A stretch of 64,000 bases of DNA from the IMG/VR virus record IMGVR_UViG_3300031867_000045, positions 1 through 64,000 of that record; one strand, written 5' to 3'. The position numbers and the translations under genes are program-made. The stretch comes from a virus. How positions within the stretch are numbered: position 1 is the stretch's first letter; each line of letters opens with the position of its first letter. This document shows positions 1 to 64,000 of this stretch, piece by piece. The notes under the pieces were generated by a model. It was not told the DNA's origin and made no database searches. It worked only from the letters and a program-made list of their open reading frames with translations.

Positions 1-667
1 GTTCTTTTTCAGATTGGTTAAGAATGACATAATTATTTCTCCTTTTCTTATGTTTTTTTCAAGACGCTTCAAATTTTAGCAAATTTTCAAAGTAAATAAA
101 AACTATATTTGATTGCCATTTTCGGCAATCTATTTTTCTTTAGTAGAAGAATAGCAACTCTCGCAAGAATCACATTCCCATATTTGATTTAATCTAATAT
201 GTAATATCATTTTATTGTTTTGTTATTATTGCTGTATACCAGTAACATTTAACCGGCGCGTCTTATCACGACACTTCAATTATCGGGACAAGTGCAGGAT
301 TTTAACCTGCGTTTTCTCCTTTAAAGGGAGACGATCTAAACGCTGATCTAACTCGTCAATAATATTGCTGTCGATGTCGTATCATTCTATATGCTAAACG
401 CAAAATGCGTTAAAGCCAAAACTTCAAGACTCCATAAGGTATTAAAAGAGGCACTGTGCTACCGTTACACTACCATGCCGGAATCGAACCGAACCTGCGC
501 CTTGGAATATTTTATAACCAAAAATTGCTGTCGGAGTCTTATCAAATATTAAATTATCAAGACACATTGTTTGCGACCCTATCGGGTTTGGCGGACTTGA
601 ACCGCCTAAATATAACAGCCAAAAGTAATATTATTATCCATGCGTAAATTTGCTGTATGTGTCTTAT

Positions 668-1213
668 TTATTTACTGTAAATAAATTTTTCAAAATACTT
701 CGGTGGAACATATTTAGTCAAATATACTCCATTTTCTGATTTGAAAAATTTAATACCGTTTTTGTACATTAGCCTTGAATTAATGACAATTACCACGGGA
801 TTTCCGTGCCGCCTTCCTACATTAAATGCCGTCTTTTCATCGGAAGATAAATGAACATATAAACGGCTTTGCGGTTTGATACCTTGCTTTGAAATTGAAT
901 CATAAAATTTAGTGCAGGTTCCATGATACAATATAGAGGGCGGTTCAACCTCTTTCAATTCAACATCTACATTGATCGAATGACCTTGATTTGCCCTAAT
1001 CTTTGTTTTATCAGAATTAAATGAATATCTTTGTTTACTGTCCGACTTGACAATTTCTTCAAGTATAGACATATCTATACGATATTTCCTATTAATTCCC
1101 GCTATCAGTTGTTTTACGTCAGCCCAGCCGTGAGAGTCGAGTGTGATCCCTGCTTCTTCTGGCTTATGCCTCAGAATTAAACTGATATATTTACTTAAAT
1201 TAGTGTAAGACAT
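668..1213 (-). CDS. kptA: RNA 2'-phosphotransferase (Tpt1/KptA family)
   Basis: 181 aa, alignable along its whole length to E. coli KptA: FLSxxLRHKPE, GWAD, RANQGHS, LYHGT, RLYVHLS, ARxHGxPVV motifs all present. Confidence 0.8.
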   Translation of the reverse strand: MSYTNLSKYISLILRHKPEEAGITLDSHGWADVKQLIAGINRKYRIDMSILEEIVKSDSKQRYSFNSDKTKIRANQGHSINVDVELKEVEPPSILYHGTCTKFYDSISKQGIKPQSRLYVHLSSDEKTAFNVGRRHGNPVVIVINSRLMYKNGIKFFKSENGVYLTKYVPPKYFEKFIYSK

Positions 1214-1235
1214 ATCTATCCACCTTTGAACTAAT

Positions 1236-1310
1236 TGGTGCGCGTAGTGGGAGTCGAACCCACCTAAACACGATTAAAAGTCGTGTGCATAGCCGCTTTG
1301 CTACACGCGC
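1236..1310 (-). tRNA. tRNA-Lys (anticodon TTT)
   Basis: 75-nt cloverleaf on minus strand; anticodon stem cacga/tcgtg, loop cTTTTaa; T-arm gtggg-ttcgact-cccac; CCA encoded. Confidence 0.75.
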
Positions 1311-1546
1311 ATAAATCGATATATACGAATAGCAAATCCGCGTTGACCCACATATATCAGATGGGATTAAGTTCTTTTTGTTTTAATATGCCATAAATAT
1401 CGTTTGTTCTGGTAAAACGGTGTAGAACTTTTGTAGAATAACACCAAATAACCCACCAATCATTTAAGAATCGTTTGGTCGCGACAATACCGCCGGATTA
1501 ACATAGGCGTTCGACTATTTGTATGGCTACTACGCATAGCTGCGTT

Positions 1547-1620
1547 TGGAGGGAGGTGCAAGATTTGAACTTGCCCGGACAGTGCCACAAACTGACGTGC
1601 TACCGCTACACTAACCACCC
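1547..1620 (-). tRNA. tRNA-His (anticodon GTG); position -1 is U, so no G-1 is encoded
   Basis: 74 nt; D-stem gtgt/gcac; anticodon loop ttGTGgc with G37; T-arm gcaag-ttcaaat-cttgc; acceptor gggtggt/acctccc; CCA encoded; base 5' of position 1 is U. Confidence 0.65.
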
Positions 1621-1689
1621 ATATACAAAGGACAAAATGATAAACAAATTGCCCTCAATATCCATTATTCTTTATGGGGCTTCTAATTC

Positions 1690-2013
1690 TTAAATGGATT
1701 CACTTTGTTTTGTCTCATAATCCTTACGATATACACATTCTGCAATTACTTCCATATCGCCACAAATCACCATTTGAAGAACTATAATGTCTTTATCTGG
1801 ATCATCTACATAACGAGTGCGACAAAATCTATCATCAAAATCTGTTTTTGTCTTTTGAGCCTTATTTCCACCCTCATGGAGTAATTCATTAGCTCGTTTA
1901 CTGTTGAGGTTAAATCTCTCAAACCAACTTTTAGAATGATTTTTGAGGATGGCACCTGTCACAGCATTGATCTTGATGCTCTGGCTACTCGAACTTGAAT
2001 AACTGTTGAACAT
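1690..2013 (-). CDS. hypothetical protein
   Basis: 107-aa ORF between tRNA-His and a membrane protein gene; no recognisable motif. Confidence 0.4.
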   Translation of the reverse strand: MFNSYSSSSSQSIKINAVTGAILKNHSKSWFERFNLNSKRANELLHEGGNKAQKTKTDFDDRFCRTRYVDDPDKDIIVLQMVICGDMEVIAECVYRKDYETKQSESI

Positions 2014-2015
2014 TA

Positions 2016-2426
2016 CTATGAAATCAATCCTTTAACAACACCATAGAATTGAACTTCCGGAATAAAACACCATTTCAATAATGAGGTTAAATTTATAGCA
2101 ACCAATACGATGCAGGTGATAAATAATACGCCTATTCCGCAAGCCAAAATTGTCGTTACAAGTATAACATCTTCATCATCTTCGTCCGAATCATTGTCCC
2201 ATTTTTTATACTTTTTCTTTAATTTAAAAGATAAGAAAATACCAACGATAATGCCAATGATACCAATACCAAGCCAAATAGAGTTATTTGTAATTGAGTA
2301 AGCACGATATCTCTCCATAATATCTTGGATATACGGAACGATATTCTCAGCACTCCAATTGATTGCAATATTAAATTTTTCGGCAAGATAATTCAATACT
2401 TCTATGATCTGTTCAGAAACTTCCAT
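2016..2426 (-). CDS. hypothetical membrane protein
   Basis: 136 aa with two hydrophobic helices (IVGIFLSF..., ILACGIGVLFITCIVLVAI). Confidence 0.45.
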   Translation of the reverse strand: MEVSEQIIEVLNYLAEKFNIAINWSAENIVPYIQDIMERYRAYSITNNSIWLGIGIIGIIVGIFLSFKLKKKYKKWDNDSDEDDEDVILVTTILACGIGVLFITCIVLVAINLTSLLKWCFIPEVQFYGVVKGLIS

Positions 2427-2437
2427 TACTATCTCCT

Positions 2438-3211
2438 TTACTCACCAACAAAAATTAAATCATCAATATATTTCCGACCTTCGCCCTTGAAAACGGGAAT
2501 TTCATCATCAATCACCCACGAACTTCTGCCGGTAGTCTGATCGACTTTGCGAATACAACAACTGCCACGCTTATATTTTGTCGGATAACTATTCCAGTCA
2601 ATTCCCTTTTCATTGAGCAACATCTTGATGATCTCGCTCGTATTTTTACCGTGCATTTGCTTATCGGAAAAGTTTGCATGACCGACCATTTGAATCGAAT
2701 TTCTGATCGCGTCCTGCTGCCGCCAATAAATATTATTGGCTACTTCCTCTTTCGGAATGTTAAATACACGAGCATCAAACATAGCGCCCTTTGTTTCTGC
2801 TATTCCATGTGCGCAATCCCAGCCGATAACCCAACCGCGTGAGAACGCTTTATTAAAAGCTAACGTCGCCATGCTTGCCGCTACGCTTGCACATTTTTGA
2901 ATGTTGTAATCAAACCACGCGGTGGTATTAAGTTCTTTGTAGTCGATCAAAACTAATGTGATCTCGTCCGACTGAGTATAACCAAGAACGCAACCTTGAA
3001 TATTCTCACATAGATATCGCATAGTGTCTTGCATAGCCGCCGAAAGAACAGTATCAAATGGTCTTTGGAATCCGCGAGTGAAAGTATGAAATGCCTTACC
3101 GTCGATTCTGATAATGACCGGCGTTCTCGTAGTTAAATAATTCCGAGAAACATATTCATATTTTTTCATTCTCTTATCGAAGTCGCTGTATTTGCTCATA
3201 ACGTATTTCAA
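2438..3211 (-). CDS. Thg1-like tRNA-His guanylyltransferase
   Basis: 257 aa with Thg1 signature blocks: TPVIIRIDGKAFHTFTRGF, GYTQSDEITLVL, plus the downstream acidic/aromatic regions typical of Thg1/TLP. Confidence 0.7.
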   Translation of the reverse strand: MKYVMSKYSDFDKRMKKYEYVSRNYLTTRTPVIIRIDGKAFHTFTRGFQRPFDTVLSAAMQDTMRYLCENIQGCVLGYTQSDEITLVLIDYKELNTTAWFDYNIQKCASVAASMATLAFNKAFSRGWVIGWDCAHGIAETKGAMFDARVFNIPKEEVANNIYWRQQDAIRNSIQMVGHANFSDKQMHGKNTSEIIKMLLNEKGIDWNSYPTKYKRGSCCIRKVDQTTGRSSWVIDDEIPVFKGEGRKYIDDLIFVGE

Positions 3212-3399
3212 TCTCCGTTGTAATGTTTATTGAATAGTTCTTCCGCCCGTTTCATATCTTCATCAAATTGTTGTTTGGTTTTGTAAAAAGGGCAATTTCC
3301 ACGAGTTTCGCATAACTTTTCGCGTAGAATAACACATTTTTCGCGAAATTCGTTTCCTCCTGGATTTGCGAAACAATCGTAATATTTCTTATCCGTCAT
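3208..3399 (-). CDS. small Cys-rich protein, translationally coupled upstream of thg1
   Basis: 63 aa with CxxxxxxxxC...CxxxGNC pattern; its stop overlaps the thg1 start (ATGA). Confidence 0.35.
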   Translation of the reverse strand: MTDKKYYDCFANPGGNEFREKCVILREKLCETRGNCPFYKTKQQFDEDMKRAEELFNKHYNGD

Positions 3400-3422
3400 A
3401 TGTATTTTCCTTTACTTGTTCA

Positions 3423-3497
3423 TGGCAGGGTGACAAAGACTCGAACTCTGACTTTCGGTTTTGGAGACCGACGTTCTACCAGTTAAACTACCACCCT
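3423..3497 (-). tRNA. tRNA-Trp (anticodon CCA)
   Basis: 75 nt; anticodon stem tcggt/accga, loop ctCCAaa; T-loop ttcgagt; CCA encoded. Confidence 0.7.
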
Positions 3498-3675
3498 GTA
3501 GTTGGGCGTTTTTGAGTTGTCGCCCGCAACTGTTTAGGTTAAAACAATATTGTAATTATCATGTTCGATGATTCCTCGCTGACCTATATCAGCAATTACT
3601 ACATCTTCGTTATCCGTTACGGTAAGAGGTAAAACATGATAATAAAACTATTCAGTTCAATGAGTTATGAACCGA

Positions 3676-3752
3676 TGGTGACTGCGGAGGGAATCGAACC
3701 CTCACTCTCCACCTTGAAGGGGTGGCGACTTATACCGTTCGTCTACGCAGCC
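3676..3752 (-). tRNA. tRNA-Glu (anticodon TTC), with an unusual C33
   Basis: 77 nt; anticodon stem ccacc/ggtgg, loop ccTTCaa; T-arm gaggg-ttcgatt-ccctc; CCA encoded. Confidence 0.5.
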
Positions 3753-3946
3753 ACATATGTCCTCGTCTTTCCGAGGTGCCACTTATTATTGGATTCCAAC
3801 CCCCAACGTTAATAAGAAACGCGGATGGTTTTTCTGGAATTAGAGGACATAACCATCAACCTCTTAACATTCTCTGCATACGGATTTGCACCGTTTCTCC
3901 ATCTTTTCTTCGATGGCGTTTTACCTTATAAACTATATAACAGAGA

Positions 3947-4022
3947 TGGTAGCTCTGGCGGGAGTCGAACCCAGCGTCACACGATTGAGAGCCGCGTATC
4001 TTAACCGCTTGACTACAGAGCC
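3947..4022 (-). tRNA. tRNA, anticodon tentatively CTC (Glu)
   Basis: 76 nt; D-arm gtca...agcggtta; anticodon stem cgcgg/tcgtg (two G-U pairs), loop ctCTCaa; T-loop ttcgact; ACCA encoded. Confidence 0.4.
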
Positions 4023-4239
4023 ATATAGATTATCCAACAACCGCCGTTAATTAGTGGCGACCCGATTTTTACGTTTATCGGAAAACGCTTTTTTGATCGG
4101 CAATTTATTAATCGCATAAGCCTTATAGCGATAATCTCTGTTGTTGGCTTTTGCCGTCTTTCCAGCTGTCGTCGATGGTTTCATTCCGAATCCAAGAATA
4201 AAACCAAGAGAAGAAATTTAAAATGAACTTAGCGGTTCA

Positions 4240-4692
4240 TGGTGGAGCTGGTGGGTGTCGAACCCACGTCCAAAATTCATACTCAAATTAACTATTTTTA
4301 CGCAATAGACTAATTTTCACTGAATCCGTATTAGTCAAACGCTGGGTTCATTCAAATAGGTCGCCAGTTACCTTTGGGAATGTAAAGGTTTATACTTTAC
4401 AATCGTCCACCACTTACTTTTTAGGAAAGCAAGAAAACCATCGCATGCGGCACCACTTGTTTTTAAGGCTCAAACAAGAAACCATCATTCAATATTCGTC
4501 CGACAAATTAACCGAATGACAGGTGTTTACCGGAATCTGGATCAAGCCGCAGTTCTCTTAGAGAGAGCAGCGACAAGAGCCGGATGAAATACAACAGTAG
4601 TATTGTCGTTTATTTTTGTTTTGCGCCGTAAGGTGGATCGCCAACCTGCGAAGTTAATTCTTTCAAAACCCTGTCGAATCCAATTCAGCCCC
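4240..4692 (-). ncRNA. ssrA: tmRNA (ssrA-like transfer-messenger RNA)
   Basis: 5' end GGGGCTGAATTGGATTCGACAG and 3' end GGACGTGGGTTCGACACCCACCAGCTCCACCA match the tmRNA tRNA-like domain (E. coli GGGGCUGAUUCUGGAUUCGACGGG and GGACGGGGGUUCAAAUCCCCCCGGCUCCACCA). An internal frame ends ...NDNTTVVFHPALVAALSKRTAA-TGA, which looks like a tag peptide. Confidence 0.65.
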
Positions 4693-4838
4693 ATATTATA
4701 GAAACTTGTTACCGACATTTGCGGAAAGAAAGTTGTTGGCAAGCGCACATTTTACTAAAACTTGCCGATTTGACGATGTGCTTTAATTTAGTTAATGGTA
4801 TATATCGATGCCAATGGGCGTACCGCCAAGAATGGCGG

Positions 4839-4933
4839 TGGCGGAGCGGGTGGGACTCGAACCCACACACCGAGATCGCTCGGCTACTTTCTGTGTAGCA
4901 AACAGATACCTTACCAATTAGGTTTACCGCTCC
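4839..4933 (-). tRNA. tRNA-Ser (anticodon GCT), class II with long variable arm
   Basis: 95 nt; anticodon stem tctgt/acaga, loop ttGCTac; long variable arm; T-arm gtggg-ttcgagt-cccac; CCA encoded. Confidence 0.7.
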
Positions 4934-5550
4934 ATTTCTATCGGTTTTAGACTCCATTTATATCCAAAAGCTGTTTTACTCAAACCTCTGGCACAATCAC
5001 TAATATGACCTGGTTTTTTACCAATAAATCTTGCAGCATCAGAATATGATTCAAATGTATGTAATAAGTTGCCGTTAAGATCATATTGATAAATAATCAT
5101 ATGATTTTCTAAATTACTATAATCTTTATTATTAATTGCGTAGTCAATAATATTTTCTGCCGTAAAGTCATCCACACAAAGAGGGATTGAAGCATTTACT
5201 TTTCTTCTACTAAATGCCAATGTCCTTGTAGAACCATTGCAAAATTCAATCGGTAAAAGATAACATTGATTATTGTAATATGTTCCAATCATATCAATTT
5301 CATTTTTCGTGTATTCATGTTTTACATTTTCTTTGCCGGAAGTTGTAATTGAATATGCTTTAATTTTGATTCCCGTTTCAACTTCTACGCAACTTTTTAT
5401 TTGAACTCTTAATAATAAGTTATTAACATCAAGTATAAAATCGTATTTGCAATCTTCTCCAATAGGAACACTCACATTATATCCAAGAGAAGTTAGATAT
5501 GCCTCACACAATAATTCTGTTGCTATCCCTTTTGCTTTACCATTAAACAA
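4924..5550 (-). CDS. homing-endonuclease-like protein (PD-(D/E)XK-like N-domain plus C-terminal NUMOD/AP2-like DNA-binding repeat)
   Basis: 208 aa. N-terminal motif ELLCEAYLTSLGY...DxxxDFIL..RVQIKS resembles a restriction-endonuclease-like core. C-terminal IYQYDLNGNLLHTFESYSDAARFIG..GxISDCARGLSKTAFGYKW is a typical homing-endonuclease DNA-binding module. The stop lies in the 10 nt overlap with the 5' acceptor strand of tRNA-Ser. Confidence 0.5.
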   Translation of the reverse strand: MFNGKAKGIATELLCEAYLTSLGYNVSVPIGEDCKYDFILDVNNLLLRVQIKSCVEVETGIKIKAYSITTSGKENVKHEYTKNEIDMIGTYYNNQCYLLPIEFCNGSTRTLAFSRRKVNASIPLCVDDFTAENIIDYAINNKDYSNLENHMIIYQYDLNGNLLHTFESYSDAARFIGKKPGHISDCARGLSKTAFGYKWSLKPIEMER

Positions 5551-5989
5551 ATTATTCGTTCACCTATTCGCCTATTCAATTTATGGAACTTTGCACTCCG
5601 CAAATATTTAATTTATCACGGAGTGCTTACCGCTCCATATATCCCGCGACTTCCGCCAAAACTATTATGTATCAAATGGTTGCCTTTTGCGAGCCGCGAG
5701 GAATATAGTTTGTTACCTTAGCTGTTATCTCTTTGAATGTTGCAATCAATCTCAGAAGTAGGTTGCTATCCTAATCGTTTATCATCAATTCCGTAGCCAA
5801 TTCGGAAAGATGGATAATCGAAGCCGTGAATCCCGACTCAACATATTGTTCATTTCGCTAAAATGTCACAAAACACGCTGCTTTAGTTGAAACAGTACCC
5901 CATTCTTTGCGGTAAAGAATATGAAAACCCCAATTTCCATAAAGTCTATCGGATAACCAAACTTTGCGGCTAAAGGCAGTTCGACCTTT

Positions 5990-6065
5990 TGGCTGGGTCA
6001 CTCGGAATCGAACCGAGAGCGGTGGGGTCAAAGCCCACTATGTTGACCGGTTACACCACAACCCA
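5990..6065 (-). tRNA. tRNA-Gln (anticodon TTG)
   Basis: 76 nt; anticodon stem gtggg/cccac, loop ctTTGac; T-arm ctcgg-ttcgatt-ccgag; CCA encoded. Confidence 0.6.
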
Positions 6066-6225
6066 TCGTGTGATCGAGCCACAGGACTCACACCTGCGGG
6101 AATGAAGGTTAGGGTTGACTGCGCACATCTCACCTAACAGCATTTATTATTAATCTCGTTCTTTTACTTTACTTCATTACTTCATAATCCGTGCTTTTAA
6201 GAGATTTTCTTTTTGGTCAAGATGT

Positions 6226-6296
6226 TGTGGGAGTCGAACCACACCCTTCCGCCCTTACGCGGGCAGCGTGCTATCCGCTACACTATCACTCTAATC
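6226..6296 (-). tRNA. atypical tRNA-like element (possible pseudogene), anticodon unresolved
   Basis: Canonical D-arm (tagtgtagcggatagcac) and T-loop (ggttcgactccc) are present, but I cannot fold a 7-nt anticodon loop or a matching acceptor stem. Confidence 0.3.
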
Positions 6297-6387
6297 TCTG
6301 CCACCCATCAACAAAATTGTACGGTTTCATTAATGGTTGTACGTTGTGGCACATTTCATATGGCTTTATACTCACTACTCGATCAAA

Positions 6388-6461
6388 TGGAGCGAATAAA
6401 GGGATTTGAACCCTCACAATCAGAATGGAAATCTGATGTGCTACCGTTACACCATATCCGC
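6388..6461 (-). tRNA. tRNA-Gly (anticodon TCC)
   Basis: 74 nt; anticodon stem tcaga/tctga, loop ttTCCat; T-loop ttcaaat; CCA encoded; acceptor gcggata/tattcgc. Confidence 0.7.
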
Positions 6462-6524
6462 AGATTTGTGGGAGGGAAGCGAGGTGTGAAACCCTCCCAC
6501 GAGGTAATCTATAGTTACAAATTA

Positions 6525-8174
6525 TTAGGTGTTATCTGTATTTTCCGGCAAGGTGTCCTTTTTCTGAACGCCATCGGCAGGTACTACCTGAGTAGTAGAT
6601 AGCAGACCCTTTACAGGTTCGGCGATGCTACCCACCAATCCACGAAGTTCATCATTGATCGGCTTGCCGTTAAGGGCTTCATTCTGAACATTCAGAGTTT
6701 TCATCAGCGCAGGAATACTGGATAAGGTATCGACAAGAACGTTGCCGGAACCACTGCCCTGAGAACTTCCGCCGAAGTTGATAAACTCAGCCTTGCTACC
6801 AACTGAACCCATAAGTTCCGCGGCTTTGGTTGCAATCTGCACTTTACCCTCTGTTTCGATCTTCAACTTCTCGATCTCGAAGTTTACTTTCTCGTTAGAC
6901 GCTCTCGCTTCTGCAAGTGCGCGTTCACCTTCGGCTTGTGCCATAAGTTTCTGCTTTTCTACCTCAGCTTCCGCAAGACCTTTCTGCTTGATGACTTCCG
7001 CATCGGCAAGACCTTGCTGTTTTGCAACCTCAGCTTGTGCAAGACCTTTCTGCTTGGTAACGTCAGCTTCGGCATTACCTTTCTGCTTGATGACTTCCGC
7101 AGAAGCATTACCCTCTGTCTTAACCTTTTCCGCTTCTGCTTGTGCTGCGATCTTGATGGCATCCGCGTGGTTTCGTGATACCTGCACCTCTGCCTCTGCA
7201 CTGATAGTCTTTACATTCGCTTCCGCTTCGGCTTCGATGCGCTTCTTCTTCTTTTCTGATTCTGCTCTTGTGGAGATAACTTCCTGCTCCTTGATTGCTG
7301 CGAGATTTGCCTGTTCCTGCTTGACAACCTCAACACGACCCTTTTGCTGTTCTACCTCCTGCGCTCGAATGGTTCTCTGCAACTGACCGGCAACTTCGGC
7401 ATCGGCGTCTGCCTTATCAGTTTCAACCTTGAACGCAGCCATTTTCAGTTTATTATCTCTTTCTTTCTCAGCGATAGCCAACTCGGATTCCAATTCGGTC
7501 TGAGAAGCTGTACGCTCAGATTCAGCGTTTTGAGTACGGATAGCCTGATCTACCTTTGCTTTCTTGCTTTCGGCTTCACGGCGCTTATCCTGCATATCAA
7601 GTTCGGCAATGTTATCATAATAACCATTGTTGTCGTTGATGTCTTGGATGTTAAGGCTTACAAGTTCCATACCCATGTTGAGCATTTCATCCTGAATAAT
7701 ATCCTTAACCTTATTAGCAAATACCGCCTTTTCAGATAGTACACTTTCGGGGGTCATTGATGCTACTACATCACGAACACCACCCATAAGTGTCATTCTG
7801 GTGTCGCTGATAATCGCATCCTTTCCTCTTTCCTTAAAGGAAATGATTGCTTTCAGCAACGTTTCCGGATTTGAAGTATCGGGGCGAATCTGCGCCGTCC
7901 AGTCAATAGTAATCGGTACTGATGTTGCCGTCATAATCTCGTCACCATTTGCCGTTACCGTTAGCATTGACAAATCAAAATAATCATACTTGCGAATAAT
8001 CGGCATTACGAACGCACCGCCCGAAACATGAATTTGCGGTTTCTTGCCGCCCGTTACGATCAGTGCCTTGTCTACGCTTGCGACCTTATACATTGATTTT
8101 CCGATCAGGAAGATAGCCACAAGGATAACCAACGCAATTCCGACAGGAATGAGGATTGATAAATATTGTTCCAT
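6525..8174 (-). CDS. SPFH/band-7 (flotillin/YqiK-like) membrane protein with a long Ala/Glu/Lys-rich repeat tract
   Basis: 549 aa with an N-terminal TM helix and a band-7 core. It contains an 11-aa tandem repeat (KQKGLAEAEVx, about 6 copies, also visible as ~33-bp DNA repeats at 6950-7110) and a long coiled-coil. Confidence 0.65.
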   Translation of the reverse strand: MEQYLSILIPVGIALVILVAIFLIGKSMYKVASVDKALIVTGGKKPQIHVSGGAFVMPIIRKYDYFDLSMLTVTANGDEIMTATSVPITIDWTAQIRPDTSNPETLLKAIISFKERGKDAIISDTRMTLMGGVRDVVASMTPESVLSEKAVFANKVKDIIQDEMLNMGMELVSLNIQDINDNNGYYDNIAELDMQDKRREAESKKAKVDQAIRTQNAESERTASQTELESELAIAEKERDNKLKMAAFKVETDKADADAEVAGQLQRTIRAQEVEQQKGRVEVVKQEQANLAAIKEQEVISTRAESEKKKKRIEAEAEANVKTISAEAEVQVSRNHADAIKIAAQAEAEKVKTEGNASAEVIKQKGNAEADVTKQKGLAQAEVAKQQGLADAEVIKQKGLAEAEVEKQKLMAQAEGERALAEARASNEKVNFEIEKLKIETEGKVQIATKAAELMGSVGSKAEFINFGGSSQGSGSGNVLVDTLSSIPALMKTLNVQNEALNGKPINDELRGLVGSIAEPVKGLLSTTQVVPADGVQKKDTLPENTDNT

Positions 8175-8190
8175 TAAATTCTCCTTTTAT

Positions 8191-8312
8191 GCTTTTCGAG
8201 ATATTTACTGAATATCCCGATATTTTAACCGCATTTCCAGCGGCTCTTGACTACATTTAATATTGTAGCAAATCACCATTCAGTTGTCAAGTGTTTTCGA
8301 GTAATTTCTTAA
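8191..8312 (-). promoter_or_regulatory. promoter cassette: conserved motif, TTGACA-17 bp-TACAAT, hairpin, second motif copy, RBS (drives the SPFH gene)
   Basis: On the minus strand: AAGAAATTACTCGAAAACAC-TTGACA-17-TACAAT, then ccgctggaaatgcgg hairpin, then AAATATCTCGAAAAGCA followed by AAGGAG and ATG. Confidence 0.7.
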
Positions 8313-8320
8313 ATATTTTT

Positions 8321-9061
8321 TTAGAATGTATACCCGTCCATTAATCTCATTTTGAATTTATTTTTCTGATGGAGTGCATCAATCTTGTTCTTTACTGCCC
8401 CATCTTCGCAAATGCCTGTCCGAATATACCGATCAAGCGTTTCGTATGTAAAACCCAGGTTTTCCTCGTCAGTCTTTCCGCACAAACCATCTGATGGCTC
8501 TTTATCCATCAAATAGTCCGATAATCCGAGAGCATACCCAATGTCAATGACTTCACTTTTTGTAAACGGGGCAAGCGGCGACAAATCACCAACAGAATCT
8601 CCGTATCTCGTTGAATATCCGATATAGTCCTCAGATAAATTGCAAGTATTGACAACTCTACCGTTACTGCTCTGTGAAACAGCGTATAATGCAGCCATGC
8701 GGATTCTCGCAGGGAGATTGGTAGTTGTCTGACCGGAAATATTAAGAGTAGGCTCTTTTTCCATTCCGTCTAAAATTCCATCTACGGAATTGCCGATATT
8801 GATGGTAAAACTCTTAATTCTAAGAGTATTCACAAGCGTTTCAGCATATTTAATATCGTCCTGCTCGTGGTCTGGAAGTAAAACGCCGATGACGCGGTTT
8901 TCTCCCAAAGCCTTTACGCACAACGCGGCAACCACAGAGCTATCAATTCCGCCGGAAATTCCGACAATGGCTTTTCCAAAATTGCTATTCTTTCTGAACC
9001 AATCCTTAATCCATTCAGCACACTTTTCAGCATGATAATTTCCAAATCCAAATCTATTCAT
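8321..9061 (-). CDS. nadE: NH3-dependent NAD+ synthetase
   Basis: 246 aa; SGGIDS PP-loop motif and overall NadE-like sequence (GISGGIDSSVVAAL...). Confidence 0.75.
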   Translation of the reverse strand: MNRFGFGNYHAEKCAEWIKDWFRKNSNFGKAIVGISGGIDSSVVAALCVKALGENRVIGVLLPDHEQDDIKYAETLVNTLRIKSFTINIGNSVDGILDGMEKEPTLNISGQTTTNLPARIRMAALYAVSQSSNGRVVNTCNLSEDYIGYSTRYGDSVGDLSPLAPFTKSEVIDIGYALGLSDYLMDKEPSDGLCGKTDEENLGFTYETLDRYIRTGICEDGAVKNKIDALHQKNKFKMRLMDGYTF

Positions 9062-10530
9062 TAGAAATCACCGCCGTGCAAAGTTTTTCTGATTTCTTTC
9101 AGACTGGTTTCTTTCAGCATTTCACCATCACGGAAAATAGGCTTTAACATATTGCAAGGATCATTACTTGCTTCTTCCCAAGTCTTTTGATCTGTATAAG
9201 CAATCCCGCCATAATAATCCTCATAAACAAGACAACAACCCTTTTGAGAAGTCTTGAATCCGCCCTCTTTCGGGTCTTTGAAAATGGGAGTAGGCTTTCC
9301 GTCAATCTCACAATATGTCGCCTTAATACAAGAACTGAAAGTATCACGAGTAAACGGTTTTAGAATCCCATCTTCTTCAATGCACTGGAATGAGAACGAA
9401 CCGACACCGAGAGATACATTACAAGCCGCAAATCCGTTTTCTTTGAGAATTTCATAAATCTTCTCGCAACGCTGAACGGTAATTGAATCACCGTACAGAG
9501 CTTTCACACGAGGATCGAGGACTTTATATCCCTTGCTATTAATATAACCGCCGAACTGATCCCATAACTTGAATACCGTCTTTGTTACGACTTCCACGCA
9601 ATCGCCGGAATCTCCGCGCATAAGCATACAACCATTATGGTTCATAATTTCCTTTTTGAGTTTCGGAAGTACGTTATCAATTACATTCCAGTAATCATAA
9701 GAATCCAAAACGCAAGAAAATGATGTATTCGGGTAAATCTCCGTCAACAGTCTGCGGAGCAAAGTAATTTCATCACCGTCAACCGCAAAATTAGAACACA
9801 TTACAGAATGTTCGGTACTCGGAGCGCCAAATCCAACAGGTTCATTTTTGCAATCACAATTATAATTCTTTTCCAAATACGGAATTGCGGGAACCGTTGC
9901 AGTATTCAAGAATGAAAGCAACCAACCCGCAGCCGCCTTCGTTGCAGACTGTAAACATTCCTCACCGCGAAAATCAAAATCTCCCAACGCTCTTGCTCTC
10001 GGCATATCGTCGTCACAGGTTTCAGCATAATACTTGTTCACGATTTCACGATAAGTTGCGCCGACGGTGGCAGCCAACATGGGGTGCCACATTTCAGCCG
10101 AGATCAGCGATTCAAGCGACTGAGGAAGCCATGCAAAATCGGGATGGGTATTTGTGATTCCGAACATCGGAACGTGCATAGGCACTTTCGTTCCTTCGGG
10201 CAACGCCACAATTTCAATGGGTAAATATCCGAGATTATGCAGTTTCTTGATTTTGTTGATATTATATGTATCTTTTCCAAGAGTGGCGTCCATGATTCTT
10301 TGATATTCAACCAAAATCAGGTCGAGGGGCTTTTCAAAAAATTCTCTGTTGAAGTAATCAATCAGATATTCCTTAATAAATCCCTGCAATCCAAAGAATA
10401 CAACTTCATTCCAGCGCTTTACTCTGCTCATTCTCGGAGTAAAATAAGATACCGATTTTGTGATCTTTTCCGGCAACATTTCAGCGTGTACCGCCTTATA
10501 GTAGTCGATCAATAACATCGGATTCGTCAT
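9061..10530 (-). CDS. nadV: nicotinamide phosphoribosyltransferase (NadV/NAMPT)
   Basis: 489 aa; NAMPT-like blocks (DSYDYWNVI, LMRGDSGD, GVGSFSFQ...TRDTF) and the right length. Confidence 0.75.
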   Translation of the reverse strand: MTNPMLLIDYYKAVHAEMLPEKITKSVSYFTPRMSRVKRWNEVVFFGLQGFIKEYLIDYFNREFFEKPLDLILVEYQRIMDATLGKDTYNINKIKKLHNLGYLPIEIVALPEGTKVPMHVPMFGITNTHPDFAWLPQSLESLISAEMWHPMLAATVGATYREIVNKYYAETCDDDMPRARALGDFDFRGEECLQSATKAAAGWLLSFLNTATVPAIPYLEKNYNCDCKNEPVGFGAPSTEHSVMCSNFAVDGDEITLLRRLLTEIYPNTSFSCVLDSYDYWNVIDNVLPKLKKEIMNHNGCMLMRGDSGDCVEVVTKTVFKLWDQFGGYINSKGYKVLDPRVKALYGDSITVQRCEKIYEILKENGFAACNVSLGVGSFSFQCIEEDGILKPFTRDTFSSCIKATYCEIDGKPTPIFKDPKEGGFKTSQKGCCLVYEDYYGGIAYTDQKTWEEASNDPCNMLKPIFRDGEMLKETSLKEIRKTLHGGDF

Positions 10531-11393
10531 AGATTAAACACCTCGATTTTAGATGGCATTAAGTCAATATCTTTCGCATACTTCTGCGTACTCTTGACAA
10601 AAATGCTATCTGTAGTATATAGTTTCTCGATTAAATCTCCGTGTAACAATTCACCACGAAAAACGGTAAATTCACAATGAGTTACAAATAGATATATCTT
10701 ATCCGCGCCGAGTTCTTTTAACTTCTTCGCAGAATGTAAGAATGTTCCGCCTTTACTGCAAATATCATCAATGATTAAAACTATTTTGTTTTTAATCAAA
10801 TTTGTATCTCCGCAAACATCAAGCCCAAGAATATTTCCAGTTTCCCAATCTCGCCGTTTGATACCAAAAGCGTATGGTCGATTGATCTTGCCGGAATACC
10901 GTTTCATGGCACCTTCATCGGGAAAGAATATCGTTGGATTTGTTATGTAATTATCCTTGCAAACATTCTTAATTGCCTGTTCGATATAGGGAGTAGGTTC
11001 CAAAACGGTCAAATTATCGAACAACGCTTCACTCACAGAAGAATGAGGGTCTAAGACAACCACATTCAAGAATTTCAGCGCATTGATAAATTCCGCAAAA
11101 TATTTCAAAGTGAAAACATCCGATTTTCCCTTTACCCTATCCATTCTGGCGTTCGGAATATACGGCAAGAATAGCTCAACATCATAACCCAATCTTTGCA
11201 GGTGTTTTGTCAGAAATAAGATTGCTGCCATTTCACCGTCATTCTCGTAATGCCATGAAATAGTCACGGATTCTTGAATAGGCTCGACAGACTTCAACTC
11301 GGGTTTCAAGTGCAAAGTTCCATCGGGAAAATGATCGAGGACAACTTCGTTTCCATCAATTTTAATCATTCTGTTACCTCGTCGATCTGGCAA
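10527..11393 (-). CDS. prs: ribose-phosphate pyrophosphokinase (PRPP synthetase)
   Basis: 288 aa; PRPP-binding loop IVLIIDDICSKGGTF and PRPP synthetase N-domain. Confidence 0.7.
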   Translation of the reverse strand: MPDRRGNRMIKIDGNEVVLDHFPDGTLHLKPELKSVEPIQESVTISWHYENDGEMAAILFLTKHLQRLGYDVELFLPYIPNARMDRVKGKSDVFTLKYFAEFINALKFLNVVVLDPHSSVSEALFDNLTVLEPTPYIEQAIKNVCKDNYITNPTIFFPDEGAMKRYSGKINRPYAFGIKRRDWETGNILGLDVCGDTNLIKNKIVLIIDDICSKGGTFLHSAKKLKELGADKIYLFVTHCEFTVFRGELLHGDLIEKLYTTDSIFVKSTQKYAKDIDLMPSKIEVFNL

Positions 11394-11929
11394 GAGTGCA
11401 TGACCATCTTAGCAGCGTTATGTAATTCGGGAGTCACACCCGCACAACAAGAGAAGTCACAAGCGATTTGGATTTCCGGCGCGGCTGTCTTGATAACCAG
11501 TGCGTTAGTCACTACACAAATATCGGTACACAATCCAACAAGTTCAACGTAATCGAATCCGCCCTGAACAACAGCCTGAGCCAATGCGAAAGAGCCGAAA
11601 GACTCCTTCAAGAAAACTCTTTTATCATCGTTGTAAGTGAATTTTTCGTTCTTCTCGGCAAGACGATCTCTGAAAGCCTTTTCAATGGTTGGATTCAACT
11701 GCCAACCCTCGGTATGTAAGATACAGTGTTTCACGGGCAAGTGTTTGCCCTCATTAGAATCGAGGTATGAGTCCTCAAAATGTGTGTCATATGTAGCCGC
11801 GATCTCACCGTCGAATGTTTTGATTTTTTCTGCAACCTTATCAACGATTGCCATAGCTTCGGGAGTTCCGAGAGAGCCGTCAATAAAATCGTTTTGACAG
11901 TCAACCACGACAAGTAAACGTTTTTCCAT
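11366..11929 (-). CDS. pncA: isochorismatase-family nicotinamidase (PncA-like)
   Basis: 187 aa; VVVDCQNDF N-terminal motif and catalytic-cysteine block GLCTDICV typical of PncA. Confidence 0.65.
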   Translation of the reverse strand: MEKRLLVVVDCQNDFIDGSLGTPEAMAIVDKVAEKIKTFDGEIAATYDTHFEDSYLDSNEGKHLPVKHCILHTEGWQLNPTIEKAFRDRLAEKNEKFTYNDDKRVFLKESFGSFALAQAVVQGGFDYVELVGLCTDICVVTNALVIKTAAPEIQIACDFSCCAGVTPELHNAAKMVMHSCQIDEVTE

Positions 11930-12099
11930 TTAATTCTCCTTAAAAACTCTAAAATAGCGCCGATCTGTTGATTTTATGCGATAATCTTCTTCATCTTGTG
12001 CCTCCTTGATTTTGACATACTATATATAGTGGTTATAATATTTTATACCACAATATCTTGTGCTAAAAAGTGAATAAAACAGCGATTTGATTCACTTTC

Positions 12100-12513
12100 T
12101 TAAAATCCGTTAAATCCATTCGGATTTCCGTTCATAATGTTGTCGTATTGGTTAATCAAATTCTGTAACTCAGGATCGCTTTTTGCCAACTCACGGTACA
12201 AAGAAAGATTACGATTTTCCTTAACATGCTTATCCATAGCCGTAACGAGCTTGTTAATTGTAGCAGTGTTTTCCTTTCTTCTGTTCCACGCAGAAAAATC
12301 CACCTTACAGATAATATCTTTTGTTGCGGCGACGCCAAAGTAATTGTTGGGTGAAATAATGTTCACCACTTTAGCTACAACAAAATCATTTGCGCTATCT
12401 GTAAGAACATAATCTCCGACACGGATATTTGTATCGTACAGCCGGAAAGCGTATTCCTTAGATGTGTTGAAGCCCCTAACAAAAGTCACCTTTGCGATTA
12501 AATAATGGTTCAT
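12100..12513 (-). CDS. hypothetical protein
   Basis: 137-aa ORF preceded by the conserved UTR motif and an RBS. Confidence 0.45.
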   Translation of the reverse strand: MNHYLIAKVTFVRGFNTSKEYAFRLYDTNIRVGDYVLTDSANDFVVAKVVNIISPNNYFGVAATKDIICKVDFSAWNRRKENTATINKLVTAMDKHVKENRNLSLYRELAKSDPELQNLINQYDNIMNGNPNGFNGF

Positions 12514-12607
12514 ATTCTTTTTCCTTTCTTTTGCTTTTCGAGTTATTTCTTGATTGCCTTGAAATAAAAACCGCAGGATCGCGGTCTTATTTCAAGTTCG
12601 ATTTTGA

Positions 12608-12684
12608 TGGTGTGCCATCAGGGAATCGAACCCTACACCTACAGATTATGAGTCTGTTGCTCTAACCGAATGAGCTAATGGCAC
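12608..12684 (-). tRNA. tRNA-Met or tRNA-Ile2 (anticodon CAT)
   Basis: 77 nt; anticodon stem acaga/tctgt, loop ctCATaa; T-arm taggg-ttcgatt-cccta; CCA encoded; followed by a GATC-loop hairpin and T-run. Confidence 0.7.
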
Positions 12685-12687
12685 ATA

Positions 12688-13689
12688 TTATTCTGTCGGA
12701 AGATATAACCTCAATCGAGTTTTAATGTCTGCCGCTCTTACATCTGATGATACACCAAATTCAGAAGCGATTGATAGTAACTCATTTATATCATCGGAAT
12801 TGCGGAAGGACATAACTAATTTTTTAGTATGTTCCAAACCACATTTTTCGATAAAGAAATCATACATTCCGAGCCAATATATATTACGAAATGTGATCTT
12901 TAAATCATACCAATTTCGTATATATTCTGACAATAACTTGTTTAACGCGATTGCAACCTCTTTTTCCGGTCGTTCATCAAATGTATCTTCATGGCTGGGA
13001 CTTACAACAAAGTGCATATAACTACCATTCCAACTTCTCATTAACGAATTACGGAAAGAATTGAAAGTCGTTGTTTGATGATTGGCTTGAAGCAAAGTGA
13101 TTGTTCTCACATCAAGTTTAACAACTCTGCCCGGCAATACCACTTGCCTTGTTCGGAAATTAATATCCTTTTCTTTTAGATTGATAACTTCCGACAATTC
13201 ATAAAATCCACAATGGAATAAACCGCACAACAATTCAATTAAATCGGCACGATCATTCTTACCTTGCTTTCTCATATCGGTGAAAATATCCAGTAAATCT
13301 TGCCATTCCAAAGGCTTCGCAGCAGTTTCTAATATTTTCATCAATCCCTTGTTCCCTTTTAGATCGGGTGATCTCAACCAAATTGGAATAGGCTCAATAT
13401 TATATGAGTACCACTCGCAAACAACCGTCAACATGAGTTTCACTTGTTTATAAGTGAAGAACAAAATCGGCGACTGTTCTTTGGGATCAAGCGACTGTGT
13501 AAGAAGCACACGCACGAGCTGTATGGTTTCCTCTTTATTCATATCGACAAGTTCTTTACCGATCTTTTCCTCATACTTAAACAATAAATCATTGTCGATT
13601 GTATTTCTAACGGTATTCCTGCGGGTTTGATTATAACTTTCGTCAGCATAGAATCTGTCTAAGAGTTCTCTTGTGGATAATTTTCCCAT
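12688..13689 (-). CDS. hypothetical protein
   Basis: 333 aa; no confident motif. The central region (LIELLCGLFHCGFYELSEVINLKEKDINFRTRQVVLPGR) weakly resembles tyrosine-recombinase box I but lacks the catalytic Arg. Confidence 0.4.
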   Translation of the reverse strand: MGKLSTRELLDRFYADESYNQTRRNTVRNTIDNDLLFKYEEKIGKELVDMNKEETIQLVRVLLTQSLDPKEQSPILFFTYKQVKLMLTVVCEWYSYNIEPIPIWLRSPDLKGNKGLMKILETAAKPLEWQDLLDIFTDMRKQGKNDRADLIELLCGLFHCGFYELSEVINLKEKDINFRTRQVVLPGRVVKLDVRTITLLQANHQTTTFNSFRNSLMRSWNGSYMHFVVSPSHEDTFDERPEKEVAIALNKLLSEYIRNWYDLKITFRNIYWLGMYDFFIEKCGLEHTKKLVMSFRNSDDINELLSIASEFGVSSDVRAADIKTRLRLYLPTE

Positions 13690-13756
13690 AACAACACCTC
13701 ATTTAATACGATTATAGCAATATAATTCACCATTGTCAAGAAATAAATCGAAAAAA

Positions 13757-14125
13757 TCAGTGAACCAAGATAGGAAATTGTATGCAGATAGCGTCTGTAA
13801 TATGTGTCAGAATCGCATTGTCCGCAATTTCTCCGATACACTTATCTAATCTTTCGATGTTTACGGTCTGAATCTGCTCGATCAACAATGTACTCGGCGC
13901 TTTCAGCCCGTATTCATTGTAATCCCACAATTCAACGTGTACCGGCAACTTCTTCTTGCTCATTCTCGATGTAATGGGAATGACATTGAGCGTAGTGCTA
14001 TATGTATTATTTTTGTTGTTGGAGAGGATAAAGACAGGTCTATATCCGCCCTGTACGCTACCCTCCGAAGTAAGGTAGCATAGCCAGATTTCGCCGCAGC
14101 GAGGTCTTGTGTTTGAGCGCAGCAT
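13757..14125 (-). CDS. MazF/PemK/Kid-family endoribonuclease toxin, with no antitoxin ORF
   Basis: 122 aa; GEIWLCYLTSEGSVQGGYRPVFILSNN...TTLNVIPITSRM...PVHVEL...LKAPSTLLIEQIQTVNIERL matches the PemK/MazF fold signature. Confidence 0.6.
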   Translation of the reverse strand: MLRSNTRPRCGEIWLCYLTSEGSVQGGYRPVFILSNNKNNTYSTTLNVIPITSRMSKKKLPVHVELWDYNEYGLKAPSTLLIEQIQTVNIERLDKCIGEIADNAILTHITDAICIQFPILVH

Positions 14126-14276
14126 AATTCCGTACCACCTTATGATAAAATATGTAAGAAATCATAGGACTGGAACTACACAACTCGCCCTGAGTGCTGT
14201 TATGAAATTGTTATTCGGGCTTCACGTCACCTCCAGCCCCTTTGGTTTCTGTGCAACCTCTCTTGATTGCACCTAT

Positions 14277-14327
14277 ATAATACCACATCATGGATAGTTT
14301 GTCAAGCATTTCGAGATATTTCTTTTT
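14277..14327 (-). promoter_or_regulatory. promoter cassette upstream of the mazF-like gene (motif, TTGACA-17 bp-TATTAT), followed by a ~150-nt structured leader
   Basis: On the minus strand: AGAAATATCTCGAAATGC-TTGACA-17-TATTAT. The leader contains a gtgcaa...ttgcac hairpin before the AAGGTGG RBS. Confidence 0.6.
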
Positions 14328-14678
14328 ATTTTATTTCAAAATACTTTTCGGATAAATCCAACGGTGTTTTAGCTTTTCCTAATTTGGTGGCTTTTCCGTC
14401 GATCAGCCGGTAGCAAAAATAATAATCTCTGATCGGCTTTGATGTAATATAGAACACGGAGCCATCAATTCGTGTGTATGTCTGCCAGATGATTTCCGTC
14501 TTTGGAATCCCTGGGATTGGTTTAGGTTTACTCATTATGTATTTCCTTTTTAATAAAGGTAATTGTTACCTCGCTGCCGCTCAATCCAACTAAACATTTA
14601 TTGATGATGTTGGATTCCCTGAGATTTTCCAGCGTCCTCACAATTTCCCGATCAAACAACCTTGTCGGAAATGTAACT

Positions 14679-15050
14679 TTAACTGTCTGCGTGTATGTAA
14701 TGCGTAAAGGTGTCATTTGCTAACACGCTCCGATCTACACACAGTTGTAAACAGGCTTTGTCATTTTCTATTGTATAGTCAACCCGCGCAGAATAAGGGC
14801 AAGTATCACACTTATTACATGATCCGCAAAATCCATTCTTAATATCTTCCGATTCCTCTGTTTGTTCAGATAGGATAGGACACAGAAAACCGAAAGTTTC
14901 CGCTCCGCCCGTCAACCTTGCAAGGCAGACATGGTAATGGTTGAATTTGTTAAACTGCAATTCAGACGAATGGCGGGGATAAAAGAAATAATAAGGATAT
15001 TTCAAAAATTCCGCCATTGTCCGAAATGCGTTCTTAATTTTACTTAGCAT
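14679..15050 (-). CDS. Cys-rich hypothetical protein
   Basis: 123 aa with CPILS...CGSCNKCDTCPY cysteine cluster, possibly metal or Fe-S binding. Confidence 0.4.
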   Translation of the reverse strand: MLSKIKNAFRTMAEFLKYPYYFFYPRHSSELQFNKFNHYHVCLARLTGGAETFGFLCPILSEQTEESEDIKNGFCGSCNKCDTCPYSARVDYTIENDKACLQLCVDRSVLANDTFTHYIHADS

Positions 15051-15053
15051 TAA

Positions 15054-16025
15054 TTATTTCGCAACTCCTTCGATTAAGCTCATAAACTCATTCATGGCTT
15101 CAATATGAATCGCAGGATCAGAATTTCCGGCGTTCTCTGCCCCACTCTGATAAACCATAGCAATAATATCACGCAGGTCTGCAACATCGAGCGTCATAAC
15201 GGGATTTGTAGATTCCGCAGTGAAATTTTCGCCGCCCTGAACGTGCCTATTATAGAAATCTCCAAAATCCTTGAAATACTGATCGACCTTGCTTTTTGTC
15301 AAGCCGATATATCTCTTGGTGGTTTTCGTATCGCTATGATTGTAAATGGTCTGCAAGAGTTCCATGCTGTCATAGTCATTCGGGTGCAGCATACGACTGA
15401 TCTTTCCGAAAGTCTTTCGTGTGCTGTGCGTTCCAATATTGTATTCAATCCCGCAATTTTCCGCTGCACGTTTCAGCGCTTTTCTCCAACCATCGGGAGA
15501 AAGAACGTTGCCTTTTCCAGTTCCCGAAAGCTGCATGAATACAAATCCGTGATAGTTTTCCGCAGATGGATCACAGCCCGTCTTTTCGAGATACAGATTA
15601 ATGGCGTCCTTGCAAGCCTGATTGATATAAGGATTCGCCAGTTTGTCGGTCTTGTCCTCTACGATTTCCATTAATTCCGTGCGAAATTTTCCGTTTTTCG
15701 GATTAAAGAAATGTTCCCATGTCAAGCTCAGAGTATCACCGACACGACGAGCCATATTCAAAGAAATCACAAACAGCATATAATGAAGCCATGATTTGTT
15801 TTCAATAAAGTAATTCATCATTTTCCGCAAATCCGCGACTTCAAATGCGAATACTTCCGACTTCTTGCCCTTCTGCTTGTTTTGCTTGATCTTCTTGGGC
15901 TTGCCGTCCTTACGAAGTTTCGGGGCATTTTCCGGCTGAGGATCAACAGGCATTTCGGTAAAGAAAGTCTGTCCGGGAAAAAGTGGTGATGTTACCATAA
16001 CGGTATTAGTCTGAATATTTTTCAT
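15054..16025 (-). CDS. int: tyrosine-type site-specific recombinase (phage integrase)
   Basis: 323 aa; box I ARRVGDTLSLTWEHF, box II/III HSTRKTF...LLQTIYNHSDTKTTKRYI (R-H-R-Y catalytic residues); basic N-terminal arm. Confidence 0.75.
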   Translation of the reverse strand: MKNIQTNTVMVTSPLFPGQTFFTEMPVDPQPENAPKLRKDGKPKKIKQNKQKGKKSEVFAFEVADLRKMMNYFIENKSWLHYMLFVISLNMARRVGDTLSLTWEHFFNPKNGKFRTELMEIVEDKTDKLANPYINQACKDAINLYLEKTGCDPSAENYHGFVFMQLSGTGKGNVLSPDGWRKALKRAAENCGIEYNIGTHSTRKTFGKISRMLHPNDYDSMELLQTIYNHSDTKTTKRYIGLTKSKVDQYFKDFGDFYNRHVQGGENFTAESTNPVMTLDVADLRDIIAMVYQSGAENAGNSDPAIHIEAMNEFMSLIEGVAK

Positions 16026-16056
16026 AGTTTTAACCCCCTATGTATTCATTGACTAA

Positions 16057-16107
16057 ATTATACCATTTGTGATTTAGTTTGTCAAGCATTTCGAGATATT
16101 TCTTTTA
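16057..16107 (-). promoter_or_regulatory. promoter cassette for the integrase (motif, TTGACA-17 bp-TATAAT)
   Basis: On the minus strand: AAGAAATATCTCGAAATGC-TTGACA-aactaaatcacaaatgg-TATAAT, about 30 nt upstream of the int ATG. Confidence 0.65.
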
Positions 16108-16247
16108 ATTTCTTTTATATGACGCAAACAATAATATCGTCATAGCGGTCAACCACATCCAATTACCATTATTGAAATAAATGGTTAGCGTAATTGCACT
16201 TGCAAAAACGATTAAAACCATCAATATATTATATATCATTGTCGGCT

Positions 16248-16676
16248 TCATGCTGAGTTCTCCATATCTTTTAATTGCTGAATAACATTTTTAACTTCCG
16301 CCATTATTTCCTCTGTTCGCCACATTTTTCCGTTAATTGAAAGAGCTAATCCCGGCAGAAAGTCGCCATAATGGGTATAATCCCAGCCGATCACAAAAGT
16401 ATCTCCGAATAACTTATATAATTCCTGATTCTTTATCCGAGCATTTGCGCCTCTGAAATTTTCCATGAAAGAAATACCGCCATGACATTGAATTGATCGT
16501 TCAATCATTGTGCGATTTCCCCGAAGTGGGTGCTTGTCTGGAATATTGACATAAGCACAAGGGTGATACCCATAATTGATGATAACGTACTGATATCCGT
16601 CGATTTCTCCACCCGCAAGAGGATAAAAAAGACGTATCACAGAGTAGATCATTTCAGTTGGCTCTATTGTTTGCAT
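16248..16676 (-). CDS. hypothetical protein
   Basis: 142-aa ORF in the minus-strand operon. Confidence 0.4.
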   Translation of the reverse strand: MQTIEPTEMIYSVIRLFYPLAGGEIDGYQYVIINYGYHPCAYVNIPDKHPLRGNRTMIERSIQCHGGISFMENFRGANARIKNQELYKLFGDTFVIGWDYTHYGDFLPGLALSINGKMWRTEEIMAEVKNVIQQLKDMENSA

Positions 16677-17118
16677 GATTTCTCACCACATTTTTTGATG
16701 AAATTATATATCGTTTCAGCAGCTTCTTTGAGTTCTTCCAAAGGGTACATTAGAACAATATCTTTATATGTAATATCTTCCTTGACTGAACCATCTGGAT
16801 ATTTCCAAATCATTGTGCCGACCATATCCATAGCTTCCAACAATTTTTTAAATTCCGTTTCAGGCATTTTCTTCCTCTTTTTCCGATATTATTGTCCGAG
16901 TTGTAAAATCAAGGATGATCCCGTTTTCTAAGTGGAGTCGCTGCATACCATTATCATACATGGTTGCAATATAACACATGACTTTATAATACCGAGATTT
17001 CAGCCACCAACCGATAATGGTTCTCGGAATTTTGAAACGCTTTCTTTTCTGAGTATAACATTTATTGCCGGATTTATTATTTTGATCGAAATACTTGTCG
17101 CAAACTTCATTCCACATA

Positions 17119-17547
17119 TCATTCACCAAGAGCCGTGCTACCGAGCATAGCAAGAGTAGTCAAAACATTAGGATTTGAATAATCAAAAGTAATACGCATA
17201 GGATCATAATTCGGATCAAGTTCGGGTATTTCCTTAACCCAACAATCCCAATAAGCATTTCTGCGAAAAGGAGAGAAATCGTGATCCTTTTCATAAAGAT
17301 TTACGATTGCATTCCATTTATTGTTTAATTCCCGAACAATTCCTCTCACGGCGTCGTTTCGTTGTGCTTTCCGAGATACGATAAGCTCTTTTGCTTCCTT
17401 GTTTAATCCGCTGACAATTTCTCCGGTAATTGCTCCAAACTCGTCCGCCGTTTGGGGATTTGCTTCAACGATCTTTTTATAATAATCTTTAGCTTTCATG
17501 TAATTTCCGCCTTTCATACTCTTTTTCATAACAAGATTCACATACAC
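17119..17547 (-). CDS. hypothetical protein
   Basis: 142-aa ORF. Confidence 0.4.
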   Translation of the reverse strand: MYVNLVMKKSMKGGNYMKAKDYYKKIVEANPQTADEFGAITGEIVSGLNKEAKELIVSRKAQRNDAVRGIVRELNNKWNAIVNLYEKDHDFSPFRRNAYWDCWVKEIPELDPNYDPMRITFDYSNPNVLTTLAMLGSTALGE

Positions 17548-17669
17548 CGTAGCCGAATCCCGCGTGATTAAAGTGTTCCATTGAGGTATACGCTTCTCCG
17601 AAAGTGATAACCTTATTGCAACCTTTACAAAGGATTTTCTTATTCATATCGGTTGAATAAAGGCAATAA

Positions 17670-18200
17670 TCAAGATTTTCCGGCATTGTTATTCTCCTTT
17701 CCAAGCCCTAAAATCAAGTCCATGAAGTTCCATTTTCTCCGTCCTTCCCATACTTGTGAAGAAAACATTGGAGTATAGAAAATTTCCTGCCCTTCCTTTT
17801 CATCAGGAAATAATACGTGTACTCCCGTCGCTGGATTTGATAATGTATCTCCGATCACAACATATCCAGCACAACCAAGCAGCGATAATTGAATGTAGCA
17901 CATTAAGGCGACAATTCTGCTAATATCCTGAGCAATAAACAAAGCATGATTCTGATAATCAAGCTCATTTTTCCGCATGACGTTTGCCGCAGCGATCAAT
18001 GTAGCACCAGCGCCACAAGCACAATCATAAATCGTAGTCCACCCGCGATTCTTGATATTTTCCGCTATGCCGTCATAATTGATCTTAGACATCATTTCAC
18101 ACAAATGATAAGGTGTGAAGAATTGACCCGCCCAATGGTTGCCTAATTCAAGGCTCATATAAAGATGACCGAGGAAATCTTGATCGGGATTTTCCGTCAT
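17670..18200 (-). pseudogene. N6-adenine DNA methyltransferase-like, C-terminal part (motifs X and I), separated from its N-terminal part by an in-frame TAA
   Basis: GQFFTP (motif X) and IYDCACGAGATL (motif I) are present but there is no clear NPPY/F motif IV. ORF 18204-18434 is in the same frame and ends in TAA, one codon before this ATG. Confidence 0.45.
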
Positions 18201-18203
18201 GGC

Positions 18204-18434
18204 TTAAATCACGATAGAAAACAATTCAGCAGGTTTTTCCATTCCACCAAGTCGCTCAATACATTGTTCATATTCCTTTTCGTTGGATTCTCTCTGCTTT
18301 GCGCGGGTTTCCGTTCGGTTTGCTAATGACATAGCGGTTGCCGTGATGAAATCCGTCCAGACTTGCCAACTATTTCGGGAATAGCACAATCCATCAAAGA
18401 TTTTTAAAAACTCTTTTTCGTATTGACTTGACAT
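18204..18434 (-). pseudogene. N6-adenine methyltransferase N-terminal (HsdM-N-like) fragment
   Basis: 76 aa; ...SWQVWTDFITATAMSLANRTE... resembles the HsdM N-terminal helical domain; same frame as 17670-18200. Confidence 0.4.
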
Positions 18435-18467
18435 TTGGATTCTCCTATGGTTTATTATTTTCCTTTA

Positions 18468-19040
18468 TTATTCGTCCTCATTAAATGGCGTACACATTTC
18501 ATCGAGCGTCGGCAAATTATCCAGTTGCCATTCTGCAACAAGTTTAACCGGCATATATCCATCTTCTGCTTTATCCGACAAGAAATAAAATCTTTCGTTT
18601 TCCGTTAATGCTTCTTTATTGAATCCCTCATATCCCTCAAACGTATTCTTATCGAGATCGATAACCCACGCATATTCACAGAATAAACTATTCGCCGCAA
18701 AGTTTATTCTATTTCTGAGTTTCAGCCCATTTTCCGACTTGTAAACAAGTTCAAGAATATCCGCGCCGGTATCTCTTGAAAGTTCGGGATATACTCTTGT
18801 GTAATCGTCCAGTTCGCCCGATTTGATTCTCTCGTTAATGGCGTCGATATATTCAGAAGTTGCCCAACTGCAAGCCTTTAATTTCTGCTCAAATTCTCTG
18901 CGAAAACCACCATCAGAAAGATTCTGACAGAATTTAAGGCACGTTGCCCCCTGACCTTCGGGATAGCCGTCCCACTGGCTGTATTGTGCTACCCTATATT
19001 CTCCATCGAAAAATACTGCAATTAGATTTCTTGTACCCAT
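18468..19040 (-). CDS. hypothetical protein
   Basis: 190-aa ORF. Confidence 0.4.
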   Translation of the reverse strand: MGTRNLIAVFFDGEYRVAQYSQWDGYPEGQGATCLKFCQNLSDGGFRREFEQKLKACSWATSEYIDAINERIKSGELDDYTRVYPELSRDTGADILELVYKSENGLKLRNRINFAANSLFCEYAWVIDLDKNTFEGYEGFNKEALTENERFYFLSDKAEDGYMPVKLVAEWQLDNLPTLDEMCTPFNEDE

Positions 19041-19245
19041 TTTATGACTCCTTTTTATTTATAACATCTTCGATTTCGGCTTTTGTGTACCGTGATAGAT
19101 CATGTTTAAAATATTTATACTGCCTGTATTTACTCATACATTCTTTCAGCGTTTCCGCCTCGATTGTTTTTGAATGTTTCTTATTAAACAGCGGGCGCAT
19201 TTCCGCATCACGTTCATAATAAACAATCGTGATTATATATTGCAT

Positions 19246-21180
19246 TTAGTTATTCCTTCCGTATTCAAATACCGGCTTGTAAGTGTTGAAAATCGGTTTC
19301 AGCCCTTTTTTAAGGCAATAATCAATTACAATGTCAAACTGCTTCGGATCACAAGCTGAGATAATCGATCTCTGAATACTTACACCAGGCGTTTTACTCT
19401 CGACAGGCGTATAGAAAATATCTTTCGGAATATCCACCCAGCCGTCATAAATCAGAGCTTCGCCATAAATGCGAATTGAGTATAAGCCGCGCTTTCTCGG
19501 CAGCTTTACAATCAGTTTCACGGTGTTTTCGTACTGTGCATATTTTCCGATCTCGTAACTCTCGAATGTTACATGGTTGATCGATACCCAGCCGAATCCA
19601 TTAGATTGTATGACGGTATATTTTCCGCCCTGTTTCATATCGGCATATCGCATTTGATCTACCCTATTAATGGTTTCATTCAGTACACGATACATACAAT
19701 ACTTGAATTTTCCGACAGGAATAGCACGAACGATATTAACGTTGAACGGCACTTTATGACTATTGATGTAATTAACCATCTCGGCGCGGAACAGTTCAAA
19801 ACCCATTGAATTGTAATCACTTTCGGATTTATCATCATCAACAATGTAATCACTGTTGGCAGCGAGAATATCGTCCTTTGCCTTTTCCAGTTCTTCCGCC
19901 ACGGCTTCGTATTCTTTGAGCTTTTCCAATGTCATGGTGCCGGTGTTCGGTGCGAAAGTTTCCGTCACAACAGATTTTTCATCAACCTCATACACATAAC
20001 GACCATAATTATATCCCTGCGGATCAATAACCAGTTTCAAAACGTTTTCACAATAAATGGCAACACAATTTGTATTGTACCACTCAACTGTTTCACGTTC
20101 TTCCTTGCTCATGCGGGTGTAATCTTCCATATCCTTAACTCTGTAATCATCAGTATCGGAACCACCCATCTGTTCAAGGAACGAAAAATCAGTAATAAGA
20201 TGTTCATTGATAAACAGATTGTAAATATACTCAGACATGAATACTTTTCTTGCGATCTTGCAATTCACACGACCATGACGAGTATAATATTCATCTTCCT
20301 TTGAATCAAGATTGGGTACTTTGTTAGCAACCAACTTAACGCCTACCGCCCACATTTCGCAATCTTCCGTAGTGTGATTTGCTTCGATCTCGGCGGTTTC
20401 CGCTTCCATACGCTTTCTAAATTCTTCTGCACGTTTCCGGGCAATCTCATACTCGCGCATGGCTTCTTCATGTTCACGCTGCTTGCGTTCTTCCTCGGAC
20501 TTCTCAAACTCAGCAAGATCAATTTTGAATTGCTCGGAAATCGTATGTTCACCGACTGTTTCCTCGCGCTGTTCATACTCATATCTGCTTACAATATTAT
20601 TAGGATGATAGGAACCGTAAAAATTGACATCGAAATAGTCAGAATAATAATCGGAATTGTTATAATTATAACTATCAACAAATCTATAAACATACTCTGC
20701 GATAGCCTGTACCTCTGCGCTCTCACGATCCCAGGGACTTGACTTCATGGTAACGTCGATAGAATTATAATCCGATCTTACCGACCATTTGCACATCGGG
20801 AATCTCGCGCGAATGTGCTTACGAATAATAGTGGCGATCTCTTTGGTGTCGGTCAAATGGCTTTCCGCGTAATGATTCTTGATATTATCCGTTCTCGTCA
20901 TTTCAAACAGATTATAAGGTTTCTCGGACTTTTCGAGAGATTTCTTGACTTCGGCACAATTATCAAGGCTGTTAGCAAATGCCATACGCTCGTCGCTCTG
21001 CTTTGCGTACCACATTTTCTGCTTACCGCTCCAACGAAAACCGTTTGTCTTTAAACCCTCGATCACGCTTGCCGCGGGCTTACAATCAAATCTGATTTCG
21101 ATTCCGTTTTTCTCGTTATTGATCGTGATTGTCGTCATTTTGATGATCTCCTTTACTTGCGTTGTTGTCGTTGTTTTCAT
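19246..21180 (-). CDS. large hypothetical protein (644 aa) with a central charged coiled-coil
   Basis: Long ORF with its own consensus promoter (21188-21238); EEERKQREHEEAMREYEIARKRAEEFRKRMEAE coiled-coil; no recognisable catalytic motif. Confidence 0.5.
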   Translation of the reverse strand: MKTTTTTQVKEIIKMTTITINNEKNGIEIRFDCKPAASVIEGLKTNGFRWSGKQKMWYAKQSDERMAFANSLDNCAEVKKSLEKSEKPYNLFEMTRTDNIKNHYAESHLTDTKEIATIIRKHIRARFPMCKWSVRSDYNSIDVTMKSSPWDRESAEVQAIAEYVYRFVDSYNYNNSDYYSDYFDVNFYGSYHPNNIVSRYEYEQREETVGEHTISEQFKIDLAEFEKSEEERKQREHEEAMREYEIARKRAEEFRKRMEAETAEIEANHTTEDCEMWAVGVKLVANKVPNLDSKEDEYYTRHGRVNCKIARKVFMSEYIYNLFINEHLITDFSFLEQMGGSDTDDYRVKDMEDYTRMSKEERETVEWYNTNCVAIYCENVLKLVIDPQGYNYGRYVYEVDEKSVVTETFAPNTGTMTLEKLKEYEAVAEELEKAKDDILAANSDYIVDDDKSESDYNSMGFELFRAEMVNYINSHKVPFNVNIVRAIPVGKFKYCMYRVLNETINRVDQMRYADMKQGGKYTVIQSNGFGWVSINHVTFESYEIGKYAQYENTVKLIVKLPRKRGLYSIRIYGEALIYDGWVDIPKDIFYTPVESKTPGVSIQRSIISACDPKQFDIVIDYCLKKGLKPIFNTYKPVFEYGRNN

Positions 21181-21187
21181 TATCTGT

Positions 21188-21238
21188 ATTATATCACAGG
21201 TTTATACGATTGTCAACACTTTTCGAGAAATTTCCTGA
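21188..21238 (-). promoter_or_regulatory. promoter cassette (motif variant AGGAAATTTCTCGAAAAGTG, TTGACA-17 bp-TATAAT)
   Basis: Perfect -35 and -10 hexamers with 17-bp spacer on the minus strand. Confidence 0.65.
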
Positions 21239-22243
21239 TTTTTTCTTGAAAAAAATGCTCAATAATTGAACACTTTTTCAGCCGATTTTGACGATAAAAT
21301 TACCATTTGATTTACATTGTTATTTGCTTAGTTTTTTATATATTCTTTCTCTATATTGGTTTACTTTCTTTTGGTATATATTTCCTTTGACCATATCCAA
21401 TATTCTCAAAGCATCATTATACCTCTTTCCAGAAATGTAAAGATCAACGAGCCTAAAAGTCCAGCTCATACTATCAAAGGCTAAACCGCCATTTTGAAAA
21501 ATCAATTCCCAAAAAGATGTGATTTTTTCGTAATCACAATCATTTTCATATTGTTCTTCCGCCTTATTGATTGCCTCAATTTGCATTTCTTGCAATACCA
21601 ATATTTGATATTGCCTCGGAGCAACCTCTTTAAATCTTTCTAATTCTGATTTATCTAATGGGAGTATTCTTTTTACTTTTTTACCAATATACATATTTCT
21701 TACCTCTTATATTCATAATTTTCCGCGCCGGTGATATACTTCTGAAAATCTACGCGAATCAAATCATCGTTTCCGATCTTTTTCACTCCGCTGCCGAATG
21801 CAATTCTTCCGTTTGCTCCGACAAAGTTAATTGTCTTGTTTCCATTCACCGCCATAATCTCGGCATAACATCTTTCTGTCGGCTTTGCGCCGTCGCAAAA
21901 GGTGAATCCCTCGTCCTCGGCAAGCTGCATAAACTTTTCGCCGATTGCCACGTTTGCAAGATATACATATACTCTGCCGTTTTTCTTGCTTAATTCTTCG
22001 ATTGTTCTCATTGATATTTTCCTTTCAAAATAGAATTTTCGTAAAATAAAATCCTATCTTAACCGATAGGATATATCTCACTCCTATCGGTCAAGCATTA
22101 CCACCTTGCCTATTTATCGTCAGATTTTCCGCAAATTGCCGATTGATATGGTAGGTTGGTGTACGGTCATCGGGCTTGCCCCTCGCGTACTCTATATAGG
22201 ACTTATTCTATTACTTATAGTATAGCCAGATTTTCCGGTATTG

Positions 22244-23425
22244 TCAAGCGGATTTCTTCATGTATGACAAAATTGCCTCGCTATGCTCGTCCTGCATTCT
22301 CATAGGAACGATCATACATTCATATTCTCCCTGCTGAATGTAAATCGGTTTCAAACTGTTATCCGATGTGATAACAATATGATCTTGAATTTTTGAATCG
22401 TTTTTCAGAACTCCCAAAATTCGGGACATGAAATGCGGATTGATCATCTTGACAAAATCCTCGGAGATTTCGCCGGTATGCTCCAAAATTTCCATAGTCT
22501 TGAATCTGCTTGTACCGAATCCAACGGTCAGATTGTCGCCGATCATGGCGATAATCGCGCCTTTACTCATATGAGAATCAATATCTGCAAATTCCTTGAA
22601 TGTTTCATACGCTGCCGGAATGTTCAATTTGAATCTCAAATTTTCCTCTTTGACGGGATCAATGGCAAGAGAGTAATCAAAAAATTCTCCCTCGGTCAGC
22701 ATAAAGGTGTATTCAAAATCTCCACCGACAAATGCGCCGTACTTTCCGTCCTCAGATACACGGATTTCGATTGTTTCCTTTGTCTTATAATCCACAATCT
22801 TTTTCAAATTTGTGAGATAGCCGGAATCAATGCCACGAATGAGCATACCGGAATAATCCTCTTTCACAAAATCCCATTCGACGTTTCTTTTCACCATGAT
22901 AAAACCATCACAAGTGACAATTACATGATGTTTCGGATCAAGGAAATATGACTGATATACCGGCTTATTCGGATTATCCGATAATCCCGCCGCTACGTTC
23001 TTGAATGTTTCCAGTAAATCGGATTTATCAACGCGGATCGCCGGTAATACTGCGGAATGCGCTTCGGGCATTTCCTTTTCATATCGGTCATTCTCGGCAA
23101 CCAGCTCGCATTTCTTCTTTCCGGTGCTGATAGTAAAATACTTTTCCTCGCTACATTCCACCATGAGCATACTGTCTTTTACCTTGATGTATTTCGTTTC
23201 ATTGTAGTTAATAAATGCAAAACCACCTTCGATGACGTTGGCGCCGGGAACGCTGATTTTCAAATGTTCGTCGATCTGCTGCGTTTCCATTGTAACGGTA
23301 TTTTCCACCTGATTCGCCGTGATCTTGATATACTCGAAAATCTGAATGCGTGTTTTCTTTTTCGCGATAACCGTTACACGATCCAGGGCGTTCATAAATT
23401 CCTTTGTCGGTACTGTAAATTTCAT
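22244..23425 (-). CDS. dnaN: DNA polymerase III beta subunit (sliding clamp)
   Basis: 393 aa; starts MKFTV and ends ...ECMIVPMRMQ, like bacterial beta clamps (MKFTVERE...YVVMPMRL); clamp-like length. Confidence 0.65.
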   Translation of the reverse strand: MKFTVPTKEFMNALDRVTVIAKKKTRIQIFEYIKITANQVENTVTMETQQIDEHLKISVPGANVIEGGFAFINYNETKYIKVKDSMLMVECSEEKYFTISTGKKKCELVAENDRYEKEMPEAHSAVLPAIRVDKSDLLETFKNVAAGLSDNPNKPVYQSYFLDPKHHVIVTCDGFIMVKRNVEWDFVKEDYSGMLIRGIDSGYLTNLKKIVDYKTKETIEIRVSEDGKYGAFVGGDFEYTFMLTEGEFFDYSLAIDPVKEENLRFKLNIPAAYETFKEFADIDSHMSKGAIIAMIGDNLTVGFGTSRFKTMEILEHTGEISEDFVKMINPHFMSRILGVLKNDSKIQDHIVITSDNSLKPIYIQQGEYECMIVPMRMQDEHSEAILSYMKKSA

Positions 23426-24633
23426 TTTGTTGCTCCTTATTTCTTACATTTTCTCATGGTGTAAATAATCTGCTCAATCTCGCTCATTCTCAAATCAACT
23501 CTGATTGCTAATCCTCCGTCGATGACACTGAATGATACAACATTGATTTTCAAAAGCAAACCACCATTATAATAAAAGTCGTTTATGGTCTTTTCTCTGC
23601 GAATCGGCTGCAAGTTATCATCATTAATAACTATCGGGATATTCCAGTTAGAATACAGAGCAAGTAATTCTTTTACAGTCATGTTATTACCTCACTTTTC
23701 TGCTTGTTTTAAAGTATTAAATAAACTTCTGAGATCATCATACTTATTAATTGTAGGAATTGAAGCGCCAAAATTTCCACGAATTTCACCGGTGCCCTTC
23801 CAATGATTCACGCTGATTGTCAAATCTGCCGCGGATTTTTCCGGGTAATTTGGCTTATAATCCGCAAAGTATTCATCTCTTGTCTGCGAAAAATATAAAT
23901 GTTCATCGTCCGCTGCAAGCAATCTTCTGATGATATTTTTAAAACTTTTCATCGTTAATGAGATTTGAGGATCAATAATTTTAGCCATTGTCTGCCTCCG
24001 TATAGTTATTTATCAAATCGTTTCGTTATCCCCAATTGCCCTATAATGTTTTGCAAAATATTCCATATCCTTTGCAGTCGGGATATAGCCATCTTCCCAT
24101 ATAGGGAGGCGAATCAAATAAGGTTCACTCCGCTGATCTAAAAACTCGCATTCTTTACATTCCTGCGGGATATTCTTGTAAAACTCTTTACGAAATCTAC
24201 AATTACGGCAAATAGAATTACACTCTATGGTATAGCCGTACAAGTTAGGGTATTTAATTCTTTCGGTAATAACTCCCGATTTCTTGCTCATATTATTTCA
24301 CCTCATTATCACCACAATTCCGATTGATCGAAAACTTCAATTTGCCTGACATTCTTATCTTTATACTTCGCATTTCTTTGATTGTAATGCTTGATTCTGT
24401 CTGCAATCTCAGATTCGCTACCAGTAAAGATATATCCCTCGCCGGAAATAATATATCCGCCATCGACCTTCATATATTTGATAGTTCCATCTATCGGCTC
24501 AACTCTCACACGAAATAAACCCTGCGGATTATCTTCACTTTTGAATATATCATCATAATCCAAAGAAGAATTATAATATCCCGACTTATTCAGCCTTTTT
24601 ACAATGATTGTACTTGTCATACAAAATCACTCC

Positions 24634-25404
24634 TTAATGTGCTGCTGCAAAAGCCATACAAAGTAATCCGGCTTCCGCTGCGCTGCTCGAACCCTGGATC
24701 AGAGATTCAAGATCATTCATCAGTTTGTTGCCGTCGCCGTGCTGCTTGTTCGGTTTAACTTTTACAAGCTCCGGCATATGGACTTCGATCATCTTTTCAA
24801 ATTTACCTACATCATCGGTATCTCCACGCCGCGCCGCTATCAAGTTAGCATATGCGACTGCTTCATCACCCTGTAAAGCTGAGAAATAACGATCCTTACT
24901 GATATTCGGATTGTAATGGTATGTCACGAATAAACCGGTTCCTCCGTGATTATGACCTAAGCCAAATGTGGTAATATCATATCTCGGCTCGGCTGTCTGT
25001 GAATAAACTTCTCCATCAATAATGATGTAGTTTTTATTCGCGTCCTTTACGGCTTGAATCATCCTTTTTCTATCCGGATGTTCACCGTCGCGCCATTCTC
25101 GCGGAAAGAACACAGAAGAATGTTCGCTTTTCCATTTCAACTCGTCCAGAGTAGATGTGATCCCCTTTTCTTCCGGATCATATACAAATGTTCCGGACTT
25201 TACTTTGCTCCACAGTTTACCCTTGAAAAAATAAATCTTACCTTTGCCGTTGTATGAATTATCTTCAAATGCAAGTTGCATTTCTTCCGGCGCAACCTCT
25301 CGGATATTTGCGTCATAGTATTCTTCACAAACACGGTAACGTGTTTTTCTACATCTTGGCGGGATATATCCTTCCTCATATTTGATCCATGTCTTGATTT
25401 TCAT
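24634..25404 (-). CDS. hypothetical protein
   Basis: 256 aa; its leader and first codons (cgaaaagcgagggaaacgaaATGAAAAT) are identical to those of the gene at 33998-34444. Confidence 0.45.
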   Translation of the reverse strand: MKIKTWIKYEEGYIPPRCRKTRYRVCEEYYDANIREVAPEEMQLAFEDNSYNGKGKIYFFKGKLWSKVKSGTFVYDPEEKGITSTLDELKWKSEHSSVFFPREWRDGEHPDRKRMIQAVKDANKNYIIIDGEVYSQTAEPRYDITTFGLGHNHGGTGLFVTYHYNPNISKDRYFSALQGDEAVAYANLIAARRGDTDDVGKFEKMIEVHMPELVKVKPNKQHGDGNKLMNDLESLIQGSSSAAEAGLLCMAFAAAH

Positions 25405-25419
25405 TTCGTTTCCCTCGCT

Positions 25420-25534
25420 TTTCGAGATATTTCTTTTACTGGATTATTTTATAAGGGCGATCCGCCCTGTTTCATTGTATACATTATACCATATACATTT
25501 TAGATTGTCAATGCTTTTCGAGTAATTTCTTGAT
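25420..25534 (-). promoter_or_regulatory. full promoter cassette: motif, TTGACA-17 bp-TATAAT, agggcgGATcgccct hairpin, second motif, RBS
   Basis: On the minus strand: CAAGAAATTACTCGAAAAGCA-TTGACA-atctaaaatgtatatgg-TATAAT, then GGGCGGATCGCCC hairpin, then AGAAATATCTCGAAAAGCG-AGGGAAACGAA-ATG. Confidence 0.7.
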
Positions 25535-25552
25535 TATTTTACGCGATATTTT

Positions 25553-26014
25553 TCAATCGCGATCCGCCCAAAACAGATTACCACTTGCCAAATTTCCGAT
25601 AACCATGCCATAGATTTCTTTTTCATCGCCAGGATTGCAAGGCAAGCCGAATTGATATTCTACCGCGCCACTACCCTCATAATTCGTGAAAACCTCGGCA
25701 ATCATTTTATGGTCTGCGTCCACTTCCTGCGGGATAAAATGAATTGTGATAATTTTCTTTTCTTCATCGTTCAGTTTAACACGCAGCGTTTTGATTTCTT
25801 CTTTTGTGATTTTCTGAAAATCCGTCATAGCTTCCGCGCCAACTGCAACCGATAGAACCTCATAACTGTCTACATTTTTCAAGTTATCGGTAATCCAATC
25901 CTCGATATACTCATAGTATTCTGCGGATTCCGGCTTGATATCATCAGCCATATGGATTTTAACTGTAAAATTAGCGTCCATAGCCGAATGAATTAAAAGA
26001 ATAACATCATACAT
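25553..26014 (-). CDS. hypothetical protein
   Basis: 153-aa ORF. Confidence 0.4.
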   Translation of the reverse strand: MYDVILLIHSAMDANFTVKIHMADDIKPESAEYYEYIEDWITDNLKNVDSYEVLSVAVGAEAMTDFQKITKEEIKTLRVKLNDEEKKIITIHFIPQEVDADHKMIAEVFTNYEGSGAVEYQFGLPCNPGDEKEIYGMVIGNLASGNLFWADRD

Positions 26015-27250
26015 ATTGATAGCTCCTTTAGATAAAATATCATGTTTAGTATAACATATTTTCTTATAATTGCAAGGGATAGGCGGTAGTTAAACCGCCC
26101 AGCCCTGCGCTTTCCATTCCTCGATCACATCATAGCCATCATGGTACTTTGTGATGATTTCATCGTCCCATGAATAATAACCGTTCATATACTCGGTTAA
26201 ATCGTTAATGATCTTTTGCGGCGCTTTCTTATACTTATTCAGCCACCAGATATAATTGACGATCTTCTCAGTCGAAAACTCAGGATAACCACCGGCGACA
26301 TGACGATCAATGTTTTCTTTGATTCTGATAACCTTGCGCAATATTCCATTTTTGATCTGTTGCTTCTTTGCCATGATCTTGCCCCCTTGATTATCTTACA
26401 AGTCAATTATACTATATCATTTTAGTAATGTCAATACTTTTCGAGAAATTTCCCGAATTATTTTTTGCGGGCTTGCTTTCCGATCTGCTTCCAGTATTTT
26501 CGGCGTGACTTCTGATCCTTTAACTGCATAGCCCTCATGTTATGCTTTTTAAAATCGTCAATAGGCGGATTTGACGGCGTTGCTTTTTGGATAATACCGT
26601 ACACCGCCCAAACAAGCAAGATTAAAAAAACCACCACCAACCACATTGAATCACTCCCTCACAATCTCGTCCAATTTTTCAATAATGCCATTTGCGCCAT
26701 GAAGAACGCCCAAGGATTCCAGATCGTATATCAAGCCGATCAACTGACTATATGCCCTGCTGCCGGTCTTTGTAAAGTAATTATAATGCTTCTCGCCGTC
26801 ATAATCAATACATTCGATTGTTGGATTTTTCAAAAACGGTTTATTGCAACCAAAATATTCTTTTAAAATCTCGTCAAGTGCTTTCATGTGATCCTCCTTA
26901 AATTGTATTGTAGAAGATTTCCCGATACTCCGGTAATTTTTCTTTGATCGGTCTTTTATCGTTTAATGCTTTGATTAAATCGCTCGTTTTTAAAGTATCA
27001 AGGATTTTAAACCATTGATTTTGAGCGGGTAGCTGCTCAAATTTAAAGGCTTGATCTGCTCGCCTGTCTTTTGCTTCCCTCTCGATTCTCTCGATAATAT
27101 TGGCGGGCATTTTATCCTTTGAAATATACCATGTGATCCTGCCGCCGTCTGAGATATGCGCTACTGTAGGATAATCATTATTGATCTTGACCGCTACATT
27201 ATAAGCTGTGATCCCGTTGCCAAAGAATCCAAAGTGAATATCATATTTTG

Positions 27251-27592
27251 TCATGCTGATACCTCCGTTATGCTTTCTTCGAGAAAACGATCTACATTAG
27301 AATACATACATTCAACTTTATTTCTAAGAATATCATTGCCAAATGTTCTAACTAATTTTTCATCATAAATGTTGGTAAATCCTCTCGTATTCACCAAATA
27401 ATAAGGCATTGAAACAACTTTAGCATGACCATAATCATAAAGTATCAATACTAAATCGGTAATATGCTTTGCAAGTAATCTATCAACCTGTGACCATTTC
27501 ATCTGTCCCTGCTGCTCGATGAAATCCATAAGAGAAATAACTTCTGAATTTGATAATTTATATCTCTTTTCCTTTTTCATATTGCTCTCCAC
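27251..27592 (-). CDS. hypothetical protein
   Basis: 113-aa ORF preceded by a full promoter cassette (27593-27660). Confidence 0.4.
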   Translation of the reverse strand: MESNMKKEKRYKLSNSEVISLMDFIEQQGQMKWSQVDRLLAKHITDLVLILYDYGHAKVVSMPYYLVNTRGFTNIYDEKLVRTFGNDILRNKVECMYSNVDRFLEESITEVSA

Positions 27593-27699
27593 CTTTTCGA
27601 GTAATTTCTTGTAATGGATTTAACTTTAGGCGGATCGCCCGCCTTTCGATTACATATAGATTATAGCATATCATTTTAGTAATGTCAATACTTTTTTAA

Positions 27700-27896
27700 A
27701 AAAAGTTTTAAAAAGTAAAAATGTGCGCCTTTTGTGTCCGACTGGATATAAAAGCGCACCACATTACTATATATATAAATATATTATATACTATACATAA
27801 CTTATTATTACCGTATATATAGTAATGTGATTATATATTAATTACTATACATTACTTATAGTAATTATATATTATATACTTATATATGCGATTTTT
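27700..27896. repeat. AT-rich array of 29-bp palindromes (TAATTACTATA-N7-TATAGTAATTA and variants), copy A
   Basis: ttactatacattacttatagtaa and related palindromes; the array ends tatatgcgattttttt; a near-copy lies at 38760-38960 in the same orientation. Confidence 0.6.
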
Positions 27897-28238
27897 TTAA
27901 TTGTGTGAAATGAAGAAGTGAAACATATCGCGGAACACTTGCGCAAAATTCCGACCGGCTGCCTTTTGATCGTCCAGGTACTCAATAATTTTTCGATCTT
28001 CTTCGCTGTTTTGCCGTAGATTTAAAGTGTATGTTTTATAGTTTTGTTTATTCCATTCTGATGTATGTTTTGTGTGCTGCTTTTTGCGCTGCTCGATAGT
28101 TTCCTGACTTGTTTCTAATTCGTAACAGTCACGATGAAAATAACGATTTCTGTACGGTGTTACATAGTCCTCTTTATCAATGTTGATCTTGCCGCCGTGT
28201 AGACAATTTTTACATCTACATACCTTGATATTATCCAT
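27897..28238 (-). CDS. zinc-finger protein (possible DNA-binding regulator)
   Basis: 113 aa with CRCKNCLHGG...YFHRDCY zinc-ribbon and a basic region; adjacent to palindrome array A. Confidence 0.4.
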   Translation of the reverse strand: MDNIKVCRCKNCLHGGKINIDKEDYVTPYRNRYFHRDCYELETSQETIEQRKKQHTKHTSEWNKQNYKTYTLNLRQNSEEDRKIIEYLDDQKAAGRNFAQVFRDMFHFFISHN

Positions 28239-28264
28239 TTTATCCGCTCCTTTACCTCAGTATA

Positions 28265-28771
28265 TCATAACTCACTGGAATAATCAACCTTAGCGCCGTC
28301 AAATCCGCCGTATGTACCCGTGATTTCAAGGCTGCCGACAAGCTCTGAATTGATCCTATTGAGCGGAATAAAATCTAATTTGCCGGTATTGACGGGCTTG
28401 CCGATCTTGCTAACAGAAATTGTGATATGAGGATTTGAAATAGTAAAAAATTCTTTTGCTAAATCGTTGGATTCTGTAGTGTGTAAACAAACCGATACGC
28501 CCTGATTGTTTTCGTCGCAAGCATATCCAATGATATTGAATGTTGCTTTTTTGCCGAAAAGCGCGGGATCGATCTTGCTCGGTCTGAACGCAAAGGTGAT
28601 ATGCGGATTATCAATCACGCGGTAAAGCCTTGTTTTTGTGATCTTATCAATAATGTTTTGTAATTCTTCTTGATCGAAAAATACACCTGTATAAATATAT
28701 GCCATGTTATATCTCCTATCTGATAATATAGCAATTACGTCTTGCATTATATTGCAAAACAACTTGCCCAT
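28265..28771 (-). CDS. 2H phosphoesterase family protein (LigT/CPDase/Acb1-like)
   Basis: 168 aa with two H-x-T-x motifs at the expected spacing: NPHITFAF and NPHITISV. Confidence 0.55.
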   Translation of the reverse strand: MGKLFCNIMQDVIAILSDRRYNMAYIYTGVFFDQEELQNIIDKITKTRLYRVIDNPHITFAFRPSKIDPALFGKKATFNIIGYACDENNQGVSVCLHTTESNDLAKEFFTISNPHITISVSKIGKPVNTGKLDFIPLNRINSELVGSLEITGTYGGFDGAKVDYSSEL

Positions 28772-29492
28772 CTTTGATTTCGCATTCTGTTATAATTAAA
28801 TCTGAATGCCTTGCTTCCGAAGAAAAATAATTAACTTTTTTGATTGTTTTATCTGGAAATTTCCGCCTTACTGCGTTAATAGGGGAATTACCGTATATAA
28901 CCTCGCTTTTTGCTAAAACTACATCACTTTTAACATGAAAACGATTAAACCCAATAAGATAACATTTCATCATAATTCCCTCTCAATAATGTTATTTTAT
29001 ACCTCAGCTAAATAGCCTAAATGGTACTCCCTGACGCTGATCCCGCATTGTTTTAATGTAGGGATAACCATATCTGTGTAAAAGCAGAAATAGCATTTCT
29101 TATTCGTTGATAATTCATCATAGATGTGTTCTAATTGACGAAAACCATCTAATGAATATCTTTTACTCGGCATTTTACCGGTATCATACACTCTCTCGAT
29201 GATCTCTTTTAACTTCTTCATTGTTTACCTCCCGATAGATTTTACCGTCTGAAAATGTCAAGCCGTCACGCTCGATGATGTACATATAAGAAATAATGTT
29301 ATTGATAGTTTTGATACGTTCCTGCGCTGCTGCCCTAATCACCTTATTCTTTCCATATAAAGGGTTTAATGGCATTAACTGTGATTCCGCTATGCTTTTA
29401 TCTCTCCAAAGATAATTATAAAGTATATTAAAATCATTACGTTCAAATTTCTTTTCTGCGTTATTATTAATCAATTCCATTGTTGGATTCTC

Positions 29493-30080
29493 CTATCTTT
29501 TACTGATGAAATACTCAACCGGCGCGGATTTCTCGATCAACGGTATAACCTCCGACAAGTCGTAATGATATTTCAAATTTCTGCGATATTTAATTCCGCC
29601 GCCCGGAATGCCTGCAAATTCTCCTGTACGATAAAGAATATCATAGAATACACGACTAAATTCTTTCGGCGAAAAAACCATTGTGATCGGCTCTGTGACT
29701 TCTATGTTGACAAGCTCCGCCGCATGAAAATGATTATTGTTTTTAAACTGTTCGATATTTTCCGCACGTTTTAACATTCTCAACAAGTGCATACCGTAGT
29801 CATAGCAACTCGCATATCTGCTGCCGATTTTTAACTCAAAATCTCCGCCGTCCTTATAAGGCTTTGATCCTTCCATATATTTTTTAGCGTTATCAATAAA
29901 CTGATCTTTGCTATAAACCAAGGCATGAAATACGTTCTTTTCTCTGCCCTCGTTATCGTTATTGCAACCGCTCCGGTTGAAATGAATGATCCTGCCATCG
30001 CCCAGGTCTACGATCTTTGTCTGAAAAATAATGCTATAACTCATGCTATTTACTCCTTTATAAATTCTTATTAAAACCAT
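29493..30080 (-). CDS. hypothetical protein
   Basis: 195-aa ORF. Confidence 0.4.
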   Translation of the reverse strand: MVLIRIYKGVNSMSYSIIFQTKIVDLGDGRIIHFNRSGCNNDNEGREKNVFHALVYSKDQFIDNAKKYMEGSKPYKDGGDFELKIGSRYASCYDYGMHLLRMLKRAENIEQFKNNNHFHAAELVNIEVTEPITMVFSPKEFSRVFYDILYRTGEFAGIPGGGIKYRRNLKYHYDLSEVIPLIEKSAPVEYFISKR

Positions 30081-30163
30081 CGACTGATAACTTTAATAAA
30101 AATTTATATGCCCGTATAGCCGATAGCTCAGCTTTATGTAATTACTTAAACATATAATCCTCC

Positions 30164-30427
30164 TTATACCTGCGCCGTGATTTTTCCGACCTTGCCGCTC
30201 ATGGTCTTATGTACTGCGACAAAGTACAAAATGATAAATTTAACGCCCTTGATAGCCCATGCGGGCGCGTAGAAGATAGCCGCCGCGATCCTGCCGACAA
30301 TGCAATTACCATCGACAAAACGCTCCTTCATTTCATGCGCCGAAAACTTCAAGGCGGTAAATACGTTAATTGCGATATACGCAACTCCGATTGCTGCTAA
30401 AACGATAGTGATAATGAGATTTGACAT
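30164..30427 (-). CDS. small membrane protein
   Basis: 87 aa with two hydrophobic helices. Confidence 0.4.
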   Translation of the reverse strand: MSNLIITIVLAAIGVAYIAINVFTALKFSAHEMKERFVDGNCIVGRIAAAIFYAPAWAIKGVKFIILYFVAVHKTMSGKVGKITAQV

Positions 30428-30472
30428 GATGATTTTCCTTTCTGTTTCTGTTTTTTGTTTTATCTAACCGCT

Positions 30473-30955
30473 TCACGCGGATTTCTGACATATTTGGTAT
30501 TCTGCCGGAATGCTGCTCTCGTTACAGATATACGGGAGAATGTTAATAAGCGCGTCATATCGTTTCCAATAATTCGCTCCGTATTCGACACAAAGACAAT
30601 GCCGGATATAATTGTGGTTGTCATCTGTAATCACATACGCGAATATATCTTCGTAACTTCCGCGCCATACTCTGAACTTATAGAGAATCACGCTGCGCTC
30701 TCTCGCCTTGTCATAGATGATCTCACGGATCGGCTCCGGAATACTGCGGAATGTCTGCAAATCAAAATTCATCAAATGCCCTTTCGGATTCTCCCTGCCA
30801 TTGCATTCTGTTTCGTTGTACGGTCTGATGAATAAACTTGTCTGAGTGTTAGCAAACACATTTCCGGTGCTGATGACGTTCGTTTGCTTATTGAATGTCT
30901 TGAACTCACTATCAAAGTGCATTTTGTTCGGATTATCCCATGTGATCTTTTTCAT
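30473..30955 (-). CDS. hypothetical protein
   Basis: 160-aa ORF with a UTR-type motif and RBS upstream. Confidence 0.4.
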   Translation of the reverse strand: MKKITWDNPNKMHFDSEFKTFNKQTNVISTGNVFANTQTSLFIRPYNETECNGRENPKGHLMNFDLQTFRSIPEPIREIIYDKARERSVILYKFRVWRGSYEDIFAYVITDDNHNYIRHCLCVEYGANYWKRYDALINILPYICNESSIPAEYQICQKSA

Positions 30956-30994
30956 CTTTGTTTCCTCCTTTGACCTGTTCGAGATATTTCTTGA

Positions 30995-31513
30995 TTAGAA
31001 TATTTGTGCAAACTTGCCGCCACAAATAGCGCATTTGTAATTGCCGGGATTCTTCGTGAATTTGCTTGCGCGTTCACGTGTGATCGTCTGCCCGCAACAA
31101 GTACATTCAAACATATACTTGATACTGTGATCTATTCGGCGCGGCTTATAAGGGATTCTCGTTTCCTCTGCTACTCCCTTTTCTTCTGCCGATGAAGTTC
31201 TCTTGATCTCGATTCCGTAGGCTCTGTATACCTTATCAGCTTGACGCTTCCAGTTTTCGCCGTGATTCATACAGCCTTTGACGGAATGCAACAACTCATG
31301 CAAGATCGTATTTATCAAGCCTTTATCGTCGTTTCTCTCGTCCAGTAAAGCGGAATTGATATTGATTGAATAGCCGCCCGGAATTGCCTTGATCTGACCC
31401 CATCTTTTTCTTGCCCTGGTGTTCGGCACCATTTCAATGATATTGCCATACTCAATGCCGATCTCGTCCAGCATTTCCATGCACTTGACGCCGTATGCGA
31501 TTAAATCTCTCAT
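30995..31513 (-). CDS. SprT-like zinc metalloprotease with C-terminal zinc ribbon
   Basis: HELLH zinc-binding motif plus CTCCGQ...CAICGG ribbon. The start was placed at the MRDLIAYG Met because a full promoter cassette and RBS lie immediately upstream (31525-31620). Confidence 0.55.
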   Translation of the reverse strand: MRDLIAYGVKCMEMLDEIGIEYGNIIEMVPNTRARKRWGQIKAIPGGYSININSALLDERNDDKGLINTILHELLHSVKGCMNHGENWKRQADKVYRAYGIEIKRTSSAEEKGVAEETRIPYKPRRIDHSIKYMFECTCCGQTITRERASKFTKNPGNYKCAICGGKFAQIF

Positions 31514-33997
31514 GGTATACTCTCCTTTGTTTTTCGAGATATTTCTTGTAATCCGCGCTGTTTTGTGGATCGCTCTCTTGATTACATATAAAGTATACCA
31601 TATCATTTTAGTAATGTCAATACATTTTTAAAAAATATTTATTACATGTTTGTAATTATTTCTTCCATTCATCACACCAATTATAAATCGTATTGTTGTT
31701 TGTTCCGTGTTCACAACAATGATTATATAACTGTGTGATAAAATCTCTTTCGATATCTGCACCGGTTATGTTCATATAATCTAACATACCCATTAGATAT
31801 ACAAGTCTATATCCTTCTGTAATGTTTAATAACTTTCCTATGATCCTGCGCTGCCTATCGTTCATTGTAAACCTCCGAAAAGTAAATCAAATTAGTTTTT
31901 TATCGTCATTAACTATCCCAATTATGAATATATTTCTCTTTATAGAATCCGGCGTGATATGCCGATAATTTACCGATATATGCGTCAAGCTCATGCTCTC
32001 CGCCGCTGCCATGATAAAATCCGATCACACTTGTTTCTAAATCTTCGCCCGTTCTCCGATCCAACATGATGAAAGTCAAATCCGTGTCCGGTGCATACGT
32101 TGTATATACTTTGTATTCTCTGATGATCTTCTCTCCGGCAATCATTCCGCCGTGTGTTTCAACCTCGGTAATAATACCATATTGTACTTTTTCCAGTAAA
32201 CCGTTATTTGCTTCGGCTCCGTCACGCACCATATCCAGTAAATCATTGACCGCCTCAAAATCATCGGAATATGTGTCGCTGATTGAATTTCCAAATACTG
32301 TTTCCACTTCAAGATTATAGTGCTTCATGCTGATTCCTCCTATTCTATAACCATGAATCCAGTGTAAAGGCTTCTGTTGATCTTGACCGGATAATCCTCG
32401 ATAAAGTGATGACTTGCGCCTGATTTTCCGTAAAAGCCCTTGATATGCTCGATATTCTTCTCATTTATCGTGTCCGGCGTCGCTTTGCCGATTAAACCAA
32501 CAACAACCGGATTTGCGCCGATCTCTGATACTCTTTGAAAACGTCCTGCAATATTCATGTTATTTCCTCCTTAACTGAAAACGATATATTCTCCGCCGAT
32601 TCTGCCGATCAAATCCAAAATGCGGATAACGTCTTGACCGGATTCAATCGCGTTATTGACCTTCTTCAAATTTTCCTCTGTGCCATTAAATACCATATCA
32701 CAATGGAAATTATATATCTTGTCCGTGATCTCGACTATGCCCTCATGTGCTTTATATCCGACCGCTGCGGGATAGAACATCTTATAGGTTTTAATAAGCT
32801 CGATTGCCGTGCAATTCAAAAGATTGTTTGCTTCCGGCATTCCGTTATATTCCCATATTGAAAATGCCTGATTATAGTCTGCTTTCGCTCTCTCTAATCT
32901 CTTTTCTATTGTCATTGTTATTCTCCCTTTTATGCAATTCTACGGCTGCCAGGTCTGTACTTGTATAGGGTCTTTTCTGCTTCTTCAAATGTGTTAAACC
33001 GCTGCGCTGTTGCTACTCCGTCCGGATTATCCGCCGTGACCTGCTTTTTGATCTGAAATTTATGATTCGGCAATTCAACGATCTTTGCATAGATTGTATG
33101 ACCTTTTTTATATGTTTTATATACTGCTGATATTGTGATCCTCCTTAGATGAATAAATGTCTAAAATAGGGCTTTGCTTCGGTAAATGTGATATATCTGT
33201 TGTGAATTTCCGCCGTTTCCTTTGCCATGCTCATATCGGCGCATACCGTGTAGATGTTGACCGTTCCGACCGCTGCCGATTCAGTTTTGTATACTGCCGG
33301 AATTTCGCTTGTCCTGCTGCTCTTGAATGTTCCGGCTGTATAGATGTTTACCCTCTTGATCCGCGGGCGACTTTTCAATAATACGGCTTCCGCCGCTTCG
33401 TATGTGTTAAACTCTCCGCTGGTTGTTACGCCGTATGGATTCCGCTTGTCGATCCCGTATGTGATACAAAATCCGCGATTCTCGATATACTTGATCTCGT
33501 ATAACTCCGCCGTGTTATCGTGTTTATAGATTGCCATGATTATACCCTCGCTTCATAACTTCTAAATGGATCGGTAAAAGAATTAACATAATGATAGCAA
33601 TAAACCATATGATTTAATACTCCGTAAATTCCGCCCTTGATAGCTTCCTTTACTTTCCGCGCGGCTTCCGTCCTGCTGATTCCGTCATGCCACATGACCG
33701 TCTTGATATATTCCGATTTAGTATAAAACAGTTTATTGCTTTTCATGCCGTGACCCTCCTTGTTTCCTTTGCTTTACGCCATGCGGCTCTGATTTCCGCC
33801 CGCGCTTCTTCGCTCATTTCATATAAATGTGTTCGGCTTCCCATGCCCCATATCTGCATTTTATAGCCTTTATCGCGGGCAACCTGTCGCGCTGCCGTGC
33901 CGCCGTCAATCTGTATTCCTTGATACATGATCCCGCCCTGCTTGTCCGTCAAGATGACGAATACATTATTATTATTTTTCATCGTTTCCGCCCTCTC

Positions 33998-34444
33998 TTA
34001 AAACAAAATAGAATATTTAGGGATATCGTCCACGGTTTCCAGATTTGCCGCCGCCCATTCCTGCGCGAATTTCTCCGCGTCATATTCGCCGCTGATTCTG
34101 CAAAGTGTAGAATACTTTTTTGTCTTTTCCGGCTCTCCCATCGGGATTCCGCGGCTGATTGGTACGCTGTTATACATATCACCTGTTCCGGTATGCCTTA
34201 AAAGATCGATCCTAAGTTCCGGAATTTGCCGACCTGTTTGTGCGTTCCAACTGCAATATTCATTCGATCTTCTTTCGTATTCCGGCATAAACCAGATTCT
34301 AAACTCGATCACAACATCGTCATTCAGCTTGACATACTTGACAAGTGTTTTCTCACCGTGCGTCAAATAATAATTGACATCAAACCTAAATCCGCCCTGC
34401 GCCTGTTTATTCCACTTGATCGCCTGTTCTCTTGTAATTTTCAT
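33998..34444 (-). CDS. hypothetical protein
   Basis: 148 aa; shares its leader with 24634-25404. Confidence 0.4.
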   Translation of the reverse strand: MKITREQAIKWNKQAQGGFRFDVNYYLTHGEKTLVKYVKLNDDVVIEFRIWFMPEYERRSNEYCSWNAQTGRQIPELRIDLLRHTGTGDMYNSVPISRGIPMGEPEKTKKYSTLCRISGEYDAEKFAQEWAAANLETVDDIPKYSILF

Positions 34445-34595
34445 TTCGTTTCCCTCGCTTTTCGAGTAATTTACTGATTAATATTGATTTGTTGGCGGGA
34501 TTTCCGGCTCCCGCCCTGCCTGATCTGTTGTATATATCTTATCACATATATTTAGTAATGTCAATAGCTTTTCGAGATATTTCTTGAATTTTTTT
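34445..34595 (-). promoter_or_regulatory. full promoter cassette (motif, TTGACA-17 bp-TAAGAT, gggcgggagccggaaatcccgcc hairpin, motif, RBS)
   Basis: On the minus strand: TTCAAGAAATATCTCGAAAAGCTA-TTGACA-ttactaaatatatgtga-TAAGAT, hairpin, AAATTACTCGAAAAGCG-AGGGAAACGAA-ATG. Confidence 0.65.
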
Positions 34596-34850
34596 AAATC
34601 CTTATGTTCTGATCTTCCGCCGACGTCCTCAGCCTAAATTTAAAGTAATATCCCGCCGCGTCCGCGTGATCGAATACAATGTTATAGTATAGCCCAGGAT
34701 ATAGCCGATCCAGTTCTCTATATAACTCTGTGATGATTCCGCGCGGTATGCTCTCTTTTGCTTCCTCGCGCTCTCTGTTGCATTTATCCAGTTTATCCAT
34801 ATAGGTTTATACCTCCGTTATATCGTCCGATTTAGGCTATTTTAGGGCAT

Positions 34851-35465
34851 TTATTCCGCGTATAGCTTTTTAAATCTCAGCCAATAGCTTTTATCAAAAT
34901 CCATTAAAGTATATCCGCCGATCTGCGTATCTTCTCCAAATTCGCCGTGATTTCCTTTTGCCGCGATATTTTCCAAAAAGCGATAAAGTCCTTTGGCTCC
35001 GCCCTGAGCGCGGATTCTCGTCTTTAATAGTTTGAATACATAACCATAATCGGGGATAACTTCAAGTGATTTTCCGTTGATTTTGATTTTGTTTTCTGAT
35101 TCATATTCTACCGTCATACCGTCATATTCGCACTTCATGCCGATCTCGATTTGATTTTCCTGCAAGCTCCTAATCTCGATCTTTTCCGGCGTTCTCTGAT
35201 CCAGTTCATAGACGTGCATATCGTCCGGCGTAAATGCAAAGATAGAATAATTCTGCGACGGCTGCCATGATATAGCAATTTCAAAACACTTGACGATCTC
35301 GCCGTTCTGCATTTTGTGGTAATAATATTTTCCGCTTTTCGGATCGTGCAAAATTCGGATTCTAATATTATCCGTTTCATTGGTACGATCCGCGATAATA
35401 TCGCAGTATTGAATTTTTACATTCGATTCTTTTTCGAGCGTCAAAAGTTCCGATATGCGTTTCAT
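34851..35465 (-). CDS. hypothetical protein
   Basis: 204-aa ORF. Confidence 0.4.
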   Translation of the reverse strand: MKRISELLTLEKESNVKIQYCDIIADRTNETDNIRIRILHDPKSGKYYYHKMQNGEIVKCFEIAISWQPSQNYSIFAFTPDDMHVYELDQRTPEKIEIRSLQENQIEIGMKCEYDGMTVEYESENKIKINGKSLEVIPDYGYVFKLLKTRIRAQGGAKGLYRFLENIAAKGNHGEFGEDTQIGGYTLMDFDKSYWLRFKKLYAE

Positions 35466-35681
35466 GCTGATTTCCTCCGATCAAAACATATATCCCATAT
35501 ATTCCATATCTTCAAGAACGGATATTAAACCGTCAAAATCCTCTGATTCGCCCAGAATATCCGCTAAACATTCGACGGTATAATAATCAACGCCATAATC
35601 CGCCGCGACTGATTCCAAATATTCCACCCTGTTTTTATATCCGTTTTTCTCGTAAATGTTCGGCATTATAATTCCCTCCTC

Positions 35682-36203
35682 TTAATATTCCATTATTTCT
35701 TGATTTTCCAGTATCAAGGATTCATAATCAGTTTCAGCATAATGATTATTAAACCATCCGATATTAGCGACCGGCTCCCACGGGATCAGCTTTTCGATCA
35801 CAATATCATCAATTTTTCCGCCGTCGTTTCCGTCGATCATCATATGAATATTGCTATATGTTACTTGATTTATTCGGCTATATTCGGATAAACCATTCAT
35901 GAGAATTTCCGTTTTGTTAAATTCAAATGATATTGAATTACTCGCCGCGCTACCGTGCCTCCGATATTTCCGCCATAAGTCAATACATTGCTTCATGATT
36001 TCCGCGCTCGATTTAGTTAATAATGATATATTCCAATCAGTGGGAGCCGCCGCTGTAATCGCGTTAATCATTCCGATCCTATTCATTATTGATTCCTCCG
36101 TTTCAGTTATACGCCGGGCATAACGATCTTGCCGCCGCTTCTTTTGCTTTTCTTCTATCCGATTCGACTTTACAAGCCGCCATATATCCGTAATGAAAAG
36201 CAT
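35682..36203 (-). CDS. hypothetical protein
   Basis: 173-aa ORF. Confidence 0.4.
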   Translation of the reverse strand: MLFITDIWRLVKSNRIEEKQKKRRQDRYARRITETEESIMNRIGMINAITAAAPTDWNISLLTKSSAEIMKQCIDLWRKYRRHGSAASNSISFEFNKTEILMNGLSEYSRINQVTYSNIHMMIDGNDGGKIDDIVIEKLIPWEPVANIGWFNNHYAETDYESLILENQEIMEY

Positions 36204-36491
36204 TTACAAGTGCAAATAATACTTCCCTTTTTACGTTCATTTCTTTTGCCGTTCCCGCCATAAATGAATCATTATTTAAAAAGAATGTTACATATACATC
36301 TTCGCCATCTTCCTCATATTTCATGCTGATTTTGAAATTGTCACGGTATAAACCATCATTTAAAGAGTAGACAAGATTCTGTAAATCTTTGATTATTTTA
36401 GCGTTTTGATTTGTCATTGTGATTTCCTCCTATCGCGCCGGGCGTCGATCCGTTTCCGGCGCTATCCATTTATTTTTACGTTTCAATAGGT

Positions 36492-37001
36492 TTATGCAAT
36501 TTGCGGGATGGATTCCGTTGCTATCGTTTCCGATCCCCATTTTTCTTTTAATTCATCCAGGTTTTTATGTTTAGGATAACGGCTATAGTGTACATAATAT
36601 TCCGGGTGCCAATACCATGCCTTCTTTTTACTCCCCCATTTAAAGCCTAAATCCTTTAATACATCTTTGTATGGATATGTATTTCCTGTGATCCAGATAA
36701 AGATTCCTACAAGTTCAATAGTGATATTAGGAATGTGAATTAAACCGTTAATGACTTTTTTAAATTCGGCGGGGATTTCAGTTTTTGCCGATTCGGTTTT
36801 ATTTTCGTATGTTTTACCGTCTACCGATCTATGAATATTTTTATACTTTTCAAATGCTATTTCATATTCGGCATTGATTTCCTTCATGATTTTATTGGAT
36901 TCTGCGGAATTGTTATTCCTATCGGGATGATACTTGAATATCAATTTGTGATATCTGCTTTTTACATCTTCAATACATTTACACTCTGTAAACCATTTCA
37001 T
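36492..37001 (-). CDS. J-domain (DnaJ-like) protein
   Basis: 169 aa; YHKLIFKYHPDRN contains the HPD tripeptide in J-domain helix II-III context. Confidence 0.55.
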   Translation of the reverse strand: MKWFTECKCIEDVKSRYHKLIFKYHPDRNNNSAESNKIMKEINAEYEIAFEKYKNIHRSVDGKTYENKTESAKTEIPAEFKKVINGLIHIPNITIELVGIFIWITGNTYPYKDVLKDLGFKWGSKKKAWYWHPEYYVHYSRYPKHKNLDELKEKWGSETIATESIPQIA

Positions 37002-37226
37002 TACATTTACCTCCGATCATGCTATTACTAACAATCCGTAATTGTCTGTTAAATCCGATAACATTTCATTATGTGATTCGTAGCTATCGGGATCGACGAT
37101 CAAATTGTCTATGTATTCGGTATAATTCCCGTCATTGGATTCTGCGTTATAGCCGTATCTATCTATCAATCTACCATTAAGGATATTAGCAAGGATTCTT
37201 GACAATTTCATTTCGTATACCTCCTA

Positions 37227-37622
37227 TTAGATGAATTGAATATCTGATTCGGTAATTTCTACCATAACAGATTCTTGATTCAATTCGGTTTTAATATCAC
37301 TAACCATATCATGCAAGGATTCGATCATGCTATCGCTTGCAATTTCAACGCGGATTGACGGCTCATTAACAATGTTACCGGTAGATTGCATTTTGTAATA
37401 GCCGTTACATTCGATCATCGTAAAAGCGAAAATATCATAGACATTTAATAAGATATTAGCTATAATATTTTTTGCGGATTCAGTGCCGATCTTTTGTGAT
37501 TCAGTGTCCTTATCGAATAAACCGATTGTTAATACTGTTTTTGTCATTGTAATTACCTCCTGATTTGATTGCTTTTTGATTTCGAGTATTTTCTTGATTG
37601 CAAGGCTATTATATAATATCAT
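37227..37622 (-). CDS. hypothetical protein, first gene of the leftward block
   Basis: 131 aa; preceded by TTGACA-17 bp-TATAAT, the motif and an AGGAGG RBS (37575-37640). Confidence 0.45.
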   Translation of the reverse strand: MILYNSLAIKKILEIKKQSNQEVITMTKTVLTIGLFDKDTESQKIGTESAKNIIANILLNVYDIFAFTMIECNGYYKMQSTGNIVNEPSIRVEIASDSMIESLHDMVSDIKTELNQESVMVEITESDIQFI

Positions 37623-37640
37623 TTTAGTATTGTCAATAGA

Positions 37641-38970
37641 TTATTTAAACTTTTTTGATGAATTATTGCATTTTGGCGGATTGCACAAACCAACATGATA
37701 TTACTTGTATAATTTGCACAATGCCGGGATCGTGCTGCTATTACTGGATATAGTATTATATATTATACTTATTATATACCACAATATTATATTGCTATAA
37801 AAGAATATTACATACTGTAATATGATATCGGATCAATTACTATTTGTATATTTTATTATTCTATAATAGAATATTGTATAGTCCTGGATCATGCTTATTA
37901 TTCTATTGTAGAATTATAATTTTGTGGGATAAAGTACCGTTTATTGGACTTTGTTTGTATTGAGTACAATAAATTGGACTTTGTAAAGTACATTATTGCG
38001 ATGATATAACTTTAATTGTGATGATTAAATTTGATTGAATTGTGATTATTTTTGATTAAATTTGAGGGAATTTGACTGAGTTTGCTTTTAGGTGTAAAGC
38101 ATTTTACTTTACACCTCTCGAAAAATCTGAAAATCCTTTATTTCTTTTAAAGCATAATAATTTCATAGAATCCATCGGGATCATGCTACAATTCCAAAAT
38201 GTGAATAAAACATTTATTTGATGACTATATTGTAATTCTGTTTTTTGCACTATTACAGAATTAAAGCCCAAAAATTGAGCATTTATACTACTTGCCTACT
38301 TGATAGGTAGGTAGGGGGTAGGTTTACATCTCGAACATCTGTTCGAGCCGGATGCCGGTTTTAATGTGCTCCCCTCTACTCTCACCTCAAAATTTAAATC
38401 CCCCTTACCTGTTCAATTTTTGAACACTCACCGAAAATTACAGTCAACAATTAAAGGTGTTCAATAATTGGTACTTTTTCTGAAAATTAGTCGTTTATCG
38501 AAAACGCAAAAAATTTATTAAAGTGTTCAATAACTGATACTTTTTTGGTGAAATTTTCGACGTACCGAAAACTGAGTAAAAATCCCGCAATTTTTCGTTT
38601 TTATAAAAGCTCAGTTTTTGAACAAAAATATTTTAAGGTAAACGATCAAAACAATCGATCATGGTGGTTTCGAGATAAAAGTTGCGGAAAATTGATGAAA
38701 ACATTTCGGTAATTTTGCTCCGAAATTCTGGTAAGCAACCCGAAAAATCATTCCGAAAATTACCTTAAAACGAAACTGCGACCGCAACTTAATCTATTTA
38801 CTATATACTATACGTTACTTATATAATTACATTGTATATAGATTAAGTAAAGTATATAATTACTATACATAACGTATAGTAAATAATAATTACTATAAGT
38901 AATGTATAGTAATTAATATATATATAATATATATACCTATTTATATGCGATTTTTTAGATCAATTTAAAC
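37641..38970. promoter_or_regulatory. large non-coding divergent control region with several repeat families (candidate replication origin or regulatory hub)
   Basis: No ORF of 60 aa or more. Three copies of GGGATC(G/A)TGCT-type sites (about 37725, 37883, 38173). Perfect inverted repeats ggtgtaaag/ctttacacc and tcgaaca/tgttcga. Two ~32-nt direct repeats (gtgttcaataa-tg-tactttttt) at about 38456 and 38520. At least 8 CCGAAAA repeats at 38400-38760. Palindrome array B at 38760-38960. Confidence 0.5.
38760..38960. repeat. AT-rich 29-bp palindrome array, copy B
   Basis: aattactatacataacgtatagtaa and aattactataagtaatgtatagtaatta; ends tatatgcgatttttt like copy A. Confidence 0.6.
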
Positions 38971-38974
38971 TTAT

Positions 38975-39025
38975 TCAAGAAATATCTCGAAAAGACTTGA
39001 CAACCGAGGAAATATGCTCTACAAT
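38975..39025 (+). promoter_or_regulatory. rightward promoter cassette (motif, TTGACA-17 bp-TACAAT)
   Basis: TCAAGAAATATCTCGAAAAGAC-TTGACA-accgaggaaatatgctc-TACAAT, followed by aacctgcgggattgcaggtt hairpin, then GAGG RBS and ATG at 39085. Confidence 0.7.
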
Positions 39026-39084
39026 GAATATTAGAACATTAAATCAAACCTGCGGGATTGCAGGTTCTTTTATTTGAGGTGTTT

Positions 39085-39654
39085 ATGAAAGATAAGCAAA
39101 CAAATGTGATTTACACTGACGGTCAAAAGAAAATCGTTATCAATGGGAACAATCTCTATATCTCAAAAAGAAATCCTAAAATCAAAACGATTATTTCAAC
39201 CATTGCAATTATCATCATCATTATCTTGCTGGTTCTTCTTGGTTTGAAATCCTGTGACCGCGTTAAACAATATATGGTCGCTACTCCCGACCAAAGTGCC
39301 GTGGAGTGGCAAGGTGAGCAGACAATCAAAAATCCTAATCCGAAAACATCTGCCGGTTCGTATATTCCCGGATTCGCTGTTCTCAATCTTGTATCTAATA
39401 CAAAGAATCAAAAGGTTAATTTTTATAACCCATCTGAGAATAGCTGCTACTTCAAAATGTATTTGTTTATTGACAACGAGCTTGTATGGAAATCTGATTA
39501 CATTAAGCCCGGAACCGGATTTTATGATATTCAGCTTAGTCGCACATTCGTGCCTTGTACGACAAAAGGATATTTGAAAATTGAATGCTACACCATGGCT
39601 GAAACGCGATTAACGAAAACCGTTAATGTAAATTTTGACGTAGAAATATATTAA
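39085..39654 (+). CDS. membrane protein (single TM)
   Basis: Hydrophobic stretch IISTIAIIIIIILLVLLGL. The ATG at 39085 is preferred over the TTG at 39058 because the upstream part forms the leader hairpin. Confidence 0.45.
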   Translation: MKDKQTNVIYTDGQKKIVINGNNLYISKRNPKIKTIISTIAIIIIIILLVLLGLKSCDRVKQYMVATPDQSAVEWQGEQTIKNPNPKTSAGSYIPGFAVLNLVSNTKNQKVNFYNPSENSCYFKMYLFIDNELVWKSDYIKPGTGFYDIQLSRTFVPCTTKGYLKIECYTMAETRLTKTVNVNFDVEIY

Positions 39655-39680
39655 TAATTTTATGAAAGGATTGGTACGAA

Positions 39681-40214
39681 ATGAGAAAATTCATTTCCCT
39701 TGTACTTGCCGTAGCCATGTTGGTTTCTGCTGTTGGCATCGTTACGGCTTATGCTGAGGATTATCGTGAGGACGGTAATACTTTCGCAAATTCAACAGTT
39801 ACATTTAGACAGCCGAGTTCATATTGTATTTTTATCCCCGACATGATTGGTCTTGATTATGACTATCAGATCAGCGGATCAGATATGAACATTTCTGATC
39901 GTGAGTGTTTACGAGTCCTATTGAGCGGTCTTGATTCTGAGAACCATGTGACTTTTGAAAGCCAGGACGGAACCGCTACTTTGAAGAAGTCTATCGAACC
40001 CAAGGTTTTGTTGAACGGCGGCACTACACTCAGCGATTTGGGTTGCCCATCGAATTGTGTGGGTTATTTTCTAAAAGGCGATACAATGTCGGAAGTTGCT
40101 TTCGGACTTAGTGAAGGCTATTCTGATTTTCATTCAAATAACGGCATGACGCAGCCGCCCGCCGGAGAATATTTTGCTCCTGTTACATTTGAAATTTCTT
40201 TAAATAGTTTCTAA
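39681..40214 (+). CDS. secreted or lipoprotein-like hypothetical protein
   Basis: N-terminal signal peptide MRKFISLVLAVAMLVSAVGIVTAYA. Confidence 0.45.
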   Translation: MRKFISLVLAVAMLVSAVGIVTAYAEDYREDGNTFANSTVTFRQPSSYCIFIPDMIGLDYDYQISGSDMNISDRECLRVLLSGLDSENHVTFESQDGTATLKKSIEPKVLLNGGTTLSDLGCPSNCVGYFLKGDTMSEVAFGLSEGYSDFHSNNGMTQPPAGEYFAPVTFEISLNSF

Positions 40215-40234
40215 TTAAATAGGAGATTTGCCTA

Positions 40235-43048
40235 TTGGAGCAAAAAAGCTGTCATCGTCTTGTTTATAAGATTGACAGTTCAATGTTAAAGAGGGCAAAT
40301 TGGAAGCTCAATTTATCACTTCAAACCGCCATGAGAACTTGCCCCGATGTTATTGTTGCACTGAACGATAGCCAGTGTTTGAGATTCATTGATGAAATCA
40401 ATGGCGTCGCAGATGTCAATAATAAAGTTCGAGCTATCCAAAACAAAATCAAAAAAATAAAGAAGAAGCCGAAAAGCAGAGAGAATCTTAAACTGATTAA
40501 CTGCTATTACGAAACTCTTTATGGTTTACAATTTCAGCGCGACTATATCAGCGTTGTAATGAATAGCAAAGAAGACTATGATCGGGCTAATTTAGGGTTC
40601 TCAATAAATTATGGCTTAATTGACAATAAAGAGTGTATTATTCATTACCGCCGTTTTTTAGGCACGAACGGCGGTATCAAGAAATCCACTATTGTATATG
40701 TCAATGAACAAATCTATACAGAGTTGAAACGCCGACTTGATAATGGCAGAAATCCAAACGGAGAATTTGTACCTGCAAAATTAGAAGCCTATCAAGGTTT
40801 GATTTGTTCTGGTTCCATTCCTCTCCCATCTCCAAAAGGAGTGATTGTCGTTAGAGATTGTATCACCCATTTTAAGGAAGATGTTATACTAATTGATGAC
40901 AGTGGAGAAGGCGAACCAAAATTAACATACGAAGACAATTATGAAATTGAACATAATGATTCTGATGGATATGGGTTAATGACACCGGAATATTCACGTG
41001 TTGTTAATAATTTTCTTTGCGGAGAGGATAAACCGATTTCCGGAATGAATACTCGTTCTGCATTTACTAAGGGTATGCTTTACACCTTTGATTTTAAAGA
41101 ATTTGCAGAAAAGATAGCAGGTACTTTTGAGGTCGAGGACGTATGGGGAGATAAGCGCGATATCCGAGATGCCGATGTAATACTCACGGAATCCATGCTC
41201 AAATTGTGGTCAAGTTATGATAGTTGGGAAGATTATCTTGAAAATTGCAAAAAAAACAATTATCACTTGTCGGCAACAAAGACTACTCCCGATCAATTAG
41301 AAAACGTCCGAGATACGAACTATCAATTTTTGCAATCGTATGAGTTTTCAGACGATGATCTGTATAATTTGTGTTTGCCGACCATCAAAGAAATTAAGGA
41401 TGTAATTGGTTTAGACTACCGTAAAAGTTTAACGTTTCTTGCCGGATTCGGTTTAGACGACAATACAGCATTTAGTCAAAACCTTAATTCATATATTAAG
41501 GCATTGATGGTTGAGCCTAAATTAATCAATGATCCGTTTATCCGAAAGAAAATATACCATATGATTCGTAAACGAATTGAAATGGGTGAGCGTGGCGCAA
41601 TTCGTATTAAGGCGAATTACGCTATGATAAGTGGTGATCCATACGCACTTTGCCAGTCTATTTTTAATCTTACCGTTACAGGATTGTTAAAAGCAGGAGA
41701 AGTATATCACAAATATTGGATTGATCGCGGTTCGGATGAAATAGCTTGTTTCCGTGCTCCGATGACGTGTCACAATAATATCCGCAAAATGAAACTCTCG
41801 CGCTCACCCGAAGCTGCTTATTGGTATCGTTACATTGATACGGCACTGATCTACAATGCGTGGGATAGTTCATGCGAGGCTATGAACGGCGCGGATAAAG
41901 ACGGCGATACTAATATGTGTACCGATGATCCAATTATTGTTCAAAACACAAAACCACTTCGGACAATAATTTGTTTACAGAAAAACGCAAAAAAAATCAT
42001 TCCTACCGAGGAATCTATTATTGAAGCAAATAAATTAGCTTTTAATGATGAAATCGGAGAAGTAACGAACCGAGTTACAAGCATGATTTGTATTGCCGAT
42101 GGTTTTCCAAAGGAATCAGAAGAATATAAGGTTTTGCAATACCGCATTATGTGTGGTCAGTTATTCCAGCAAAATACAATAGACCGAGCAAAAGGTATTA
42201 TTTCAAAATCCATGCCCGTTCATTGGTATTCAATGCGAGATAATCTTATCGGAGAAGATGATAATGAGGAATCAAAAGCAAAAAAGATATTCAATCAAAA
42301 AATTGTTGCTTCTCGGAAACCTTATTTTATGGGATATGTTTATCCTAAACTTCGTGCTGAAAATAATACTTACATTAAAAATAATACTTTAGGTGCAATT
42401 CGCCGCTTTAGTGAATTTGGTATTAATGATATTACCGATTTGATTTCATATGAAAACCCAACTCCTGAAATGAAGGAATATTTGGATTACTACAATAAGC
42501 TGACGCCAGTTGATAATAATAAATGTGTTATTAATCGAATTGCATGGTTATTTGAATCAGAGTTCAAAACGTTTATGTCGGATTATTCAAGAAAGATACG
42601 CGAGTCAGATAATTGCATATTTGATTATAGAATCATGAAATCCGGCGTTGAATATAGCCAGTTGCAGTATGATAAAATATCGGAAATATACAAAGAGTAC
42701 CAACTAAGGACTAAAGAATACCGCAAAGAATCTCGAATCAAAAAGGTCGAGAAGTATGACAATATCGAGCAACACATGATTTTGGTAAATTTCTTTAAAC
42801 GAGAGTGTGAGGAAATTTGCCCGAATGAATATGAATTATGTGATATTCTTTTGGATATGTGCTATCAAGCGGAAACTTCAAAACAATTTGTATGGGATAT
42901 GTGCGGAGATACTATCCTTCAAAATCTTTTAAAGAAACATGATTATGAATTAACATATCCTAAACTGGTTTCCGATCAAGGTGAATTTGAATATTGCGGA
43001 GAACAATTCATTATGCAGAAAACGCGAATCGAGGTGATTGATGTATGA
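40235..43048 (+). CDS. large protein (937 aa) with a NADFDGD-like motif; candidate non-canonical two-barrel RNA polymerase (YonO/QDE-1-like)
   Basis: TTG start 9 nt after AGGAG. The motif AMNGADKDGDTNM resembles the metal-binding NADFDGD loop of multisubunit RNAP beta-prime, YonO, and the DYDGD of QDE-1. No other polymerase family motif (PolB, primase) is evident. Confidence 0.35.
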   Translation: MEQKSCHRLVYKIDSSMLKRANWKLNLSLQTAMRTCPDVIVALNDSQCLRFIDEINGVADVNNKVRAIQNKIKKIKKKPKSRENLKLINCYYETLYGLQFQRDYISVVMNSKEDYDRANLGFSINYGLIDNKECIIHYRRFLGTNGGIKKSTIVYVNEQIYTELKRRLDNGRNPNGEFVPAKLEAYQGLICSGSIPLPSPKGVIVVRDCITHFKEDVILIDDSGEGEPKLTYEDNYEIEHNDSDGYGLMTPEYSRVVNNFLCGEDKPISGMNTRSAFTKGMLYTFDFKEFAEKIAGTFEVEDVWGDKRDIRDADVILTESMLKLWSSYDSWEDYLENCKKNNYHLSATKTTPDQLENVRDTNYQFLQSYEFSDDDLYNLCLPTIKEIKDVIGLDYRKSLTFLAGFGLDDNTAFSQNLNSYIKALMVEPKLINDPFIRKKIYHMIRKRIEMGERGAIRIKANYAMISGDPYALCQSIFNLTVTGLLKAGEVYHKYWIDRGSDEIACFRAPMTCHNNIRKMKLSRSPEAAYWYRYIDTALIYNAWDSSCEAMNGADKDGDTNMCTDDPIIVQNTKPLRTIICLQKNAKKIIPTEESIIEANKLAFNDEIGEVTNRVTSMICIADGFPKESEEYKVLQYRIMCGQLFQQNTIDRAKGIISKSMPVHWYSMRDNLIGEDDNEESKAKKIFNQKIVASRKPYFMGYVYPKLRAENNTYIKNNTLGAIRRFSEFGINDITDLISYENPTPEMKEYLDYYNKLTPVDNNKCVINRIAWLFESEFKTFMSDYSRKIRESDNCIFDYRIMKSGVEYSQLQYDKISEIYKEYQLRTKEYRKESRIKKVEKYDNIEQHMILVNFFKRECEEICPNEYELCDILLDMCYQAETSKQFVWDMCGDTILQNLLKKHDYELTYPKLVSDQGEFEYCGEQFIMQKTRIEVIDV

Positions 43049-43929
43049 TTATCTTGAATGAGCGAGAGTATGCTGAGGATTGCTTGAAAAACGGGATCAT
43101 AAACGACAATCCATATATCACGGTATCAATTTTAGCAAAGTATTATTATCATTGTCATGGATTCCGCAAAAAGAAGATAACGAGATTGTTGCTTGAATTT
43201 CTTTCTAAATATTATTCAAGATATGAAATAAATGAAATAAGTTGGATTTCGAGCGTCGAAAAACTCGCAGCCAACGCAGGTAAATATCCGTTATTTGAAA
43301 TTCCCGGCGTAAAGATAACAAAAGCGGAAATGAAAACCATCACTGATCTTAACAATAAAGTATTAGAACGGCTGGCTTTTACGATGCTCTGCCTTGCTAA
43401 ATTATGTGATGCTAAAAACTCCGAAAATAATGGCTGGGTCAATTCCGATTCAAAAGATATATTCAAATATGCGAGAATTTCATCTACTATAAAAGAGAGA
43501 GAAAAAAAGATAGGAAGGCTATGGCAGTTAGGATTGTTAGAATTTCCGAAAAGAAATGATAACCTGAATTGCCGTGTAACATTCATTAATGATAATGATG
43601 AAGAAGAACTATTTATATCCGATTTTCGTGAACTTGGATATGAGTATTTAAAGTATAAGGGAGAAAATTTCATTCGTTGCGCTGAGTGTGGAATTTTAAC
43701 TCGTGGTAATAAGGCAGGAACAAAAAAATATTGCGGTTCTTGCGCGACCTATACTCCACAACTAACAAAGACAATAGTATGTATTGATTGTGGTAAAGAA
43801 ATCTTTGTTAATTCAAAAAATAATCAATCTTGTCGTTGCGAACAATGTCAAAATAAGCGAAATATAGAATTAAATCGTATATCATCAAAAGAAAGAATGA
43901 AAAAATATCGTGCATCTCAAAACAAATAA
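43045..43929 (+). CDS. zinc-finger protein (C-terminal multi-CxxC), function unknown
   Basis: 294 aa; C-terminus CAECG...CGSC...CIDCG...CRCEQC; overlaps the upstream gene by 4 nt (coupled). Confidence 0.45.
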   Translation: MIILNEREYAEDCLKNGIINDNPYITVSILAKYYYHCHGFRKKKITRLLLEFLSKYYSRYEINEISWISSVEKLAANAGKYPLFEIPGVKITKAEMKTITDLNNKVLERLAFTMLCLAKLCDAKNSENNGWVNSDSKDIFKYARISSTIKEREKKIGRLWQLGLLEFPKRNDNLNCRVTFINDNDEEELFISDFRELGYEYLKYKGENFIRCAECGILTRGNKAGTKKYCGSCATYTPQLTKTIVCIDCGKEIFVNSKNNQSCRCEQCQNKRNIELNRISSKERMKKYRASQNK

Positions 43930-44162
43930 TTAATTTTGTTACGGATAGCAATTTGTAGATGAAACAATTAGGTGTAGATACAACATATAGTAAAACCCAC
44001 TATTTAAGCCATTTTTAACACTATATATTGTGTTAAAAGAAATTTTCAAAATTTCGTTAAATGAAGGGAATATACCCTTTATACTCTCATTTCTTTATCT
44101 TTCTCTTTCTCTTGATGACGCACCAGCTCGGCAAGAGTTGGGCTGGTGCAATCCCTTTATAT

Positions 44163-44239
44163 GCGGATATGGTGTTCAACGGTTAGCACGTTGGCTTGCC
44201 AAGTCAAAAGTACGAGTTCAAATCTCGTTATTCGCTCCA
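44163..44239 (+). tRNA. tRNA-Gly (anticodon GCC)
   Basis: 77 nt; anticodon loop ttGCCaa; T-loop ttcaaat; CCA encoded; acceptor identical to the minus-strand tRNA-Gly(TCC). Confidence 0.65.
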
Positions 44240-44311
44240 TATAAGACACACGCAGCAATTATTCAGAATAATTTTTGCGGTTAAAAAATATTCATGGTGT
44301 CTTGTTCTTAT

Positions 44312-44388
44312 TGCGGGATGGAGCAGATGGTCAGCTCGTCTGCCTCATAAGCAGAAGGTCGTGGGTTCGAGTCCCACTCCCGCAACCA
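44312..44388 (+). tRNA. tRNA-Met or tRNA-Ile2 (anticodon CAT)
   Basis: 77 nt; D-stem gagc/gctc; anticodon stem tctgc/gcaga, loop ctCATaa; T-arm gtggg-ttcgagt-cccac; U1-A72. Confidence 0.6.
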
Positions 44389-44404
44389 CTAATTTAATCA
44401 ATAT

Positions 44405-44489
44405 GGGAGAATCGTATAGCGGCAATTACGGCAGACTGTAAATCTGTTCCCGTAAGGGTTCGATGGTTCGAGTCCATCTTCTCCCACCA
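44405..44489 (+). tRNA. tRNA-Tyr (anticodon GTA), long variable arm
   Basis: 85 nt; anticodon stem gcaga/tctgt, loop ctGTAaa; long variable arm; T-arm gatgg-ttcgagt-ccatc; CCA encoded. Confidence 0.65.
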
Positions 44490-44492
44490 TAT

Positions 44493-44569
44493 GCTTGTGT
44501 AGCTTACGAGGTCGGAGCATCGGTCTGAAAAACCGAAGGATGGTGGTTCGATACCACCCTCAAGCACCA
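44493..44569 (+). tRNA. tRNA-Phe (anticodon GAA)
   Basis: 77 nt; anticodon stem tcggt/accga, loop ctGAAaa; T-arm ggtgg-ttcgata-ccacc; CCA encoded. Confidence 0.6.
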
Positions 44570-44572
44570 TAT

Positions 44573-44648
44573 GGTTCCGTAGTTCAAATGGATAAAACAC
44601 CGCCCTGTCACGGCGGAGTTATGGGTTCAATCCCCGTCGGAATCGCCA
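44573..44648 (+). tRNA. tRNA-Asp (anticodon GTC)
   Basis: 76 nt; anticodon stem ccgcc/ggcgg, loop ctGTCac; T-loop ttcaatc; CCA encoded. Confidence 0.65.
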
Positions 44649-44651
44649 AAT

Positions 44652-44726
44652 GTAGGTGTAAGTCAACGGTAGACGGCTTGCTTTGGGAGCAAGTAGCTGG
44701 GGGTTCGAGTCCTCTCACCTGCACCA
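44652..44726 (+). tRNA. tRNA-Pro (anticodon TGG)
   Basis: 75 nt; anticodon stem cttgc/gcaag, loop ttTGGga; T-loop ttcgagt; CCA encoded. Confidence 0.6.
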
Positions 44727-44776
44727 AACAGAGTTCGGCACGCCTCTGAATATGCGTACCATGCCGAGCCATATAT

Positions 44777-44852
44777 TCCCACGTAGTTCAGTTGATAGAA
44801 CTCTCGACTGTTAATCGAGTAGTCGCAAGTTTGAGTCTTGCCGTGGGAGCCA
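44777..44852 (+). tRNA. tRNA-Asn (anticodon GTT)
   Basis: 76 nt; anticodon stem ctcga/tcgag, loop ctGTTaa; CCA encoded. Confidence 0.55.
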
Positions 44853-44855
44853 AAC

Positions 44856-44930
44856 GGGGGATTAGTTTAATAGGTAAAATCCTCGCCTTGCACGCGAGGG
44901 TCAGCGGTTCGAGTCCGCTATCCTCCACCA
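44856..44930 (+). tRNA. tRNA-Ala (anticodon TGC)
   Basis: 75 nt; anticodon stem ctcgc/gcgag, loop ctTGCac; T-arm agcgg-ttcgagt-ccgct; CCA encoded. Confidence 0.65.
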
Positions 44931-45038
44931 AATACATAAACAGGACAAGGAGTAATTAACCTTTCTCGGTGCTGCTACACCGAGATTACTGTTTGTGTAT
45001 AGAATAAATAGACAAATTTTAGCAGAAAGGAGTTTATT

Positions 45039-45794
45039 ATGATAGGAATATATAAATTTACAAACAAATTAACAGGCAAATCTTATATCGGACAAAGTAG
45101 AGATATACATAAAAGATACATTCAACATAAATGTAGGCACGAAATATGTTTACACGAAGATGCGCCAAAAGAAGATACATACTTCCATTCAATGCTTAGA
45201 CATTATGGATTTCATAATTTTGATTTTGAAATTTTAGAAGAATGTGAAATATCGGAATTGAACGAAAAGGAAGTTTATTATATTCAAAAATACAACACTT
45301 TATATCCGAATGGTTATAACAAAGATAAAGGTGGAAACACACCTCATCCTAATGCACTTAAATCTTATGAAGATGTTGATGAAATAATAGAACTGTTAAA
45401 AACAACAAAACTTTCAAATATCGAAATTGGAAACAAATATGGAGTATCAGACCAATCAATTTCAGATATAAACAATGGTAGGACTTGGATAAGAGATGAT
45501 ATTAAATATCCAATCCGAAATACATTTGAAGCAAAAAAGATTATTTGGAAATGTAATTCATGTGGGAAAGTATTATCTGGTAAAACCAAAAGCGGATTAT
45601 GCAGAAGTTGTTTGAATAAAAACATACAGGATAATTCTTCTATGCCTGATAAAGAAATATTATATAATTTATTATTACAATATTCGTTTACTTATGTGGG
45701 TGATAAATTTGGAGTTACCAGTAACGCTGTAAGAAAATGGTGTGACAAATATAATATCCCACGACATTCTTCATATTACAAAAATGTTGCTTAA
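45039..45794 (+). CDS. GIY-YIG homing endonuclease (I-TevI/Seg-like) with C-terminal zinc finger and HTH
   Basis: N-terminal GIYKFTNKLTGKSYIGQS...R...YFHSML..G..NFDFEILE...NEKEVYYIQKYNTLYPNGYN is a textbook GIY-YIG core; C-terminal CNSCG...CRSC zinc finger; sits inside the tRNA cluster. Confidence 0.75.
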   Translation: MIGIYKFTNKLTGKSYIGQSRDIHKRYIQHKCRHEICLHEDAPKEDTYFHSMLRHYGFHNFDFEILEECEISELNEKEVYYIQKYNTLYPNGYNKDKGGNTPHPNALKSYEDVDEIIELLKTTKLSNIEIGNKYGVSDQSISDINNGRTWIRDDIKYPIRNTFEAKKIIWKCNSCGKVLSGKTKSGLCRSCLNKNIQDNSSMPDKEILYNLLLQYSFTYVGDKFGVTSNAVRKWCDKYNIPRHSSYYKNVA

Positions 45795-45812
45795 TACCCG
45801 CAAGGGTAATAT

Positions 45813-45886
45813 GCTGAAATAGTATAATGGTAGTACCGCGGATTTGTAACCCGCTAATCTGAGTTCGACTCTCAGTTTCAGCTCCA
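45813..45886 (+). tRNA. tRNA-Thr (anticodon TGT)
   Basis: 74 nt; D-stem gtat/gtac; anticodon loop ttTGTaa; T-arm ctgag-ttcgact-ctcag; CCA encoded. Confidence 0.6.
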
Positions 45887-45927
45887 CACAATAGCGAAAG
45901 CTAAATAAAAAATAGGAGAAAAAGATA

Positions 45928-46101
45928 TTGAAAGAAATTACAAAGCAAGAAATCAATTTGCTTGAAAAGCACAACATCATCAAGAACACACATAAAGGCT
46001 ATATTGGAGTAGATGACGGCTATCAGGTTGGATTCTATCGGACGGTGAACAAAAGATACATTCAAGATAAATATGCCGATATAGCAAAAACACTTAAATA
46101 A
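45928..46101 (+). CDS. small hypothetical protein (58 aa, TTG start)
   Basis: AGGAG RBS 8 nt upstream of TTG; ORF LKEITKQEINLLEKHNIIKNTHKGYIGVDDGYQVGFYRTVNKRYIQDKYADIAKTLK fills the gap between tRNA-Thr and the next gene. It falls below the ORF-track length cut-off. Confidence 0.3.
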   Translation: MKEITKQEINLLEKHNIIKNTHKGYIGVDDGYQVGFYRTVNKRYIQDKYADIAKTLK

Positions 46102-46111
46102 GGAGCTATAT

Positions 46112-47554
46112 ATGGCTAAAAAGAAATTAAAATCTGATGGAATCTTTTTCACGGGAAAAGCCTCGGAAGATGTTACTGGATCACAATACTTGGTAAAATT
46201 TGGAGAAACACAATGCCTATTAGAATGCGGCTTGCACCAATCATCAAGTAATGATTATTTAGATTCGTACAAAATCAACTCAGAGAAATTTCAATTTAAG
46301 CCAAAAGAAATTGATTATGTTTTTGTGGCACATGCTCATATCGACCATTGCGGTTTAATTCCAAGATTGGTTAAAGAAGGATTTGCCGGAAAAATTATTG
46401 CAACAAAAAATACAGCGGAAATTATGAAGCCCTTGCTTTTCAATTCTTGCGCAATAGTGCAGGAAGAAGCAAGGGTTTTGTCATATCGTTATAAAAGAGA
46501 ATATAAACCATTGTATGAACAGGCAGATGTTGAGAAAGCATTGAACATGATCGAGGTATTCAATGAGTATGATTATATTTACAAACTAAACGATAACATC
46601 AGTTTTAAATGGCTGCATAATTCTCATTGTGTCGGAGCGGCACAGCTATTATTAATATTGAAAAATGGATCAAAAACCAAAAAATTGTTATACACATCAG
46701 ATATGGGTTCATTAAAAACAAAAAATCATTATGTTACAAACACCGAAATTCCAACCGATTTTGCGGATTGCGTTATCATGGAAAGTACATATGGTGATTC
46801 TAAGAGAATTTCAAAAAAGAAACGTTCTTACGATATAGAGCATTTAAGAGTTGCTATTAATACGGTTTTGGAACGCAAAGGAACTATAATTCTTCCATGT
46901 TTTAGTTTTAGCCGAACCCAAGAATTATTGACGAATTTATACGATATTTTTTCTGGTGAAAATGATTTTAACACACCAATATATGTAGATTCAAAACTGA
47001 GTTGTGATATTAGTAAACTTTATTCATCAATTCTATCTGGTAGTGATTTAAAATTATGGGATCAAGTATCTAATTGGGATAATGTTCACTTCATTGAAGA
47101 AAAAGATGAATCGAAGTCCATCATAGCAAATACAGCCCCGAAGATAGTATTATCATCTTCTGGATTCTGCACCAATGGCAGGATCATTGGATATTTGAAA
47201 AAATATATTAAAGATAATAATTCGATGGTGGTTTTCTCTGGCTACGTTGGTGATAATCCATCATATTTATCATATCGAATCAAAAATTACCGTGAGAATA
47301 AAGGAATTAAAATCAATAAGGAATACGTGCCAAATCGTGCCGATTGTATTACATTATCTACATTTAGTAGTCATGCTGATTATAATGATTTGATTAAATA
47401 TGGCAGTTCATTAAATACAAACAAATTGATTTTAGTTCACGGATCATCGGAAGCAAAGCATTGTTTGGCGGAAGGCTTACGTCCGGCAATTTCAAAAAAT
47501 GACAAAACATATCGTGTCATAGAGTCCTATAAGGGTATGATGATACGATTATAG
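46112..47554 (+). CDS. metallo-beta-lactamase-fold beta-CASP family nuclease (RNase J/CPSF/Artemis-like)
   Basis: 480 aa; MBL motifs (HAHIDHCG = HxHxDH motif 2, downstream His/Asp ligands) followed by a beta-CASP-like C-terminal region. Confidence 0.55.
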   Translation: MAKKKLKSDGIFFTGKASEDVTGSQYLVKFGETQCLLECGLHQSSSNDYLDSYKINSEKFQFKPKEIDYVFVAHAHIDHCGLIPRLVKEGFAGKIIATKNTAEIMKPLLFNSCAIVQEEARVLSYRYKREYKPLYEQADVEKALNMIEVFNEYDYIYKLNDNISFKWLHNSHCVGAAQLLLILKNGSKTKKLLYTSDMGSLKTKNHYVTNTEIPTDFADCVIMESTYGDSKRISKKKRSYDIEHLRVAINTVLERKGTIILPCFSFSRTQELLTNLYDIFSGENDFNTPIYVDSKLSCDISKLYSSILSGSDLKLWDQVSNWDNVHFIEEKDESKSIIANTAPKIVLSSSGFCTNGRIIGYLKKYIKDNNSMVVFSGYVGDNPSYLSYRIKNYRENKGIKINKEYVPNRADCITLSTFSSHADYNDLIKYGSSLNTNKLILVHGSSEAKHCLAEGLRPAISKNDKTYRVIESYKGMMIRL

Positions 47555-47565
47555 GGGGTAACAAT

Positions 47566-48183
47566 ATGGCATTAAATATGGAAAATGTCACAGAAAATTT
47601 CTCATACGAGTATTACGATAGATTCTTAATAGAAGATATTGAAGATAGAAGAATTTTTATTAATTCTGAAATTGATGAAACAGTTGTTGATTTGGCTTTG
47701 CATCATATCATCGAATTTAACAGGCAAGATAAAGATGTTCCCATCGAAAAACGCAAGCCAATTCGTGTTTATATTAACTCACCAGGGGGAACGGTATCTG
47801 ATGGATTTGGTTTCATAGATAGCATCATCAATTCTAAGACACCTGTTTATACGATTAATCTTGCACAAGCGGCGTCAATGGCATTTTTGATTTTTATTGC
47901 AGGGCATAAGAGATATACGATGCCCCATGCGGAATTTTTAATGCACGATGGCAGCACCGGAAGTTTTGGCAGTTCTTCTAAAGTAAAGGATCGTATTGAA
48001 TTTGAGTCTATTCAATTAGAAGGAATGACGAAGCAATATGTGATTAGCAGAACTAATATAGATGACGATTTATATGAAAACAAACGTCGAGTTGAGTGGT
48101 ACTTTCTTGCAGATGAAGCCAAGGCTATCGGAGCCGTAGATGTAATCGTTGGCAAAGATTGTGATATTGACGAAATTTTATAA
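47566..48183 (+). CDS. ClpP-family serine peptidase (S14)
   Basis: 205 aa; INSPGG, catalytic-Ser context AASMAFLIF, His context FLMHDGSTG, all co-linear with ClpP. Confidence 0.65.
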   Translation: MALNMENVTENFSYEYYDRFLIEDIEDRRIFINSEIDETVVDLALHHIIEFNRQDKDVPIEKRKPIRVYINSPGGTVSDGFGFIDSIINSKTPVYTINLAQAASMAFLIFIAGHKRYTMPHAEFLMHDGSTGSFGSSSKVKDRIEFESIQLEGMTKQYVISRTNIDDDLYENKRRVEWYFLADEAKAIGAVDVIVGKDCDIDEIL

Positions 48184-48204
48184 TTAATAAAAACAAGGAG
48201 AGTT

Positions 48205-49407
48205 ATGAGTTTTAAAAGATTAGAAAATGAGAACGAAGAACAATTCTTGTGGCGGCTGGGACAAGCCAAAGATAAAGGGCTGGTTGATTTAAGTTGGGAT
48301 GATATAGCTTCAATTATGAACAAAGAGTTTAGAGAAGATATTTCCGAATATCGGAGCGAAGCTGCTTATCGAAAACCTTATCAGCAAGCTAAACGATTTT
48401 ATGAAAATGGAACATTTCAAGATTTGACACAAGAGTTGTATATAAAAGAACTTAGAGATGCAAAACATGAAGTTCGTATTGAAAAACAAAAATTATTCGA
48501 CGAGCGCACCGCTCTAAATAAGATTCTTAGAGAATCCGCAAGAGCGGAGGAAGATTTAGCTCGTTTAGAAGTGTTGATAAGAGAAAATGGTGAAACCGTT
48601 TTCCAGAATACTTGTCCGGAAATCAAAACAGCCGACAATGATTTGGTTGTTTGTTTATCTGATTTTCATTTAGGTATGAATACAAATAATTATTTTGGAA
48701 TCTACAATTCTGAAATTGCGGAAAAACGACTTCAAGATTATTTACAGCAAATAATTGACATAGCAGAATTACATAAATCAGAAAATGTATACTTAATTCT
48801 GCTCGGTGATCTCCTAAGTGGTCAGATACATTTTACAACACAACTTGAAAACCGCGAAAATGTGACGCAACAAGTTCAAAAAAGTGCTGAATTGATTTCT
48901 GCATTTGTTTATGAATTAAGCCGACATTTTTCTGCTGTATATGTAAATGGAGTCGCAGGTAATCATTCACGCACTTCATTTAAAGATCAAGTTCTAAGAG
49001 ACAATAGATTAGACAATCTGATACCTTGGTATATGAAAGCAAAACTATCTCATGTTGATAACATCAAATTTATTGACGATCAAAATATAGATGCTACAAT
49101 CGGGTGCTGCGAAATTCGGGGGCAAAAATATTTGATGGTTCATGGTGATTTCGATAGTTTTAGTGAATCAGGTGTTTCAAAACTCGTGTTAATGCTCGGA
49201 TATAAACCATCTGCTATTTTTTATGGTCATTTGCACCGCTGTTCATACGACAGTATAGCTGGCGTCAAAATCATAAGGAGCGGTAGTTTTTGCGGAACTT
49301 CCGATGATTACACAATTTCAAAGAGATTAAGTGGATCAGCTTCACAAATGGTTTGTGTTGTAACAGATAAAGGAGTACGGACTTGTTATCCGATTGATTT
49401 AAATTAA
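48205..49407 (+). CDS. calcineurin-like metallophosphoesterase (Mre11/SbcD-like) with N-terminal coiled-coil extension
   Basis: 400 aa; phosphoesterase motifs DFHLG (I), LLGDL (II), GNHS (III), VHGDFD, GHLH in canonical order in the C-terminal 250 aa. Confidence 0.6.
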   Translation: MSFKRLENENEEQFLWRLGQAKDKGLVDLSWDDIASIMNKEFREDISEYRSEAAYRKPYQQAKRFYENGTFQDLTQELYIKELRDAKHEVRIEKQKLFDERTALNKILRESARAEEDLARLEVLIRENGETVFQNTCPEIKTADNDLVVCLSDFHLGMNTNNYFGIYNSEIAEKRLQDYLQQIIDIAELHKSENVYLILLGDLLSGQIHFTTQLENRENVTQQVQKSAELISAFVYELSRHFSAVYVNGVAGNHSRTSFKDQVLRDNRLDNLIPWYMKAKLSHVDNIKFIDDQNIDATIGCCEIRGQKYLMVHGDFDSFSESGVSKLVLMLGYKPSAIFYGHLHRCSYDSIAGVKIIRSGSFCGTSDDYTISKRLSGSASQMVCVVTDKGVRTCYPIDLN

Positions 49408-49414
49408 TAGAGAA

Positions 49415-49720
49415 ATGGAGAAAGAAATGAGTAGAACAGAAATCGTAAAAGAATTGTTGGATAGAATGTTTGACGATCCAACACCTGAAAATAAACAATT
49501 ATGTGAAAATTTCTGTAATACTTTCACCGATATTATTATTGATACTTTGTTGGACGATCAAGAAATTAGATGGAAGGGATTGTTTACAATTAAAGTTGTT
49601 AATACGCCTCCGAGAAAAGGCAGAAATCCGGCAACAAATAAAGTGGAGGATTTTCCTGCTTCTAAGAAAGTCGTCTGTAAATTAAGTAGAAGTTTAAAAC
49701 AAATGATTAGTGGAAAGTGA
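49415..49720 (+). CDS. HU/IHF-family DNA-binding protein
   Basis: 101 aa; beta-arm signature RKGRNPATNKVEDFPASKKV matches the R-x-G-R-N-P-x-T-G motif. Confidence 0.6.
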   Translation: MEKEMSRTEIVKELLDRMFDDPTPENKQLCENFCNTFTDIIIDTLLDDQEIRWKGLFTIKVVNTPPRKGRNPATNKVEDFPASKKVVCKLSRSLKQMISGK

Positions 49721-50211
49721 TATATATTATGGAAATAATGAAATTTAAAGATATTGAGGATGTATACGGTTTTATGAGTGATATCGTTACATCTGATAGT
49801 AAGAACATTACTGCCGTGTTGTTTTATGAACAGGCAGAGGAATTAATGAGGCTATTTTTAGAAGACCTCGATGTAACGGTTGGTCATATTGAAATTGGAA
49901 ATCATGATTATAGTAATTATTCGCGTGAATATTACGTTTCAATAGATTCTGATTTGATTTTAGATGTATGTCCCGTTATGCCGCACTACAAACAAGATTT
50001 TGGGTACGTTCCAATTCAAGAAGCAGATATTATTTTATACGATGAAAGTGCAAAACAATCCATTGTAAGAATAAATGATTGTAAAGAATCATATCAAATT
50101 GAATTTGGATATGATGAAGATGAATGTGGAAATTGTTGCAACGATTGTTGCAGTTGCTCCAAGTCGCTTTGCACGGCGATTCGCTTGTTCATGAATTTAT
50201 TAAATGAATAA
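49717..50211 (+). CDS. hypothetical protein with C-terminal Cys cluster
   Basis: 164 aa; C-terminus CGNCCNDCCSCSKSLC. Confidence 0.4.
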   Translation: MIYIMEIMKFKDIEDVYGFMSDIVTSDSKNITAVLFYEQAEELMRLFLEDLDVTVGHIEIGNHDYSNYSREYYVSIDSDLILDVCPVMPHYKQDFGYVPIQEADIILYDESAKQSIVRINDCKESYQIEFGYDEDECGNCCNDCCSCSKSLCTAIRLFMNLLNE

Positions 50212-50260
50212 GCAATTTTATAGTTGATATTATTTTAATAGTTGATATGGAGGTGGCGAT

Positions 50261-51181
50261 ATGCCAAAACCAACAGGGAAAAGCGAGTGCTGCTGTTGCG
50301 GTGAATCGCTCTCCCCCACTCATTTTTATAAATCCAATAGTGGATTTTATAAAACAGGTCGCTTACCTATTTGCCAAGATTGTTTTAAGGCAAAATTTGG
50401 GCAATATGCGGCTGAATATTTAAGTAATAAAAAGGCTATGCAACGAATGTGCATAGCCTTTGACATTTATTTCAACGAAGATGTTTTTGATAAATGTGAT
50501 AACAATGATGAAACAGTTATTGGAAATTATTTTCGGCAATTAAACTTATCACAATGTAAAGGAAAAACTTTTGAGCATACAATCAACGAGGGTAATTTCA
50601 CGTTATCCGGCGCAAGAAAAACCGTCAAAGATGGTGGTCGCGTTGCCGTGGTTGATGAATACGGAAACGAGAACGAAGAAGTATCTGTTGATCCTAAAGA
50701 TGTTGAACGCTGGGGTGAAGGATTAGACCCTGTTGATTATGTGAATCTCAATAACCATTATCAATATTTGAAAAATGCGAATCCTCATTGTGATAGCAAC
50801 CAAGAAATTTTTATAAACGATCTTTGTTACGCGAAAATGCAACAACTTCAATGCGTTCGCAGTCAAGATAGAGATGGGTTTAAGAAAATGGGCGAATATT
50901 ATAATGCAACATTTCAAAAGTCAGGTTTAAAAATATCTAACGACTCTGAAAATAAAGGGGACGATACCCTTGGAACTTGGCTTGGAAGAATTGCTCAGTA
51001 CACTCCCGAAGAATATTACAAAAATAAAACATTGTATCAGGATCACGATGGATTGAGAGATTACATCGAAAGGTTCTTATTGCGTCCATTAAGAAATTTA
51101 CAACATGGAACTAAAGATAGAGATAGAGAGTTCTATGTTAAGGAAGATGGTGAAACTCGTGAAATTGACAACTCCGACTAA
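50261..51181 (+). CDS. hypothetical protein with N-terminal zinc ribbon (small terminase candidate by position only)
   Basis: 306 aa; CCCCGES...CQDC ribbon; lies immediately upstream of and overlapping the large terminase ORF. Confidence 0.3.
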   Translation: MPKPTGKSECCCCGESLSPTHFYKSNSGFYKTGRLPICQDCFKAKFGQYAAEYLSNKKAMQRMCIAFDIYFNEDVFDKCDNNDETVIGNYFRQLNLSQCKGKTFEHTINEGNFTLSGARKTVKDGGRVAVVDEYGNENEEVSVDPKDVERWGEGLDPVDYVNLNNHYQYLKNANPHCDSNQEIFINDLCYAKMQQLQCVRSQDRDGFKKMGEYYNATFQKSGLKISNDSENKGDDTLGTWLGRIAQYTPEEYYKNKTLYQDHDGLRDYIERFLLRPLRNLQHGTKDRDREFYVKEDGETREIDNSD

Positions 51182-52988
51182 GCCATACAAAAGCCGCTAT
51201 GCGGATAATAAACAATCAGAACTATATACAAAATTTCCTACCACCAATTTTCTTGGAAACCCTCAAAATGTAGACCATGTTTTAAAATGGTGTACTTTCT
51301 TTCGTAGAAATTTACATCGTGTAGCAACAGATTATCTTGGATTAAAACTACATATGTATCAAGTTTTGGTTTTGTATTTAATGGGTATTTGTAAAACAAT
51401 GGTGATTGTTGCCGCTCGAAGTGCTGCAAAATCATTCATTATTGCAATATACGCTTGTTGTGTATGTATTGTTTATCCATATTCTGAGGTCGTATTAACC
51501 TCTGCAACAAAGAAACAAGCTAAACTTATTGTTTCGGCAAAGATACAACAGTTGCAGAATTTCTCTCCTGTATTGAGAAAAGAAATAACAAAAATTAAAG
51601 ATAACCAAAATGAAGTAATTGTATTTTTCAGAAGTGGAAGTACAATCACGGTTGTCCCTGCTAACGAAAATGGGCGCGGCTATAGGTCAAATTTTGCTAT
51701 TCGAGAGGAATTTAGACAAATCAAAAAAAATATAGAAGATAGTGTTATTGCTCCGTTCCAAGTTATTAGACAAGTCCCTTATATGGTTGATCCATATTAT
51801 GCTGATATGCCAGTTGGAGTTTGCATTCAAGATTCAGTTGATGTTTATATCAGTTCATCTTGGCTTGATCCGCATTGGATGTGGACTGTTGTTGATAATG
51901 CGTATGAATCAATGTTGGATGGAACTGGGCAATTCTTGATAGCTTTTGACGAAAGTATAGTATTAAAACATAAAATCAAATCGCAGGATTATTACCAAAA
52001 AGAAAAGAAGAAACAAGATAGAATCACATGGGAATGTGAGTTCTTAAATGTTCGTATTAAGGAAAACCAGTTTGCTTTCTTTACATATAAGATGTTTAAT
52101 GACAATCAACATTTAAAACAAGTATTCTATCCAAGAACTACTGCTGATTTTATTATTGGTAGGAAAAATCCATATGCGATATCAAAACAAAAAGGTGAAA
52201 TCAGATTAATCGGAGCAGACTTATCATTTGTGACCCGCAAAGGTAATGATAGGTCTGTTTTTACTTGTATGAGATTATTGCCAGAAACAAAGAGGTATAA
52301 ACGCTCAGAAATGGATGATCTCGAAGTAAGTGGTGGTTACAGACGTATTGTTCCATATATGGAATCATTGCAGGGTGGCGAGATAAGTAATCAAGCACAA
52401 AGGCTAAGACAATTATATGAAGATTTTGAAGCGGATTATATTGTCCTCGATTGCCGGAACGCCGGAATAGCTGTATATGACTGTCTTGCAAGAGTAATGT
52501 ATGACGAAGAACGCAAGGTCGAATATTCACCTTTAAAATGTATGAATGACGAAGCAATCGCAGATCGAATCCAATCGGAGGGTGCATTGGAGTGTATATA
52601 TGCTATAAATGCTTCTCAAAAGCTCAATAGCGATATTGCATTGGATTTTTTACGTGTATTGGAACAAGAAATGATTAATTTCCTTATTCCGTATGAATCT
52701 GCGCAAGACGAAATTTTATCTCAAAATGATAACTATTTAAGTACGCCCGATGCGGACGTTCAATTCTTTTATGAAAGTCCATTTCTTGAAACACAGGCTT
52801 TAATTACAGAATGTATCGAACTGTCTTACGAAAAGAAAGAATCTGGAATAATTGTTGTCAAGGAAGGTTCAACATCACATAAAGACCGTTATTCTTCATG
52901 TAGCTATGCTTCATATGTAGCAACATTATTTGAAAAAGATTTATTTTCCGTTTCAGACGAGTACGCATACGGCGTTTATATTAACTAA
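51105..52988 (+). CDS. terL: terminase large subunit
   Basis: 627 aa; Walker-A-like VIVAARSAAKS after LHMYQVLVLYLM; size and position ahead of the portal; the true start is probably internal, because the listed start overlaps the upstream gene by 77 nt. Confidence 0.55.
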   Translation: MELKIEIESSMLRKMVKLVKLTTPTKPYKSRYADNKQSELYTKFPTTNFLGNPQNVDHVLKWCTFFRRNLHRVATDYLGLKLHMYQVLVLYLMGICKTMVIVAARSAAKSFIIAIYACCVCIVYPYSEVVLTSATKKQAKLIVSAKIQQLQNFSPVLRKEITKIKDNQNEVIVFFRSGSTITVVPANENGRGYRSNFAIREEFRQIKKNIEDSVIAPFQVIRQVPYMVDPYYADMPVGVCIQDSVDVYISSSWLDPHWMWTVVDNAYESMLDGTGQFLIAFDESIVLKHKIKSQDYYQKEKKKQDRITWECEFLNVRIKENQFAFFTYKMFNDNQHLKQVFYPRTTADFIIGRKNPYAISKQKGEIRLIGADLSFVTRKGNDRSVFTCMRLLPETKRYKRSEMDDLEVSGGYRRIVPYMESLQGGEISNQAQRLRQLYEDFEADYIVLDCRNAGIAVYDCLARVMYDEERKVEYSPLKCMNDEAIADRIQSEGALECIYAINASQKLNSDIALDFLRVLEQEMINFLIPYESAQDEILSQNDNYLSTPDADVQFFYESPFLETQALITECIELSYEKKESGIIVVKEGSTSHKDRYSSCSYASYVATLFEKDLFSVSDEYAYGVYIN

Positions 52989-53003
52989 GAAAGGAGGGGT
53001 TAG

Positions 53004-54599
53004 ATGCCAGAAAGTTCTCAAAAATCACAGACTCATGCGTATGAATTTTCTTCATATGAAAGTCAAATGACATATTCAAATTATTATTTTAGCTTAGATA
53101 TTTTTGATACATATACGCAGGAGCAATTAGAATCATTAGTTCGTGATCCGATTGCCAATAATGCGTTATTACGCGAAATCTCACGTATTCTATATGGAAC
53201 GAGCGGTGTTTACACAAATACAGTTGACTATATGGTCGCTATGCCAACGTTGGATAAAGTAATTATTCCGTATGGTAAAAATGTATCTAAAAAGCGTAAG
53301 TACAAAGAATTAATCGAATCTACTTTACGCACCATTAAAGATAAGGAGTTTATTCGTGATGCTTTATTTAGAGGCATGATTGACGGTATTGCATTTTATT
53401 ATTTTGAAGTTGCAAGTCGCCCAAACGCATTAGGCAAAATGTTGACGGATTATGATGTAAATAGCATTATTGAGATCAATGAACTTGGCATAAATGCAAG
53501 TATTATTTCCCTCCCTACTGATTATACACGAATCGTAGGAATTAAAAACAATTCTTATGTTATTGCTTTCAATTTAGATTATTTTACAAATGGAAATGGC
53601 GAAAAAGTTGAAAATAAATTAAAAAAATATCCGAAAGAGATTCGTGAGGCATATTATCGCCGAAAGAAAGATGAAGGATTTACAGGTGGGAATTGGGTTG
53701 TTTTAGACAATACGAAGACTATTGTTCATAAAATACGCAGTGATCGCTCTGAAAAATATGGTAGACCATTGGTTCTTGCGGCAATTCGAGATATTTTATA
53801 TGATGATTATTTTATCAAAACCAAGAGAAATGTTCTTGGTGAGATTAACAACAAAATTATTTATCAAACCTTGCCGGAAGGACAAAAGAAAGGTACTTGC
53901 GCATTAACGAGACCACAACAAGACGATCAACACGCTAAAGTTAAAAGTGCTGTAATGAAAAAGAATAGTCGTGGAGGAATTTCATTCTTTACCGTTGCAT
54001 CTGGAACAAAAATCAGTTCTCTTGATGTTGGCAATACAGATATTTTCGATGATAAATATGAATCAAATCTCGATAATCGTATTGCCCTTGCACTTGGTTT
54101 CGCGGCTTCTGCGCTTAATGGTGTTGGTTCTGGTAGCTATTCCGCACAAGAAACCAACTTAGAATTAGTAACTCAACAAATCTTTCAATGGATAGATCAG
54201 ATAACTAATGAACTGAATAAGTGTTTGATTTCAAGTATTATTAAGGACAAAACAAATTGGGCGGAAGTTAAATATCTACCGATCACTCTTGTAAACCGCG
54301 GAAAAATGGTTGAATATTGCAAAGACCTTTACCTACAAGGTAAAGGTTCTTTATCTTTATGGGCAAGTGCGTGTGGTATTGCGCCGGATATATTCTTTGC
54401 ACTACTCGATCAAGAATTGGACGATGAAATTGAGGAAAAATATCCTGTTCATAAGACAAGCTATGTGCTATCCGCAAGAGACGAATTTGCATTGTCCGAT
54501 AAGGGTGGTAGACCAAAAACTGATAACCCAACTGAAAATACAATTAAATCACAAAATAATAACGGTAATGCGACGCCCACACCGTCCGATAAAAAATAA
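53004..54599 (+). CDS. portal protein (by position and size)
   Basis: 531 aa, directly after terL with an RBS; acidic C-terminus; followed by terminator gaagcccgcaatttgcgggtttttt. Confidence 0.45.
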   Translation: MPESSQKSQTHAYEFSSYESQMTYSNYYFSLDIFDTYTQEQLESLVRDPIANNALLREISRILYGTSGVYTNTVDYMVAMPTLDKVIIPYGKNVSKKRKYKELIESTLRTIKDKEFIRDALFRGMIDGIAFYYFEVASRPNALGKMLTDYDVNSIIEINELGINASIISLPTDYTRIVGIKNNSYVIAFNLDYFTNGNGEKVENKLKKYPKEIREAYYRRKKDEGFTGGNWVVLDNTKTIVHKIRSDRSEKYGRPLVLAAIRDILYDDYFIKTKRNVLGEINNKIIYQTLPEGQKKGTCALTRPQQDDQHAKVKSAVMKKNSRGGISFFTVASGTKISSLDVGNTDIFDDKYESNLDNRIALALGFAASALNGVGSGSYSAQETNLELVTQQIFQWIDQITNELNKCLISSIIKDKTNWAEVKYLPITLVNRGKMVEYCKDLYLQGKGSLSLWASACGIAPDIFFALLDQELDDEIEEKYPVHKTSYVLSARDEFALSDKGGRPKTDNPTENTIKSQNNNGNATPTPSDKK

Positions 54600-54600
54600 T

Positions 54601-54626
54601 TGATAAGAAGCCCGCAATTTGCGGGT
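54601..54626 (+). terminator. rho-independent terminator
   Basis: gcccgcaaTTTgcgggc stem followed by TTTTTT. Confidence 0.7.
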
Positions 54627-54666
54627 TTTTTATATATACAGATTTGCCAAGAAAGGTGGTGAATGA

Positions 54667-55869
54667 ATGATAAAACCATTTGAGATGTTTAGTGAGTCTA
54701 AGAAAAAAGGTGAGAATGGTAAACGTAAATTCAAGATGATCCTATATAAGATTTTTCCTGATTCAGTAATTGATGCCGAGCATGAAGTCGGAACAGAATA
54801 CAACGGAAATGGAATCACTTGGATTGAAGAATACTGTCGAAAGGCTTTAGACAGTATTAAAGGTATGTTTTTGCGTTGTGAATTTTTAGATGATGAACGC
54901 ACAGAAATTTGCGGACACGGTTTCACCGAAATTGTAGACGATCAGCCTTTATTTGAAAACGCGACCACAATCGGCGTCTTTACCGATGGTTATATTGATG
55001 AAATCGAGGAAAATGGCGAAAAGATTAAGGTCTGTATCGGCGTTGGAGAAATTGACAGTAGTTGTTATCACAAATTCTGCGAAAAATTAGATGAATGTTT
55101 GGTAAAAGGTATTTACCCACAAGGCAGTGTTGAGATTTTGAAAACTCCAGGAAATCAAGGAATTGTATATAAATATGGCTACAAAGAAAAAGGCAGAATC
55201 CCGATGGATTTTATTCACTCAGGCTATGCTTTGTTAAACATAGCTCCCGCCGATTCTACGGCAAAATTATTAGAACTCAATGAACATAAGGAGGACAAGA
55301 CAACTATGACTGATGTTGAAATGAACGCTCTTGTGGATAAAGTTGTTGCGACATATACCAATCAAGAAGAAGCTATTGCTCAGGCTAAGGCTGAATGTGC
55401 GCAACAAATTGCTGAGATTAACGAGCAGATGGAGTCAACTATTTCTGAGAAAAATGAGCTTGCCGCTACAGTGGACGAGTTAAAAGCCGCCATCGAGAAA
55501 TGGAAGGCAGACTTCGACGCTTTGACTCAGGAACGCGAAGCACTTTGGGCTGAGAGAGATGAACTTCAAAAGGCTCTTGGCGAGGCAAAGGCAAAAGAGC
55601 GCTTAGGCGAAATGAACGCCGCTATCGCTGATTTCAGCGACACTGAAAAGGAATATGCTAAGGCGGAAATTGACGCTTTTACCGCTGATCCGATTAACTC
55701 TGAAATCAATTCTATTATCGGAAAGATTTATGAGGGAATTGGTAAGGCTGCAAAAGCTGACGCAGCTCAGAAAGAGGCTGAAATCGCCGAGCAAAATTCA
55801 AAGCAAGATGCCGAAGATATTTTTGGCATTGTTGAAACTTCCGAGCCGGAAGACACTAATATCTTTTGA
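54667..55869 (+). CDS. scaffolding protein (coiled-coil C-terminus), possibly fused to an N-terminal protease-like domain
   Basis: 400 aa; the C-terminal 200 aa are Ala/Glu/Lys-rich coiled-coil typical of scaffolds; located between the portal and the capsid genes. Confidence 0.4.
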   Translation: MIKPFEMFSESKKKGENGKRKFKMILYKIFPDSVIDAEHEVGTEYNGNGITWIEEYCRKALDSIKGMFLRCEFLDDERTEICGHGFTEIVDDQPLFENATTIGVFTDGYIDEIEENGEKIKVCIGVGEIDSSCYHKFCEKLDECLVKGIYPQGSVEILKTPGNQGIVYKYGYKEKGRIPMDFIHSGYALLNIAPADSTAKLLELNEHKEDKTTMTDVEMNALVDKVVATYTNQEEAIAQAKAECAQQIAEINEQMESTISEKNELAATVDELKAAIEKWKADFDALTQEREALWAERDELQKALGEAKAKERLGEMNAAIADFSDTEKEYAKAEIDAFTADPINSEINSIIGKIYEGIGKAAKADAAQKEAEIAEQNSKQDAEDIFGIVETSEPEDTNIF

Positions 55870-55930
55870 TAATTAAAACACACTTTACTTACATTATTAC
55901 TCAAAAATTTTAGAAAGGAAGATTATTACT

Positions 55931-56353
55931 ATGATTAAAGTTAGAACTATTGGTATGCTAACACGCGATATCACTAATCCCGTTTTGACTTCTGTAAGCG
56001 CCGTTAAGAATTATGATTTTATTACTGGCGCTGATGGCGAGACTTATCTTGTAGCAAATACAATCACTGGCGATAATGCTTATGTTGATGACAACACTTT
56101 CGCCGCTGGCGAGTATCTGAATGGTCACGCTCTGCGTGCATGGGTTGGTGAGCAACTTATGGTTGATAAGAAACACTTGACTCTTGGTTCTGGCGATACT
56201 TTTGCCGATGTTGCAAAGAATGATATTTTCACAATCGCTAACGGCGGTCTTGTAGCTGCAAATGCAGCCCCCCAAACTGGCTATTACTTTGTTGTTGACG
56301 AGAAGACACGTCTAACTGAGGATGCTGTTGTTGTCACAATTAAAAAGGCTTAA
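55931..56353 (+). CDS. small structural protein (head decoration candidate)
   Basis: 140 aa with Gly/Ala/Val-rich composition and strong RBS between the scaffold and major capsid genes. Confidence 0.3.
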   Translation: MIKVRTIGMLTRDITNPVLTSVSAVKNYDFITGADGETYLVANTITGDNAYVDDNTFAAGEYLNGHALRAWVGEQLMVDKKHLTLGSGDTFADVAKNDIFTIANGGLVAANAAPQTGYYFVVDEKTRLTEDAVVVTIKKA

Positions 56354-56392
56354 TTTATTTAAGAAATCTATAGAAAGGATTGAAGTTTAATT

Positions 56393-57502
56393 ATGAAGAC
56401 TACATTTGAATTAAACAATCAGCGTAAGGACGCGGATTATATTAGCAATACTCAGCTAAACAAATTCTCTCCCGTATCAGAAGTTTTCTCTGCTATGGTT
56501 GATGGTAAAAGCCTGTCAAGCCTAAATCTTGGCGCAAAGGCTGACGCTGCTGTTTCTTACATTAAGAAACTTGGCGAGCGTGCAGAGAACGGCGACTTCG
56601 GTGCTGTTGCAGAGCTGAACACTCTGAGACGCTTCTACATCGAGCAGCCTGTTCTTGATGAAATCAAACTGTTGAGCATTTTTGGTACATATAAGGGTCT
56701 TGGTTATGAGGATTCTATCGAGCGTGTAATTCGTAAGCACGTTGGCGAGCGTTCTCGTAAGCAAGCAGCTATTGGCGACACTGTGTTCCCTGCAATCGTT
56801 GAGGAAAGATACCCTGTCGGTACACAGACCATCTCTGGTGGTTATGCTATTGATTACCGCAGAGTTGCACTTGGCGATATGACAACCGAGAACGAGGGTC
56901 TGGCTATGGTTAAGACCGACATTCAGAACAATGCTCTGCTTTATGTTGTTGATAAGGTTTACAAGGCTATCAAGGCGGCTACTGGCGTTAAGTGTTTCTT
57001 GGAATGCGATAACGGTCTGGTTAAGAACGATGTTGATGGCGTTATTAAGGACGTTCGTAAGTTTGGTCATACTACCGTTCTTGGTGAGTATGGTTTCGTT
57101 TCTCAGTTCAATGGCTGGGCTGGTTACACTGGTTCATCTCCCGCTATTAATGGTATTTCTGAGAAGGCTATGAATGAAATCGCAGCTACCGGTCTGATTG
57201 GCAACTACAATGGTACTACCATTAAGGAAATCCCTAATCCTTACAATGAGTTAGCTTTGAATGAGGCTGGTACTAATTTCGAGACTATGCTACCTGCTGG
57301 TCTTGGTTTCGTTCTTCCCGCTAATGCTCAGTCTCCGATTGCTACTTGGACTCGTGGCGGTCTGACTTCATTTACTGGTAACAATGTTGAGACTGGTAAG
57401 ATCATGACCCGTTTTGATCTTGAAGTTGCTGCTGATGTGGCAAAAGGTCAAGAGTACAAGATTGGCGTTATCTACGATAAGGGTCTTGGCGGTTTAGACT
57501 AA
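56393..57502 (+). CDS. major capsid protein (by position, codon usage and terminator)
   Basis: 369 aa; strongly biased GGT/GCT/GTT/ACT codon usage typical of highly expressed genes; followed by the strongest terminator in the window. Confidence 0.5.
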   Translation: MKTTFELNNQRKDADYISNTQLNKFSPVSEVFSAMVDGKSLSSLNLGAKADAAVSYIKKLGERAENGDFGAVAELNTLRRFYIEQPVLDEIKLLSIFGTYKGLGYEDSIERVIRKHVGERSRKQAAIGDTVFPAIVEERYPVGTQTISGGYAIDYRRVALGDMTTENEGLAMVKTDIQNNALLYVVDKVYKAIKAATGVKCFLECDNGLVKNDVDGVIKDVRKFGHTTVLGEYGFVSQFNGWAGYTGSSPAINGISEKAMNEIAATGLIGNYNGTTIKEIPNPYNELALNEAGTNFETMLPAGLGFVLPANAQSPIATWTRGGLTSFTGNNVETGKIMTRFDLEVAADVAKGQEYKIGVIYDKGLGGLD

Positions 57503-57535
57503 TCAAGAAATATCTCGAACGGTATTTTTTATTTA

Positions 57536-57575
57536 GTTTACTAATGGTTTGGGCGGTTTTCCTTAAACCGCCCTT
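57536..57575 (+). terminator. rho-independent terminator after the capsid gene
   Basis: gggcggttttccttaaaccgccc stem followed by tttatt; a degenerate motif copy (TCAAGAAATATCTCGAACGG) lies just upstream. Confidence 0.7.
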
Positions 57576-57830
57576 TATTATATATTCGCAGGAGAGAAAA
57601 CAATGAAAAATAATGATAATTATTATTGCTATTCCTTGCGACAATTTCATTTTATCTCTGCGTTTGGCGAGCGTTGTTACGTGTCTAAGATCAATTCTGT
57701 TAGTAAAAACAGATATTGGATTTTTAAAAAATCGGAACGTTTAGATAGGATTATTCAGCTCTATAATGAGTGCAAACATAAAATTTAGTTGAAATCTCAA
57801 AAATAATAATTGAAACGAGGTATTTGAAAT

Positions 57831-58373
57831 ATGGCAGGAAAAAGTACAACAAGAAGTAACACTTCAACTACTACAAAGGCAACATCGGAAACCCCTAAAA
57901 CCACAAAGAAAATTGATTTGGAAAACATAAATCTCGACGAGAGAGTAACGGTCAAAAATTTGGCTGGATGGAGAGTTTCATTTAATATGACGCAAGATAA
58001 GGGTTCGGTTTCATTCGCACCAAATGGAGTACAGCGTGTAACTCGTAACGAAATTGCCGCACAAGTAAACAACGGACTGAAATTGTTTGTCGGCAACGAT
58101 GGAGATGGCAGTCACCCAACTCTTTATATTGATGACGAAGCAACTCGTCGTTATGTTGGTTTTGAAACAGATGACACAGAACAAATTGTAGTGAATGACG
58201 CTCTTATTAAAAAGATTTATAATTTGCCATTTGAGGATTTCAAAGCAAAACTATCTTATTATATTACAACCAGAGCGGAAAAACTCGCTTTGATCGAAAC
58301 TATTAAAAGGTTGAATTTAGATAGTTATACAAAGAACAGATATGCTATGGAGTATTCTGGATTCCCGATGTAA
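57831..58373 (+). CDS. hypothetical structural protein
   Basis: 180 aa; Ser/Thr-rich N-terminus; in the structural operon. Confidence 0.4.
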   Translation: MAGKSTTRSNTSTTTKATSETPKTTKKIDLENINLDERVTVKNLAGWRVSFNMTQDKGSVSFAPNGVQRVTRNEIAAQVNNGLKLFVGNDGDGSHPTLYIDDEATRRYVGFETDDTEQIVVNDALIKKIYNLPFEDFKAKLSYYITTRAEKLALIETIKRLNLDSYTKNRYAMEYSGFPM

Positions 58374-58386
58374 TTAGAAAGGAAAG

Positions 58387-58782
58387 GTGCTTATGAATAC
58401 AACCGCGCAAGAAGTATTTGACAGTTTTGAGTCATCATTCCAAGATAAAGTTGTTATTCCGGAGGCACTTGAACTGATTTGGTTGAAGAAAGCCATCGGC
58501 AGATATTCTGTCGAGCTTGACCCCCTCACATTTGATTCCGAGAGTGGGGAATTTGACGGCGAGATCGGTCAATATGTAATTGATACACTTGCCGCTTTTA
58601 TGAAGCAATATTATCAAGAACGTGAAGTTTCCAGAATAAATAAACAAGTTTCTATTTCAAGTAAAGATGTCAGTATTAACGGCGGACAAGGTGCTAAGGC
58701 TGCGGCAAAAAGTGAACTTGATTATTGTGAGAATCAAAGCATACAAATGTTAGCCAATCAAAAACCAACGGCTTATGACTAA
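58387..58782 (+). CDS. hypothetical protein (head-tail connector region)
   Basis: 131 aa in the structural operon. Confidence 0.35.
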   Translation: MLMNTTAQEVFDSFESSFQDKVVIPEALELIWLKKAIGRYSVELDPLTFDSESGEFDGEIGQYVIDTLAAFMKQYYQEREVSRINKQVSISSKDVSINGGQGAKAAAKSELDYCENQSIQMLANQKPTAYD

Positions 58783-58794
58783 GGCGGTGGTTGA

Positions 58795-59877
58795 ATGGCA
58801 GAACAATGGTACTTGATAAACTCTAATCACGATACAGTTAGTGGTTTTGAAAGTGATGATTTTGATTATTATACACAAGATGCTTTTCGAGAGGCTTTAG
58901 AGTCGTCTTTAGGTGATGATATTAAAATCTGTCGTTACGACATGGAGGTATTGACCTCAACAAGAGCCATTCCTATAGGCGGAGTTTCAGATACGAAACT
59001 AAAATCGACCACAAGGCAATTACTTCTACCTATCGGCACTTGTCAAGCTGGTCAATACATCTATTACGAAGATAAATATTGGCTTATCGTAAATTACGTT
59101 GACAACAACAAGGTATATGAAAAAGCAATAATTTATCTATGTAATTATTTATTATCTTGGAAAAACATAAGTGGAGATGTGATTCAACGATGGGTTAGTC
59201 TTACTTCCGCTTCTCAATATAATAATGGTGAAACAGGCGACAAAACATATGTTGTACGGAGCGACCAGCTAATGGTATTGACTCCTGATGACGACGAGTG
59301 TTTATTAATGCCACACAATCAAAGAGTTATTATAGATAGGCGTTGCGAAATTTATGAACGCAATTATTTGGATCAACTCAAAGCAGGAGAAAAGTTCAAT
59401 TTAATGGTTTATAAACTCACACGACTTGATAACGTAATTTACAACTATCAAGGTAGTGGTCATTCCGAATTTATGGCTACACAAACCGAGCAAGGCGAAA
59501 ATGATGGATATTGCGAAATTGACGAACAATGGTATTGGCTTTGTGCCGAATCCGACAACGAAAATCCGCCGATCCCCCCTACCCCATCTGAACAGTATTG
59601 TTCAATTTTGTGTGATGAACCAATTATTTATGTTGGTTTGGAATCTACGATATTTACCGCAAAATTCTATGGTTCTGACGGAAAAGAAAACTACTTGATA
59701 CCACAATGGGAAATTAACTGTGATTTTGTTGACAAACTCAATGTTAAGTATACTAATTCTGCGATTATTATTTCTGTCGATGACGAGAAATTAATAAATA
59801 ATTCGTTTGAGTTATTATTAAATGCTGATAATTATGAGTCCGATTCAATAACAGTTAAGATTAAAGAGTTCATTTGA
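58795..59877 (+). CDS. hypothetical structural protein
   Basis: 360-aa ORF. Confidence 0.4.
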   Translation: MAEQWYLINSNHDTVSGFESDDFDYYTQDAFREALESSLGDDIKICRYDMEVLTSTRAIPIGGVSDTKLKSTTRQLLLPIGTCQAGQYIYYEDKYWLIVNYVDNNKVYEKAIIYLCNYLLSWKNISGDVIQRWVSLTSASQYNNGETGDKTYVVRSDQLMVLTPDDDECLLMPHNQRVIIDRRCEIYERNYLDQLKAGEKFNLMVYKLTRLDNVIYNYQGSGHSEFMATQTEQGENDGYCEIDEQWYWLCAESDNENPPIPPTPSEQYCSILCDEPIIYVGLESTIFTAKFYGSDGKENYLIPQWEINCDFVDKLNVKYTNSAIIISVDDEKLINNSFELLLNADNYESDSITVKIKEFI

Positions 59878-59889
59878 GGAGGCGTATTT

Positions 59890-60381
59890 ATGGCTGTTGA
59901 AATTGCGACAATAAAAGCTCGCGGAAAGTACAAGCGTAAATTAAACGCTGCTCTAATTAATTATGAACCAATCAAGACTTTATTGCTTGGCGATATTAAA
60001 GATAAATCAGCGAAAGAGATACGCAATCTATTTAAAAAGCACGTTAAATCTCATTTATATATAGACGATACAGTAACCGAACAAGATTCCTATATCTTTT
60101 ATGATGTAATAATTCCCAAAATACACAATAGCACCAAAGAGTGCAAAATAATGGTTTATGCCCTATGCCATAAAGACATTATAGATAATTACGAACAAGA
60201 TGGCTATTACGGAAATCGTGTAGACATTTTATCGGAAATGATTGAAGATTGTTTGATCTATAATGAAAAAATCTCGCGTGATTTCGGAATCGGAGAAATA
60301 ACGCTTGATGGCATGGACGTATTTCGATCAAATACTCTATATGGTTATATCTTGAAATTTGTAGTCGAGGATTTCAGATAA
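59890..60381 (+). CDS. hypothetical protein
   Basis: 163-aa ORF. Confidence 0.35.
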   Translation: MAVEIATIKARGKYKRKLNAALINYEPIKTLLLGDIKDKSAKEIRNLFKKHVKSHLYIDDTVTEQDSYIFYDVIIPKIHNSTKECKIMVYALCHKDIIDNYEQDGYYGNRVDILSEMIEDCLIYNEKISRDFGIGEITLDGMDVFRSNTLYGYILKFVVEDFR

Positions 60382-61199
60382 TGAAACTTGATTATGGCAC
60401 TCGGATAAGTTATTCCCCGATTGGTCTACCATTTGGATTGATCCGCAAGCCAACGCTTGAAGAATGTACTACATATCCGATGTCTTTTGAGAAATTTAAT
60501 TCTTATGAATCGATGCTGTTATTGACGCCCGATTTGTTTTTTACAGAGATTGCTAAAGAAGACGTGAAAGAAACATGGTTATCTTTAGCAGAAGAAGAAC
60601 GGGATAAAATGACGCTCTATGATTTAATTACTCTTTATTCGGAACTTGCCAAAGAGTATGAGGAAATTTTCGATTTCTTTTTTATTGAAAAAGTAATATA
60701 TGAAAATGGCATATTCTTTGTTATTGATCCAAATAAAGATATAACCAAATCGCAAGTGGTCGAAAAAGATATACATGGGTTTATTGGGAGAAAAGAATTT
60801 GACATCACATTGAGCGTATTACGACAGATATGCTGTATAGGTAAAGAAGAAGTTTCTGTAGAGGAAATGAAATTCAAGAATGAATTTCAAAAAAATTTAT
60901 ATTTGAAATATTTGAAAGACAAAGAGGAAGAAGAAAAAAAGCAAAAAAAGACTAAGCAAGATAACAAAATGCTTCTTTCAAACATCATTTCTGCGGTAGC
61001 AAATAAACATAATTCATTAAATTATATAAACATATGGAAATTAACAGTGTTCCAGTTGTTTGATACTTTTGAACGTTTACAAGCTAACGCTTACTATGAT
61101 ATAGGTGCCACGAGGACATCTGTATGGGGTGATGAAAAGAAAGTTTTTGAATCTTCCCTTTGGTACAAGAATCATTATGAAGACAATAAGTCGGTTTAA
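60381..61199 (+). CDS. hypothetical protein
   Basis: 272 aa; start overlaps the upstream stop (ATAATG). Confidence 0.35.
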   Translation: MKLDYGTRISYSPIGLPFGLIRKPTLEECTTYPMSFEKFNSYESMLLLTPDLFFTEIAKEDVKETWLSLAEEERDKMTLYDLITLYSELAKEYEEIFDFFFIEKVIYENGIFFVIDPNKDITKSQVVEKDIHGFIGRKEFDITLSVLRQICCIGKEEVSVEEMKFKNEFQKNLYLKYLKDKEEEEKKQKKTKQDNKMLLSNIISAVANKHNSLNYINIWKLTVFQLFDTFERLQANAYYDIGATRTSVWGDEKKVFESSLWYKNHYEDNKSV

Positions 61200-61245
61200 C
61201 AACCGGCTTATTTTTATATAACAAAATTTATAAGGAGGATTTACA

Positions 61246-62031
61246 ATGTTCAAGAACAAGGCAAATAGAGAAGTTTGTAATGTTCAAATTTTGGATTACA
61301 AGACTAAAGCACCTTATATGGAGTATAAACTTGCTAATACAACCGGACTGAACATTTCTTCTGATTCTGTTTATGCTATGGGTCATGGTTCACGCCAGAT
61401 CGCTTTCCAGAATCCGTTAGAGGGCACCGTTACTATTGAGGCGCAAGTTGTTCCATTTAAGGTATATGCACTTTATTCTGACGGTATCATTGACAGTAAG
61501 GCTGACTGCTACACCAGAGCCACTATCAAGTGTGCTACCGCTGACGAACTGCCTTTGGCTGTTTCTGATGGTACTATTGTAGAGGGTACTGTTTTCGTTT
61601 ACCCGAAAGATCAGTTTGGTGGTACACCTATTGCCGCTACATATTCAAGCACAACTCATAAGATTACTCCTGCTGATTCTGCTACAGGTGTATTTGCGGT
61701 AAATACAGAATATGAAGTTGGATTTCTGTTGACTCGTGAGCAGGGAGTTCAGAGCGTTGCACTTAATAACGCACGTCTGCCTAAAGATGTTATTATTTAT
61801 ATGGACACCTTTGATAAGGCTGATGATGGTACAATCGTGCCGTTCCGCATTACCATTAAGAAAGCAACGATTCAGAGAAATCTTGATTTGTCATTCAGCT
61901 CTGAGGGCGATCCTCAGTCTATAACTCTGACATTTGATGTTTTAGAGCAGGATAAGAATAACTTTATCGAGATCACTGAGATCACTGAGGACGTCACTAT
62001 CAACCCTACCACTGAGCAAACCACTCCCTGA
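61246..62031 (+). CDS. major tail (tube) protein candidate
   Basis: 261 aa; high-expression codon bias like the capsid gene; strong RBS; followed by a terminator at 62048-62085. Confidence 0.4.
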   Translation: MFKNKANREVCNVQILDYKTKAPYMEYKLANTTGLNISSDSVYAMGHGSRQIAFQNPLEGTVTIEAQVVPFKVYALYSDGIIDSKADCYTRATIKCATADELPLAVSDGTIVEGTVFVYPKDQFGGTPIAATYSSTTHKITPADSATGVFAVNTEYEVGFLLTREQGVQSVALNNARLPKDVIIYMDTFDKADDGTIVPFRITIKKATIQRNLDLSFSSEGDPQSITLTFDVLEQDKNNFIEITEITEDVTINPTTEQTTP

Positions 62032-62047
62032 TAGCTAATTTCGTTAA

Positions 62048-62085
62048 GAAATAAGACCACCACGATAATGTGGTGGTCTTTAGTT
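62048..62085 (+). terminator. rho-independent terminator
   Basis: aagaccaccacgataatgtggtggtcttt hairpin followed by T-rich sequence. Confidence 0.65.
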
Positions 62086-62692
62086 GATAGGAGGTTTTTA
62101 TGATTCAGAAATGTTTGGTCACAATCAATAACGAAGCTGTGACCGTAGTGAAATATGGCGAGGGGTTCATTCAATTTCCGTCAATCCATAAAGAAGCGGA
62201 ATACGTATTCGTTGAAGAAAAGAATGGTCGTTATTTTGTAGTGGACGAGCCGAAACAAATTGATGAAACTCCCGTAGAGAAAAAAGAAGAAAAAGAAACA
62301 ACCAAAAAGAAAAGCACAAAAAGGACAAAGAGATAATTTGACAATGCTTGGAGTTGTATGATGTTAGTTAAACCATTAGGGAAAGACCTTACGGCTTCAA
62401 ACACAATTAAGAGTCTTTCCCTTTGTTTTTGCGCTTTTTGGATAGGAGAAAGAAATGAATAAAATTCAATTTAGTTCGCTCGAAGAAGTGTTCGAGTGTT
62501 ATGGGCGCGGCAATCTGATCCCTATTGCGAACTTAGAGCAGATCATTGAATATACCGCTCATGGTTGTCAGCCCAAGTATATTTGTGAAAATGAGGTAAA
62601 GCCCGGCAAATTAACGTGTTGGTTTAGTAAAGATGAAACCGCATACGTGTATAGGAAATGGCTTGAAAAGAAAGCTAAAGAGGGCAAATTAA

Positions 62693-63214
62693 ATGGCTAA
62701 GATAAATCAGGGCAAGAAATTTGAAACCAATTTTTCAAAATCTGTTCCTGATTATGCTTTATTATATCGAATTGCAGATTCCGCACAGTCTTTCGGCGGC
62801 GGAAATTTGCGGTTTAGTAATCGAAATCCATTTGATTATATATTGTTCGATTCGCATAAACACATTTTATATGCGCTTGAATTAAAAACAATAGAGAGCG
62901 GTTCAATACCTTTTGATAGAAAACCAGAAGATAAAAATGGTAAAATCCATTATCACCAGATAATGGGATTGAATAAATGGGCTGAATACGATGGAATTAT
63001 TGCAGCATTAATAATTGAATTTCGTGATATTGAAAAAACGGTGTTTATTCGTATAGAAGATTTTAACAAACTTATGGACGTTATTCCAAAACGTAGTTTT
63101 AGATATGATGATTTACAAAAATACAATATCCCATATACGCCCATTGACCAAGTTAAGAAAAAGGTAAACTACAAGTATTTTGTAGACGCTCTATTAGAAT
63201 CTATCACACTTTAA
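62693..63214 (+). CDS. hypothetical protein
   Basis: 173-aa ORF. Confidence 0.35.
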   Translation: MAKINQGKKFETNFSKSVPDYALLYRIADSAQSFGGGNLRFSNRNPFDYILFDSHKHILYALELKTIESGSIPFDRKPEDKNGKIHYHQIMGLNKWAEYDGIIAALIIEFRDIEKTVFIRIEDFNKLMDVIPKRSFRYDDLQKYNIPYTPIDQVKKKVNYKYFVDALLESITL

Positions 63215-64000
63215 CTCTGTTGCGCTCTGTAACGATTTTACGCTTAAAACGTCAAGTTATATTCCTAAAATAAAAATGCAATACAGGGCAATTCTGAGCA
63301 AAATAGGACTATGCTCTTACAAAAGTATAAGAAGGAGATAATATGCAGAAGATTGAAAAGTTTAGAGTAGCATCGGGAGATGTTGCAACTCAAATTTCGG
63401 ATTATTTAGATGATAATTCAGGATCATCAATAGTTGCCTTAACCGCAGTGTTAAATAAAGGCGACGAATATGTTATTGCCGTAGTAGACGACGGAAACTA
63501 ATCTCTTTTTGCCTGTGGATTTCTCTACTGCATTTTTGTATTAAACCTAAGTGTGTTTATATTAAAAACACAAAAATGCAATACAGGGCAAATCTCGGCA
63601 TTTTAGAGGGTGTTAAAAATAGCAATTAAATAATAGTTTTATTTACGAAAGGATTGATAAATGAATGAAGAATCTGAAACTAATTGAATCAGTTAATTTA
63701 TCTACATACGTTCAAGCTGTCAACGAGATCGTTGACGGCTTTTTTGATGAAGACGGAAATTACACACCCCATATCGGACGAGCCAATGCAATAAGTGTAT
63801 TATTCAATTATTTTGTTGACGAGAAATGTATTGATGAATATTTCCCAGAAGACAACATTGATTCTGGCGTGTTACTTGCCGATAAGGATTGTATGATTTT
63901 CTATAATGACGCTTTAATTGGAAACGGTGTATATTTGTTGGATTTTTCTAACGCATACAGTGACGCTTTAGATATTGTAAATACACGCAAAACTTCACTA

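What the first reader, a model, noticed from the sequence alone, without database searches (positions are those of the whole stretch)
668..1213. Tpt1/KptA RNA 2'-phosphotransferase in a phage that also encodes a 2H phosphoesterase, a tmRNA and more than 20 tRNAs
The 181-aa ORF aligns over its full length to E. coli KptA. Tpt1 removes the 2'-phosphate left by fungal/plant-type tRNA ligation and uses NAD+ as co-substrate. In this window it co-occurs with a 2H (LigT/CPDase-like) phosphoesterase at 28265-28771, a Thg1-like enzyme, a tmRNA, two tRNA clusters and an NAD+ salvage module. Together these look like an RNA-end healing system, plausibly a counter-measure to host anticodon nucleases such as PrrC, RloC, colicin-like enzymes or PARIS-type tRNA cleavage. 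No ligase or polynucleotide kinase was recognised, so the pathway is either incomplete, uses host enzymes, or uses one of the unassigned ORFs.
Basis: partly seen in the sequence, partly recalled or inferred. Interest (0 to 1): 0.7.

Follow-up and report, generated by a model that had tools for sequence, protein, structure and literature searches.

The report
Phage RNA 2'-phosphotransferase in tRNA island
A large gut phage carries an intact copy of the NAD-dependent enzyme that strips 2'-phosphates from RNA, set among its own tRNAs and Ro60/Y-RNA-like elements; such phage RNA-maintenance genes are already described, so it is a good example, not a new kind of system.

Summary
The 181-aa ORF at 668-1213 (-) is a genuine Tpt1/KptA. 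It matches Pfam PF01885 at 8e-50 over its full length and passes the NCBIfam equivalog cut-off. It matches solved Runella Tpt1 at 3e-47. The catalytic tetrad is present (R15, H16, R62, R117), and the gene is under strong purifying selection. The co-occurring parts are also real: a Thg1-like enzyme, a tmRNA, two tRNA clusters, an NAD module and a 2H protein.

The "RNA-end healing system" reading is only partly supported. I found no RNA ligase or polynucleotide kinase in about 80 kb of this phage, nor in 20 kb of a relative. The NAD module has the NARP1 anti-defence signature. The Thg1-like gene is better explained by the phage tRNA-His, which lacks an encoded G-1. The 2H gene lies 27 kb away; it is CNPase-like rather than Acb1-like, and two distant relatives are fused to Pnkp-type kinases.

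KptA's conserved neighbours are tRNA-His, tRNA-Lys, a DUF2828 (Ro60-like, vWA) gene and a family of Y-RNA-like cassettes. The "suppressor tRNA" is one such cassette.

Phage KptA, 2H, TROVE and Thg1 as NAD-linked RNA repair is a published hypothesis (Iyer et al. 2021, 2022). This is a new member of a known kind.

The parts
668..1213 (-). Tpt1/KptA RNA 2'-phosphotransferase, 181 aa, catalytic tetrad R15-H16-R62-R117
   Evidence: Pfam PF01885, 7.9e-50. NCBIfam NF002014 passed. PDB 7kw8, 3e-47. Tetrad invariant in alignment A2. pN 0.11 against pS 0.75 versus the 82%-identical allele.
1236..1310 (-). tRNA-Lys(UUU), ends 22 nt upstream of the KptA start codon
   Evidence: ARAGORN and Rfam. The tRNA-Lys/KptA adjacency is kept in L009.
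1547..1620 (-). tRNA-His(GUG) with T at -1 and U73, so no encoded G-1:C73
   Evidence: The same features are seen in the L009 tRNA-His.
555..667 (-). Y-RNA-like cassette A. It begins at the KptA stop codon and has a closing stem AAGACACAU/AUGUGUCUU, a T-arm-like hairpin and a closed hairpin.
422..542 (-). Y-RNA-like cassette B: closing stem AAGACUCC/GGAGUCUU, with a T-arm-like element before a D-arm-like element (permuted tRNA-like layout, as in YrlA)
   Evidence: The L009 homologue gives a weak Rfam YrlA match, 27.6 bits.
268..382 (-). Cassette C: closing stem ACGACAU/GUGUCGU around a complete cloverleaf (285-357) that ARAGORN calls tRNA-Stop(tta)
   Evidence: The homologous cloverleaf in L005 has a 6-nt loop UUAAAA, which argues against a decoding suppressor.
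1..30 (-). First 10 codons of a 510-aa DUF2828+DUF7788 protein (helical N-terminal half plus a vWA domain with the DxSxS MIDAS motif; Ro60-like). The gene runs off the window start.
   Evidence: L002 11184-12716, precomputed Pfam. MIDAS residues D304, S306 and S308 are invariant. Weak TROVE PDB hit, E=0.5. 710 phage records hold homologues.
2438..3211 (-). Thg1-like 3'-5' nucleotidyltransferase
   Evidence: PF04446, 5.2e-30. 164 phage records hold homologues. Syntenic in L009.
3423..6461 (-). tRNA cluster (Trp, Glu x2, Ser, Gln, Gly) with an embedded tmRNA (4240-4692) and a PD-(D/E)XK+NUMOD1 homing-endonuclease-like gene (4924-5550)
6525..8174 (-). SPFH/Band-7 (flotillin-like) protein, 549 aa
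   Evidence: PF01145, 1.4e-20. NCBIfam FloT, below cut-off.
8321..11929 (-). NAD module: PncA-like isochorismatase (11366-11929), Prs-like/Adps-like (10527-11393), NAMPT-like/Namat-like (9061-10530) and NadE (8321-9061)
   Evidence: The NARP1 signature is taken from bioRxiv 10.1101/2024.02.11.579819.
28265..28705 (-). 2H phosphoesterase, 146 aa from Met23, CNPase-like, with motifs H35-x-T37 and H93-x-T95
44163..45886 (+). Second tRNA cluster (Gly, Met, Tyr, Phe, Asp, Pro, Asn, Ala, Thr) with a GIY-YIG endonuclease gene (45039-45794)

Best explanation
Shown: the ORF encodes a catalytically competent-looking NAD+-dependent RNA 2'-phosphotransferase of the Tpt1/KptA family. It is an accessory gene of an SPbeta-like phage of gut Clostridia; related contigs are about 160-171 kb.

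Established chemistry of the family: a 2'-phosphate on RNA attacks NAD+, releasing nicotinamide. [quoted passage not shown]

Shown: the gene lies inside a same-strand array of tRNAs and Y-RNA-like cassettes. It is preceded by tRNA-His and tRNA-Lys and followed by the cassettes and a Ro60-like DUF2828/vWA gene. This neighbourhood is kept in diverged relatives.

Inferred: the phage uses KptA to keep tRNA or tRNA-like RNA usable during infection by erasing 2'-phosphates. These could arise when the 2',3'-cyclic ends left by host anticodon nucleases or toxins are opened by a CNPase-type 2H enzyme. The phage encodes one such enzyme, at 28265-28705. Removal could happen before resealing (terminal 2'-PO4) or after it (junction 2'-PO4). 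The sealing ligase would be a host enzyme or a phage gene not yet seen. The NARP1-type module keeps NAD+ available but is primarily an independent counter-defence.
For: Enzyme identity and intact active site. The essentiality of the four residues is taken from PMC6097658 and PMC12678800.

Purifying selection: pN 0.11 against saturated pS 0.75.

Embedding in the RNA island, with no terminator-like site on the gene strand in 1-3500.

Conserved neighbourhood:
- KptA plus DUF2828 in L005, whose KptA is 82% identical.
- KptA, tRNA-His/Arg/Lys, a YrlA-like RNA, DUF2828, Thg1 and DHH in the 171-kb contig L009.

2H protein:
- Family fusions to AAA_33 P-loop kinases; the P0307 kinase domain best matches the C. 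thermocellum Pnkp kinase domain.

Biochemical precedent: C. thermocellum Tpt1 removes terminal 2'- and 3'-phosphates (PMC6573784).

Published comparative genomics places phage KptA, 2H, TROVE and Thg1 in RNA repair (PMC7824862; PMC9503650).

KptA recurs beside NAD salvage genes in another phage contig, with NadR and PnuC in L004.
Against: - No RNA ligase or polynucleotide kinase was found by Pfam at E<=0.01, by a motif scan, or by tblastn with the phiCD211 RtcB. The sequence covered was the window, 16 kb of flanks and 20 kb of a syntenic relative.
- The 2H gene is 27 kb away, and its homologues show no KptA linkage.
- The closest solved relative, Runella Tpt1, is inept on terminal 2'-phosphates.
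- No bacterial pathway that makes internal RNA 2'-phosphates is known (PMC6097658).
- In other SPbeta-like phages KptA lies among unrelated small ORFs: phiCD211 and L022.
- A TerL-related 176-kb phage lacks the whole island.
- No substrate was, or could be, identified here.
Confidence: 0.45

Rival explanations
1. KptA acts mainly as an ADP-ribosyltransferase. It caps 5'-monophosphate ends of RNA or DNA with ADP-ribose, for example to protect processed phage tRNA or Y-like RNA 5' ends from 5'-3' decay, or to block host nucleic-acid ends.
For: - 5'-phospho-ADP-ribosylation by bacterial and archaeal Tpt1/KptA is documented; the same four residues serve both reactions (PMC12678800; PMC6182162 is listed).
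- The gene sits in an array whose processing by RNase P creates many 5'-monophosphate ends.
- A beta-CASP/RNase J-like gene is present at 46112-47554.
Against: - The capping reaction is slow and is a side activity in the enzymes studied.
- No Macro or NADAR 'eraser' domain, and no reader domain, was found in the window.
- Nothing in the sequence separates this activity from 2'-phosphate removal.
Confidence: 0.15
2. KptA belongs to the NAD-centred arms race rather than to RNA repair. It would act on small 2'-phosphorylated nucleotides such as NADP(H), or feed or clear ADP-ribose derivatives alongside the NARP1-like module and phage phosphatases.
For: - Tpt1 transfers the 2'-phosphate of NADP(H) to NAD+ (PMC10622864, listed; discussed).
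- NAD genes lie near KptA in three phage contexts: 7-11 kb away in the window, and NadR with PnuC about 3 kb away in L004. DUF2828 loci in other phages also lie next to NAD salvage genes.
- ADPR-1''-phosphate is now a known battleground (bioRxiv 10.64898/2026.01.28.702374).
Against: - The reaction consumes one NAD+ for each phosphate removed, so it cannot raise NAD+ levels.
- KptA's immediate and conserved neighbours are RNAs and an RNA-binding-type protein, not NAD enzymes.
- NARP1 operons are described without KptA.
Confidence: 0.1
3. KptA erases a regulatory or defensive 2'-phosphate mark placed on tRNA by a host RNA 2'-kinase, analogous to the archaeal U47 2'-phosphate that Tpt1 removes.
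For: - tRNA U47 2'-phosphorylation and its removal by Tpt1 are described (cited in PMC12678800).
- KptA homologues also sit in bacterial mobile or defence-island-like contexts, with SLFN/AlbA_2-HATPase, PIN and DUF3800 genes.
Against: - No such kinase or mark is known in Clostridia, and none was looked for here.
- This rests on analogy alone.
Confidence: 0.05
4. KptA finishes protein-catalysed splicing of a phage tRNA. The 125-nt tRNA-like gene just outside the window, with about 52 extra nt in its anticodon arm, would be an intron-bearing pre-tRNA cut and rejoined by a fungal/plant-type pathway.
For: - The Rfam tRNA model scores 51 bits, with 63 nt where 11 are expected.
- The element is conserved in L009, with a compensatory acceptor stem: GGCGGUG/CACCGCC against UCGGGGC/GCCCCGA.
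- A CNPase-type 2H enzyme and KptA are both present.
Against: - No splicing endonuclease, kinase or ligase was found.
- No bulge-helix-bulge motif or sensible mature anticodon could be derived.
- The insert carries the same AAGAC..GUCUUG and CAGCAAUUUU motifs as the Y-like cassettes. This points to a stable tRNA-like ncRNA in a permuted arrangement.
Confidence: 0.03
5. KptA is a recently captured host gene with no role in the phage life cycle.
For: - It is 63-70% identical to a very large set of homologues, 7998 with E<=1e-20, including Oscillospiraceae MAG proteins.
- The island is absent from a TerL-related phage.
Against: - Strong purifying selection between phage alleles.
- The gene is retained, with conserved neighbours, in phages whose other island proteins are only 65-73% identical.
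Confidence: 0.05

Closest known systems
Bacterial Tpt1/KptA: E. coli KptA, Runella slithyformis Tpt1 and Clostridium thermocellum Tpt1
   Same: Same single-domain size (about 180 aa). Full-length homology, with Runella at 3e-47 and C. thermocellum at 1.5e-36. Same Arg-His-Arg-Arg tetrad. [quoted passage not shown]
   Different: This copy is encoded by a phage and flanked by tRNAs and Y-RNA-like cassettes. Whether it handles terminal phosphates (C. thermocellum type) or only internal ones (Runella type) is unknown.
KptA genes of other phages: C. difficile phiCD211/phiCDIF1296T family, Bacillus phage C30-3, and Erwinia, Dickeya, Klebsiella and Serratia phages of about 260-275 kb
   Same: Ninety-eight phage records encode a homologue. 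The phiCD211 family is 62-64% identical, and its terminase is also related at about 34%.
   Different: In phiCD211 KptA lies among small ORFs, and an RtcB ligase is 12 kb away. Here no ligase was seen, and the neighbours are tRNAs and a Ro60-like module.
Phage RNA-repair and NAD network described by Iyer, Burroughs, Anantharaman and Aravind (Viruses 2021, 2022), and the RNA-repair 'syntax' of Burroughs and Aravind (2016; abstract recalled from memory, not fetched)
   Same: Same parts list: tRNAs, KptA, 2H, ROT/TROVE protein, Thg1 and NAD salvage. SPFH/Band-7 is also on the 2016 list as I recall it.
   Different: Those surveys place KptA alongside phage RNA ligases, polynucleotide kinases and phosphatases. 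Here the ligase and kinase were not found in the roughly half of the genome that I could see. The phage is SPbeta-like, not a jumbo phage.
Fungal/plant tRNA ligase pathway (Trl1/AtRNL ligase-kinase-CPD, plus Tpt1)
   Same: Two of its four activities have candidates here. The CNPase/CPD-type 2H enzyme would open the cyclic phosphate to a 2'-phosphate, and Tpt1 would remove it. Relatives of the 2H protein occur fused to P-loop kinases; one of them best matches the C. thermocellum Pnkp kinase domain.
   Different: No ligase and no kinase in this phage sequence. The 2H and KptA genes are 27 kb apart.
Ro60 (Rsr) with Y RNA/YrlA modules: the Salmonella rsr-yrlBA-rtcBA operon, and Ro60 with Y-like RNAs in mycobacteriophages, Bacillus phage G and Thermus phage phiLo
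   Same: A helical-plus-vWA(MIDAS) protein gene flanked by several short RNAs. Each RNA has a conserved closing stem and a tRNA-like interior.
   Different: The protein is DUF2828/DUF7788, and its sequence similarity to solved TROVE proteins is not significant. The RNAs do not reach the Rfam YrlA threshold. The partner enzyme next door is KptA rather than RtcB/RtcA.
NARP1 (Adps plus Namat) NAD+ reconstitution pathway of phages such as Bas63, SPbetaL1 and FADO
   Same: Same two-gene order and Pfam signature: PF14572, then PF18127+PF04095. The Prs-like protein scores far below the genuine Prs cut-offs.
   Different: Here the pair is flanked by an isochorismatase/PncA-like gene and NadE. Activity was not tested.

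Membership tests
Tpt1/KptA RNA 2'-phosphotransferase (PF01885; NCBIfam NF002014) | Full-length match to the family model above the curated cut-off | tested here: met
   PF01885, 169.8 bits against 26. NF002014 equivalog, 244.4 bits against 239.
Tpt1/KptA RNA 2'-phosphotransferase (PF01885; NCBIfam NF002014) | Arg-His-Arg-Arg catalytic tetrad (Runella R16, H17, R64, R119) | tested here: met
   R15, H16, R62 and R117, from the alignment to 7kw8. Invariant in alignment A2.
Tpt1/KptA RNA 2'-phosphotransferase (PF01885; NCBIfam NF002014) | [quoted passage not shown] | not testable with these tools
   Needs an enzyme assay or yeast tpt1-delta complementation.
2H phosphoesterase superfamily | Two H-x-T/S motifs on an internally duplicated fold | tested here: met
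2H phosphoesterase superfamily | Match to a curated 2H sequence model (LigT, 2_5_RNA_ligase2, CPDase, CNPase) | tested here: not met
   No Pfam, PHROG or NCBIfam hit for the window protein. No 2H Pfam family was reported for 20 multi-domain family members at E<=0.001.
Acb1 anti-CBASS phosphodiesterase | Specific structural or sequence similarity to Acb1 beyond the shared 2H fold | tested here: not met
Fungal/plant-type healing-and-sealing pathway (CPD, 5'-kinase, ligase, Tpt1) | All four activities are encoded | tested here: not met
   CPD-like and Tpt1 candidates are present. No P-loop polynucleotide kinase and no KxDG or RtcB ligase in the window, the flanks or the syntenic L009. About half of the genome was not seen.
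NARP1 (Adps plus Namat) | Adjacent Prs-like (PF14572) and NAMPT-like (PF18127+PF04095) genes in that order | tested here: met
   10527-11393, then 9061-10530 on the - strand, overlapping by 4 nt. Definition.
NARP1 (Adps plus Namat) | ADPR pyrophosphorylation followed by nicotinamide transfer to give NAD+ | not testable with these tools
   Biochemistry is needed.
Thg1/TLP 3'-5' nucleotidyltransferase | Match to the Thg1 catalytic domain model | tested here: met
   PF04446, 104.5 bits against 29.2.
Ro60/TROVE with Y RNA | TROVE (HEAT-repeat ring) domain | tested here: inconclusive
   Only E=0.5 to the phage phiLo Ro60 structures 9l5y and 9kop. A six-sequence profile found no TROVE hit.
Ro60/TROVE with Y RNA | C-terminal vWA domain with a MIDAS motif | tested here: met
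   The DxSxS motif (D304, S306, S308) is invariant in 6 diverse homologues. This is read directly from the sequence.
Ro60/TROVE with Y RNA | Adjacent ncRNAs whose 5' and 3' ends form a conserved stem around a variable, tRNA-like interior | tested here: met
   Thirteen cassettes were scored. 88% of cells are paired, and 6 of 9 pairs carry compensatory changes. The covariation score is 0.419 against 0.144 in shuffles, reached in 0 of 500. The Rfam YrlA score is only 27.6 bits against a threshold of 69.

The most novel reading that the evidence does not exclude
KptA, the CNPase-type 2H enzyme and the Ro60-like protein with its Y-RNA-like cassettes could form one phage ribonucleoprotein machine. 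It would run a 2'-phosphate (fungal/plant-style) RNA repair or splicing route in bacteria, using an unrecognised ligase. Possible substrates include cleaved tRNAs or the conserved 125-nt tRNA-like RNA with an insertion in its anticodon arm. That would give bacterial-world Tpt1 its long-missing natural substrate.
Probability: 0.07. Interest if true: 0.85.

Novelty: new member of a known kind. Interest (0 to 1): 0.4.

Why it matters
The physiological substrate of Tpt1/KptA in bacteria and their viruses is a long-standing open question. The enzyme is widespread, yet no bacterial route to RNA 2'-phosphates is known.

This locus does not answer that question. It does offer a compact, conserved and testable setting. 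One phage lineage carries an intact KptA wedged between tRNA-His/tRNA-Lys and a Ro60-like gene with its cassette RNAs. The same lineage also carries a CNPase-type 2H enzyme and an NAD+-rebuilding module. If KptA deletion or 2'-phosphate tagging in this phage revealed its RNA targets, the result would carry over to the thousands of KptA genes in gut Firmicutes and their phages.

As it stands, the finding adds an example to a published hypothesis. It also corrects three details:
- The NAD module is NARP1-like.
- The Thg1-like gene probably serves the phage's own tRNA-His.
- The 'suppressor tRNA' is probably a Y-like RNA module.

Tried and rejected
1. Near-identity DNA search of window 1-8000 against phage records found nothing.
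2. KptA single-protein scan of IMG/VR found no relative.
3. The 400-aa metallophosphoesterase at 48205-49407 as a Pnkp-like kinase-phosphatase: it has no P-loop, its N-terminus is helical, and it travels with the head module in MT835469. Rejected.
4. The 333-aa orphan ORF at 12688-13689, inside the island, as a ligase: no KxDG motif and no Pfam, PHROG or NCBIfam hit. There is no support.
5. tblastn with the phiCD211 RtcB against the window and the loci fetched up to (L001-L008) found nothing in the window or in this phage's own contigs; the only hit outside phiCD211 itself was a 49-aa C-terminal remnant in L004. An IMG/VR scan did not return the contig related to L009, but that scan finds only close relatives.
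The homologue search led to the syntenic L009 instead.
7. The 176-kb phage MT835469 (TerL 50% identical) as a whole-genome proxy: it lacks KptA, Thg1, DUF2828, the NAD module, the 2H gene and RtcB. It is uninformative, and shows that the island is accessory.
8. The ~600-aa proteins that carry this 2H domain as compact Trl1-like ligase-kinase-CPD enzymes: the 'KxDG' is not conserved, they have hydrophobic segments, and the three scanned (P0286, P0298, P0306) have no Pfam hit. Rejected.
9. The 'ochre suppressor tRNA' at 285-357: the cloverleaf is real (64.5 bits), but it sits inside a cassette with a covarying closing stem. Its L005 homologue has a 6-nt loop. Probably not a decoding tRNA.
10. 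The 125-nt 'interrupted tRNA' as an intron-bearing gene: no bulge-helix-bulge motif and no sensible anticodon, and the insert carries cassette motifs. Left as a low-probability reading.
11. A profile of six DUF2828 proteins against PDB gave no significant TROVE hit.
12. RNAalifold on MAFFT-aligned whole cassettes recovered only the T-arm, because the 3' ends were misaligned. The closing stem was then tested on an anchor-based alignment.
Full report
**1. The observation**

The ORF at 668-1213 on the minus strand encodes 181 aa from an ATG preceded by AAAGGTGGA.
- It matches Pfam PF01885 (Tpt1/KptA) at E=7.9e-50 over essentially the whole model.
- It passes the NCBIfam equivalog cut-off for RNA 2'-phosphotransferase, NF002014, with 244.4 bits against 239.
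- Against solved structures the best matches are Runella slithyformis Tpt1 (7kw8, 3e-47) and Clostridium thermocellum Tpt1 (6e3a, 1.5e-36).
- The four residues essential in Runella Tpt1 are Arg16, His17, Arg64 and Arg119 (PMC6097658; the tetrad is also described in PMC12678800). By the alignment they correspond to R15, H16, R62 and R117. All four are invariant in an alignment of 11 phage and bacterial homologues.
- Against the 82%-identical allele on contig L005, non-synonymous differences are 0.11 per site and synonymous ones 0.75 per site, which is saturated. The gene is therefore under purifying selection.

**2.

- Thg1-like protein, 2438-3211: PF04446 at 5e-30.
- tmRNA, 4240-4692 (-): Rfam, 90.7 bits.
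- tRNAs: ARAGORN and Rfam agree on 19 calls, ten on the minus arm (285-12684) and nine on the plus arm (44163-45886). That is fewer than '>20' within the window. Six more tRNAs lie within 5 kb beyond the window start.
- NAD module, 8321-11929. It comprises an isochorismatase/PncA-like gene, a Prs-like gene, a NAMPT-like gene and NadE.

**3. What kind of genome this is**

- The plus arm encodes a large terminase, a portal protein and SPbeta-type head and tail proteins (YonD, YonB, YomX, YomV, YomU families).
- The nearest deposited terminases belong to a 176-kb human-gut phage (50%), then to Lysinibacillus and Thomasclavelia phages, the C. difficile phiCD211 family and SPbeta-like Bacillus phages.
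- The window is 100% identical to two contigs of one ENA sample.
- Related contigs are 160-171 kb.
- KptA homologues at 63-70% identity are extremely numerous in gut metagenomes and include Oscillospiraceae MAG proteins.
- The host is therefore most likely a gut clostridial lineage. This is an inference.

**4. Search for the missing ligase and kinase**

- I scanned every window ORF of 120 aa or more against Pfam at E<=0.01. None is an RtcB, an ATP-dependent RNA ligase or a polynucleotide kinase.
- A motif scan for KxDG and Walker A found nothing convincing.
- tblastn with the RtcB of phiCD211 found nothing in the window or its flanks.
- The precomputed Pfam calls for 9.3 kb beyond the window start and 6.7 kb beyond its end add only DUF2828/DUF7788, a zinc ribbon, a DHH/DHHA1 protein, an integrase and a tape-measure domain (PhageMin_Tail).
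- In the syntenic 171-kb relative L009, the 20 kb from KptA onward hold phosphoesterases, a DSP-type phosphatase and an NAD-dependent DNA ligase. There is no RNA ligase.
- Roughly half of a genome of about 170 kb was not visible to me. Absence is therefore shown for the island and its surroundings, not for the whole phage.
- The C. difficile phage phiCD211 carries both kptA and an RtcB-type 'tRNA splicing ligase' 12 kb apart. Co-occurrence with a ligase does exist in a more distant SPbeta-related phage.

**5. What is actually linked to KptA**

tRNA-Lys ends 22 nt before the KptA start, and tRNA-His lies 330 nt further upstream. The KptA stop codon overlaps the first of three structured RNA cassettes. 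These fill the 640 nt up to the start of a 510-aa DUF2828+DUF7788 gene that runs off the window. No terminator-like site lies on this strand in 1-3500.

This neighbourhood is conserved:
- L005 (KptA 82% identical) has KptA, then cassettes, then DUF2828.
- L009 (KptA 66% identical) has KptA, then tRNA-His/Arg/Lys, cassettes, DUF2828, tRNAs, Thg1, a 255-aa protein 70% identical to its L002 counterpart, and DHH.

The DUF2828 family:
- It is present in 710 phage records, in some of which it is annotated as an RNA-binding protein.
- In Enterococcus phage EF1 its locus again sits among tRNAs and next to NAD salvage genes. In Stenotrophomonas phage DLP_6 it lies beside NAD genes, with one tRNA nearby.
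- Its C-terminal half carries an invariant DxSxS MIDAS motif.
- The only PDB sequences it touches are the Ro60 homologue of Thermus phage phiLo, at a non-significant E=0.5. A small profile did not improve this.
- I therefore call it Ro60-like by architecture and context. It is not a demonstrated TROVE protein.

**6. The cassettes**

- Each copy begins AUAAG(A/G)C, then 3-5 variable bases, then (A/G)CAGCAA. Each ends with the complement of the variable bases followed by G(U/C)CUUG.
- I anchored thirteen copies from three phages on the conserved motifs. Of all cells, 88% form standard pairs, and six of nine stem positions show compensatory changes. The covariation score is 0.419, against 0.144 in shuffles (reached in 0 of 500) and at most 0.17 when the partner columns are slid.
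- The interiors vary. Some hold a T-arm plus a closed hairpin. Some hold a T-arm followed by a D-arm, a permuted tRNA-like layout. The L009 copy of that type gives a full-length but sub-threshold Rfam YrlA match, 27.6 bits. Others hold a plain hairpin or a whole cloverleaf.
- The whole-cloverleaf version in the window is what ARAGORN calls tRNA-Stop(tta) at 285-357. Its L005 homologue has a 6-nt loop, so it is probably not a suppressor tRNA.
- Phage Ro60 homologues with adjacent Y-like RNAs are known in mycobacteriophages, Bacillus phage G, CcrColossus and Thermus phage phiLo (PMC12135203; PMC4201824, listed). This is a variant of a known arrangement.

**7. Re-reading the other parts**

*NAD module.* The Prs-like gene (PF14572) is followed by, and overlaps, the NAMPT-like gene (PF18127+PF04095). 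This is exactly the signature by which NARP1 (Adps plus Namat) was defined, including in SPbeta-like and FADO phages. The Prs-like protein scores far below every genuine Prs cut-off. Its best-supported role is to rebuild NAD+ after host NADase defences. Supplying KptA, and the NAD-dependent DNA ligase seen in the relative, would be a by-product.

*Thg1.* The phage tRNA-His has T at -1 and U73 in both the window and L009. It therefore lacks the genome-encoded G-1:C73 that bacterial tRNA-His normally has; this is established knowledge of tRNA-His identity. A Thg1-type enzyme that adds G-1 after transcription is the simplest explanation for the gene.

*2H.* A profile search finds 934 family representatives, mostly stand-alone proteins of 125-160 aa. 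Two carry AAA_33 P-loop kinase domains, in both domain orders. The kinase of P0307 best matches the C. thermocellum Pnkp kinase domain (4jst and 4gp7, 1.7e-10) and Pnkp1. Kinase plus CNPase-type 2H is the end-healing architecture of CNPase and of the fungal/plant tRNA ligase. This favours an RNA-end role over an Acb1-type role, though only by two fusions out of many. Neighbourhoods of 2H homologues are uninformative.

**8. Mechanism**

*Shown.* An intact Tpt1-family active site. A conserved position in a same-strand tRNA, Y-like RNA and Ro60-like island. The presence in the same phage of a CNPase-type 2H enzyme and a NARP1-type module.

*Established chemistry of the family.* The RNA 2'-phosphate attacks NAD+. 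[quoted passage not shown]

*Inferred.*
- The phage uses this to clear 2'-phosphates from tRNA or tRNA-like RNA.
- These most plausibly arise when 2',3'-cyclic ends made by host anticodon nucleases or toxins are opened by a 2H enzyme.
- Clearing could happen at the terminus before resealing or at the junction after it.
- C. thermocellum Tpt1 can remove terminal 2'- and 3'-phosphates, but Runella Tpt1 cannot. The step cannot be assigned from sequence.
- The ligase is unknown.

I put 0.45 on this reading. The rivals are 5'-phosphate ADP-ribose capping (0.15), a role on NADP(H) or ADP-ribose metabolites (0.10), erasure of a tRNA 2'-phosphate mark (0.05), protein-catalysed tRNA splicing (0.03) and a functionless passenger gene (0.05, contradicted by selection and synteny).

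**9. Comparison with what is known, and novelty**

- KptA homologues are present in 98 phage records.
- Two comparative-genomics papers already propose that phage KptA works with 2H, Macro, RNA ligases, TROVE proteins, Thg1 and NAD salvage in NAD-dependent RNA repair against host tRNA cleavage (PMC7824862; PMC9503650).
- Specific to this locus: the SPbeta-like gut-phage setting; the tight, conserved KptA / tRNA-His / tRNA-Lys / cassette / DUF2828 arrangement; the CNPase-like 2H family; and the apparent lack of a nearby ligase.
- None of this is a new kind of system. I rate it a new member of a known kind, with interest 0.4.
- The most novel reading not excluded is a 2'-phosphate repair or splicing route built around the Ro60-like RNP, which would give bacterial-world Tpt1 a natural substrate. 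I give it a probability of about 0.07.

Noticed in passing
window 268-667 (-); also L002 13629-13836, L009 1077-1504 and 4263-4547, L005 695-1274: A family of 70-135-nt cassette RNAs. The 5' end reads AUAAG(A/G)C-NNNN-(A/G)CAGCAA and the 3' end NNNN-G(U/C)CUUG, forming a covarying closing stem around variable, mostly tRNA-like interiors. The cassettes flank the DUF2828 (Ro60-like) gene on both sides. They are probably Y-RNA-like partners of that protein.
   Followed up: partly
window 285-357 (-): ARAGORN calls this tRNA-Stop, anticodon UUA (Rfam tRNA, 64.5 bits). It lies inside one of the cassettes, and its homologue in L005 has a 6-nt loop. It is probably a tRNA-like module rather than an ochre suppressor.
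   Followed up: partly
L002 13844-13968 (about 2.6 kb beyond window position 1, same strand as KptA); L009 4553-4680: A 125-nt tRNA-like gene with intact acceptor, D and T arms but about 52 extra nt in the anticodon arm. It is conserved in a diverged phage, with a compensatory acceptor stem. The insert carries the cassette motifs. It may be a permuted Y-like RNA or, less likely, an intron-bearing tRNA.
   Followed up: partly
window 1547-1620 (-) and 2438-3211 (-); L009 848-921: The phage tRNA-His has T at -1 and a U73 discriminator in two phages, so G-1 is not encoded. A Thg1-like gene is co-encoded in both. This suggests post-transcriptional G-1 addition, as in eukaryotes.
   Followed up: partly
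window 8321-11929 (-): A NARP1-signature pair (Adps-like, then Namat-like) flanked by an isochorismatase/PncA-like gene and NadE. The flanking genes hint at a deamidated (nicotinate) variant or an extension of the NAD+ reconstitution route.
   Followed up: partly
window 22051-22202 (-): A SAM riboswitch (Rfam RF00162, 49.6 bits against a threshold of 44.4) in a phage, upstream of a 103-aa ORF of unknown function (21700-22011). A weak S-AdoMet lyase hit occurs at 37227-37622.
   Followed up: no
window 13757-14125 (-) and 15054-16025 (-): A phage-encoded MazF/PemK-type endoribonuclease toxin (PF02452, 5.5e-21), which would itself make 2',3'-cyclic phosphate ends, and a tyrosine integrase.
   Followed up: no
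window 4240-4692 (-): The tmRNA match spans 453 nt for a 374-position model, and ARAGORN did not call it. It may carry an insertion. A PD-(D/E)XK+NUMOD1 endonuclease gene lies next to it, at 4924-5550.
   Followed up: no
window 46112-49407 (+): A beta-CASP/RMMBL (RNase J- or CPSF-like) nuclease, a ClpP-family protease and a 400-aa metallophosphoesterase lie between the second tRNA cluster and the terminase. All three are conserved in the 176-kb gut phage MT835469.
   Followed up: partly
window 6525-8174 (-): A 549-aa SPFH/Band-7 flotillin-like protein sits inside the tRNA island. As I recall the abstract (not fetched here), Burroughs and Aravind (2016) proposed SPFH modules as RNA-repair scaffolds paired with a tRNA-like RNA.
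   Followed up: no
homologues of window 28265-28705 (P0126-P0140); P0286, P0306 and others: Many homologues of the 2H protein carry a conserved C-terminal extension of about 75 aa rich in Cys and Trp. Others are the C-terminal domain of ~600-aa proteins with hydrophobic segments and no known domains.
   Followed up: partly
L004 4662-4820, 5816-7637 and 9637-10212: Another phage-like contig has KptA (70% identical by BLASTP) about 2-4 kb from NadR-like and PnuC genes. It also has a 52-aa ORF matching only the C-terminal 49 residues of RtcB, which looks like a ligase remnant.
   Followed up: no
L019 4924-11099: A bacterial KptA (67% identical) sits in an integrative or defence-island-like context, with SLFN/AlbA_2-HATPase, PIN, DUF3800, GNAT and integrase genes.
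   Followed up: no

Follow-up and report, generated by a model that had tools for sequence, protein, structure and literature searches.

A phage tRNA-His gene that lacks an encoded G-1 and lies close to a gene for a Thg1-like protein (TLP) raises the question of whether the enzyme supplies the missing nucleotide to its neighbor, as a preliminary description of this DNA had proposed, or serves tRNA 5' ends more generally. In bacteria, tRNA-His follows a route in which G-1:C73 is encoded and RNase P cuts at position -1; since the hosts of bacterial-type TLPs thus normally encode G-1, the physiological role of these proteins is, to our knowledge, not known, nor do we know of any phage or bacterial TLP for which an in vivo substrate has been demonstrated. 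The reading favored here, to which a probability of about 0.6 can be attached, is that the TLP repairs tRNA 5' ends in general, as part of a translation-maintenance island, and is not dedicated to supplying the neighboring tRNA-His with G-1.

The locus and its surroundings

The locus lies in a 64-kb stretch of viral DNA, hereafter the window, which is part of a large phage of gut or rumen Clostridia (Ruminococcus/Oscillospiraceae lineage). An element related to it is carried by Ruminococcus sp. YE282, and a UUA tRNA may allow TAA to be read through. No near-identical DNA relatives of window positions 1-12000 were found among GenBank phages, and blastn with the tRNA-His gene alone gave none either. 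The features that matter for the argument are all encoded on the minus strand:

6525..8174, minus strand, SPFH/Band-7 (prohibitin-like) protein (Pfam PF01145; synteny)
3423..6461, minus strand, upstream part of the tRNA island, with tRNA-Trp, tRNA-Glu(UUC), tRNA-Glu(CUC), tmRNA, tRNA-Ser(GCU), a homing-endonuclease-like gene, tRNA-Gln and tRNA-Gly(UCC)
4924-5550, minus strand, homing-endonuclease-like gene inside that part of the island
4240-4692, minus strand, tmRNA inside that part of the island
2438..3211, minus strand, bacterial-type TLP, probable ATG at 3199 (Pfam PF04446; 4KGK; phrog_4717)
2016..2426, minus strand, 136-aa predicted membrane protein (phrog_23747), between the TLP and tRNA-His
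1690..2013, minus strand, 107-aa ORF with no assigned function (phrog_30355), directly upstream of tRNA-His
1547..1620, minus strand, tRNA-His(GUG), 5' end at 1620 (ARAGORN; Rfam RF00005)
1236..1310, minus strand, tRNA-Lys(UUU), which comes after tRNA-His as in relatives
668..1213, minus strand, Tpt1/KptA NAD+-dependent RNA 2'-phosphotransferase (Pfam PF01885; phrog_5470)

Synteny places the beginning of the conserved island of relatives at the SPFH/Band-7 gene, and in Fusobacterium phage Fnu1 the prohibitin gene is the third gene past the TLP. Neither the gene for the 136-aa membrane protein nor the 107-aa ORF was found in the related loci examined.

A tRNA-His without G-1 and C73

The gene described at 1547-1620 is called tRNA-His(gtg) on the minus strand by ARAGORN, and the Rfam tRNA model RF00005 matches 1550-1620 with 50.3 bits (gathering score 29), so that 1547-1549 is the encoded CCA. 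As had been noted, G-1 is not encoded: plus-strand base 1621 is an a, which gives U at -1. The preliminary description was silent on the discriminator, which is U73 (plus-strand base 1550, a) where the bacterial norm is C. The cloverleaf is valid, with a GUG anticodon and an acceptor stem made of G1-C72, G2-C71, G3-C70, a U4.U69 mismatch, G5-C68, G6-C67 and U7-A66, and both canonical elements, G-1 and C73, are missing. An alternative register, in which the first G would be G-1 and would pair with the last C, was rejected, as it would force a 6-bp stem or a shifted T arm; the boundaries 1550-1620 plus CCA are given by both Rfam and ARAGORN, and the register is set by aligning the gene with orthologues that have G-1:C73. 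This tRNA-His has lost both halves of the canonical pair.

Across 11 aligned tRNA-His orthologues, 14 of 22 pairs are changed on both sides, a number equaled in none of 500 shuffles; -1:73 is G:C in seven of the 11 and unpaired in the copy of the window. Judged from this covariation, the U-1/U73 tRNA-His is clearly to be regarded as a functional tRNA under selection. The other tRNAs of the window obey the ordinary bacterial discriminator rules, which makes the discriminator change specific to His. Editing of mismatched acceptor stems at the 5' end, of the type found in protist mitochondria, was considered and rejected, given that the other window tRNAs are fully paired at positions 1-3 and that tRNA-His is mismatched only at 4:69 and 5:68, outside the edited range.

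The leader of tRNA-His is UAU, as in nine of the 18 other tRNAs of the window, and in the TLP loci U stands at -1 in 304 of 378 non-His tRNAs, with G in only three, so that U is what leaders normally have at this position. Given so generic a leader and no -1:73 pair, RNase P would be predicted to cut at +1.

A bacterial-type, template-dependent TLP

The 257-aa ORF in which Thg1 blocks had been recognized is indeed present at 2438-3211, starting with TTG and containing IRIDGKAFHTFTRGF and GYTQSDEITLVL. Its Thg1 homology was borne out by Pfam Thg1 PF04446 (104.5 bits, E 5e-30, cut-off 29.2), with a match that spans profile positions 2-130 of 130, and by the PHROG search, which assigns it to phrog_4717 (E 4e-89). 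The start is likely to be the ATG at 3199, not the TTG: the resulting 253-aa form lines up with relatives at the N-terminus, and on an ENA metagenome contig exactly this gene has been called.

Against the structure of BtTLP, the TLP of Bacillus thuringiensis (4KGK), the protein is matched over residues 12-255 with E 1e-58, compared with E 6e-10 to 8e-7 for eukaryotic Thg1 chains (Candida, human, other). Both it and BtTLP (PDB 4KGK/4KGM) are about 250 aa long and can be aligned along their full length, with about half of the aligned residues identical by eye; they share the three carboxylates and the nucleotide-binding H, S, R and N, and have a methionine where eukaryotic Thg1 has N161. The window TLP differs by an insertion of roughly 10 residues past its residue 128, and in genomic setting, with its gene in the tRNA island of a phage and that of BtTLP in a bacterial chromosome. 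The catalytic carboxylates, D29/D76/E77 in hTHG1 and D30/D75/E76 in BtTLP (PMC3701042), are kept as D37/D82/E83, which align to these known sites and are invariant in 12 phage TLPs, as are the nucleotide-binding residues.

With eukaryotic Thg1 (human THG1 3OTB, Candida 3WBZ), the TLP has the fold family and the catalytic carboxylates in common. However, the eukaryotic enzyme adds a non-templated G-1 opposite A73, and the window TLP is without its HINNLYN motif: AIRNSIQ is found at this position, and Pfam Thg1C (PF14413) scores 17.6 bits, under the cut-off of 26.3. On both grounds, non-templated addition of G-1 is not expected. By sequence, the window TLP is a predicted 3'-5' nucleotidyltransferase of the bacterial template-dependent type. 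Its enzymatic activity and in vivo substrates, like the RNase P cleavage site and any HisRS charging, are deduced, not observed.

If the TLP is of this type, U73 would template A and not G. BtTLP is template-dependent and prefers to repair 5'-truncated tRNAs, and its kcat/KM is 5500 for C73+G, 94 for U73+A and 108 for A73+G (PMC3061083); archaeal/bacterial-type enzymes add ATP opposite U73 (PMC3245924). The G-1 addition that had been proposed is therefore not what this enzyme would be expected to perform on its neighbor, for which the templated reaction, with A, is about 60-fold less efficient than C73+G in BtTLP.

TLPs in phages and their linkage to tRNA-His

The pairing had been described as unusual for a phage. 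TLPs as such are not: tblastn finds them in 164 of 50,697 GenBank phage records, most of which are already annotated as tRNA-His guanylyltransferase, and in at least 428 IMG/VR stretches. Phage TLPs were treated in phage papers of 2013 and 2021, phage Thg1 and KptA have been read as RNA-repair genes (PMC7824862; PMC9503650), and the annotated phage "tRNA-His guanylyltransferases" have already been interpreted as tRNA-modifying or repair enzymes (PMC7824862). The annotated proteins of PHROG 4717, for instance from Bacillus phages Bc431v3 and G, Fnu1, PMBT8, Caulobacter phiCbK-like phages and Lak megaphages, belong to the same family, with 30-51% identity to the window TLP, and typically come from large phages. 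No near-identical relative of the TLP was found in GenBank, where the best match (62% identity) is an unannotated 4-kb fecal fragment.

In the window, TLP and tRNA-His have the same orientation and lie 0.8 kb apart, as stated before, with 817 nt from the ORF end to the tRNA 5' end. In relatives the order of the island is conserved, and the TLP stands at one end of it, 5.4-7.7 kb from tRNA-His. Among the loci examined, a TLP 0.8 kb from a U-1/U73 tRNA-His is found only in the window, and judged from these gene orders the closeness looks like the outcome of a rearrangement inside the island. The two genes are probably co-transcribed, given that they are on the same strand, with short gaps and no terminator-like site found between them. 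This probable co-transcription counts against a general repair role, and so does the incompleteness of the repair pathway in the scanned ORFs.

The scans list the best 80 loci, and the absence of tRNA-His in relatives was judged within +-10 kb of the TLP. In 11 distinct loci a tRNA-His lies within 10 kb; eight of these tRNAs are G-1/C73, one is G-1/A73 and two are U/U, so that G-1 is encoded in nine of the 11. A further 39 distinct loci have no tRNA-His within 10 kb, 30 of which have no tRNA there at all, and at least nine TLP loci have eight or more tRNAs yet no tRNA-His in reach. In Fnu1, tRNA-His has an encoded G-1 and lies 17 kb from the TLP, and Staphylococcus phage PMBT8 encodes a TLP with no tRNA gene detectable in 87 of its 88 kb. 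The co-occurrence of TLP with G-1-less tRNA-His that would mark a dedicated maturation pair is thus not the pattern found, and a dedicated G-1 supplier is not supported by relatives that keep the TLP with G-1:C73 (eight loci), with G-1/A73 (one) or with no island tRNA-His.

The U-1/U73 tRNA-His is found in two independent lineages, the window and a second contig (L003). Their TLPs are 68% identical, and the U/U state has been kept along with compensatory changes in the T stem. Both lineages carry a TLP, so their tRNA-His may depend on it, an observation that does not favor a general repair role.

Could the TLP nonetheless be the phage's own tRNA-His maturation enzyme, with RNase P cutting at +1 and the -1 nucleotide then added, either as a wobbling G or as an A templated by U73? 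Addition of this nucleotide would complete an 8-bp acceptor end and place the 5'-phosphate where HisRS requires it. A tRNA-His under selection without encoded G-1, whose generic U-1 leader predicts +1 cleavage, is consistent with this, as is the presence of the TLP in both U/U lineages; relatives keep G-1:C73, which implies a host HisRS that obeys the canonical rule. BtTLP, which complemented a yeast thg1 deletion, can place an A opposite U73 (PMC3061083), and an unrelated viral tRNA-His (L135) encodes G-1 opposite U73, which makes U73 compatible with a -1 nucleotide. However, the U/U state is younger and much less widespread than the TLP, which is kept where G-1:C73 is encoded, where no tRNA-His is in reach and even where no tRNA gene is detectable; the adjacency is unique to the window; the activity of BtTLP on U73+A is low (PMC3061083); and a lineage dependent on templated G-1 should retain C73, which has been lost here. 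Dedicated maturation is thus considered unlikely.

Viral tRNA-His genes without G-1

A control sample of 117 viral tRNA-His genes was chosen only by a D-arm/anticodon pattern. In this sample, the base at -1 is not G in 43 genes (37%), 25 of them with C73, and no TLP was found near the G-1-less genes in the flanks fetched, which are short (chunks of 1-15 kb); this also argues against maturation by the TLP. U73 is rare (2/117), and seven of the 117 genes are of the alpha-proteobacterial type. The tRNA-His of the alpha-proteobacterial clade (A73, G1.U72, with an anticodon-reading HisRS) and of some protists resembles that of the window in being without G-1 and in having a non-C discriminator. Unlike the alpha-proteobacterial form, the window tRNA has U73 with G1-C72, its host lineage is Clostridia, and the phage tRNA-His of relatives keeps G-1:C73.

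That viral tRNA-His genes so commonly have a base other than G at -1 suggests that the tRNA-His may work, or be tolerated, without the TLP, through weaker charging as a 7-bp U73 tRNA, through U-1 left by occasional cleavage at -1, or through escape from a host factor that reads G-1:C73, such as a tRNA-targeting nuclease, which the altered end would evade. The persistence of U/U with compensatory changes in two lineages whose TLPs have diverged, and a change specific to His in a window whose other tRNAs keep ordinary discriminators, both point in this direction. Nevertheless, a tRNA without a -1 nucleotide should be a poor substrate for HisRS, because in E. coli the 5'-phosphate placed by this nucleotide is the major identity element (summarised in PMC3245924). 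Function without the TLP is regarded as possible, with the odds leaning against it. As for the escape version, we know of no nuclease that recognizes the acceptor end of tRNA-His, which weighs against it.

A probable repair enzyme in a translation-maintenance island

As to the role of the TLP, one part of the preliminary description, the alternative of 5'-end repair, is the part favored here, while supply of G-1 to the phage's own tRNA-His is unsupported. The translation-maintenance island would consist of the tRNA array, tmRNA, Tpt1/KptA, an NAD+ salvage block and the bacterial-type TLP. Most likely working like BtTLP, the TLP would use ATP or GTP to activate RNA ends that bear a 5'-monophosphate and then extend them in the 3'-5' direction, reading the 3' side of the acceptor stem as a Watson-Crick template, so that 5'-truncated tRNAs of any isotype, whether of phage or host, could be rebuilt. 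During infection it would help to preserve a usable pool of tRNAs, the probable threat being nucleolytic damage; we know of no source of 5'-truncated tRNAs during infection. The tRNA-His would undergo ordinary RNase P cleavage at +1, leaving a 7-bp stem with U73-CCA, and if the TLP acts on it, templating would yield A-1:U73 and not G-1.

Tpt1, tmRNA and the NAD+ salvage block are found in the same island as the TLP. The Tpt1/KptA ORF matches PF01885 with 169.8 bits (E 8e-50, cut-off 26) and 7KW8 with E 3e-47, and its LRH, IRANQGHS and VHLS motifs, which we take to carry the Arg-His-Arg-Arg tetrad, are identical. Among the loci examined, Tpt1 is confined to the two U-1/U73 lineages, the window and the L003 contig. 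It is not claimed to be a functional partner of the U/U tRNA-His, since co-occurrence in only two related genomes is indistinguishable from shared ancestry.

In its combination of Tpt1/KptA and Thg1 with tRNAs, to which genes for NAD+ supply are added, the window matches the published concept of phage RNA-repair arsenals (T4 Pnkp/Rnl1; jumbo-phage KptA, 2H, ligase, CCA-adding enzyme and Thg1 in Iyer et al., 2021/2022). In contrast to these arsenals, no RNA ligase, polynucleotide kinase/phosphatase, 2H protein or CCA-adding enzyme was found by Pfam scan among about 40 window ORFs. With no ligase, kinase or CCA-adding enzyme in the ORFs scanned, a complete repair pathway is not visible; either the repair set is partial or the partner genes lie beyond the 64 kb.

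A role mainly off tRNA acceptor ends may also be considered, with the 5' end of the tmRNA or further small RNAs as targets, or with the formation of App/Gpp cap-like 5' ends. It would suit the many TLP loci without a tRNA within +-10 kb, and PMBT8 with no detectable tRNA gene, as well as the accumulation of App- and Gpp-activated intermediates by BtTLP (PMC3061083). Given the palm-domain kinship of the Thg1 family with GGDEF and Cas10 polymerases (PMC2904730), the TLP might even make or consume nucleotide signals. However, in the sub-clade of the window the TLP is embedded in islands of 8-17 tRNAs, the TLPs studied biochemically so far all act on tRNA-like 5' ends (PMC3061083), and even for phages without tRNAs host tRNAs could serve as substrates. 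Such a role is thus judged highly improbable.

Implications

The boldest reading of the locus, which is seen as quite doubtful, is that tRNA-His identity in this phage lineage no longer follows the bacterial route but a post-transcriptional one resembling that of eukaryotes, in which the phage's own TLP adds the -1 nucleotide. If so, a generic U-1 leader would lead to +1 cleavage and the product would be an A-1:U73 or G-1.U73 tRNA-His. Such a tRNA would be the first to be shown as a physiological substrate of a phage or bacterial-type TLP, and its maturation the first step in tRNA identity known to be encoded by a phage; His decoding by the phage might then not depend on a host factor, or might resist one.

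The locus is a clear case, among phages that often carry TLPs, of such a protein within a tRNA island alongside Tpt1, tmRNA and NAD+ salvage genes, an arrangement which supports the notion that large phages maintain the translation apparatus in infection. A tRNA-His without G-1 and C73 offers a natural test substrate for the supply of the -1 nucleotide by TLPs in bacterial systems, and with about a third of the sampled viral tRNA-His genes lacking an encoded G-1, how phage tRNA-His is charged appears as an under-appreciated question.

The TLP and its neighbouring tRNA-His gene

The Thg1-like protein (TLP) and the tRNA-His are both encoded on the minus strand, which corrects the preliminary description:
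1547-1620, minus strand: tRNA-His(gtg), called by ARAGORN
2438-3211, minus strand: TLP ORF, Pfam Thg1, with the two peptide blocks quoted in the preliminary description

The ORF had been proposed to carry Thg1 signature blocks, and this is confirmed. It scores far over the Pfam Thg1 threshold, aligns at near full length with the solved Bacillus thuringiensis homologue BtTLP (PDB 4KGK, E 1e-58), and possesses the carboxylates D37, D82, and E83, which align with D30, D75, and E76 of BtTLP and are invariant among 12 aligned phage TLP homologues. In contrast, eukaryotic Thg1 chains match only at E about 1e-7 to 1e-10, and AIRNSIQ stands in place of the eukaryotic HINNLYN, BtTLP having a similar non-HINNLYN sequence there. 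Together, these features mark the enzyme as a bacterial-type TLP rather than a true tRNA-His guanylyltransferase. Translation likely starts at the ATG at 3199, giving a 253-aa product, the exact gene call on a 55-kb ENA metagenome contig.

ARAGORN, Rfam, and the flanking bases also bear out a tRNA-His with a GTG anticodon and no encoded G-1. Since the match to the Rfam tRNA model spans 1550-1620 (50.3 bits), the terminal three bases are an encoded CCA, the discriminator (position 73) is U, an important addition to the preliminary description, and the base preceding the 5' end (-1) is U. The acceptor stem reads G1-C72, G2-C71, G3-C70, U4.U69, G5-C68, G6-C67, and U7-A66. Because its UAU leader is common to 9 of the 18 other window tRNAs, ordinary +1 cleavage by RNase P would be predicted. 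The tRNA-His is functional: of its 22 cloverleaf pairs, 14 have changed on both sides among 11 aligned TLP-linked orthologues, and the observed covariation was reached in none of 500 shuffles. Three compensatory T-stem pairs differ between the window and the L003 contig, the other lineage with U-1/U73. Positions -1 and 73 are G:C or unpaired in these orthologues, with a compensatory A:U in none. A U.U mismatch occurs mid acceptor stem in this clade, at 4:69 in 9/11 (alignment columns 7:72) and at 5:68 in 8/11 (columns 8:71); the window retains that at 4:69 alone (1617/1554).

Association of TLPs with tRNA-His

TLP loci were sampled from viral contigs, metagenomes, and genomes with 10-kb flanks, and all were searched with ARAGORN. 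Among 11 distinct loci with a tRNA-His within 10 kb, eight have G-1/C73, one G-1/A73, and two (the window and the L003 contig) U-1/U73. At least nine loci combine a TLP with 8-13 tRNAs and no tRNA-His in these flanks. In a further 39 distinct loci (54-65% identity), mostly from human-gut phages 100-190 kb in size, tRNA-His is missing within 10 kb, and 30 of them lack any tRNA over that distance. In Staphylococcus phage PMBT8, whose TLP is 47% identical to that of the window, 87 of the 88 kb show neither a tRNA nor a tmRNA gene, and in Fusobacterium phage Fnu1 the tRNA-His, 17 kb off the TLP, has an encoded G-1 and A73. Loci encoding G-1, loci with no tRNA-His in reach, and these two phages thus show that the TLP is kept whatever the state, or even presence, of a phage tRNA-His.

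As a control, viral contigs were scanned, blind to TLP, for a tRNA-His pattern with the same D-arm and anticodon loop, leaving 117 genes (loci L037-L156) once two contigs shared with the TLP set had been removed. G occupies -1 in 74 (63%) and is missing in 43, while U73 occurs in two; a missing encoded G-1 is hence common in phages and the rare feature is U73. C73 is found in 84, including 25 without G-1, the alpha-proteobacterial G1.U72/A73 type in seven, and one gene (L135, 1225-1298) encodes G-1 opposite U73. Of 378 non-His tRNAs at the TLP loci, 304 carry U and only 3 carry G at -1, so selection acts on the G-1 of His genes in the relatives.

The island and its surroundings

The window is phage DNA; its terminase most resembles those of phages of Bacillota. 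In the isolate Ruminococcus sp. YE282, a contig carries a member of the TLP clade at 70% identity, and the clade is also present in Oscillospiraceae and Clostridia MAGs, so the host lineage is Clostridia. ARAGORN finds 19 tRNA genes in two clusters (285-12684, minus; 44163-45886, plus). Features in and around them include:
285-357, minus strand: UUA-anticodon tRNA, well-formed, Rfam 64.5 bits
4240-4692, minus strand: phage tmRNA, Rfam RF00023 90.7 bits, E 1e-34
4924-5550, minus strand: homing-endonuclease-like PD-(D/E)XK + NUMOD1 gene, within the first tRNA cluster
6525-8174, minus strand: SPFH/prohibitin-family gene, start marker of the tRNA island in the TLP clade
8321-11929, minus strand: four-gene NAD+ salvage/synthesis block (NadE NAD synthase, NAMPT/NAPRTase-family, Prs-like phosphoribosyltransferase, isochorismatase/PncA-like)
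45039-45794, plus strand: homing-endonuclease-like GIY-YIG gene, within the second tRNA cluster
51.1-54.6 kb: large terminase and portal

In the direction of transcription, the minus-strand order is NAD+ block, SPFH, tRNA-Gly and tRNA-Gln, PD-(D/E)XK-NUMOD1 gene, tRNA-Ser, tmRNA, two tRNA-Glu and tRNA-Trp, a 63-aa ORF, TLP, two small ORFs, tRNA-His and tRNA-Lys, Tpt1/KptA, and the UUA-anticodon tRNA. No terminator-like site was found between TLP and tRNA-His. The conserved sub-clade order is SPFH, Gly, Gln, Ser, (Glu), Trp, [Tpt1], His, (Arg), Lys, about 3 kb of genes, then a Leu/Ile/Ser/Arg/Met/Pro tRNA run just before the TLP, which places TLP and tRNA-His 5.4-7.7 kb apart; in this comparison, the TLP lies between Trp and His in the window only. 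Homing-endonuclease-like insertions in both tRNA clusters fit such island rearrangements. The unrelated phage Fnu1 also has an SPFH/prohibitin-family gene, three genes after its TLP (L237, 21389-22198).

The NAD+ block, kept in the collected loci L011 and L133, could supply the NAD+-consuming Tpt1 or counter NAD+-depleting defences. About 40 scanned window ORFs include no RNA ligase, polynucleotide kinase, or CCA-adding enzyme. The tmRNA is missed by default ARAGORN; a relaxed run recovers both tRNA-like domains over an identical span, and its natural tag appears to be ...DNTTVVFHPALVAALSKRTAA. The UUA tRNA, the sole window tRNA without an encoded CCA, would have the TAA stop codon as predicted target; TAA is the commonest stop (44/66 ORFs with 100 aa or more), and large window genes are apparently intact in the standard code. 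Relatives have instead, close to the SPFH gene, a tRNA(UCA) that is called as 'SeC' (L001, 205; L133, 3977). Between Tpt1 and the UUA tRNA (360-660, minus), strings resembling T arms and D arms, among them GGTTCGATTCC and TAGTGTAACGGTAGCAC, are visible by eye and could be remnants of decayed tRNA genes; no gene is called there by ARAGORN, even when introns are permitted, or by Rfam (E up to 0.1).

At 1-30 (minus), the next downstream gene, starting at about 30, crosses the left edge; on the matching ENA contig (L315, 6170-6762) it encodes a 510-aa DUF2828/DUF7788 protein. The genes at 46112-49720 (plus), right after the second tRNA cluster, encode a beta-CASP/RMMBL metallo-beta-lactamase RNase (RNase J/CPSF-like, phrog_36352), a ClpP-family protease, an SbcD-like metallophosphoesterase 'exonuclease', and an HU-like protein. 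GC skew switches sign and gene orientation changes at about 38000-39000, where genes on the left lie on the minus strand and those on the right on the plus strand, marking a divergent transcription point.

Possible roles of the TLP

The best supported reading (probability roughly 0.6) makes the TLP a general enzyme for template-dependent repair of tRNA 5' ends, belonging to a phage translation-maintenance island and brought beside tRNA-His by local rearrangement. BtTLP prefers Watson-Crick templated addition and efficiently repairs 5'-truncated tRNAs (PMC3061083). The proposal that the window tRNA-His receives its -1 nucleotide from the TLP is rather improbable, a minority possibility: both U/U lineages do carry a TLP, and this tRNA must gain His identity by some route, but comparative and biochemical evidence speaks against such supply as the reason for the gene's presence. 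Nine of the 11 linked tRNA-His genes encode G-1, other loci have no tRNA-His in reach, and a lineage dependent on its TLP for G-1 should be expected to keep C73, which the window lineage has lost. BtTLP adds G opposite C73 with a kcat/KM of 5500 M-1 s-1, against 94 when it adds A opposite U73 and 108 when it adds G opposite A73 (PMC3061083), and archaeal/bacterial-type enzymes are tabulated in a review as adding ATP opposite U73 (PMC3245924). Should the TLP act on this tRNA-His, the predicted product would be A-1:U73, slowly made; it could still be charged, since what HisRS chiefly recognizes is the 5'-phosphate, which the -1 nucleotide holds in position (PMC3245924).

Distribution and significance of phage TLPs

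Such a gene had been considered unusual for a phage, a view that does not hold: tblastn finds TLPs in 164 of 50,697 GenBank phage records, from phages of Bacillus, Prevotella (Lak), Caulobacter, Mycobacterium, Erwinia, Vibrio, Fusobacterium, and others, most already labeled tRNA-His guanylyltransferase. A two-pattern scan finds relatives in at least 428 IMG/VR stretches, and the window TLP belongs to PHROG 4717. The Bc431v3 genome paper flagged a TLP gene in 2013, and Thg1 and KptA were placed among phage RNA-repair genes by Iyer et al. (2021, PMC7824862; 2022, PMC9503650). Phage TLPs are already known as a kind, of which this is one more member; a literature search found no experimental test of any of them. 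The lasting interest of the locus is that its tRNA-His, with the rare U-1/U73 state, could serve as a natural test substrate.

Follow-up and report, generated by a model that had tools for sequence, protein, structure and literature searches.

The locus at positions 4240–4692 (minus strand) of the window, i.e. the whole 64,000-nucleotide stretch of viral DNA analyzed here, is a complete one-piece tmRNA (ssrA) gene of 453 nt with an encoded CCA end, and its status as a genuine phage-carried gene for a ribosome-rescue RNA is confirmed. The identity of the gene, its architecture and reading frame, selection acting on it at the peptide level and its phage context are established here. The RNA is probably functional. 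Its gene, an accessory one, lies in the tRNA array of a large Firmicutes phage that is probably temperate, and the RNA would carry out ordinary trans-translation with host factors.

When the window was compared with the Rfam tmRNA model RF00023, the match scored 90.7 bits (gathering threshold, 47; E = 6 × 10−34 for the whole 64-kb window), and the alignment covers model positions 1–374, i.e. the full model, with coordinates of exactly 4240–4692 on the minus strand. That strand starts with GGGGCTGAATTGGATTCGACAG and finishes with GGACGTGGGTTCGACACCCACCAGCTCCACCA. The first-pass annotation, made from the sequence alone, had proposed a tmRNA here and had recommended an Rfam search; the full-model match bears it out, and it gave the coordinates, the strand and the two terminal sequences correctly. 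Its remark that the gene is longer than typical also holds (453 nt vs. a 374-position model). The two ends do not belong to separate tRNA-like fragments, the outcome that it had named as fatal to the proposal: the full model matches, and the pseudoknot and tag architecture is present. For the two-piece (permuted) tmRNA model RF04321, only partial matches were obtained in the window (33 and 23 bits vs. a gathering threshold of 47), and the gene order is the standard one, not that with the 3' tRNA-like half preceding the 5' half, which rules out a permuted tmRNA. A scan for promoter- and terminator-like sites around the gene gave nothing beyond the level of shuffled sequence.

The other recommended search, with ARAGORN, gave a mixed outcome. 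With default settings, the program predicts 19 tRNAs in the window and misses the tmRNA; at a 90% threshold, it recovers the same tmRNA ends, flagged ‘Tag not identified’. The tag proposed at this relaxed threshold (GAACDGFLAFLKSKWW...) lies inside the pseudoknot domain, is not conserved and was rejected. After in silico deletion of about 40 nt of the pseudoknot domain (the extra unit described below), default ARAGORN calls the gene with the tag DNTTVVFHPALVAALSKRTAA*. Thus, the failure of the default run is a length artefact rather than a defect of the gene, because the shortened gene is called with the same tag.

Architecture of the RNA

Relatives of this gene were found via the neighbouring Thg1-like and SPFH proteins, through Rfam scans of their loci and with a tag-based DNA pattern, which was run on three collections with matches triaged by profile. 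Together with the window, these make at least 12 distinct tmRNAs of one family (the window and 11 relatives, denoted here by L numbers), 371–489 nt in length. Helices were proposed by eye and then tested on the 12-sequence family alignment (mean column identity, 62%). The principal elements are as follows (nt, position in the RNA; cells, cells of the family alignment that are paired).

4686–4692, minus strand: 5' strand of the acceptor stem, GGGGCUG (nt 1–7), with G3, which forms the alanine identity pair G3·U70; 7/7 pairs with nt 443–449
4240–4250, minus strand: 3' strand of the acceptor stem, CAGCUCC, with the discriminator A and CCA (nt 443–453)
4251–4267, minus strand: T-arm, GUGGG-UUCGACA-CCCAC (nt 426–442); 5/5 pairs, 100% of cells (12 sequences), 3 pairs changed on both sides
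4666–4685, minus strand: D-loop analogue AAUUGGAUUCGA (nt 8–19) and 5' strand of helix 2a (nt 20–27)
4271–4278, minus strand: 3' partner of helix 2a (nt 415–422); 8 pairs, 100% of cells, 7 changed on both sides
4288–4304, minus strand: 3' strands of helices 2b and 2c (nt 389–405), pairing with nt 36–46; 6/6 and 4/4 pairs, 91.7% of cells
4622–4647, minus strand: pseudoknot 1 (PK1; nt 46–71), with stem 1 (S1; 47–49 with 59–61) and stem 2 (S2; 52–54 plus 57–58 with 66–70)
4546–4571, minus strand: helix 5 (nt 122–147), entirely within the tag frame; 9/10 pairs in the window, 81% of cells family-wide
4482–4533, minus strand: pseudoknot 2 (PK2; nt 160–211), with S1 (160–167 with 186–193; 8/8 pairs) and S2 (171–179 with 203–211; 9/9 pairs)
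4451–4484, minus strand: extra pseudoknot-like unit (nt 209–242), a tandem duplicate of the nt 253–288 unit, about 80% identical to it
4405–4440, minus strand: conserved unit GGUUUUCUUGC..AAGUAAGUGGUGGA (nt 253–288), with a hairpin (260–266 with 274–280)
4308–4408, minus strand: 3' pseudoknot domain, with a hairpin (292–298 with 306–312) closed by 285–287 with 314–316

In the proposed structure, 85.6% of cells are paired, vs. 40–47% when the 3' partners are slid by 1–3 columns (12 relatives). Changes on both sides were observed in 43 of 82 pairs, and none of 500 shuffles equalled any of the observed measures. Support is strongest for helix 2a, the hairpin at nt 260–280 and the T-arm (each 100% paired), followed by the PK1 stems and stem 2 of PK2. 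The folding of the pseudoknots, which the first-pass annotation had also proposed as a check, thus yields helix 1, helix 2, PK1, helix 5, PK2 and the T-arm with compensatory changes across the 12 relatives.

The tRNA-like part has the features expected of a tmRNA: the third pair of the acceptor stem is G·U (G3·U70) in 11 of the 12 relatives, i.e. an alanine-identity acceptor stem, a tRNA-like T-loop is combined with the D-loop analogue, and a long helix 2 replaces the anticodon arm. In PK1, upstream of the resume codon, 88.9% (S1) and 87.3% (S2) of cells are paired, and 6 of the 8 pairs changed on both sides; in S2 of PK2, the corresponding values are 86.6% of cells and 4 pairs. Helix 5 is replaced by another hairpin sequence at the same position in L050 and L179. 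Further downstream, all cells of the 7 pairs of the 260–266/274–280 hairpin are paired, 5 of these pairs having changed on both sides. The 292–298/306–312 hairpin forms 7/7 pairs in the window and is paired in 59% of cells in the family, where the alignment is poor. A candidate pseudoknot at nt 338–385 shows compensatory changes in L003 and L007, as judged by eye, and another at nt 320–351 is tentative. The pseudoknots downstream of helix 5, the later ones partly resolved, close onto helix 2, as in other tmRNAs.

The extra length of the window gene compared to the shorter relatives consists of two insertions in the pseudoknot domain, namely, the nt 209–242 unit and one in the 3' part. Besides the window, only L003 and, in part, L007 have the nt 209–242 unit, which is missing from the shorter relatives. 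The number of pseudoknots varies among bacterial tmRNAs (PMC1168896).

The duplicated region resembles the wcaG RNA (RF01761), an orphan riboswitch candidate of marine phages, in that both the window and L003 contain two GGUUUC-stem-UUC..AAA-stem-GUGG(Y)G units split by a hairpin. Inside the tmRNA, the wcaG model matches positions 4399–4486 of the window (minus strand) with 39.4 bits, below the gathering threshold of 42, and positions 2008–2100 of L003 with 48 bits, above that threshold. The window unit, with a subthreshold match that lies within a tmRNA, does not qualify as a wcaG RNA proper; genuine marine wcaG RNAs, in contrast, are free-standing and mostly score 77–101 bits. The converse possibility, that the wcaG RNAs of marine phages might be unrecognized pieces of tmRNAs, was rejected as well. 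Among 20 wcaG loci, 17 were confirmed, several of them beside tRNA genes, and none of the 17 overlaps a tmRNA or permuted-tmRNA match; ARAGORN found a tmRNA in 1 of 120 wcaG loci, 2 kb away.

Tag and reading frame

The elements that define the tag are the following.

4608–4612, minus strand: upstream pentanucleotide UAAAC (nt 81–85), preceded by an A-run; AAAUAAAC followed by GAC is the same in 12/12 relatives
4542–4607, minus strand: tag frame, with the resume codon GAC (4607–4605), 21 codons (DNTTVVFHPALVAALSKRTAA) and the stop TGA (4544–4542)

The sequence AAAAAUAAAC followed by GAC is identical across all 12 family members, i.e. an A-rich linker with U-A at positions −5/−4. In E. coli, the pentanucleotide U85-A86-G-U-C before the resume codon GCA sets the frame, A86 being decisive by experiment (PMC2481249); UAAAC followed by GAC has the same register as U85-A86-GUC followed by GCA. 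Default ARAGORN calls a tmRNA in five relatives, in the frame of the first-pass annotation and with a GAC start. Given these five calls, the call in the shortened window gene and the invariant U-A at −5/−4, Asp (GAC) most likely follows directly on the charged Ala, and the predicted tag, (A)DNTTVVFHPALVAALSKRTAA, is one codon shorter than initially proposed. The frame and the stop of the earlier proposal stand; its start, AAC (Asn), is the triplet at −1 relative to the resume codon.

Among the three frames that follow AAAAAUAAAC, only this one is open and conserved across all family members: it runs as far as the TGA, as the first-pass annotation had it, and is the sole frame kept in the 12 sequences. 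In L007, it accommodates an in-frame 3-nt indel, and the stops in the family alternate between TGA and TAA. In pairwise comparisons of the eight equal-length family members, the synonymous proportion of codon differences is 0.44 in the tag frame vs. 0.15 and 0.05 in the other frames, and there are 0 internal stops in the tag frame vs. 13 and 3 in the other two. The frame that ends at the TAA in the helix 5 loop, the canonical stop site, is lost in L004 and L001 and was rejected; the third frame is interrupted by stops in relatives and was rejected, too. As judged by these comparisons, the tag is under selection at the peptide level, and the RNA contains the internal frame typical of tmRNAs, start-codon-less, conserved as a peptide and terminated by a stop codon. 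The tags of the family fit the pattern D-x(2-4)-(T/I)-V-x-(F/L/I)-H-P-A-(L/F)-x-A-x-x-(S/G/A)-x-R-(A/T/V)-(A/V)-A.

The tag of the window ends T-A-A, in line with the earlier description of a non-canonical tag that is nevertheless Ala-Ala-terminated, and those of the relatives end V-A-A, A-A-A or A-V-A; the C-terminal sequences include ...HPALVAALSKRTAA and ...GQRAVA. A hydrophobic residue followed by Ala-Ala is the typical, albeit not universal, end of a tag. Terminal Ala-Ala and the free carboxylate are the main determinants of recognition by ClpX, and in 8 of the 12 family tags Ala-Ala is kept, after a small or hydrophobic residue that is not the usual Leu. This pattern argues against the possibility that the tag is a non-degradation signal, whereby the RNA would rescue ribosomes and append a phage-specific peptide that escapes ClpXP-type proteases or targets another protease, a chaperone or the membrane, sparing saturation or sensing of host proteolysis. 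We consider such a role unlikely, although several features of the tag are compatible with it: the tag is roughly double the normal size, its conserved positions are internal (HPA(L/F) and an Arg three or four residues from the end), four relatives end A-V-A rather than A-A, and a canonical-looking end, ...ALVAA, is extended by the seven residues LSKRTAA, which are encoded by the loop and the 3' strand of helix 5, the stop following the helix instead of lying in its loop. No bacterial chromosomal ssrA with a tag of this type was found among the matches listed from the tag-pattern scan, which also agrees with a non-degradation role; yet long natural tags are known in other bacteria, and the tag may simply be host-like. 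A degradation tag within ordinary trans-translation is the likelier reading, although the T-A-A end here and the A-V-A ends of four relatives depart from the canonical hydrophobic-Ala-Ala terminus and speak against it.

Compared to the bacterial ssrA of E. coli and B. subtilis (RF00023), the window gene shares the tRNA-like domain with G3·U70, helix 2, PK1, helix 5 and downstream pseudoknots, as well as the A-rich linker with its U-A, located four to five nt ahead of the resume codon, and the start-codon-less frame. It differs in being carried by a phage without an adjacent smpB, in its length, in the resume codon (GAC for Asp where GCN is usual), in the tag (22 residues including the charged Ala, ending T-A-A), in the stop after helix 5 (in the loop in bacteria) and in the extra duplicated pseudoknot unit. 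Both non-GCN resume codons and long tags occur among bacterial tmRNAs.

Relatives, hosts and phage context

The window is phage DNA with 37.6% G+C, densely packed ORFs and the standard genetic code. The genes relevant to the following are listed here.

51105–52988: large terminase (TerL)
53004–54599: portal
285–357, minus strand: tRNA-Sup(UUA), an ochre suppressor (ARAGORN)
668–1213, minus strand: Tpt1/KptA RNA 2'-phosphotransferase
2438–3211, minus strand: Thg1-like tRNA 5'-end enzyme
4924–5550, minus strand: PD-(D/E)XK and NUMOD1 homing-endonuclease-like gene, between tRNA-Gln and tRNA-Ser, just upstream of the tmRNA
8321–11929, minus strand: NAD salvage cluster (NadE, NAMPT, PRPP-synthetase-like and isochorismatase/nicotinamidase-like)
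13757–14125, minus strand: PemK/MazF-like mRNA endoribonuclease toxin (Pfam PF02452, 75 bits)
15054–16025, minus strand: tyrosine recombinase, 10 kb from the tmRNA
22051–22202, minus strand: SAM riboswitch (RF00162; 49.6 bits vs. a gathering threshold of 44.4), upstream of small ORFs

With the terminase, the portal, the 19 tRNAs and the tRNA-repair enzymes in the same window, the gene is phage-borne, as had been proposed. The tmRNA lies inside a minus-strand tRNA array flanked by the Tpt1/KptA and Thg1-like genes, which suggests an island devoted to the repair or maturation of tRNAs that perhaps counteracts tRNA-cleaving host defences. The NAD salvage cluster could be a counter to NAD-depleting defence systems. 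A second SAM riboswitch was seen in the relative L019 (2053–2137).

At least seven related phage contigs have kept the PemK/MazF-like gene; as it also occurs in relatives that have no tmRNA close by, strict co-occurrence of the two was rejected. No obvious antitoxin was found among the small ORFs adjoining the toxin gene. The ochre suppressor was not found in the collected relatives, L001 having instead a tRNA with the anticodon UCA. TAA is the commonest stop of the window ORFs (53 of 84) despite this suppressor; UGA, the stop of the tmRNA tag, is not read by it. No SmpB was detected in the 64-kb window (the genome is probably >100 kb) or in the collected relatives with approximate query sequences, the B. 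subtilis SmpB query being 99% identical to the database entry.

Every one of the relatives in the family sits in a phage tRNA array, and their contigs are mostly about 80–170 kb. Two copies come from bacterial assemblies: one, from the isolate Ruminococcus sp. YE282 (207-kb contig NZ_FMUV01000001.1, L153), has exactly the sequence of L004 from IMG/VR, and the other, in an Eubacteriales MAG, has the same tag as L050 (a 251-kb IMG/VR contig) and differs from it by a few bases. Both are found in the same phage-type tRNA array context. The evidence points to clostridial hosts (Oscillospiraceae or relatives), and the window would, by extension, come from a large phage of gut or rumen Firmicutes with a host of this kind. 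Given the tyrosine recombinase and the related phage in the YE282 contig, the phage may be temperate or live in a carrier state; beside the terminase of relatives, a protein with a YonG_N domain points to SPbeta-like phages.

No exact matches to either tmRNA terminus were found in the viral collection, and the route via SmpB to a host chromosomal ssrA led to Bacillaceae only, the sole SmpB among the collected loci being alphaproteobacterial. The terminase of the window has more than 1800 homologous relatives. As far as can be judged from these searches, which set a lower limit on family size and host range, the tmRNA family is small and phage-specific, with an unusually long conserved tag.

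The tmRNA is missing from the syntenic site in several close relatives and is, therefore, accessory and dispensable. In three relatives (L001, 2942–3344; L044, 1679–2081; L257, 9953–10355; all minus strand), the T-arm is non-canonical (GGAGGGCRGTTCTCC vs. GGGTTCGAnnCCC), with the tag and the rest of the RNA intact; these tmRNAs are perhaps impaired, or else cope with an unusual T-loop. Given this aberrant T-loop, not all family members need be active.

Proposed function and alternative readings

Expression and charging of the RNA, its reliance on SmpB from the host and what becomes of tagged proteins are inferred along the following lines; the roles put forward in the first-pass annotation, rescue of ribosomes on cleaved mRNAs and retargeting of tagged proteins, are likewise hypothetical. 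The tmRNA would undergo the same maturation as the tRNAs next to it and receive alanine from the host AlaRS through G3·U70 and A73. Because no SmpB was found in the phage region examined, host SmpB would have to serve and bind the phage tmRNA; EF-Tu would then bring it, in infected or lysogenic cells, to ribosomes held up on non-stop or truncated mRNAs. Translation would resume at GAC, four nucleotides past the invariant U-A, and the ribosome would append (A)DNTTVVFHPALVAALSKRTAA, terminate at UGA and be freed; the hydrophobic, Ala-Ala-ended tag would most likely direct the truncated protein to a host AAA+ protease. The phage would thus gain ribosome-rescue capacity at a time when non-stop complexes are expected to rise, the likely sources being host and phage RNases, the phage MazF-like endoribonuclease and read-through by the ochre-suppressor tRNA. 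Both MazF-type mRNA cleavage and suppressor-tRNA read-through generate tmRNA substrates. The link of the tmRNA to these two genes is circumstantial: relatives keep the MazF-like gene whether or not a tmRNA lies close by, and only the window carries the suppressor. We know of no demonstration that a phage benefits from its tmRNA or that phage tags act as degradation signals.

A bolder reading joins these elements into a translation-reprogramming kit, in which the phage's own MazF and suppressor would make non-stop complexes and the tmRNA would clear them with a non-ClpX tag (HPAL core, R-x-A-A end), such that the fate of the product would be unlike that of host-tagged proteins, and the duplicated wcaG-like unit would bind the partner of the wcaG RNAs. 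We give this reading little credence; if true, it would provide the first functional handle on the wcaG motif.

It is very unlikely that the RNA serves as a decoy, titrating SmpB, AlaRS or EF-Tu of the host and thereby inhibiting its trans-translation. The idea is already in the literature, a decoy role having been suggested for the TLD-only molecule of mycobacteriophage DS6A (PMC4131195), and both the lack of a phage SmpB in the region examined and the degenerate T-loops of three relatives are compatible with it. However, the tRNA-like domain alone would suffice for a decoy, yet the resume context, frame, stop, helix 5 and pseudoknots are all conserved, and the synonymous and compensatory substitutions in the tag frame and the structure imply that the tag is translated.

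Equally improbable, and largely refuted, is a recently captured host ssrA or integration leftover (an attP-related fragment) functionless for the phage: such an origin would accord with the tyrosine-recombinase gene at 15054–16025, the patchy presence among close relatives and the reports of ssrA as a common integration site, with ssrA fragments in prophages (PMC9004378), but the gene is full length rather than a 3' fragment, lies amid the tRNA array 10 kb from the recombinase, is common to at least 12 diverged phage contigs with structure and frame maintained, and its matches in bacterial assemblies are all within the same phage-type tRNA array. A functional phage tmRNA engaged in ordinary trans-translation thus stays the favoured reading.

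Phage tmRNAs as such are already known: they are carried by mycobacteriophages and Bacillus phage G (PMC4131195), occur together with SmpB in huge phages (PMC7162821) and are found in about 2.3% of 18,146 phage genomes (PMC9004378). Like the tmRNAs of the Bxz1-group mycobacteriophages, phage G, huge phages and marine myophages such as Melnitz, the gene described here is a complete ssrA in a large genome rich in tRNA and translation genes, and the proposed role, sustained translation in the infected cell, is the same. Unlike the permuted tmRNAs of marine phages, it is in one piece. It further differs from earlier phage tmRNAs in that it is accompanied by neither a SmpB gene nor a riboswitch and in that its nucleotide similarity to GenBank phage records, where no relative was found, is limited to a single match of 66 nt in the 3' tRNA-like domain. 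What is particular here is a tag family of its own, the stop after helix 5, the duplicated unit and a length that defeats ARAGORN.

This length bears on how common such genes are. The window gene is outside the detection range of ARAGORN, so the ARAGORN-based surveys cited would miss it; surveys relying on this program alone under-count phage tmRNAs, of which lengthened ones exceed the program limits, whereas covariance-model searches find them. The family is tractable, given the copy in the cultured Ruminococcus sp. YE282 and a tag that should be distinctive enough for tracing by mass spectrometry, and the existence of close relatives with and without the tmRNA gene makes a comparison between them possible.

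Follow-up and report, generated by a model that had tools for sequence, protein, structure and literature searches.

A putative free-standing PD-(D/E)XK homing-endonuclease cassette interrupting tRNA-Ser(GCU) in an uncultured large phage

To our knowledge, the PD-(D/E)XK homing endonucleases comprise essentially one characterised enzyme, which is cyanobacterial and intron-encoded. I-Ssp6803I of Synechocystis is encoded inside a group I intron located in the anticodon loop of a tRNA-fMet gene. Homing proceeds by double-strand-break repair and makes no transposon-style target-site duplications. Integrative elements that target tRNA genes, for their part, rely on integrases, and it is the 3′ part of the tRNA that they duplicate. 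Phage tRNA clusters may also harbor other RNA genes, such as those of the stable RNAs C and D of T4, which are non-tRNA genes in the tRNA transcript and presumably processed from it. I-Ssp6803I has no additional DNA-binding domain and acts as a tetramer reading a 23-bp pseudo-palindrome (PMC3384342). That phage tRNA clusters can carry homing endonuclease genes is already known from T4 SegB. The SegB site holds a conserved tRNA-gene motif, and adjacent tRNA genes are co-inherited (PMC2330249). According to a 2026 paper, SegB promotes the amplification of anti-defence loci (PMC13096335).

The locus described here is part of a tRNA array in the window, i.e., the whole 64,000-nt stretch of DNA analysed, which comes from an uncultured large phage. 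We propose, with a probability of roughly 75%, that a free-standing homing-endonuclease cassette has inserted inside the tRNA-Ser(GCU) gene of this array. The nuclease shares its fold and family with I-Ssp6803I, and both are tied to a tRNA gene, but the present protein is free-standing, phage-encoded and equipped with a C-terminal NUMOD1, it lacks an intron, and its gene sits in the 5′ part of tRNA-Ser(GCU). Like T4 SegB, it is free-standing in a phage tRNA array and absent from related phages, and whereas SegB drives tRNA co-inheritance, here the cassette and tRNA-Ser, judging from their sequences, appear to travel together. SegB is a GIY-YIG enzyme, in contrast with the PD-(D/E)XK catalytic domain found here. 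In addition, the present gene interrupts the tRNA and leaves a stub, and its open reading frame (ORF) ends inside the tRNA; the SegB abstract mentions neither feature (PMC2330249). As with tRNA-targeting integrative elements, a carried copy keeps the tRNA functional and a partial repeat marks the far end. However, no recombinase is present here, it is the 5′ end that has been copied, and the repeat spans only 10 to 12 nt. The analogy is one of outcome, not of mechanism. The cassette would be a tidy new variant among selfish elements of a known type.

All the features of the locus are on the minus strand. The tRNA-Gln(UUG) gene (5990-6065), detected by ARAGORN and by alignment, forms the upstream end of a conserved Gln-(RNA element)-Ser layout. 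It is followed by a candidate resident structured RNA of approximately 350 nt (5637-5989), supported by alignments and RNAalifold covariation, and by the stub GGAGCGGTAAGC (5625-5636), identified as the original first 12 nt of tRNA-Ser through exact repetition and comparison with relatives. The cassette leader (5551-5624) contains a strong hairpin and a Shine-Dalgarno-like AGGTGA (5565->5560). The homing-endonuclease gene (4924-5550) codes for 208 residues from a TTG start (5550-5548) to a TAA stop (4926-4924), and tRNA-Ser(GCU) (4839-4933) is intact according to ARAGORN, the Rfam tRNA model (56.3 bits) and an alignment with nine relatives. Its nucleotides 1 to 12 (4933->4922) are the copy delivered by the cassette. 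ARAGORN and the ORF list confirmed the original prediction of a 208-aa ORF that overlaps tRNA-Ser by 10 nt. That prediction also described some 450 bp of noncoding DNA beyond the ORF. The 439 nt in question (5551-5989) indeed contain no credible ORF and comprise the leader, the stub and the structured RNA, but the latter takes up about 350 nt and is present in relatives without the gene as well. Surrounding the nuclease gene are RNA-repair-like genes (Thg1-like, Tpt1/KptA, tmRNA and Band_7). Recoding of TAA, a possibility raised by a tRNA with anticodon TTA, was dismissed: TAA is the predominant stop, used by 36 of 55 long ORFs, and the standard code fits the ORF statistics of the window.

We compared the locus with those of related phages. 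The nuclease gene is absent from the Gln-RNA-Ser locus of L001, L003, L004, L007 and L123 (our locus designations), and in L005, L010, L011 and L019 tRNA-Gln and tRNA-Ser are 3 nt apart, also without an endonuclease gene. It is present in the window, L134, L135 and L177, and thus sporadic at a conserved locus among related phages. In L001, L003, L004 and L007, the RNA element abuts the 5′ end of tRNA-Ser (...GGCGGAAGTCGCGGGTTATAT directly followed by GG.G..GTAA...), whereas in the window it runs into the stub, then into the insert, and the alignment picks up again at CTAATTGG. The uninterrupted junction in relatives without the gene bears out the original prediction of an insertion at tRNA-Ser. 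These alignments reveal an ancestral order of tRNA-Gln, the ~350-nt structured RNA and tRNA-Ser, and in the window a 703-bp segment has come to lie after tRNA nucleotide 12. The segment consists of the hairpin leader, the 208-aa gene and fresh tRNA nucleotides 1 to 12. Because those nucleotides came with it, the tRNA remains intact, and the old 12 nt persist as a dead stub on its upstream side.

Among relatives that lack the gene, even the closest share just 60 to 70% identity with the window in the adjoining Thg1-like protein. Exact-protein look-ups with the endonuclease, the Thg1-like protein and a 63-aa neighbour yielded no near-identical genome with an empty site; they returned only the same phage, sampled two or three times and carrying the gene in every case. 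No close relative was found in the GenBank phage collection at the DNA or protein level, with matches limited to tRNAs and distant PDDEXK_5 or NUMOD sequences. DNA pattern scans revealed no new relatives beyond known contigs, and their chance matches included L131, a GC-rich bacterial gene. A contig of Ruminococcus sp. YE282 turned up in these scans and is identical to L004.

The sequence TTACCGCTCCAT occurs exactly at 4924-4935 and again at 5627-5638, where it represents 10 nt of the tRNA and the 2 nt preceding it. The exact recurrence had been predicted, but the upstream copy is shifted by 2 nt from the position given for it, 5625-5636, which is that of the stub itself. By itself the 12-nt repeat is weak evidence, because the window contains 30 cases in which a sequence of 12 nt or more is repeated exactly, in direct orientation, within 1 kb, compared with approximately 7 expected under a first-order Markov model. 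Such an excess, together with the lack of extended identity beyond 12 of 22 positions on either side, could suggest that the repeat arose by chance and that the nuclease gene is merely intergenic, the tRNA gene never having been entered. We regard this as very improbable, because the upstream copy sits exactly at the 5′ end of tRNA-Ser in genomes without the nuclease gene, right where the RNA element ends in its conserved 3′ helix. Extended by the two bases that follow, this copy corresponds to nucleotides 1 to 12 of tRNA-Ser in L003 and L011, which open with the same 12 nt as the stub. In L134 and L135, the stub is as in the window, and there too 86 nt separate it from the start codon.

The original prediction took the repeat for a target-site duplication. 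A more fitting view is that it is a remnant of the interrupted tRNA-Ser gene, namely its displaced original 5′ end, as the relatives without the insertion show. A stub with at most one mismatch in 12 positions was found only in the clade of the window, L134 and L135, and L177 has a decayed copy. The stub, confined to one clade, is the record of one founding accident and not a general property of the family; the notion of a family-wide trait was dropped. L140 and L148 contain possible degenerate stubs, too weak to be claimed. A genuine target-site duplication or att-type repeat would imply that a transposase or integrase carried the nuclease gene as cargo, by analogy with the tRNA-targeting integrative elements that leave partial tRNA direct repeats. 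This appears highly implausible, as the only ORF of the 703-bp insert shows neither transposase nor integrase domains, the ends of the insert lack terminal inverted repeats, and the length of the repeat varies by lineage, from 12 nt in the window to 10 nt in L134.

We also considered that the insert might be a group I intron or another self-splicing element within the tRNA, with an intron-encoded nuclease. I-Ssp6803I, a bacterial homing endonuclease, is the nearest relative to have been characterised, and joining the stub to nucleotide 13 onward gives a plausible tRNA. Nevertheless, no intron family was detected with Rfam even at E<=10 in regions 3000-7000 and 5540-6400, including the 5551-5989 stretch for which the original prediction had raised a group I intron. 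The noncoding part of the insert amounts to only 74 nt, all of it 5′ of the ORF, and could not accommodate a ribozyme. The locus already has a complete tRNA that includes its own 5′ end and needs no splicing. Moreover, L177 has kept an intact tRNA although its stub has decayed. We give a spliced insert hardly any credence.

The features of the protein agree with the original prediction of a homing-endonuclease type with a restriction-endonuclease-like N-terminal core. Pfam analyses identified PDDEXK_5 (PF11645) at residues 3-105, with 73.9 bits against a cut-off of 26.1 (E=1.7e-20), and one C-terminal NUMOD1 at residues 152-187, i.e., 4990-5097 (38.7 bits, E=1.1e-9). The C-terminal NUMOD/AP2-like repeat proposed earlier is therefore a NUMOD1 in a single copy, with no match to an AP2 domain in the 208-aa protein. 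The I-Ssp6803I-like PD-(D/E)XK domain spans approximately residues 1 to 147 (about 5110-5550), and phmmer matched the protein to PDB entry 2OST (E=2.7e-6). Foldseek searches with the AlphaFold model (pLDDT 85.6) gave chains A to D of 2OST as the best PDB matches (E=9.9e-10; target-normalised TM score of 0.73), covering essentially the whole 148-residue chain. Hjc resolvases came next, and there was a weak fold match to I-HmuI. Across 28 homologs, some of them only 41% identical, E12, D37, Q50 and K52 never vary. The last three are aligned with identical residues of 2OST, whereas residue 12 is Glu throughout the phage family and Gln in the 2OST chain, where it could be a crystallisation mutant. 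On the basis of Pfam, the sequence and predicted-fold matches to 2OST and these invariant residues, we assign the protein as a putative I-Ssp6803I-type PD-(D/E)XK nuclease with one NUMOD1.

The domain architecture is common to 27 full-length homologs, and 22 of 23 loci place the homolog within a phage tRNA array on the same strand. In the window, L177, L134/L135, L140, L148 and L151, tRNA-Ser(gct) lies at most 14 nt downstream or overlaps the gene by 10 nt, and the upstream neighbours differ among these loci. L037 has tRNA-Ser(gct) 17 nt upstream of the homolog, and members such as P0009 belong to tRNA arrays without adjoining tRNA-Ser. L134 and L135 encode identical proteins, and their cassettes with tRNA-Ser are 98 to 100% identical, compared with only 60 to 86% for the flank upstream of the stub. 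This contrast fits recent homing, as far as sequence conservation can tell. Between the window and L134, the leader and N terminus are 92 to 96% identical, compared with 52 to 78% for the RNA element and 64 to 68% for tRNA-Ser. The RNA element of the window is closer to that of L007, which has no nuclease gene (82%), than to that of L134, which has one (70%). The L177 protein is 92% identical and is found beside a different tRNA-Ser allele (GGCGCAG), which sets the tail of its ORF, ETAQ*. Conservation of the cassette above its flanks could partly reflect selection instead of recent transfer.

Selection on the protein is also indicated by the invariance of the catalytic residues across the 28 homologs. 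It might be a domesticated, non-selfish nuclease that acts near tRNA genes, processing or amplifying the tRNA/RNA-repair region or attacking competitor or host DNA. The RNA-repair-like island in which the gene resides and the amplification of anti-defence loci ascribed to SegB in the 2026 paper (PMC13096335) would both suit such a role. Its position beside tRNA-Ser would then result from vertical descent and rearrangement and not from ongoing homing. We hold both the domesticated role and this account of its position to be unlikely. The presence or absence of the gene conflicts with the relationships of the flanking RNA element, a near-identical cassette is common to distinct phages, and members of the family are found at several distinct positions in tRNA arrays. 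Such gene/flank discordance, shared cassette and varied sites are signatures of mobile elements, although domesticated and mobile readings are not mutually exclusive.

If the protein is indeed a mobile homing endonuclease, it would cut tRNA-Ser(GCU) genes or their close surroundings in co-infecting phages that lack the gene. Repair of the break from the gene-carrying genome would copy the cassette and the adjacent tRNA-Ser, in a process of intron-less homing with co-conversion. The founding repair probably relied on homology at the tRNA side and was illegitimate at the opposite side. It would have left the first 12 nt of the recipient in place, which would put the original cut near the D-stem, and clean loss of the cassette through the direct repeat might occur as well. 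A point against this account is that the insertion restores the entire tRNA, so that the carrier would largely regain any target centred where the cassette went in. Self-immunity might come from the variable nucleotide 11, from the sequence upstream of the tRNA or from a cut site located elsewhere.

The overlap between the ORF and tRNA-Ser covers 10 nt. The final codons of the ORF, ATG GAG CGG TAA, consist mostly of the tRNA acceptor strand, and the stop TAA (4926->4924) corresponds to tRNA nucleotides 8 to 10. By sequence comparison the overlap looks secondary in the window, because the L134 homolog (80% identical) has a separate stop codon and a 14-nt spacer before the tRNA. The window lineage appears to have lost approximately 15 nt between the gene and the tRNA, and the ORF now runs into the tRNA and stops on U8-A9-A10. 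An identical overlap is found in a second clade of the nuclease family, in L140 and L148 (~50% identical), and its recurrence could reflect selection to damp a toxic selfish gene. Expression of the endonuclease might be gated by tRNA maturation, with product made only from unprocessed precursor transcripts, a doubtful idea in our estimation. The RNase P cut at the 5′ end of the tRNA would remove the stop codon, leaving a non-stop mRNA, and tmRNA would then tag the protein made from it; a phage-encoded tmRNA is located ~150 nt downstream. The wider version of this idea, that homing endonuclease genes can reside inside essential genes not only by means of introns and inteins but also, as a third option, by carrying a replacement for the gene end they displace, is part of the same tentative proposal and shares its low probability.

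The leader hairpin is formed by arms GCACTCCG (5626->5619) and CGGAGTGC (5600->5593), and a second predicted stem spans the TTG start codon. The RNA fold of 5540-5645 has a predicted energy of -32.3 kcal/mol (z=-4.9). The leader structure is also predicted in L134 (z of about -4.6 to -4.9 for the two loci) and has decayed in L177 (z=+2.7), and we therefore do not claim the hairpin as an essential, conserved regulatory element. A consensus scan for a dedicated promoter or terminator of the nuclease gene was uninformative, with 14 promoter-like sites against 6.8 expected, none of them well placed.

The I-Ssp6803I fold thus extends to a sizeable phage family, so far uncharacterised, that is free-standing, NUMOD1-fused and linked to tRNA arrays, and to tRNA-Ser(GCU) in several lineages. 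The 12-nt stub is a candidate for the position of the original break, and hence the sequence by itself suggests a candidate target that could serve biochemistry or enzyme engineering. The locus would also be a clean natural example of an RNA gene interrupted by an element yet functional without splicing.

The region 5637-5989 is best described as an unclassified resident structured RNA candidate that is supported by covariation and situated outside the insertion, based on alignments that include relatives without the nuclease gene. It is predicted to form 9 helices. RNAalifold proposed 56 pairs, 25 of them with compensatory changes, and pairing was found in 94.9% of cells, compared with 32 to 50% when the partners were slid by 1 to 3 columns. 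None of 500 shuffles attained the observed pairing value. Searches with 4227 Rfam covariance models at E<=10 gave no match for the element and detected only the neighbouring tRNAs, and the literature on DUF2828 showed no link to it. As an RNA of ~350 nt in a phage RNA-repair/tRNA island, it may merit a study of its own. An nhmmer search for the element across all the collected loci showed that it is confined to one phage clade. Compared with RNAs C and D of T4, it is far longer, has no Rfam likeness and belongs to one clade of uncultured phages.

The locus reads, on the minus strand, tRNA-Gly(tcc) (6461-6388), a degenerate sequence resembling a tRNA (about 6300-6225), tRNA-Gln(ttg) (6065-5990), 439 nt in which no ORF is credible (5989-5551), the 208-aa endonuclease ORF (5550-4924), tRNA-Ser(gct) (4933-4839) and a transfer-messenger RNA (tmRNA) gene (4692-4240; 90.7 bits with Rfam), followed by two tRNA-Glu genes, a tRNA-Trp gene and a Thg1-like gene. 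From sequence comparison, the window holds a putative homing endonuclease caught in the act of interrupting and repairing tRNA-Ser(GCU). The original prediction is confirmed in its observation and right at its core, and it was wrong in three details: the logic of the duplication, an AP2-like repeat and an intron.

There is no cultured phage close to that of the window. Uncultured relatives were found by means of the neighbouring Thg1-like gene (58-70% protein identity in the closest 14 contigs). Only 3 nt lie between tRNA-Gln and tRNA-Ser(gct) in the relatives L005, L006, L010, L011 and L019, and in L001, L003, L004 and L007 the gap is 351-531 nt, without an endonuclease gene. Alignment with the window showed that its positions 5989-5637 are homologous to the gap of the latter four. 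In the relatives lacking the gene, the gap sequence abuts the first base of tRNA-Ser (...GGCGGAAGTCGCGGGTTATAT directly followed by GG.G..GTAA.CCTAATTGG...). In the window it continues into GGAGCGGTAAGC (5636-5625) and then into foreign DNA, and the alignment restarts only with CTAATTGG, at position 13 of the tRNA as it now stands. In L003 and L011, tRNA-Ser begins with exactly the 12 nt GGAGCGGTAAGC; the upstream 12-mer is therefore the original 5′ end of tRNA-Ser, hereafter called the stub. The insert is 703 bp long (5624-4922) and begins with a leader of 74 nt, continues with the ORF and ends with a fresh copy of tRNA nucleotides 1-12; its removal gives back the arrangement of the relatives. 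The proposed insertion of an endonuclease gene at a tRNA gene was thus borne out, as in the relatives the gap meets tRNA-Ser directly, and in the window the insert separates the old 12-nt 5′ end from the rest of the tRNA.

The 12-mer TTACCGCTCCAT occurs in exact copies at 4924-4935 and 5627-5638, so that the predicted second copy exists, 2 nt away from the position first assigned to it. This repeat is unimpressive by itself, since exact direct repeats of 12 nt or longer, spaced within 1 kb, number 30 in the window, against about 7 expected under a first-order Markov model. It had been taken for a target-site duplication of the kind expected after insertion by a homing endonuclease, which follows the logic of a transposon. 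We rejected a transposon because the insert encodes no recombinase and carries no terminal inverted repeats; the repeat is the displaced original 5′ end. The flanking DNA had also been suggested to be a possible intron. Rfam searches over 5540-6400, even at E≤10, returned tRNAs only, with no group I intron and no other family. Moreover, the noncoding DNA of the insert amounts to only 74 nt, all on a single side of the ORF, and the downstream tRNA is complete, which led us to discard the intron as well. The stub, with at most one mismatch in 12 nt, was found only in the window and in the related loci L134 and L135, and we interpret it as a scar left by a single founding event. Likely, repair in that event relied on homology at the tRNA side and was illegitimate at the opposite side, so that the first break would lie close to nucleotides 12-13 of the tRNA. 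The stub would later have been carried along within the co-conversion tract.

The ORF starts with TTG, nine nt downstream of AGGTGA, and ends with ...ATA GAA ATG GAG CGG TAA. The G of ATG is nucleotide 1 of the tRNA and the stop codon TAA represents its nucleotides 8-10, in agreement with the predicted 10-nt overlap and with the coordinates of both genes. This overlap appears from the comparison of sequences to be secondary. L134 and L135 share the left junction, the stub and the hairpin with the window, but their ORF ends in ...KPIA with its own TAA, followed by 14 nt and then the tRNA. Relative to them, about 15 nt are missing in the window, which fused the frame to the tRNA. As most family members stop 4-6 residues past a GYKW motif, the extra residues MER of the window ORF are incidental.

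The endonuclease gene is present in one copy in the window. Pfam identified PDDEXK_5 at residues 3-105 (73.9 bits for a cut-off of 26.1) and a single NUMOD1 at residues 152-187 (E=1.1e-9), and in PHROGs the N-terminal part matched a family of unknown function. Among relatives by sequence, a structure was available only for I-Ssp6803I, the PD-(D/E)XK homing endonuclease of Synechocystis (PDB 2OST; E=2.7e-6), with an alignment free of gaps through D37, Q50 and K52. In the PDB, the four closest matches to an AlphaFold model (28 homologs as input; pLDDT 85.6) were chains of 2OST (E=9.9e-10, TM 0.73 on target, 147 aligned columns), followed by Hjc resolvases, and the C terminus of the model weakly matched I-HmuI. 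E12, D37, Q50 and K52 did not vary in any of the 28 family members, at identities down to 41%. The protein is thus predicted to be a complete I-Ssp6803I-like PD-(D/E)XK nuclease with NUMOD1 as its DNA-binding tail. The Pfam, sequence and fold matches support the restriction-endonuclease-like core and the C-terminal NUMOD of the original prediction; the AP2-like repeat is not supported, since Pfam gives one NUMOD1 only.

A large protein collection contained 27 full-length homologs with the same domain architecture (92-42% identity), whose contexts were retrieved by exact-protein look-ups and a profile scan of IMG/VR. In 22 of 23 loci the gene lay in a phage tRNA array, on the same strand as the tRNAs. 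Sequences and model together thus describe a family of free-standing putative homing endonucleases of phage tRNA arrays, with the predicted I-Ssp6803I fold and NUMOD1. The direct downstream neighbour was tRNA-Ser(gct) in six cases: with a 10-nt overlap in the window, in L177 (92% identical) and in L140 and L148 (translations about 50% identical), and after a spacer of 14 nt in L134/L135 (80%) or 12 nt in L151 (43%). The upstream neighbours of these genes all differ: tRNA-Lys, a structured RNA element or a tRNA-like gene that bears an intron. The L037 gene (43% identical, from an apparently TAG-recoded phage) starts 17 nt past tRNA-Ser(gct), and other members, such as the homolog P0009, are located elsewhere in tRNA arrays, in more than one context. 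The recurring partner fits a nuclease that would target tRNA-Ser(GCU) or travel with it; by analogy, T4 SegB is described as recognizing a tRNA T-arm motif and spreading neighbouring tRNA genes (PMC2330249).

The L134 and L135 nucleases are identical, and these loci share 98-100% identity from about 15 nt upstream of the stub through the end of tRNA-Ser, whereas the more upstream part of the RNA element is just 60-86% identical and the downstream region is mosaic. The window and L134 agree at 92-96% of positions in the stub, leader and first 35 codons, as opposed to 52-78% in the RNA element and 64-68% in tRNA-Ser. The RNA element of the window is closer to that of L007 (82%), and that of L134 to that of L001 (75%), both without the gene, than those of the window and L134 are to each other (70%); therefore, gene presence conflicts with the relationships of the flanks. 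In L177, the 92%-identical protein is encoded beside another tRNA-Ser allele (acceptor GGCGCAG/CTGCGCC) with D and anticodon arms as in the window. Its ORF ends in ETAQ rather than EMER, indicating that the tail is dictated by the tRNA, and its stub (GGTACAGTAGGC) and leader hairpin are decayed. Intron-less homing with co-conversion would be expected to produce such patterns, although they fall short of proof. The 10-12-nt repeats might also recombine with each other, with clean loss of the cassette.

For the region 5645-5540, the predicted fold has a hairpin in two tiers, of which the stub is part, and then a stem over the TTG start (-32.3 kcal/mol, z=-4.9). As this fold recurs in L134 but not in L177, we claim no function for it. 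We found no convincing promoter or terminator private to the endonuclease gene, which is probably transcribed together with the tRNA array. If RNase P cuts at the 5′ end of the tRNA, the ORF would lose its stop codon. The downstream tmRNA gene is not linked to the cassette, since relatives that lack the endonuclease gene have it too (L004). ARAGORN missed the tmRNA of the window and called its homologs in L004, L134 and L179, whose tag peptides end in ...ALLAVLGQRAVA or similar.

The RNA element of about 350 nt lies between tRNA-Gln and tRNA-Ser (5989-5637, minus strand). We aligned it with six homologs (L007:7091-7457, L003:1341-1703, L134:2838-3185, L004:287-638, L001:2325-2674 and, on the minus strand, L123:8496-8865). 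RNAalifold predicted nine helices with 56 pairs, 25 of them with compensatory changes. Paired cells amounted to 94.9%, compared with 32-50% when partners were slid by 1-3 columns, and pairs with double changes numbered 25, compared with 3-6 in the slid controls; none of 500 shuffles reached the observed values. These figures are somewhat flattering, as the structure derives from the same alignment of only seven sequences. Compensatory changes in the terminal helix are visible by eye (CTCGCGGCT/AGTCGCGGG in most sequences, CTCTGATA/TATCAGGG in L003). The element had no Rfam match, even at E≤10, and among 178 sequences searched it occurred in this phage clade only. By its covariation it is a candidate new structured RNA of a phage tRNA/RNA-repair island, which comprises Thg1-like, Tpt1/KptA, DUF2828, Band_7 and NAD-salvage genes and the tmRNA. 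The L004 contig, which bears the element without the endonuclease gene, is identical to L179 (NZ_FMUV01000001.1, 4284-5372), part of a 207-kb contig in the assembly of cultured Ruminococcus sp. YE282, suggesting rumen Firmicutes as hosts of the clade.

Several other features of these arrays were observed. From about 1500 to 12000, the tRNAs of the window are mixed with RNA-repair-like and NAD-salvage genes (gene calls from L124 and L126), namely, Thg1-like, PTS_2-RNA (Tpt1/KptA), DUF2828/DUF7788, Band_7, NAD synthase, NAPRTase, ribose-phosphate pyrophosphokinase and isochorismatase. The tRNA-like stretch at about 6225-6300 has a good T-arm (GGTTCGACTCC) and an apparent 8-nt anticodon loop, was not called by ARAGORN and reached just 16 bits against the tRNA model of Rfam; possibly, this is a tRNA of unusual form or one that has decayed. 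ARAGORN also missed a tRNA-like gene with a 45-90-nt anticodon-loop insert just upstream of the endonuclease gene in L140 (3790-3910) and L148 (2780-2905), and an extra T-arm/acceptor-like element after tRNA-Gln in L001 (2144-2240) and L003 (1262-1340). In L134, a reverse transcriptase (RVT_1 and YAcAr; 641-2098) is encoded just upstream of the tRNA(tta)-Gln-RNA-Ser block, and no counterpart was seen in the region of the window examined. The homologs in L037 (5001-5621) and L136-L139 have in-frame TAG codons at conserved positions (look-up result, “translates to query: no”), hence their phages appear to be TAG recoded; tRNAs with anticodon CTA occur in L155 and L157. Finally, a tRNA whose anticodon, TTA, would allow it to read TAA stop codons is found in the window (285-357, minus strand) and in L134 (2238-2309), L153 (2664-2734) and L159 (2588-2658). 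TAA is the commonest stop codon of the window (36 of 55 long ORFs), for which the standard code is the best fit.
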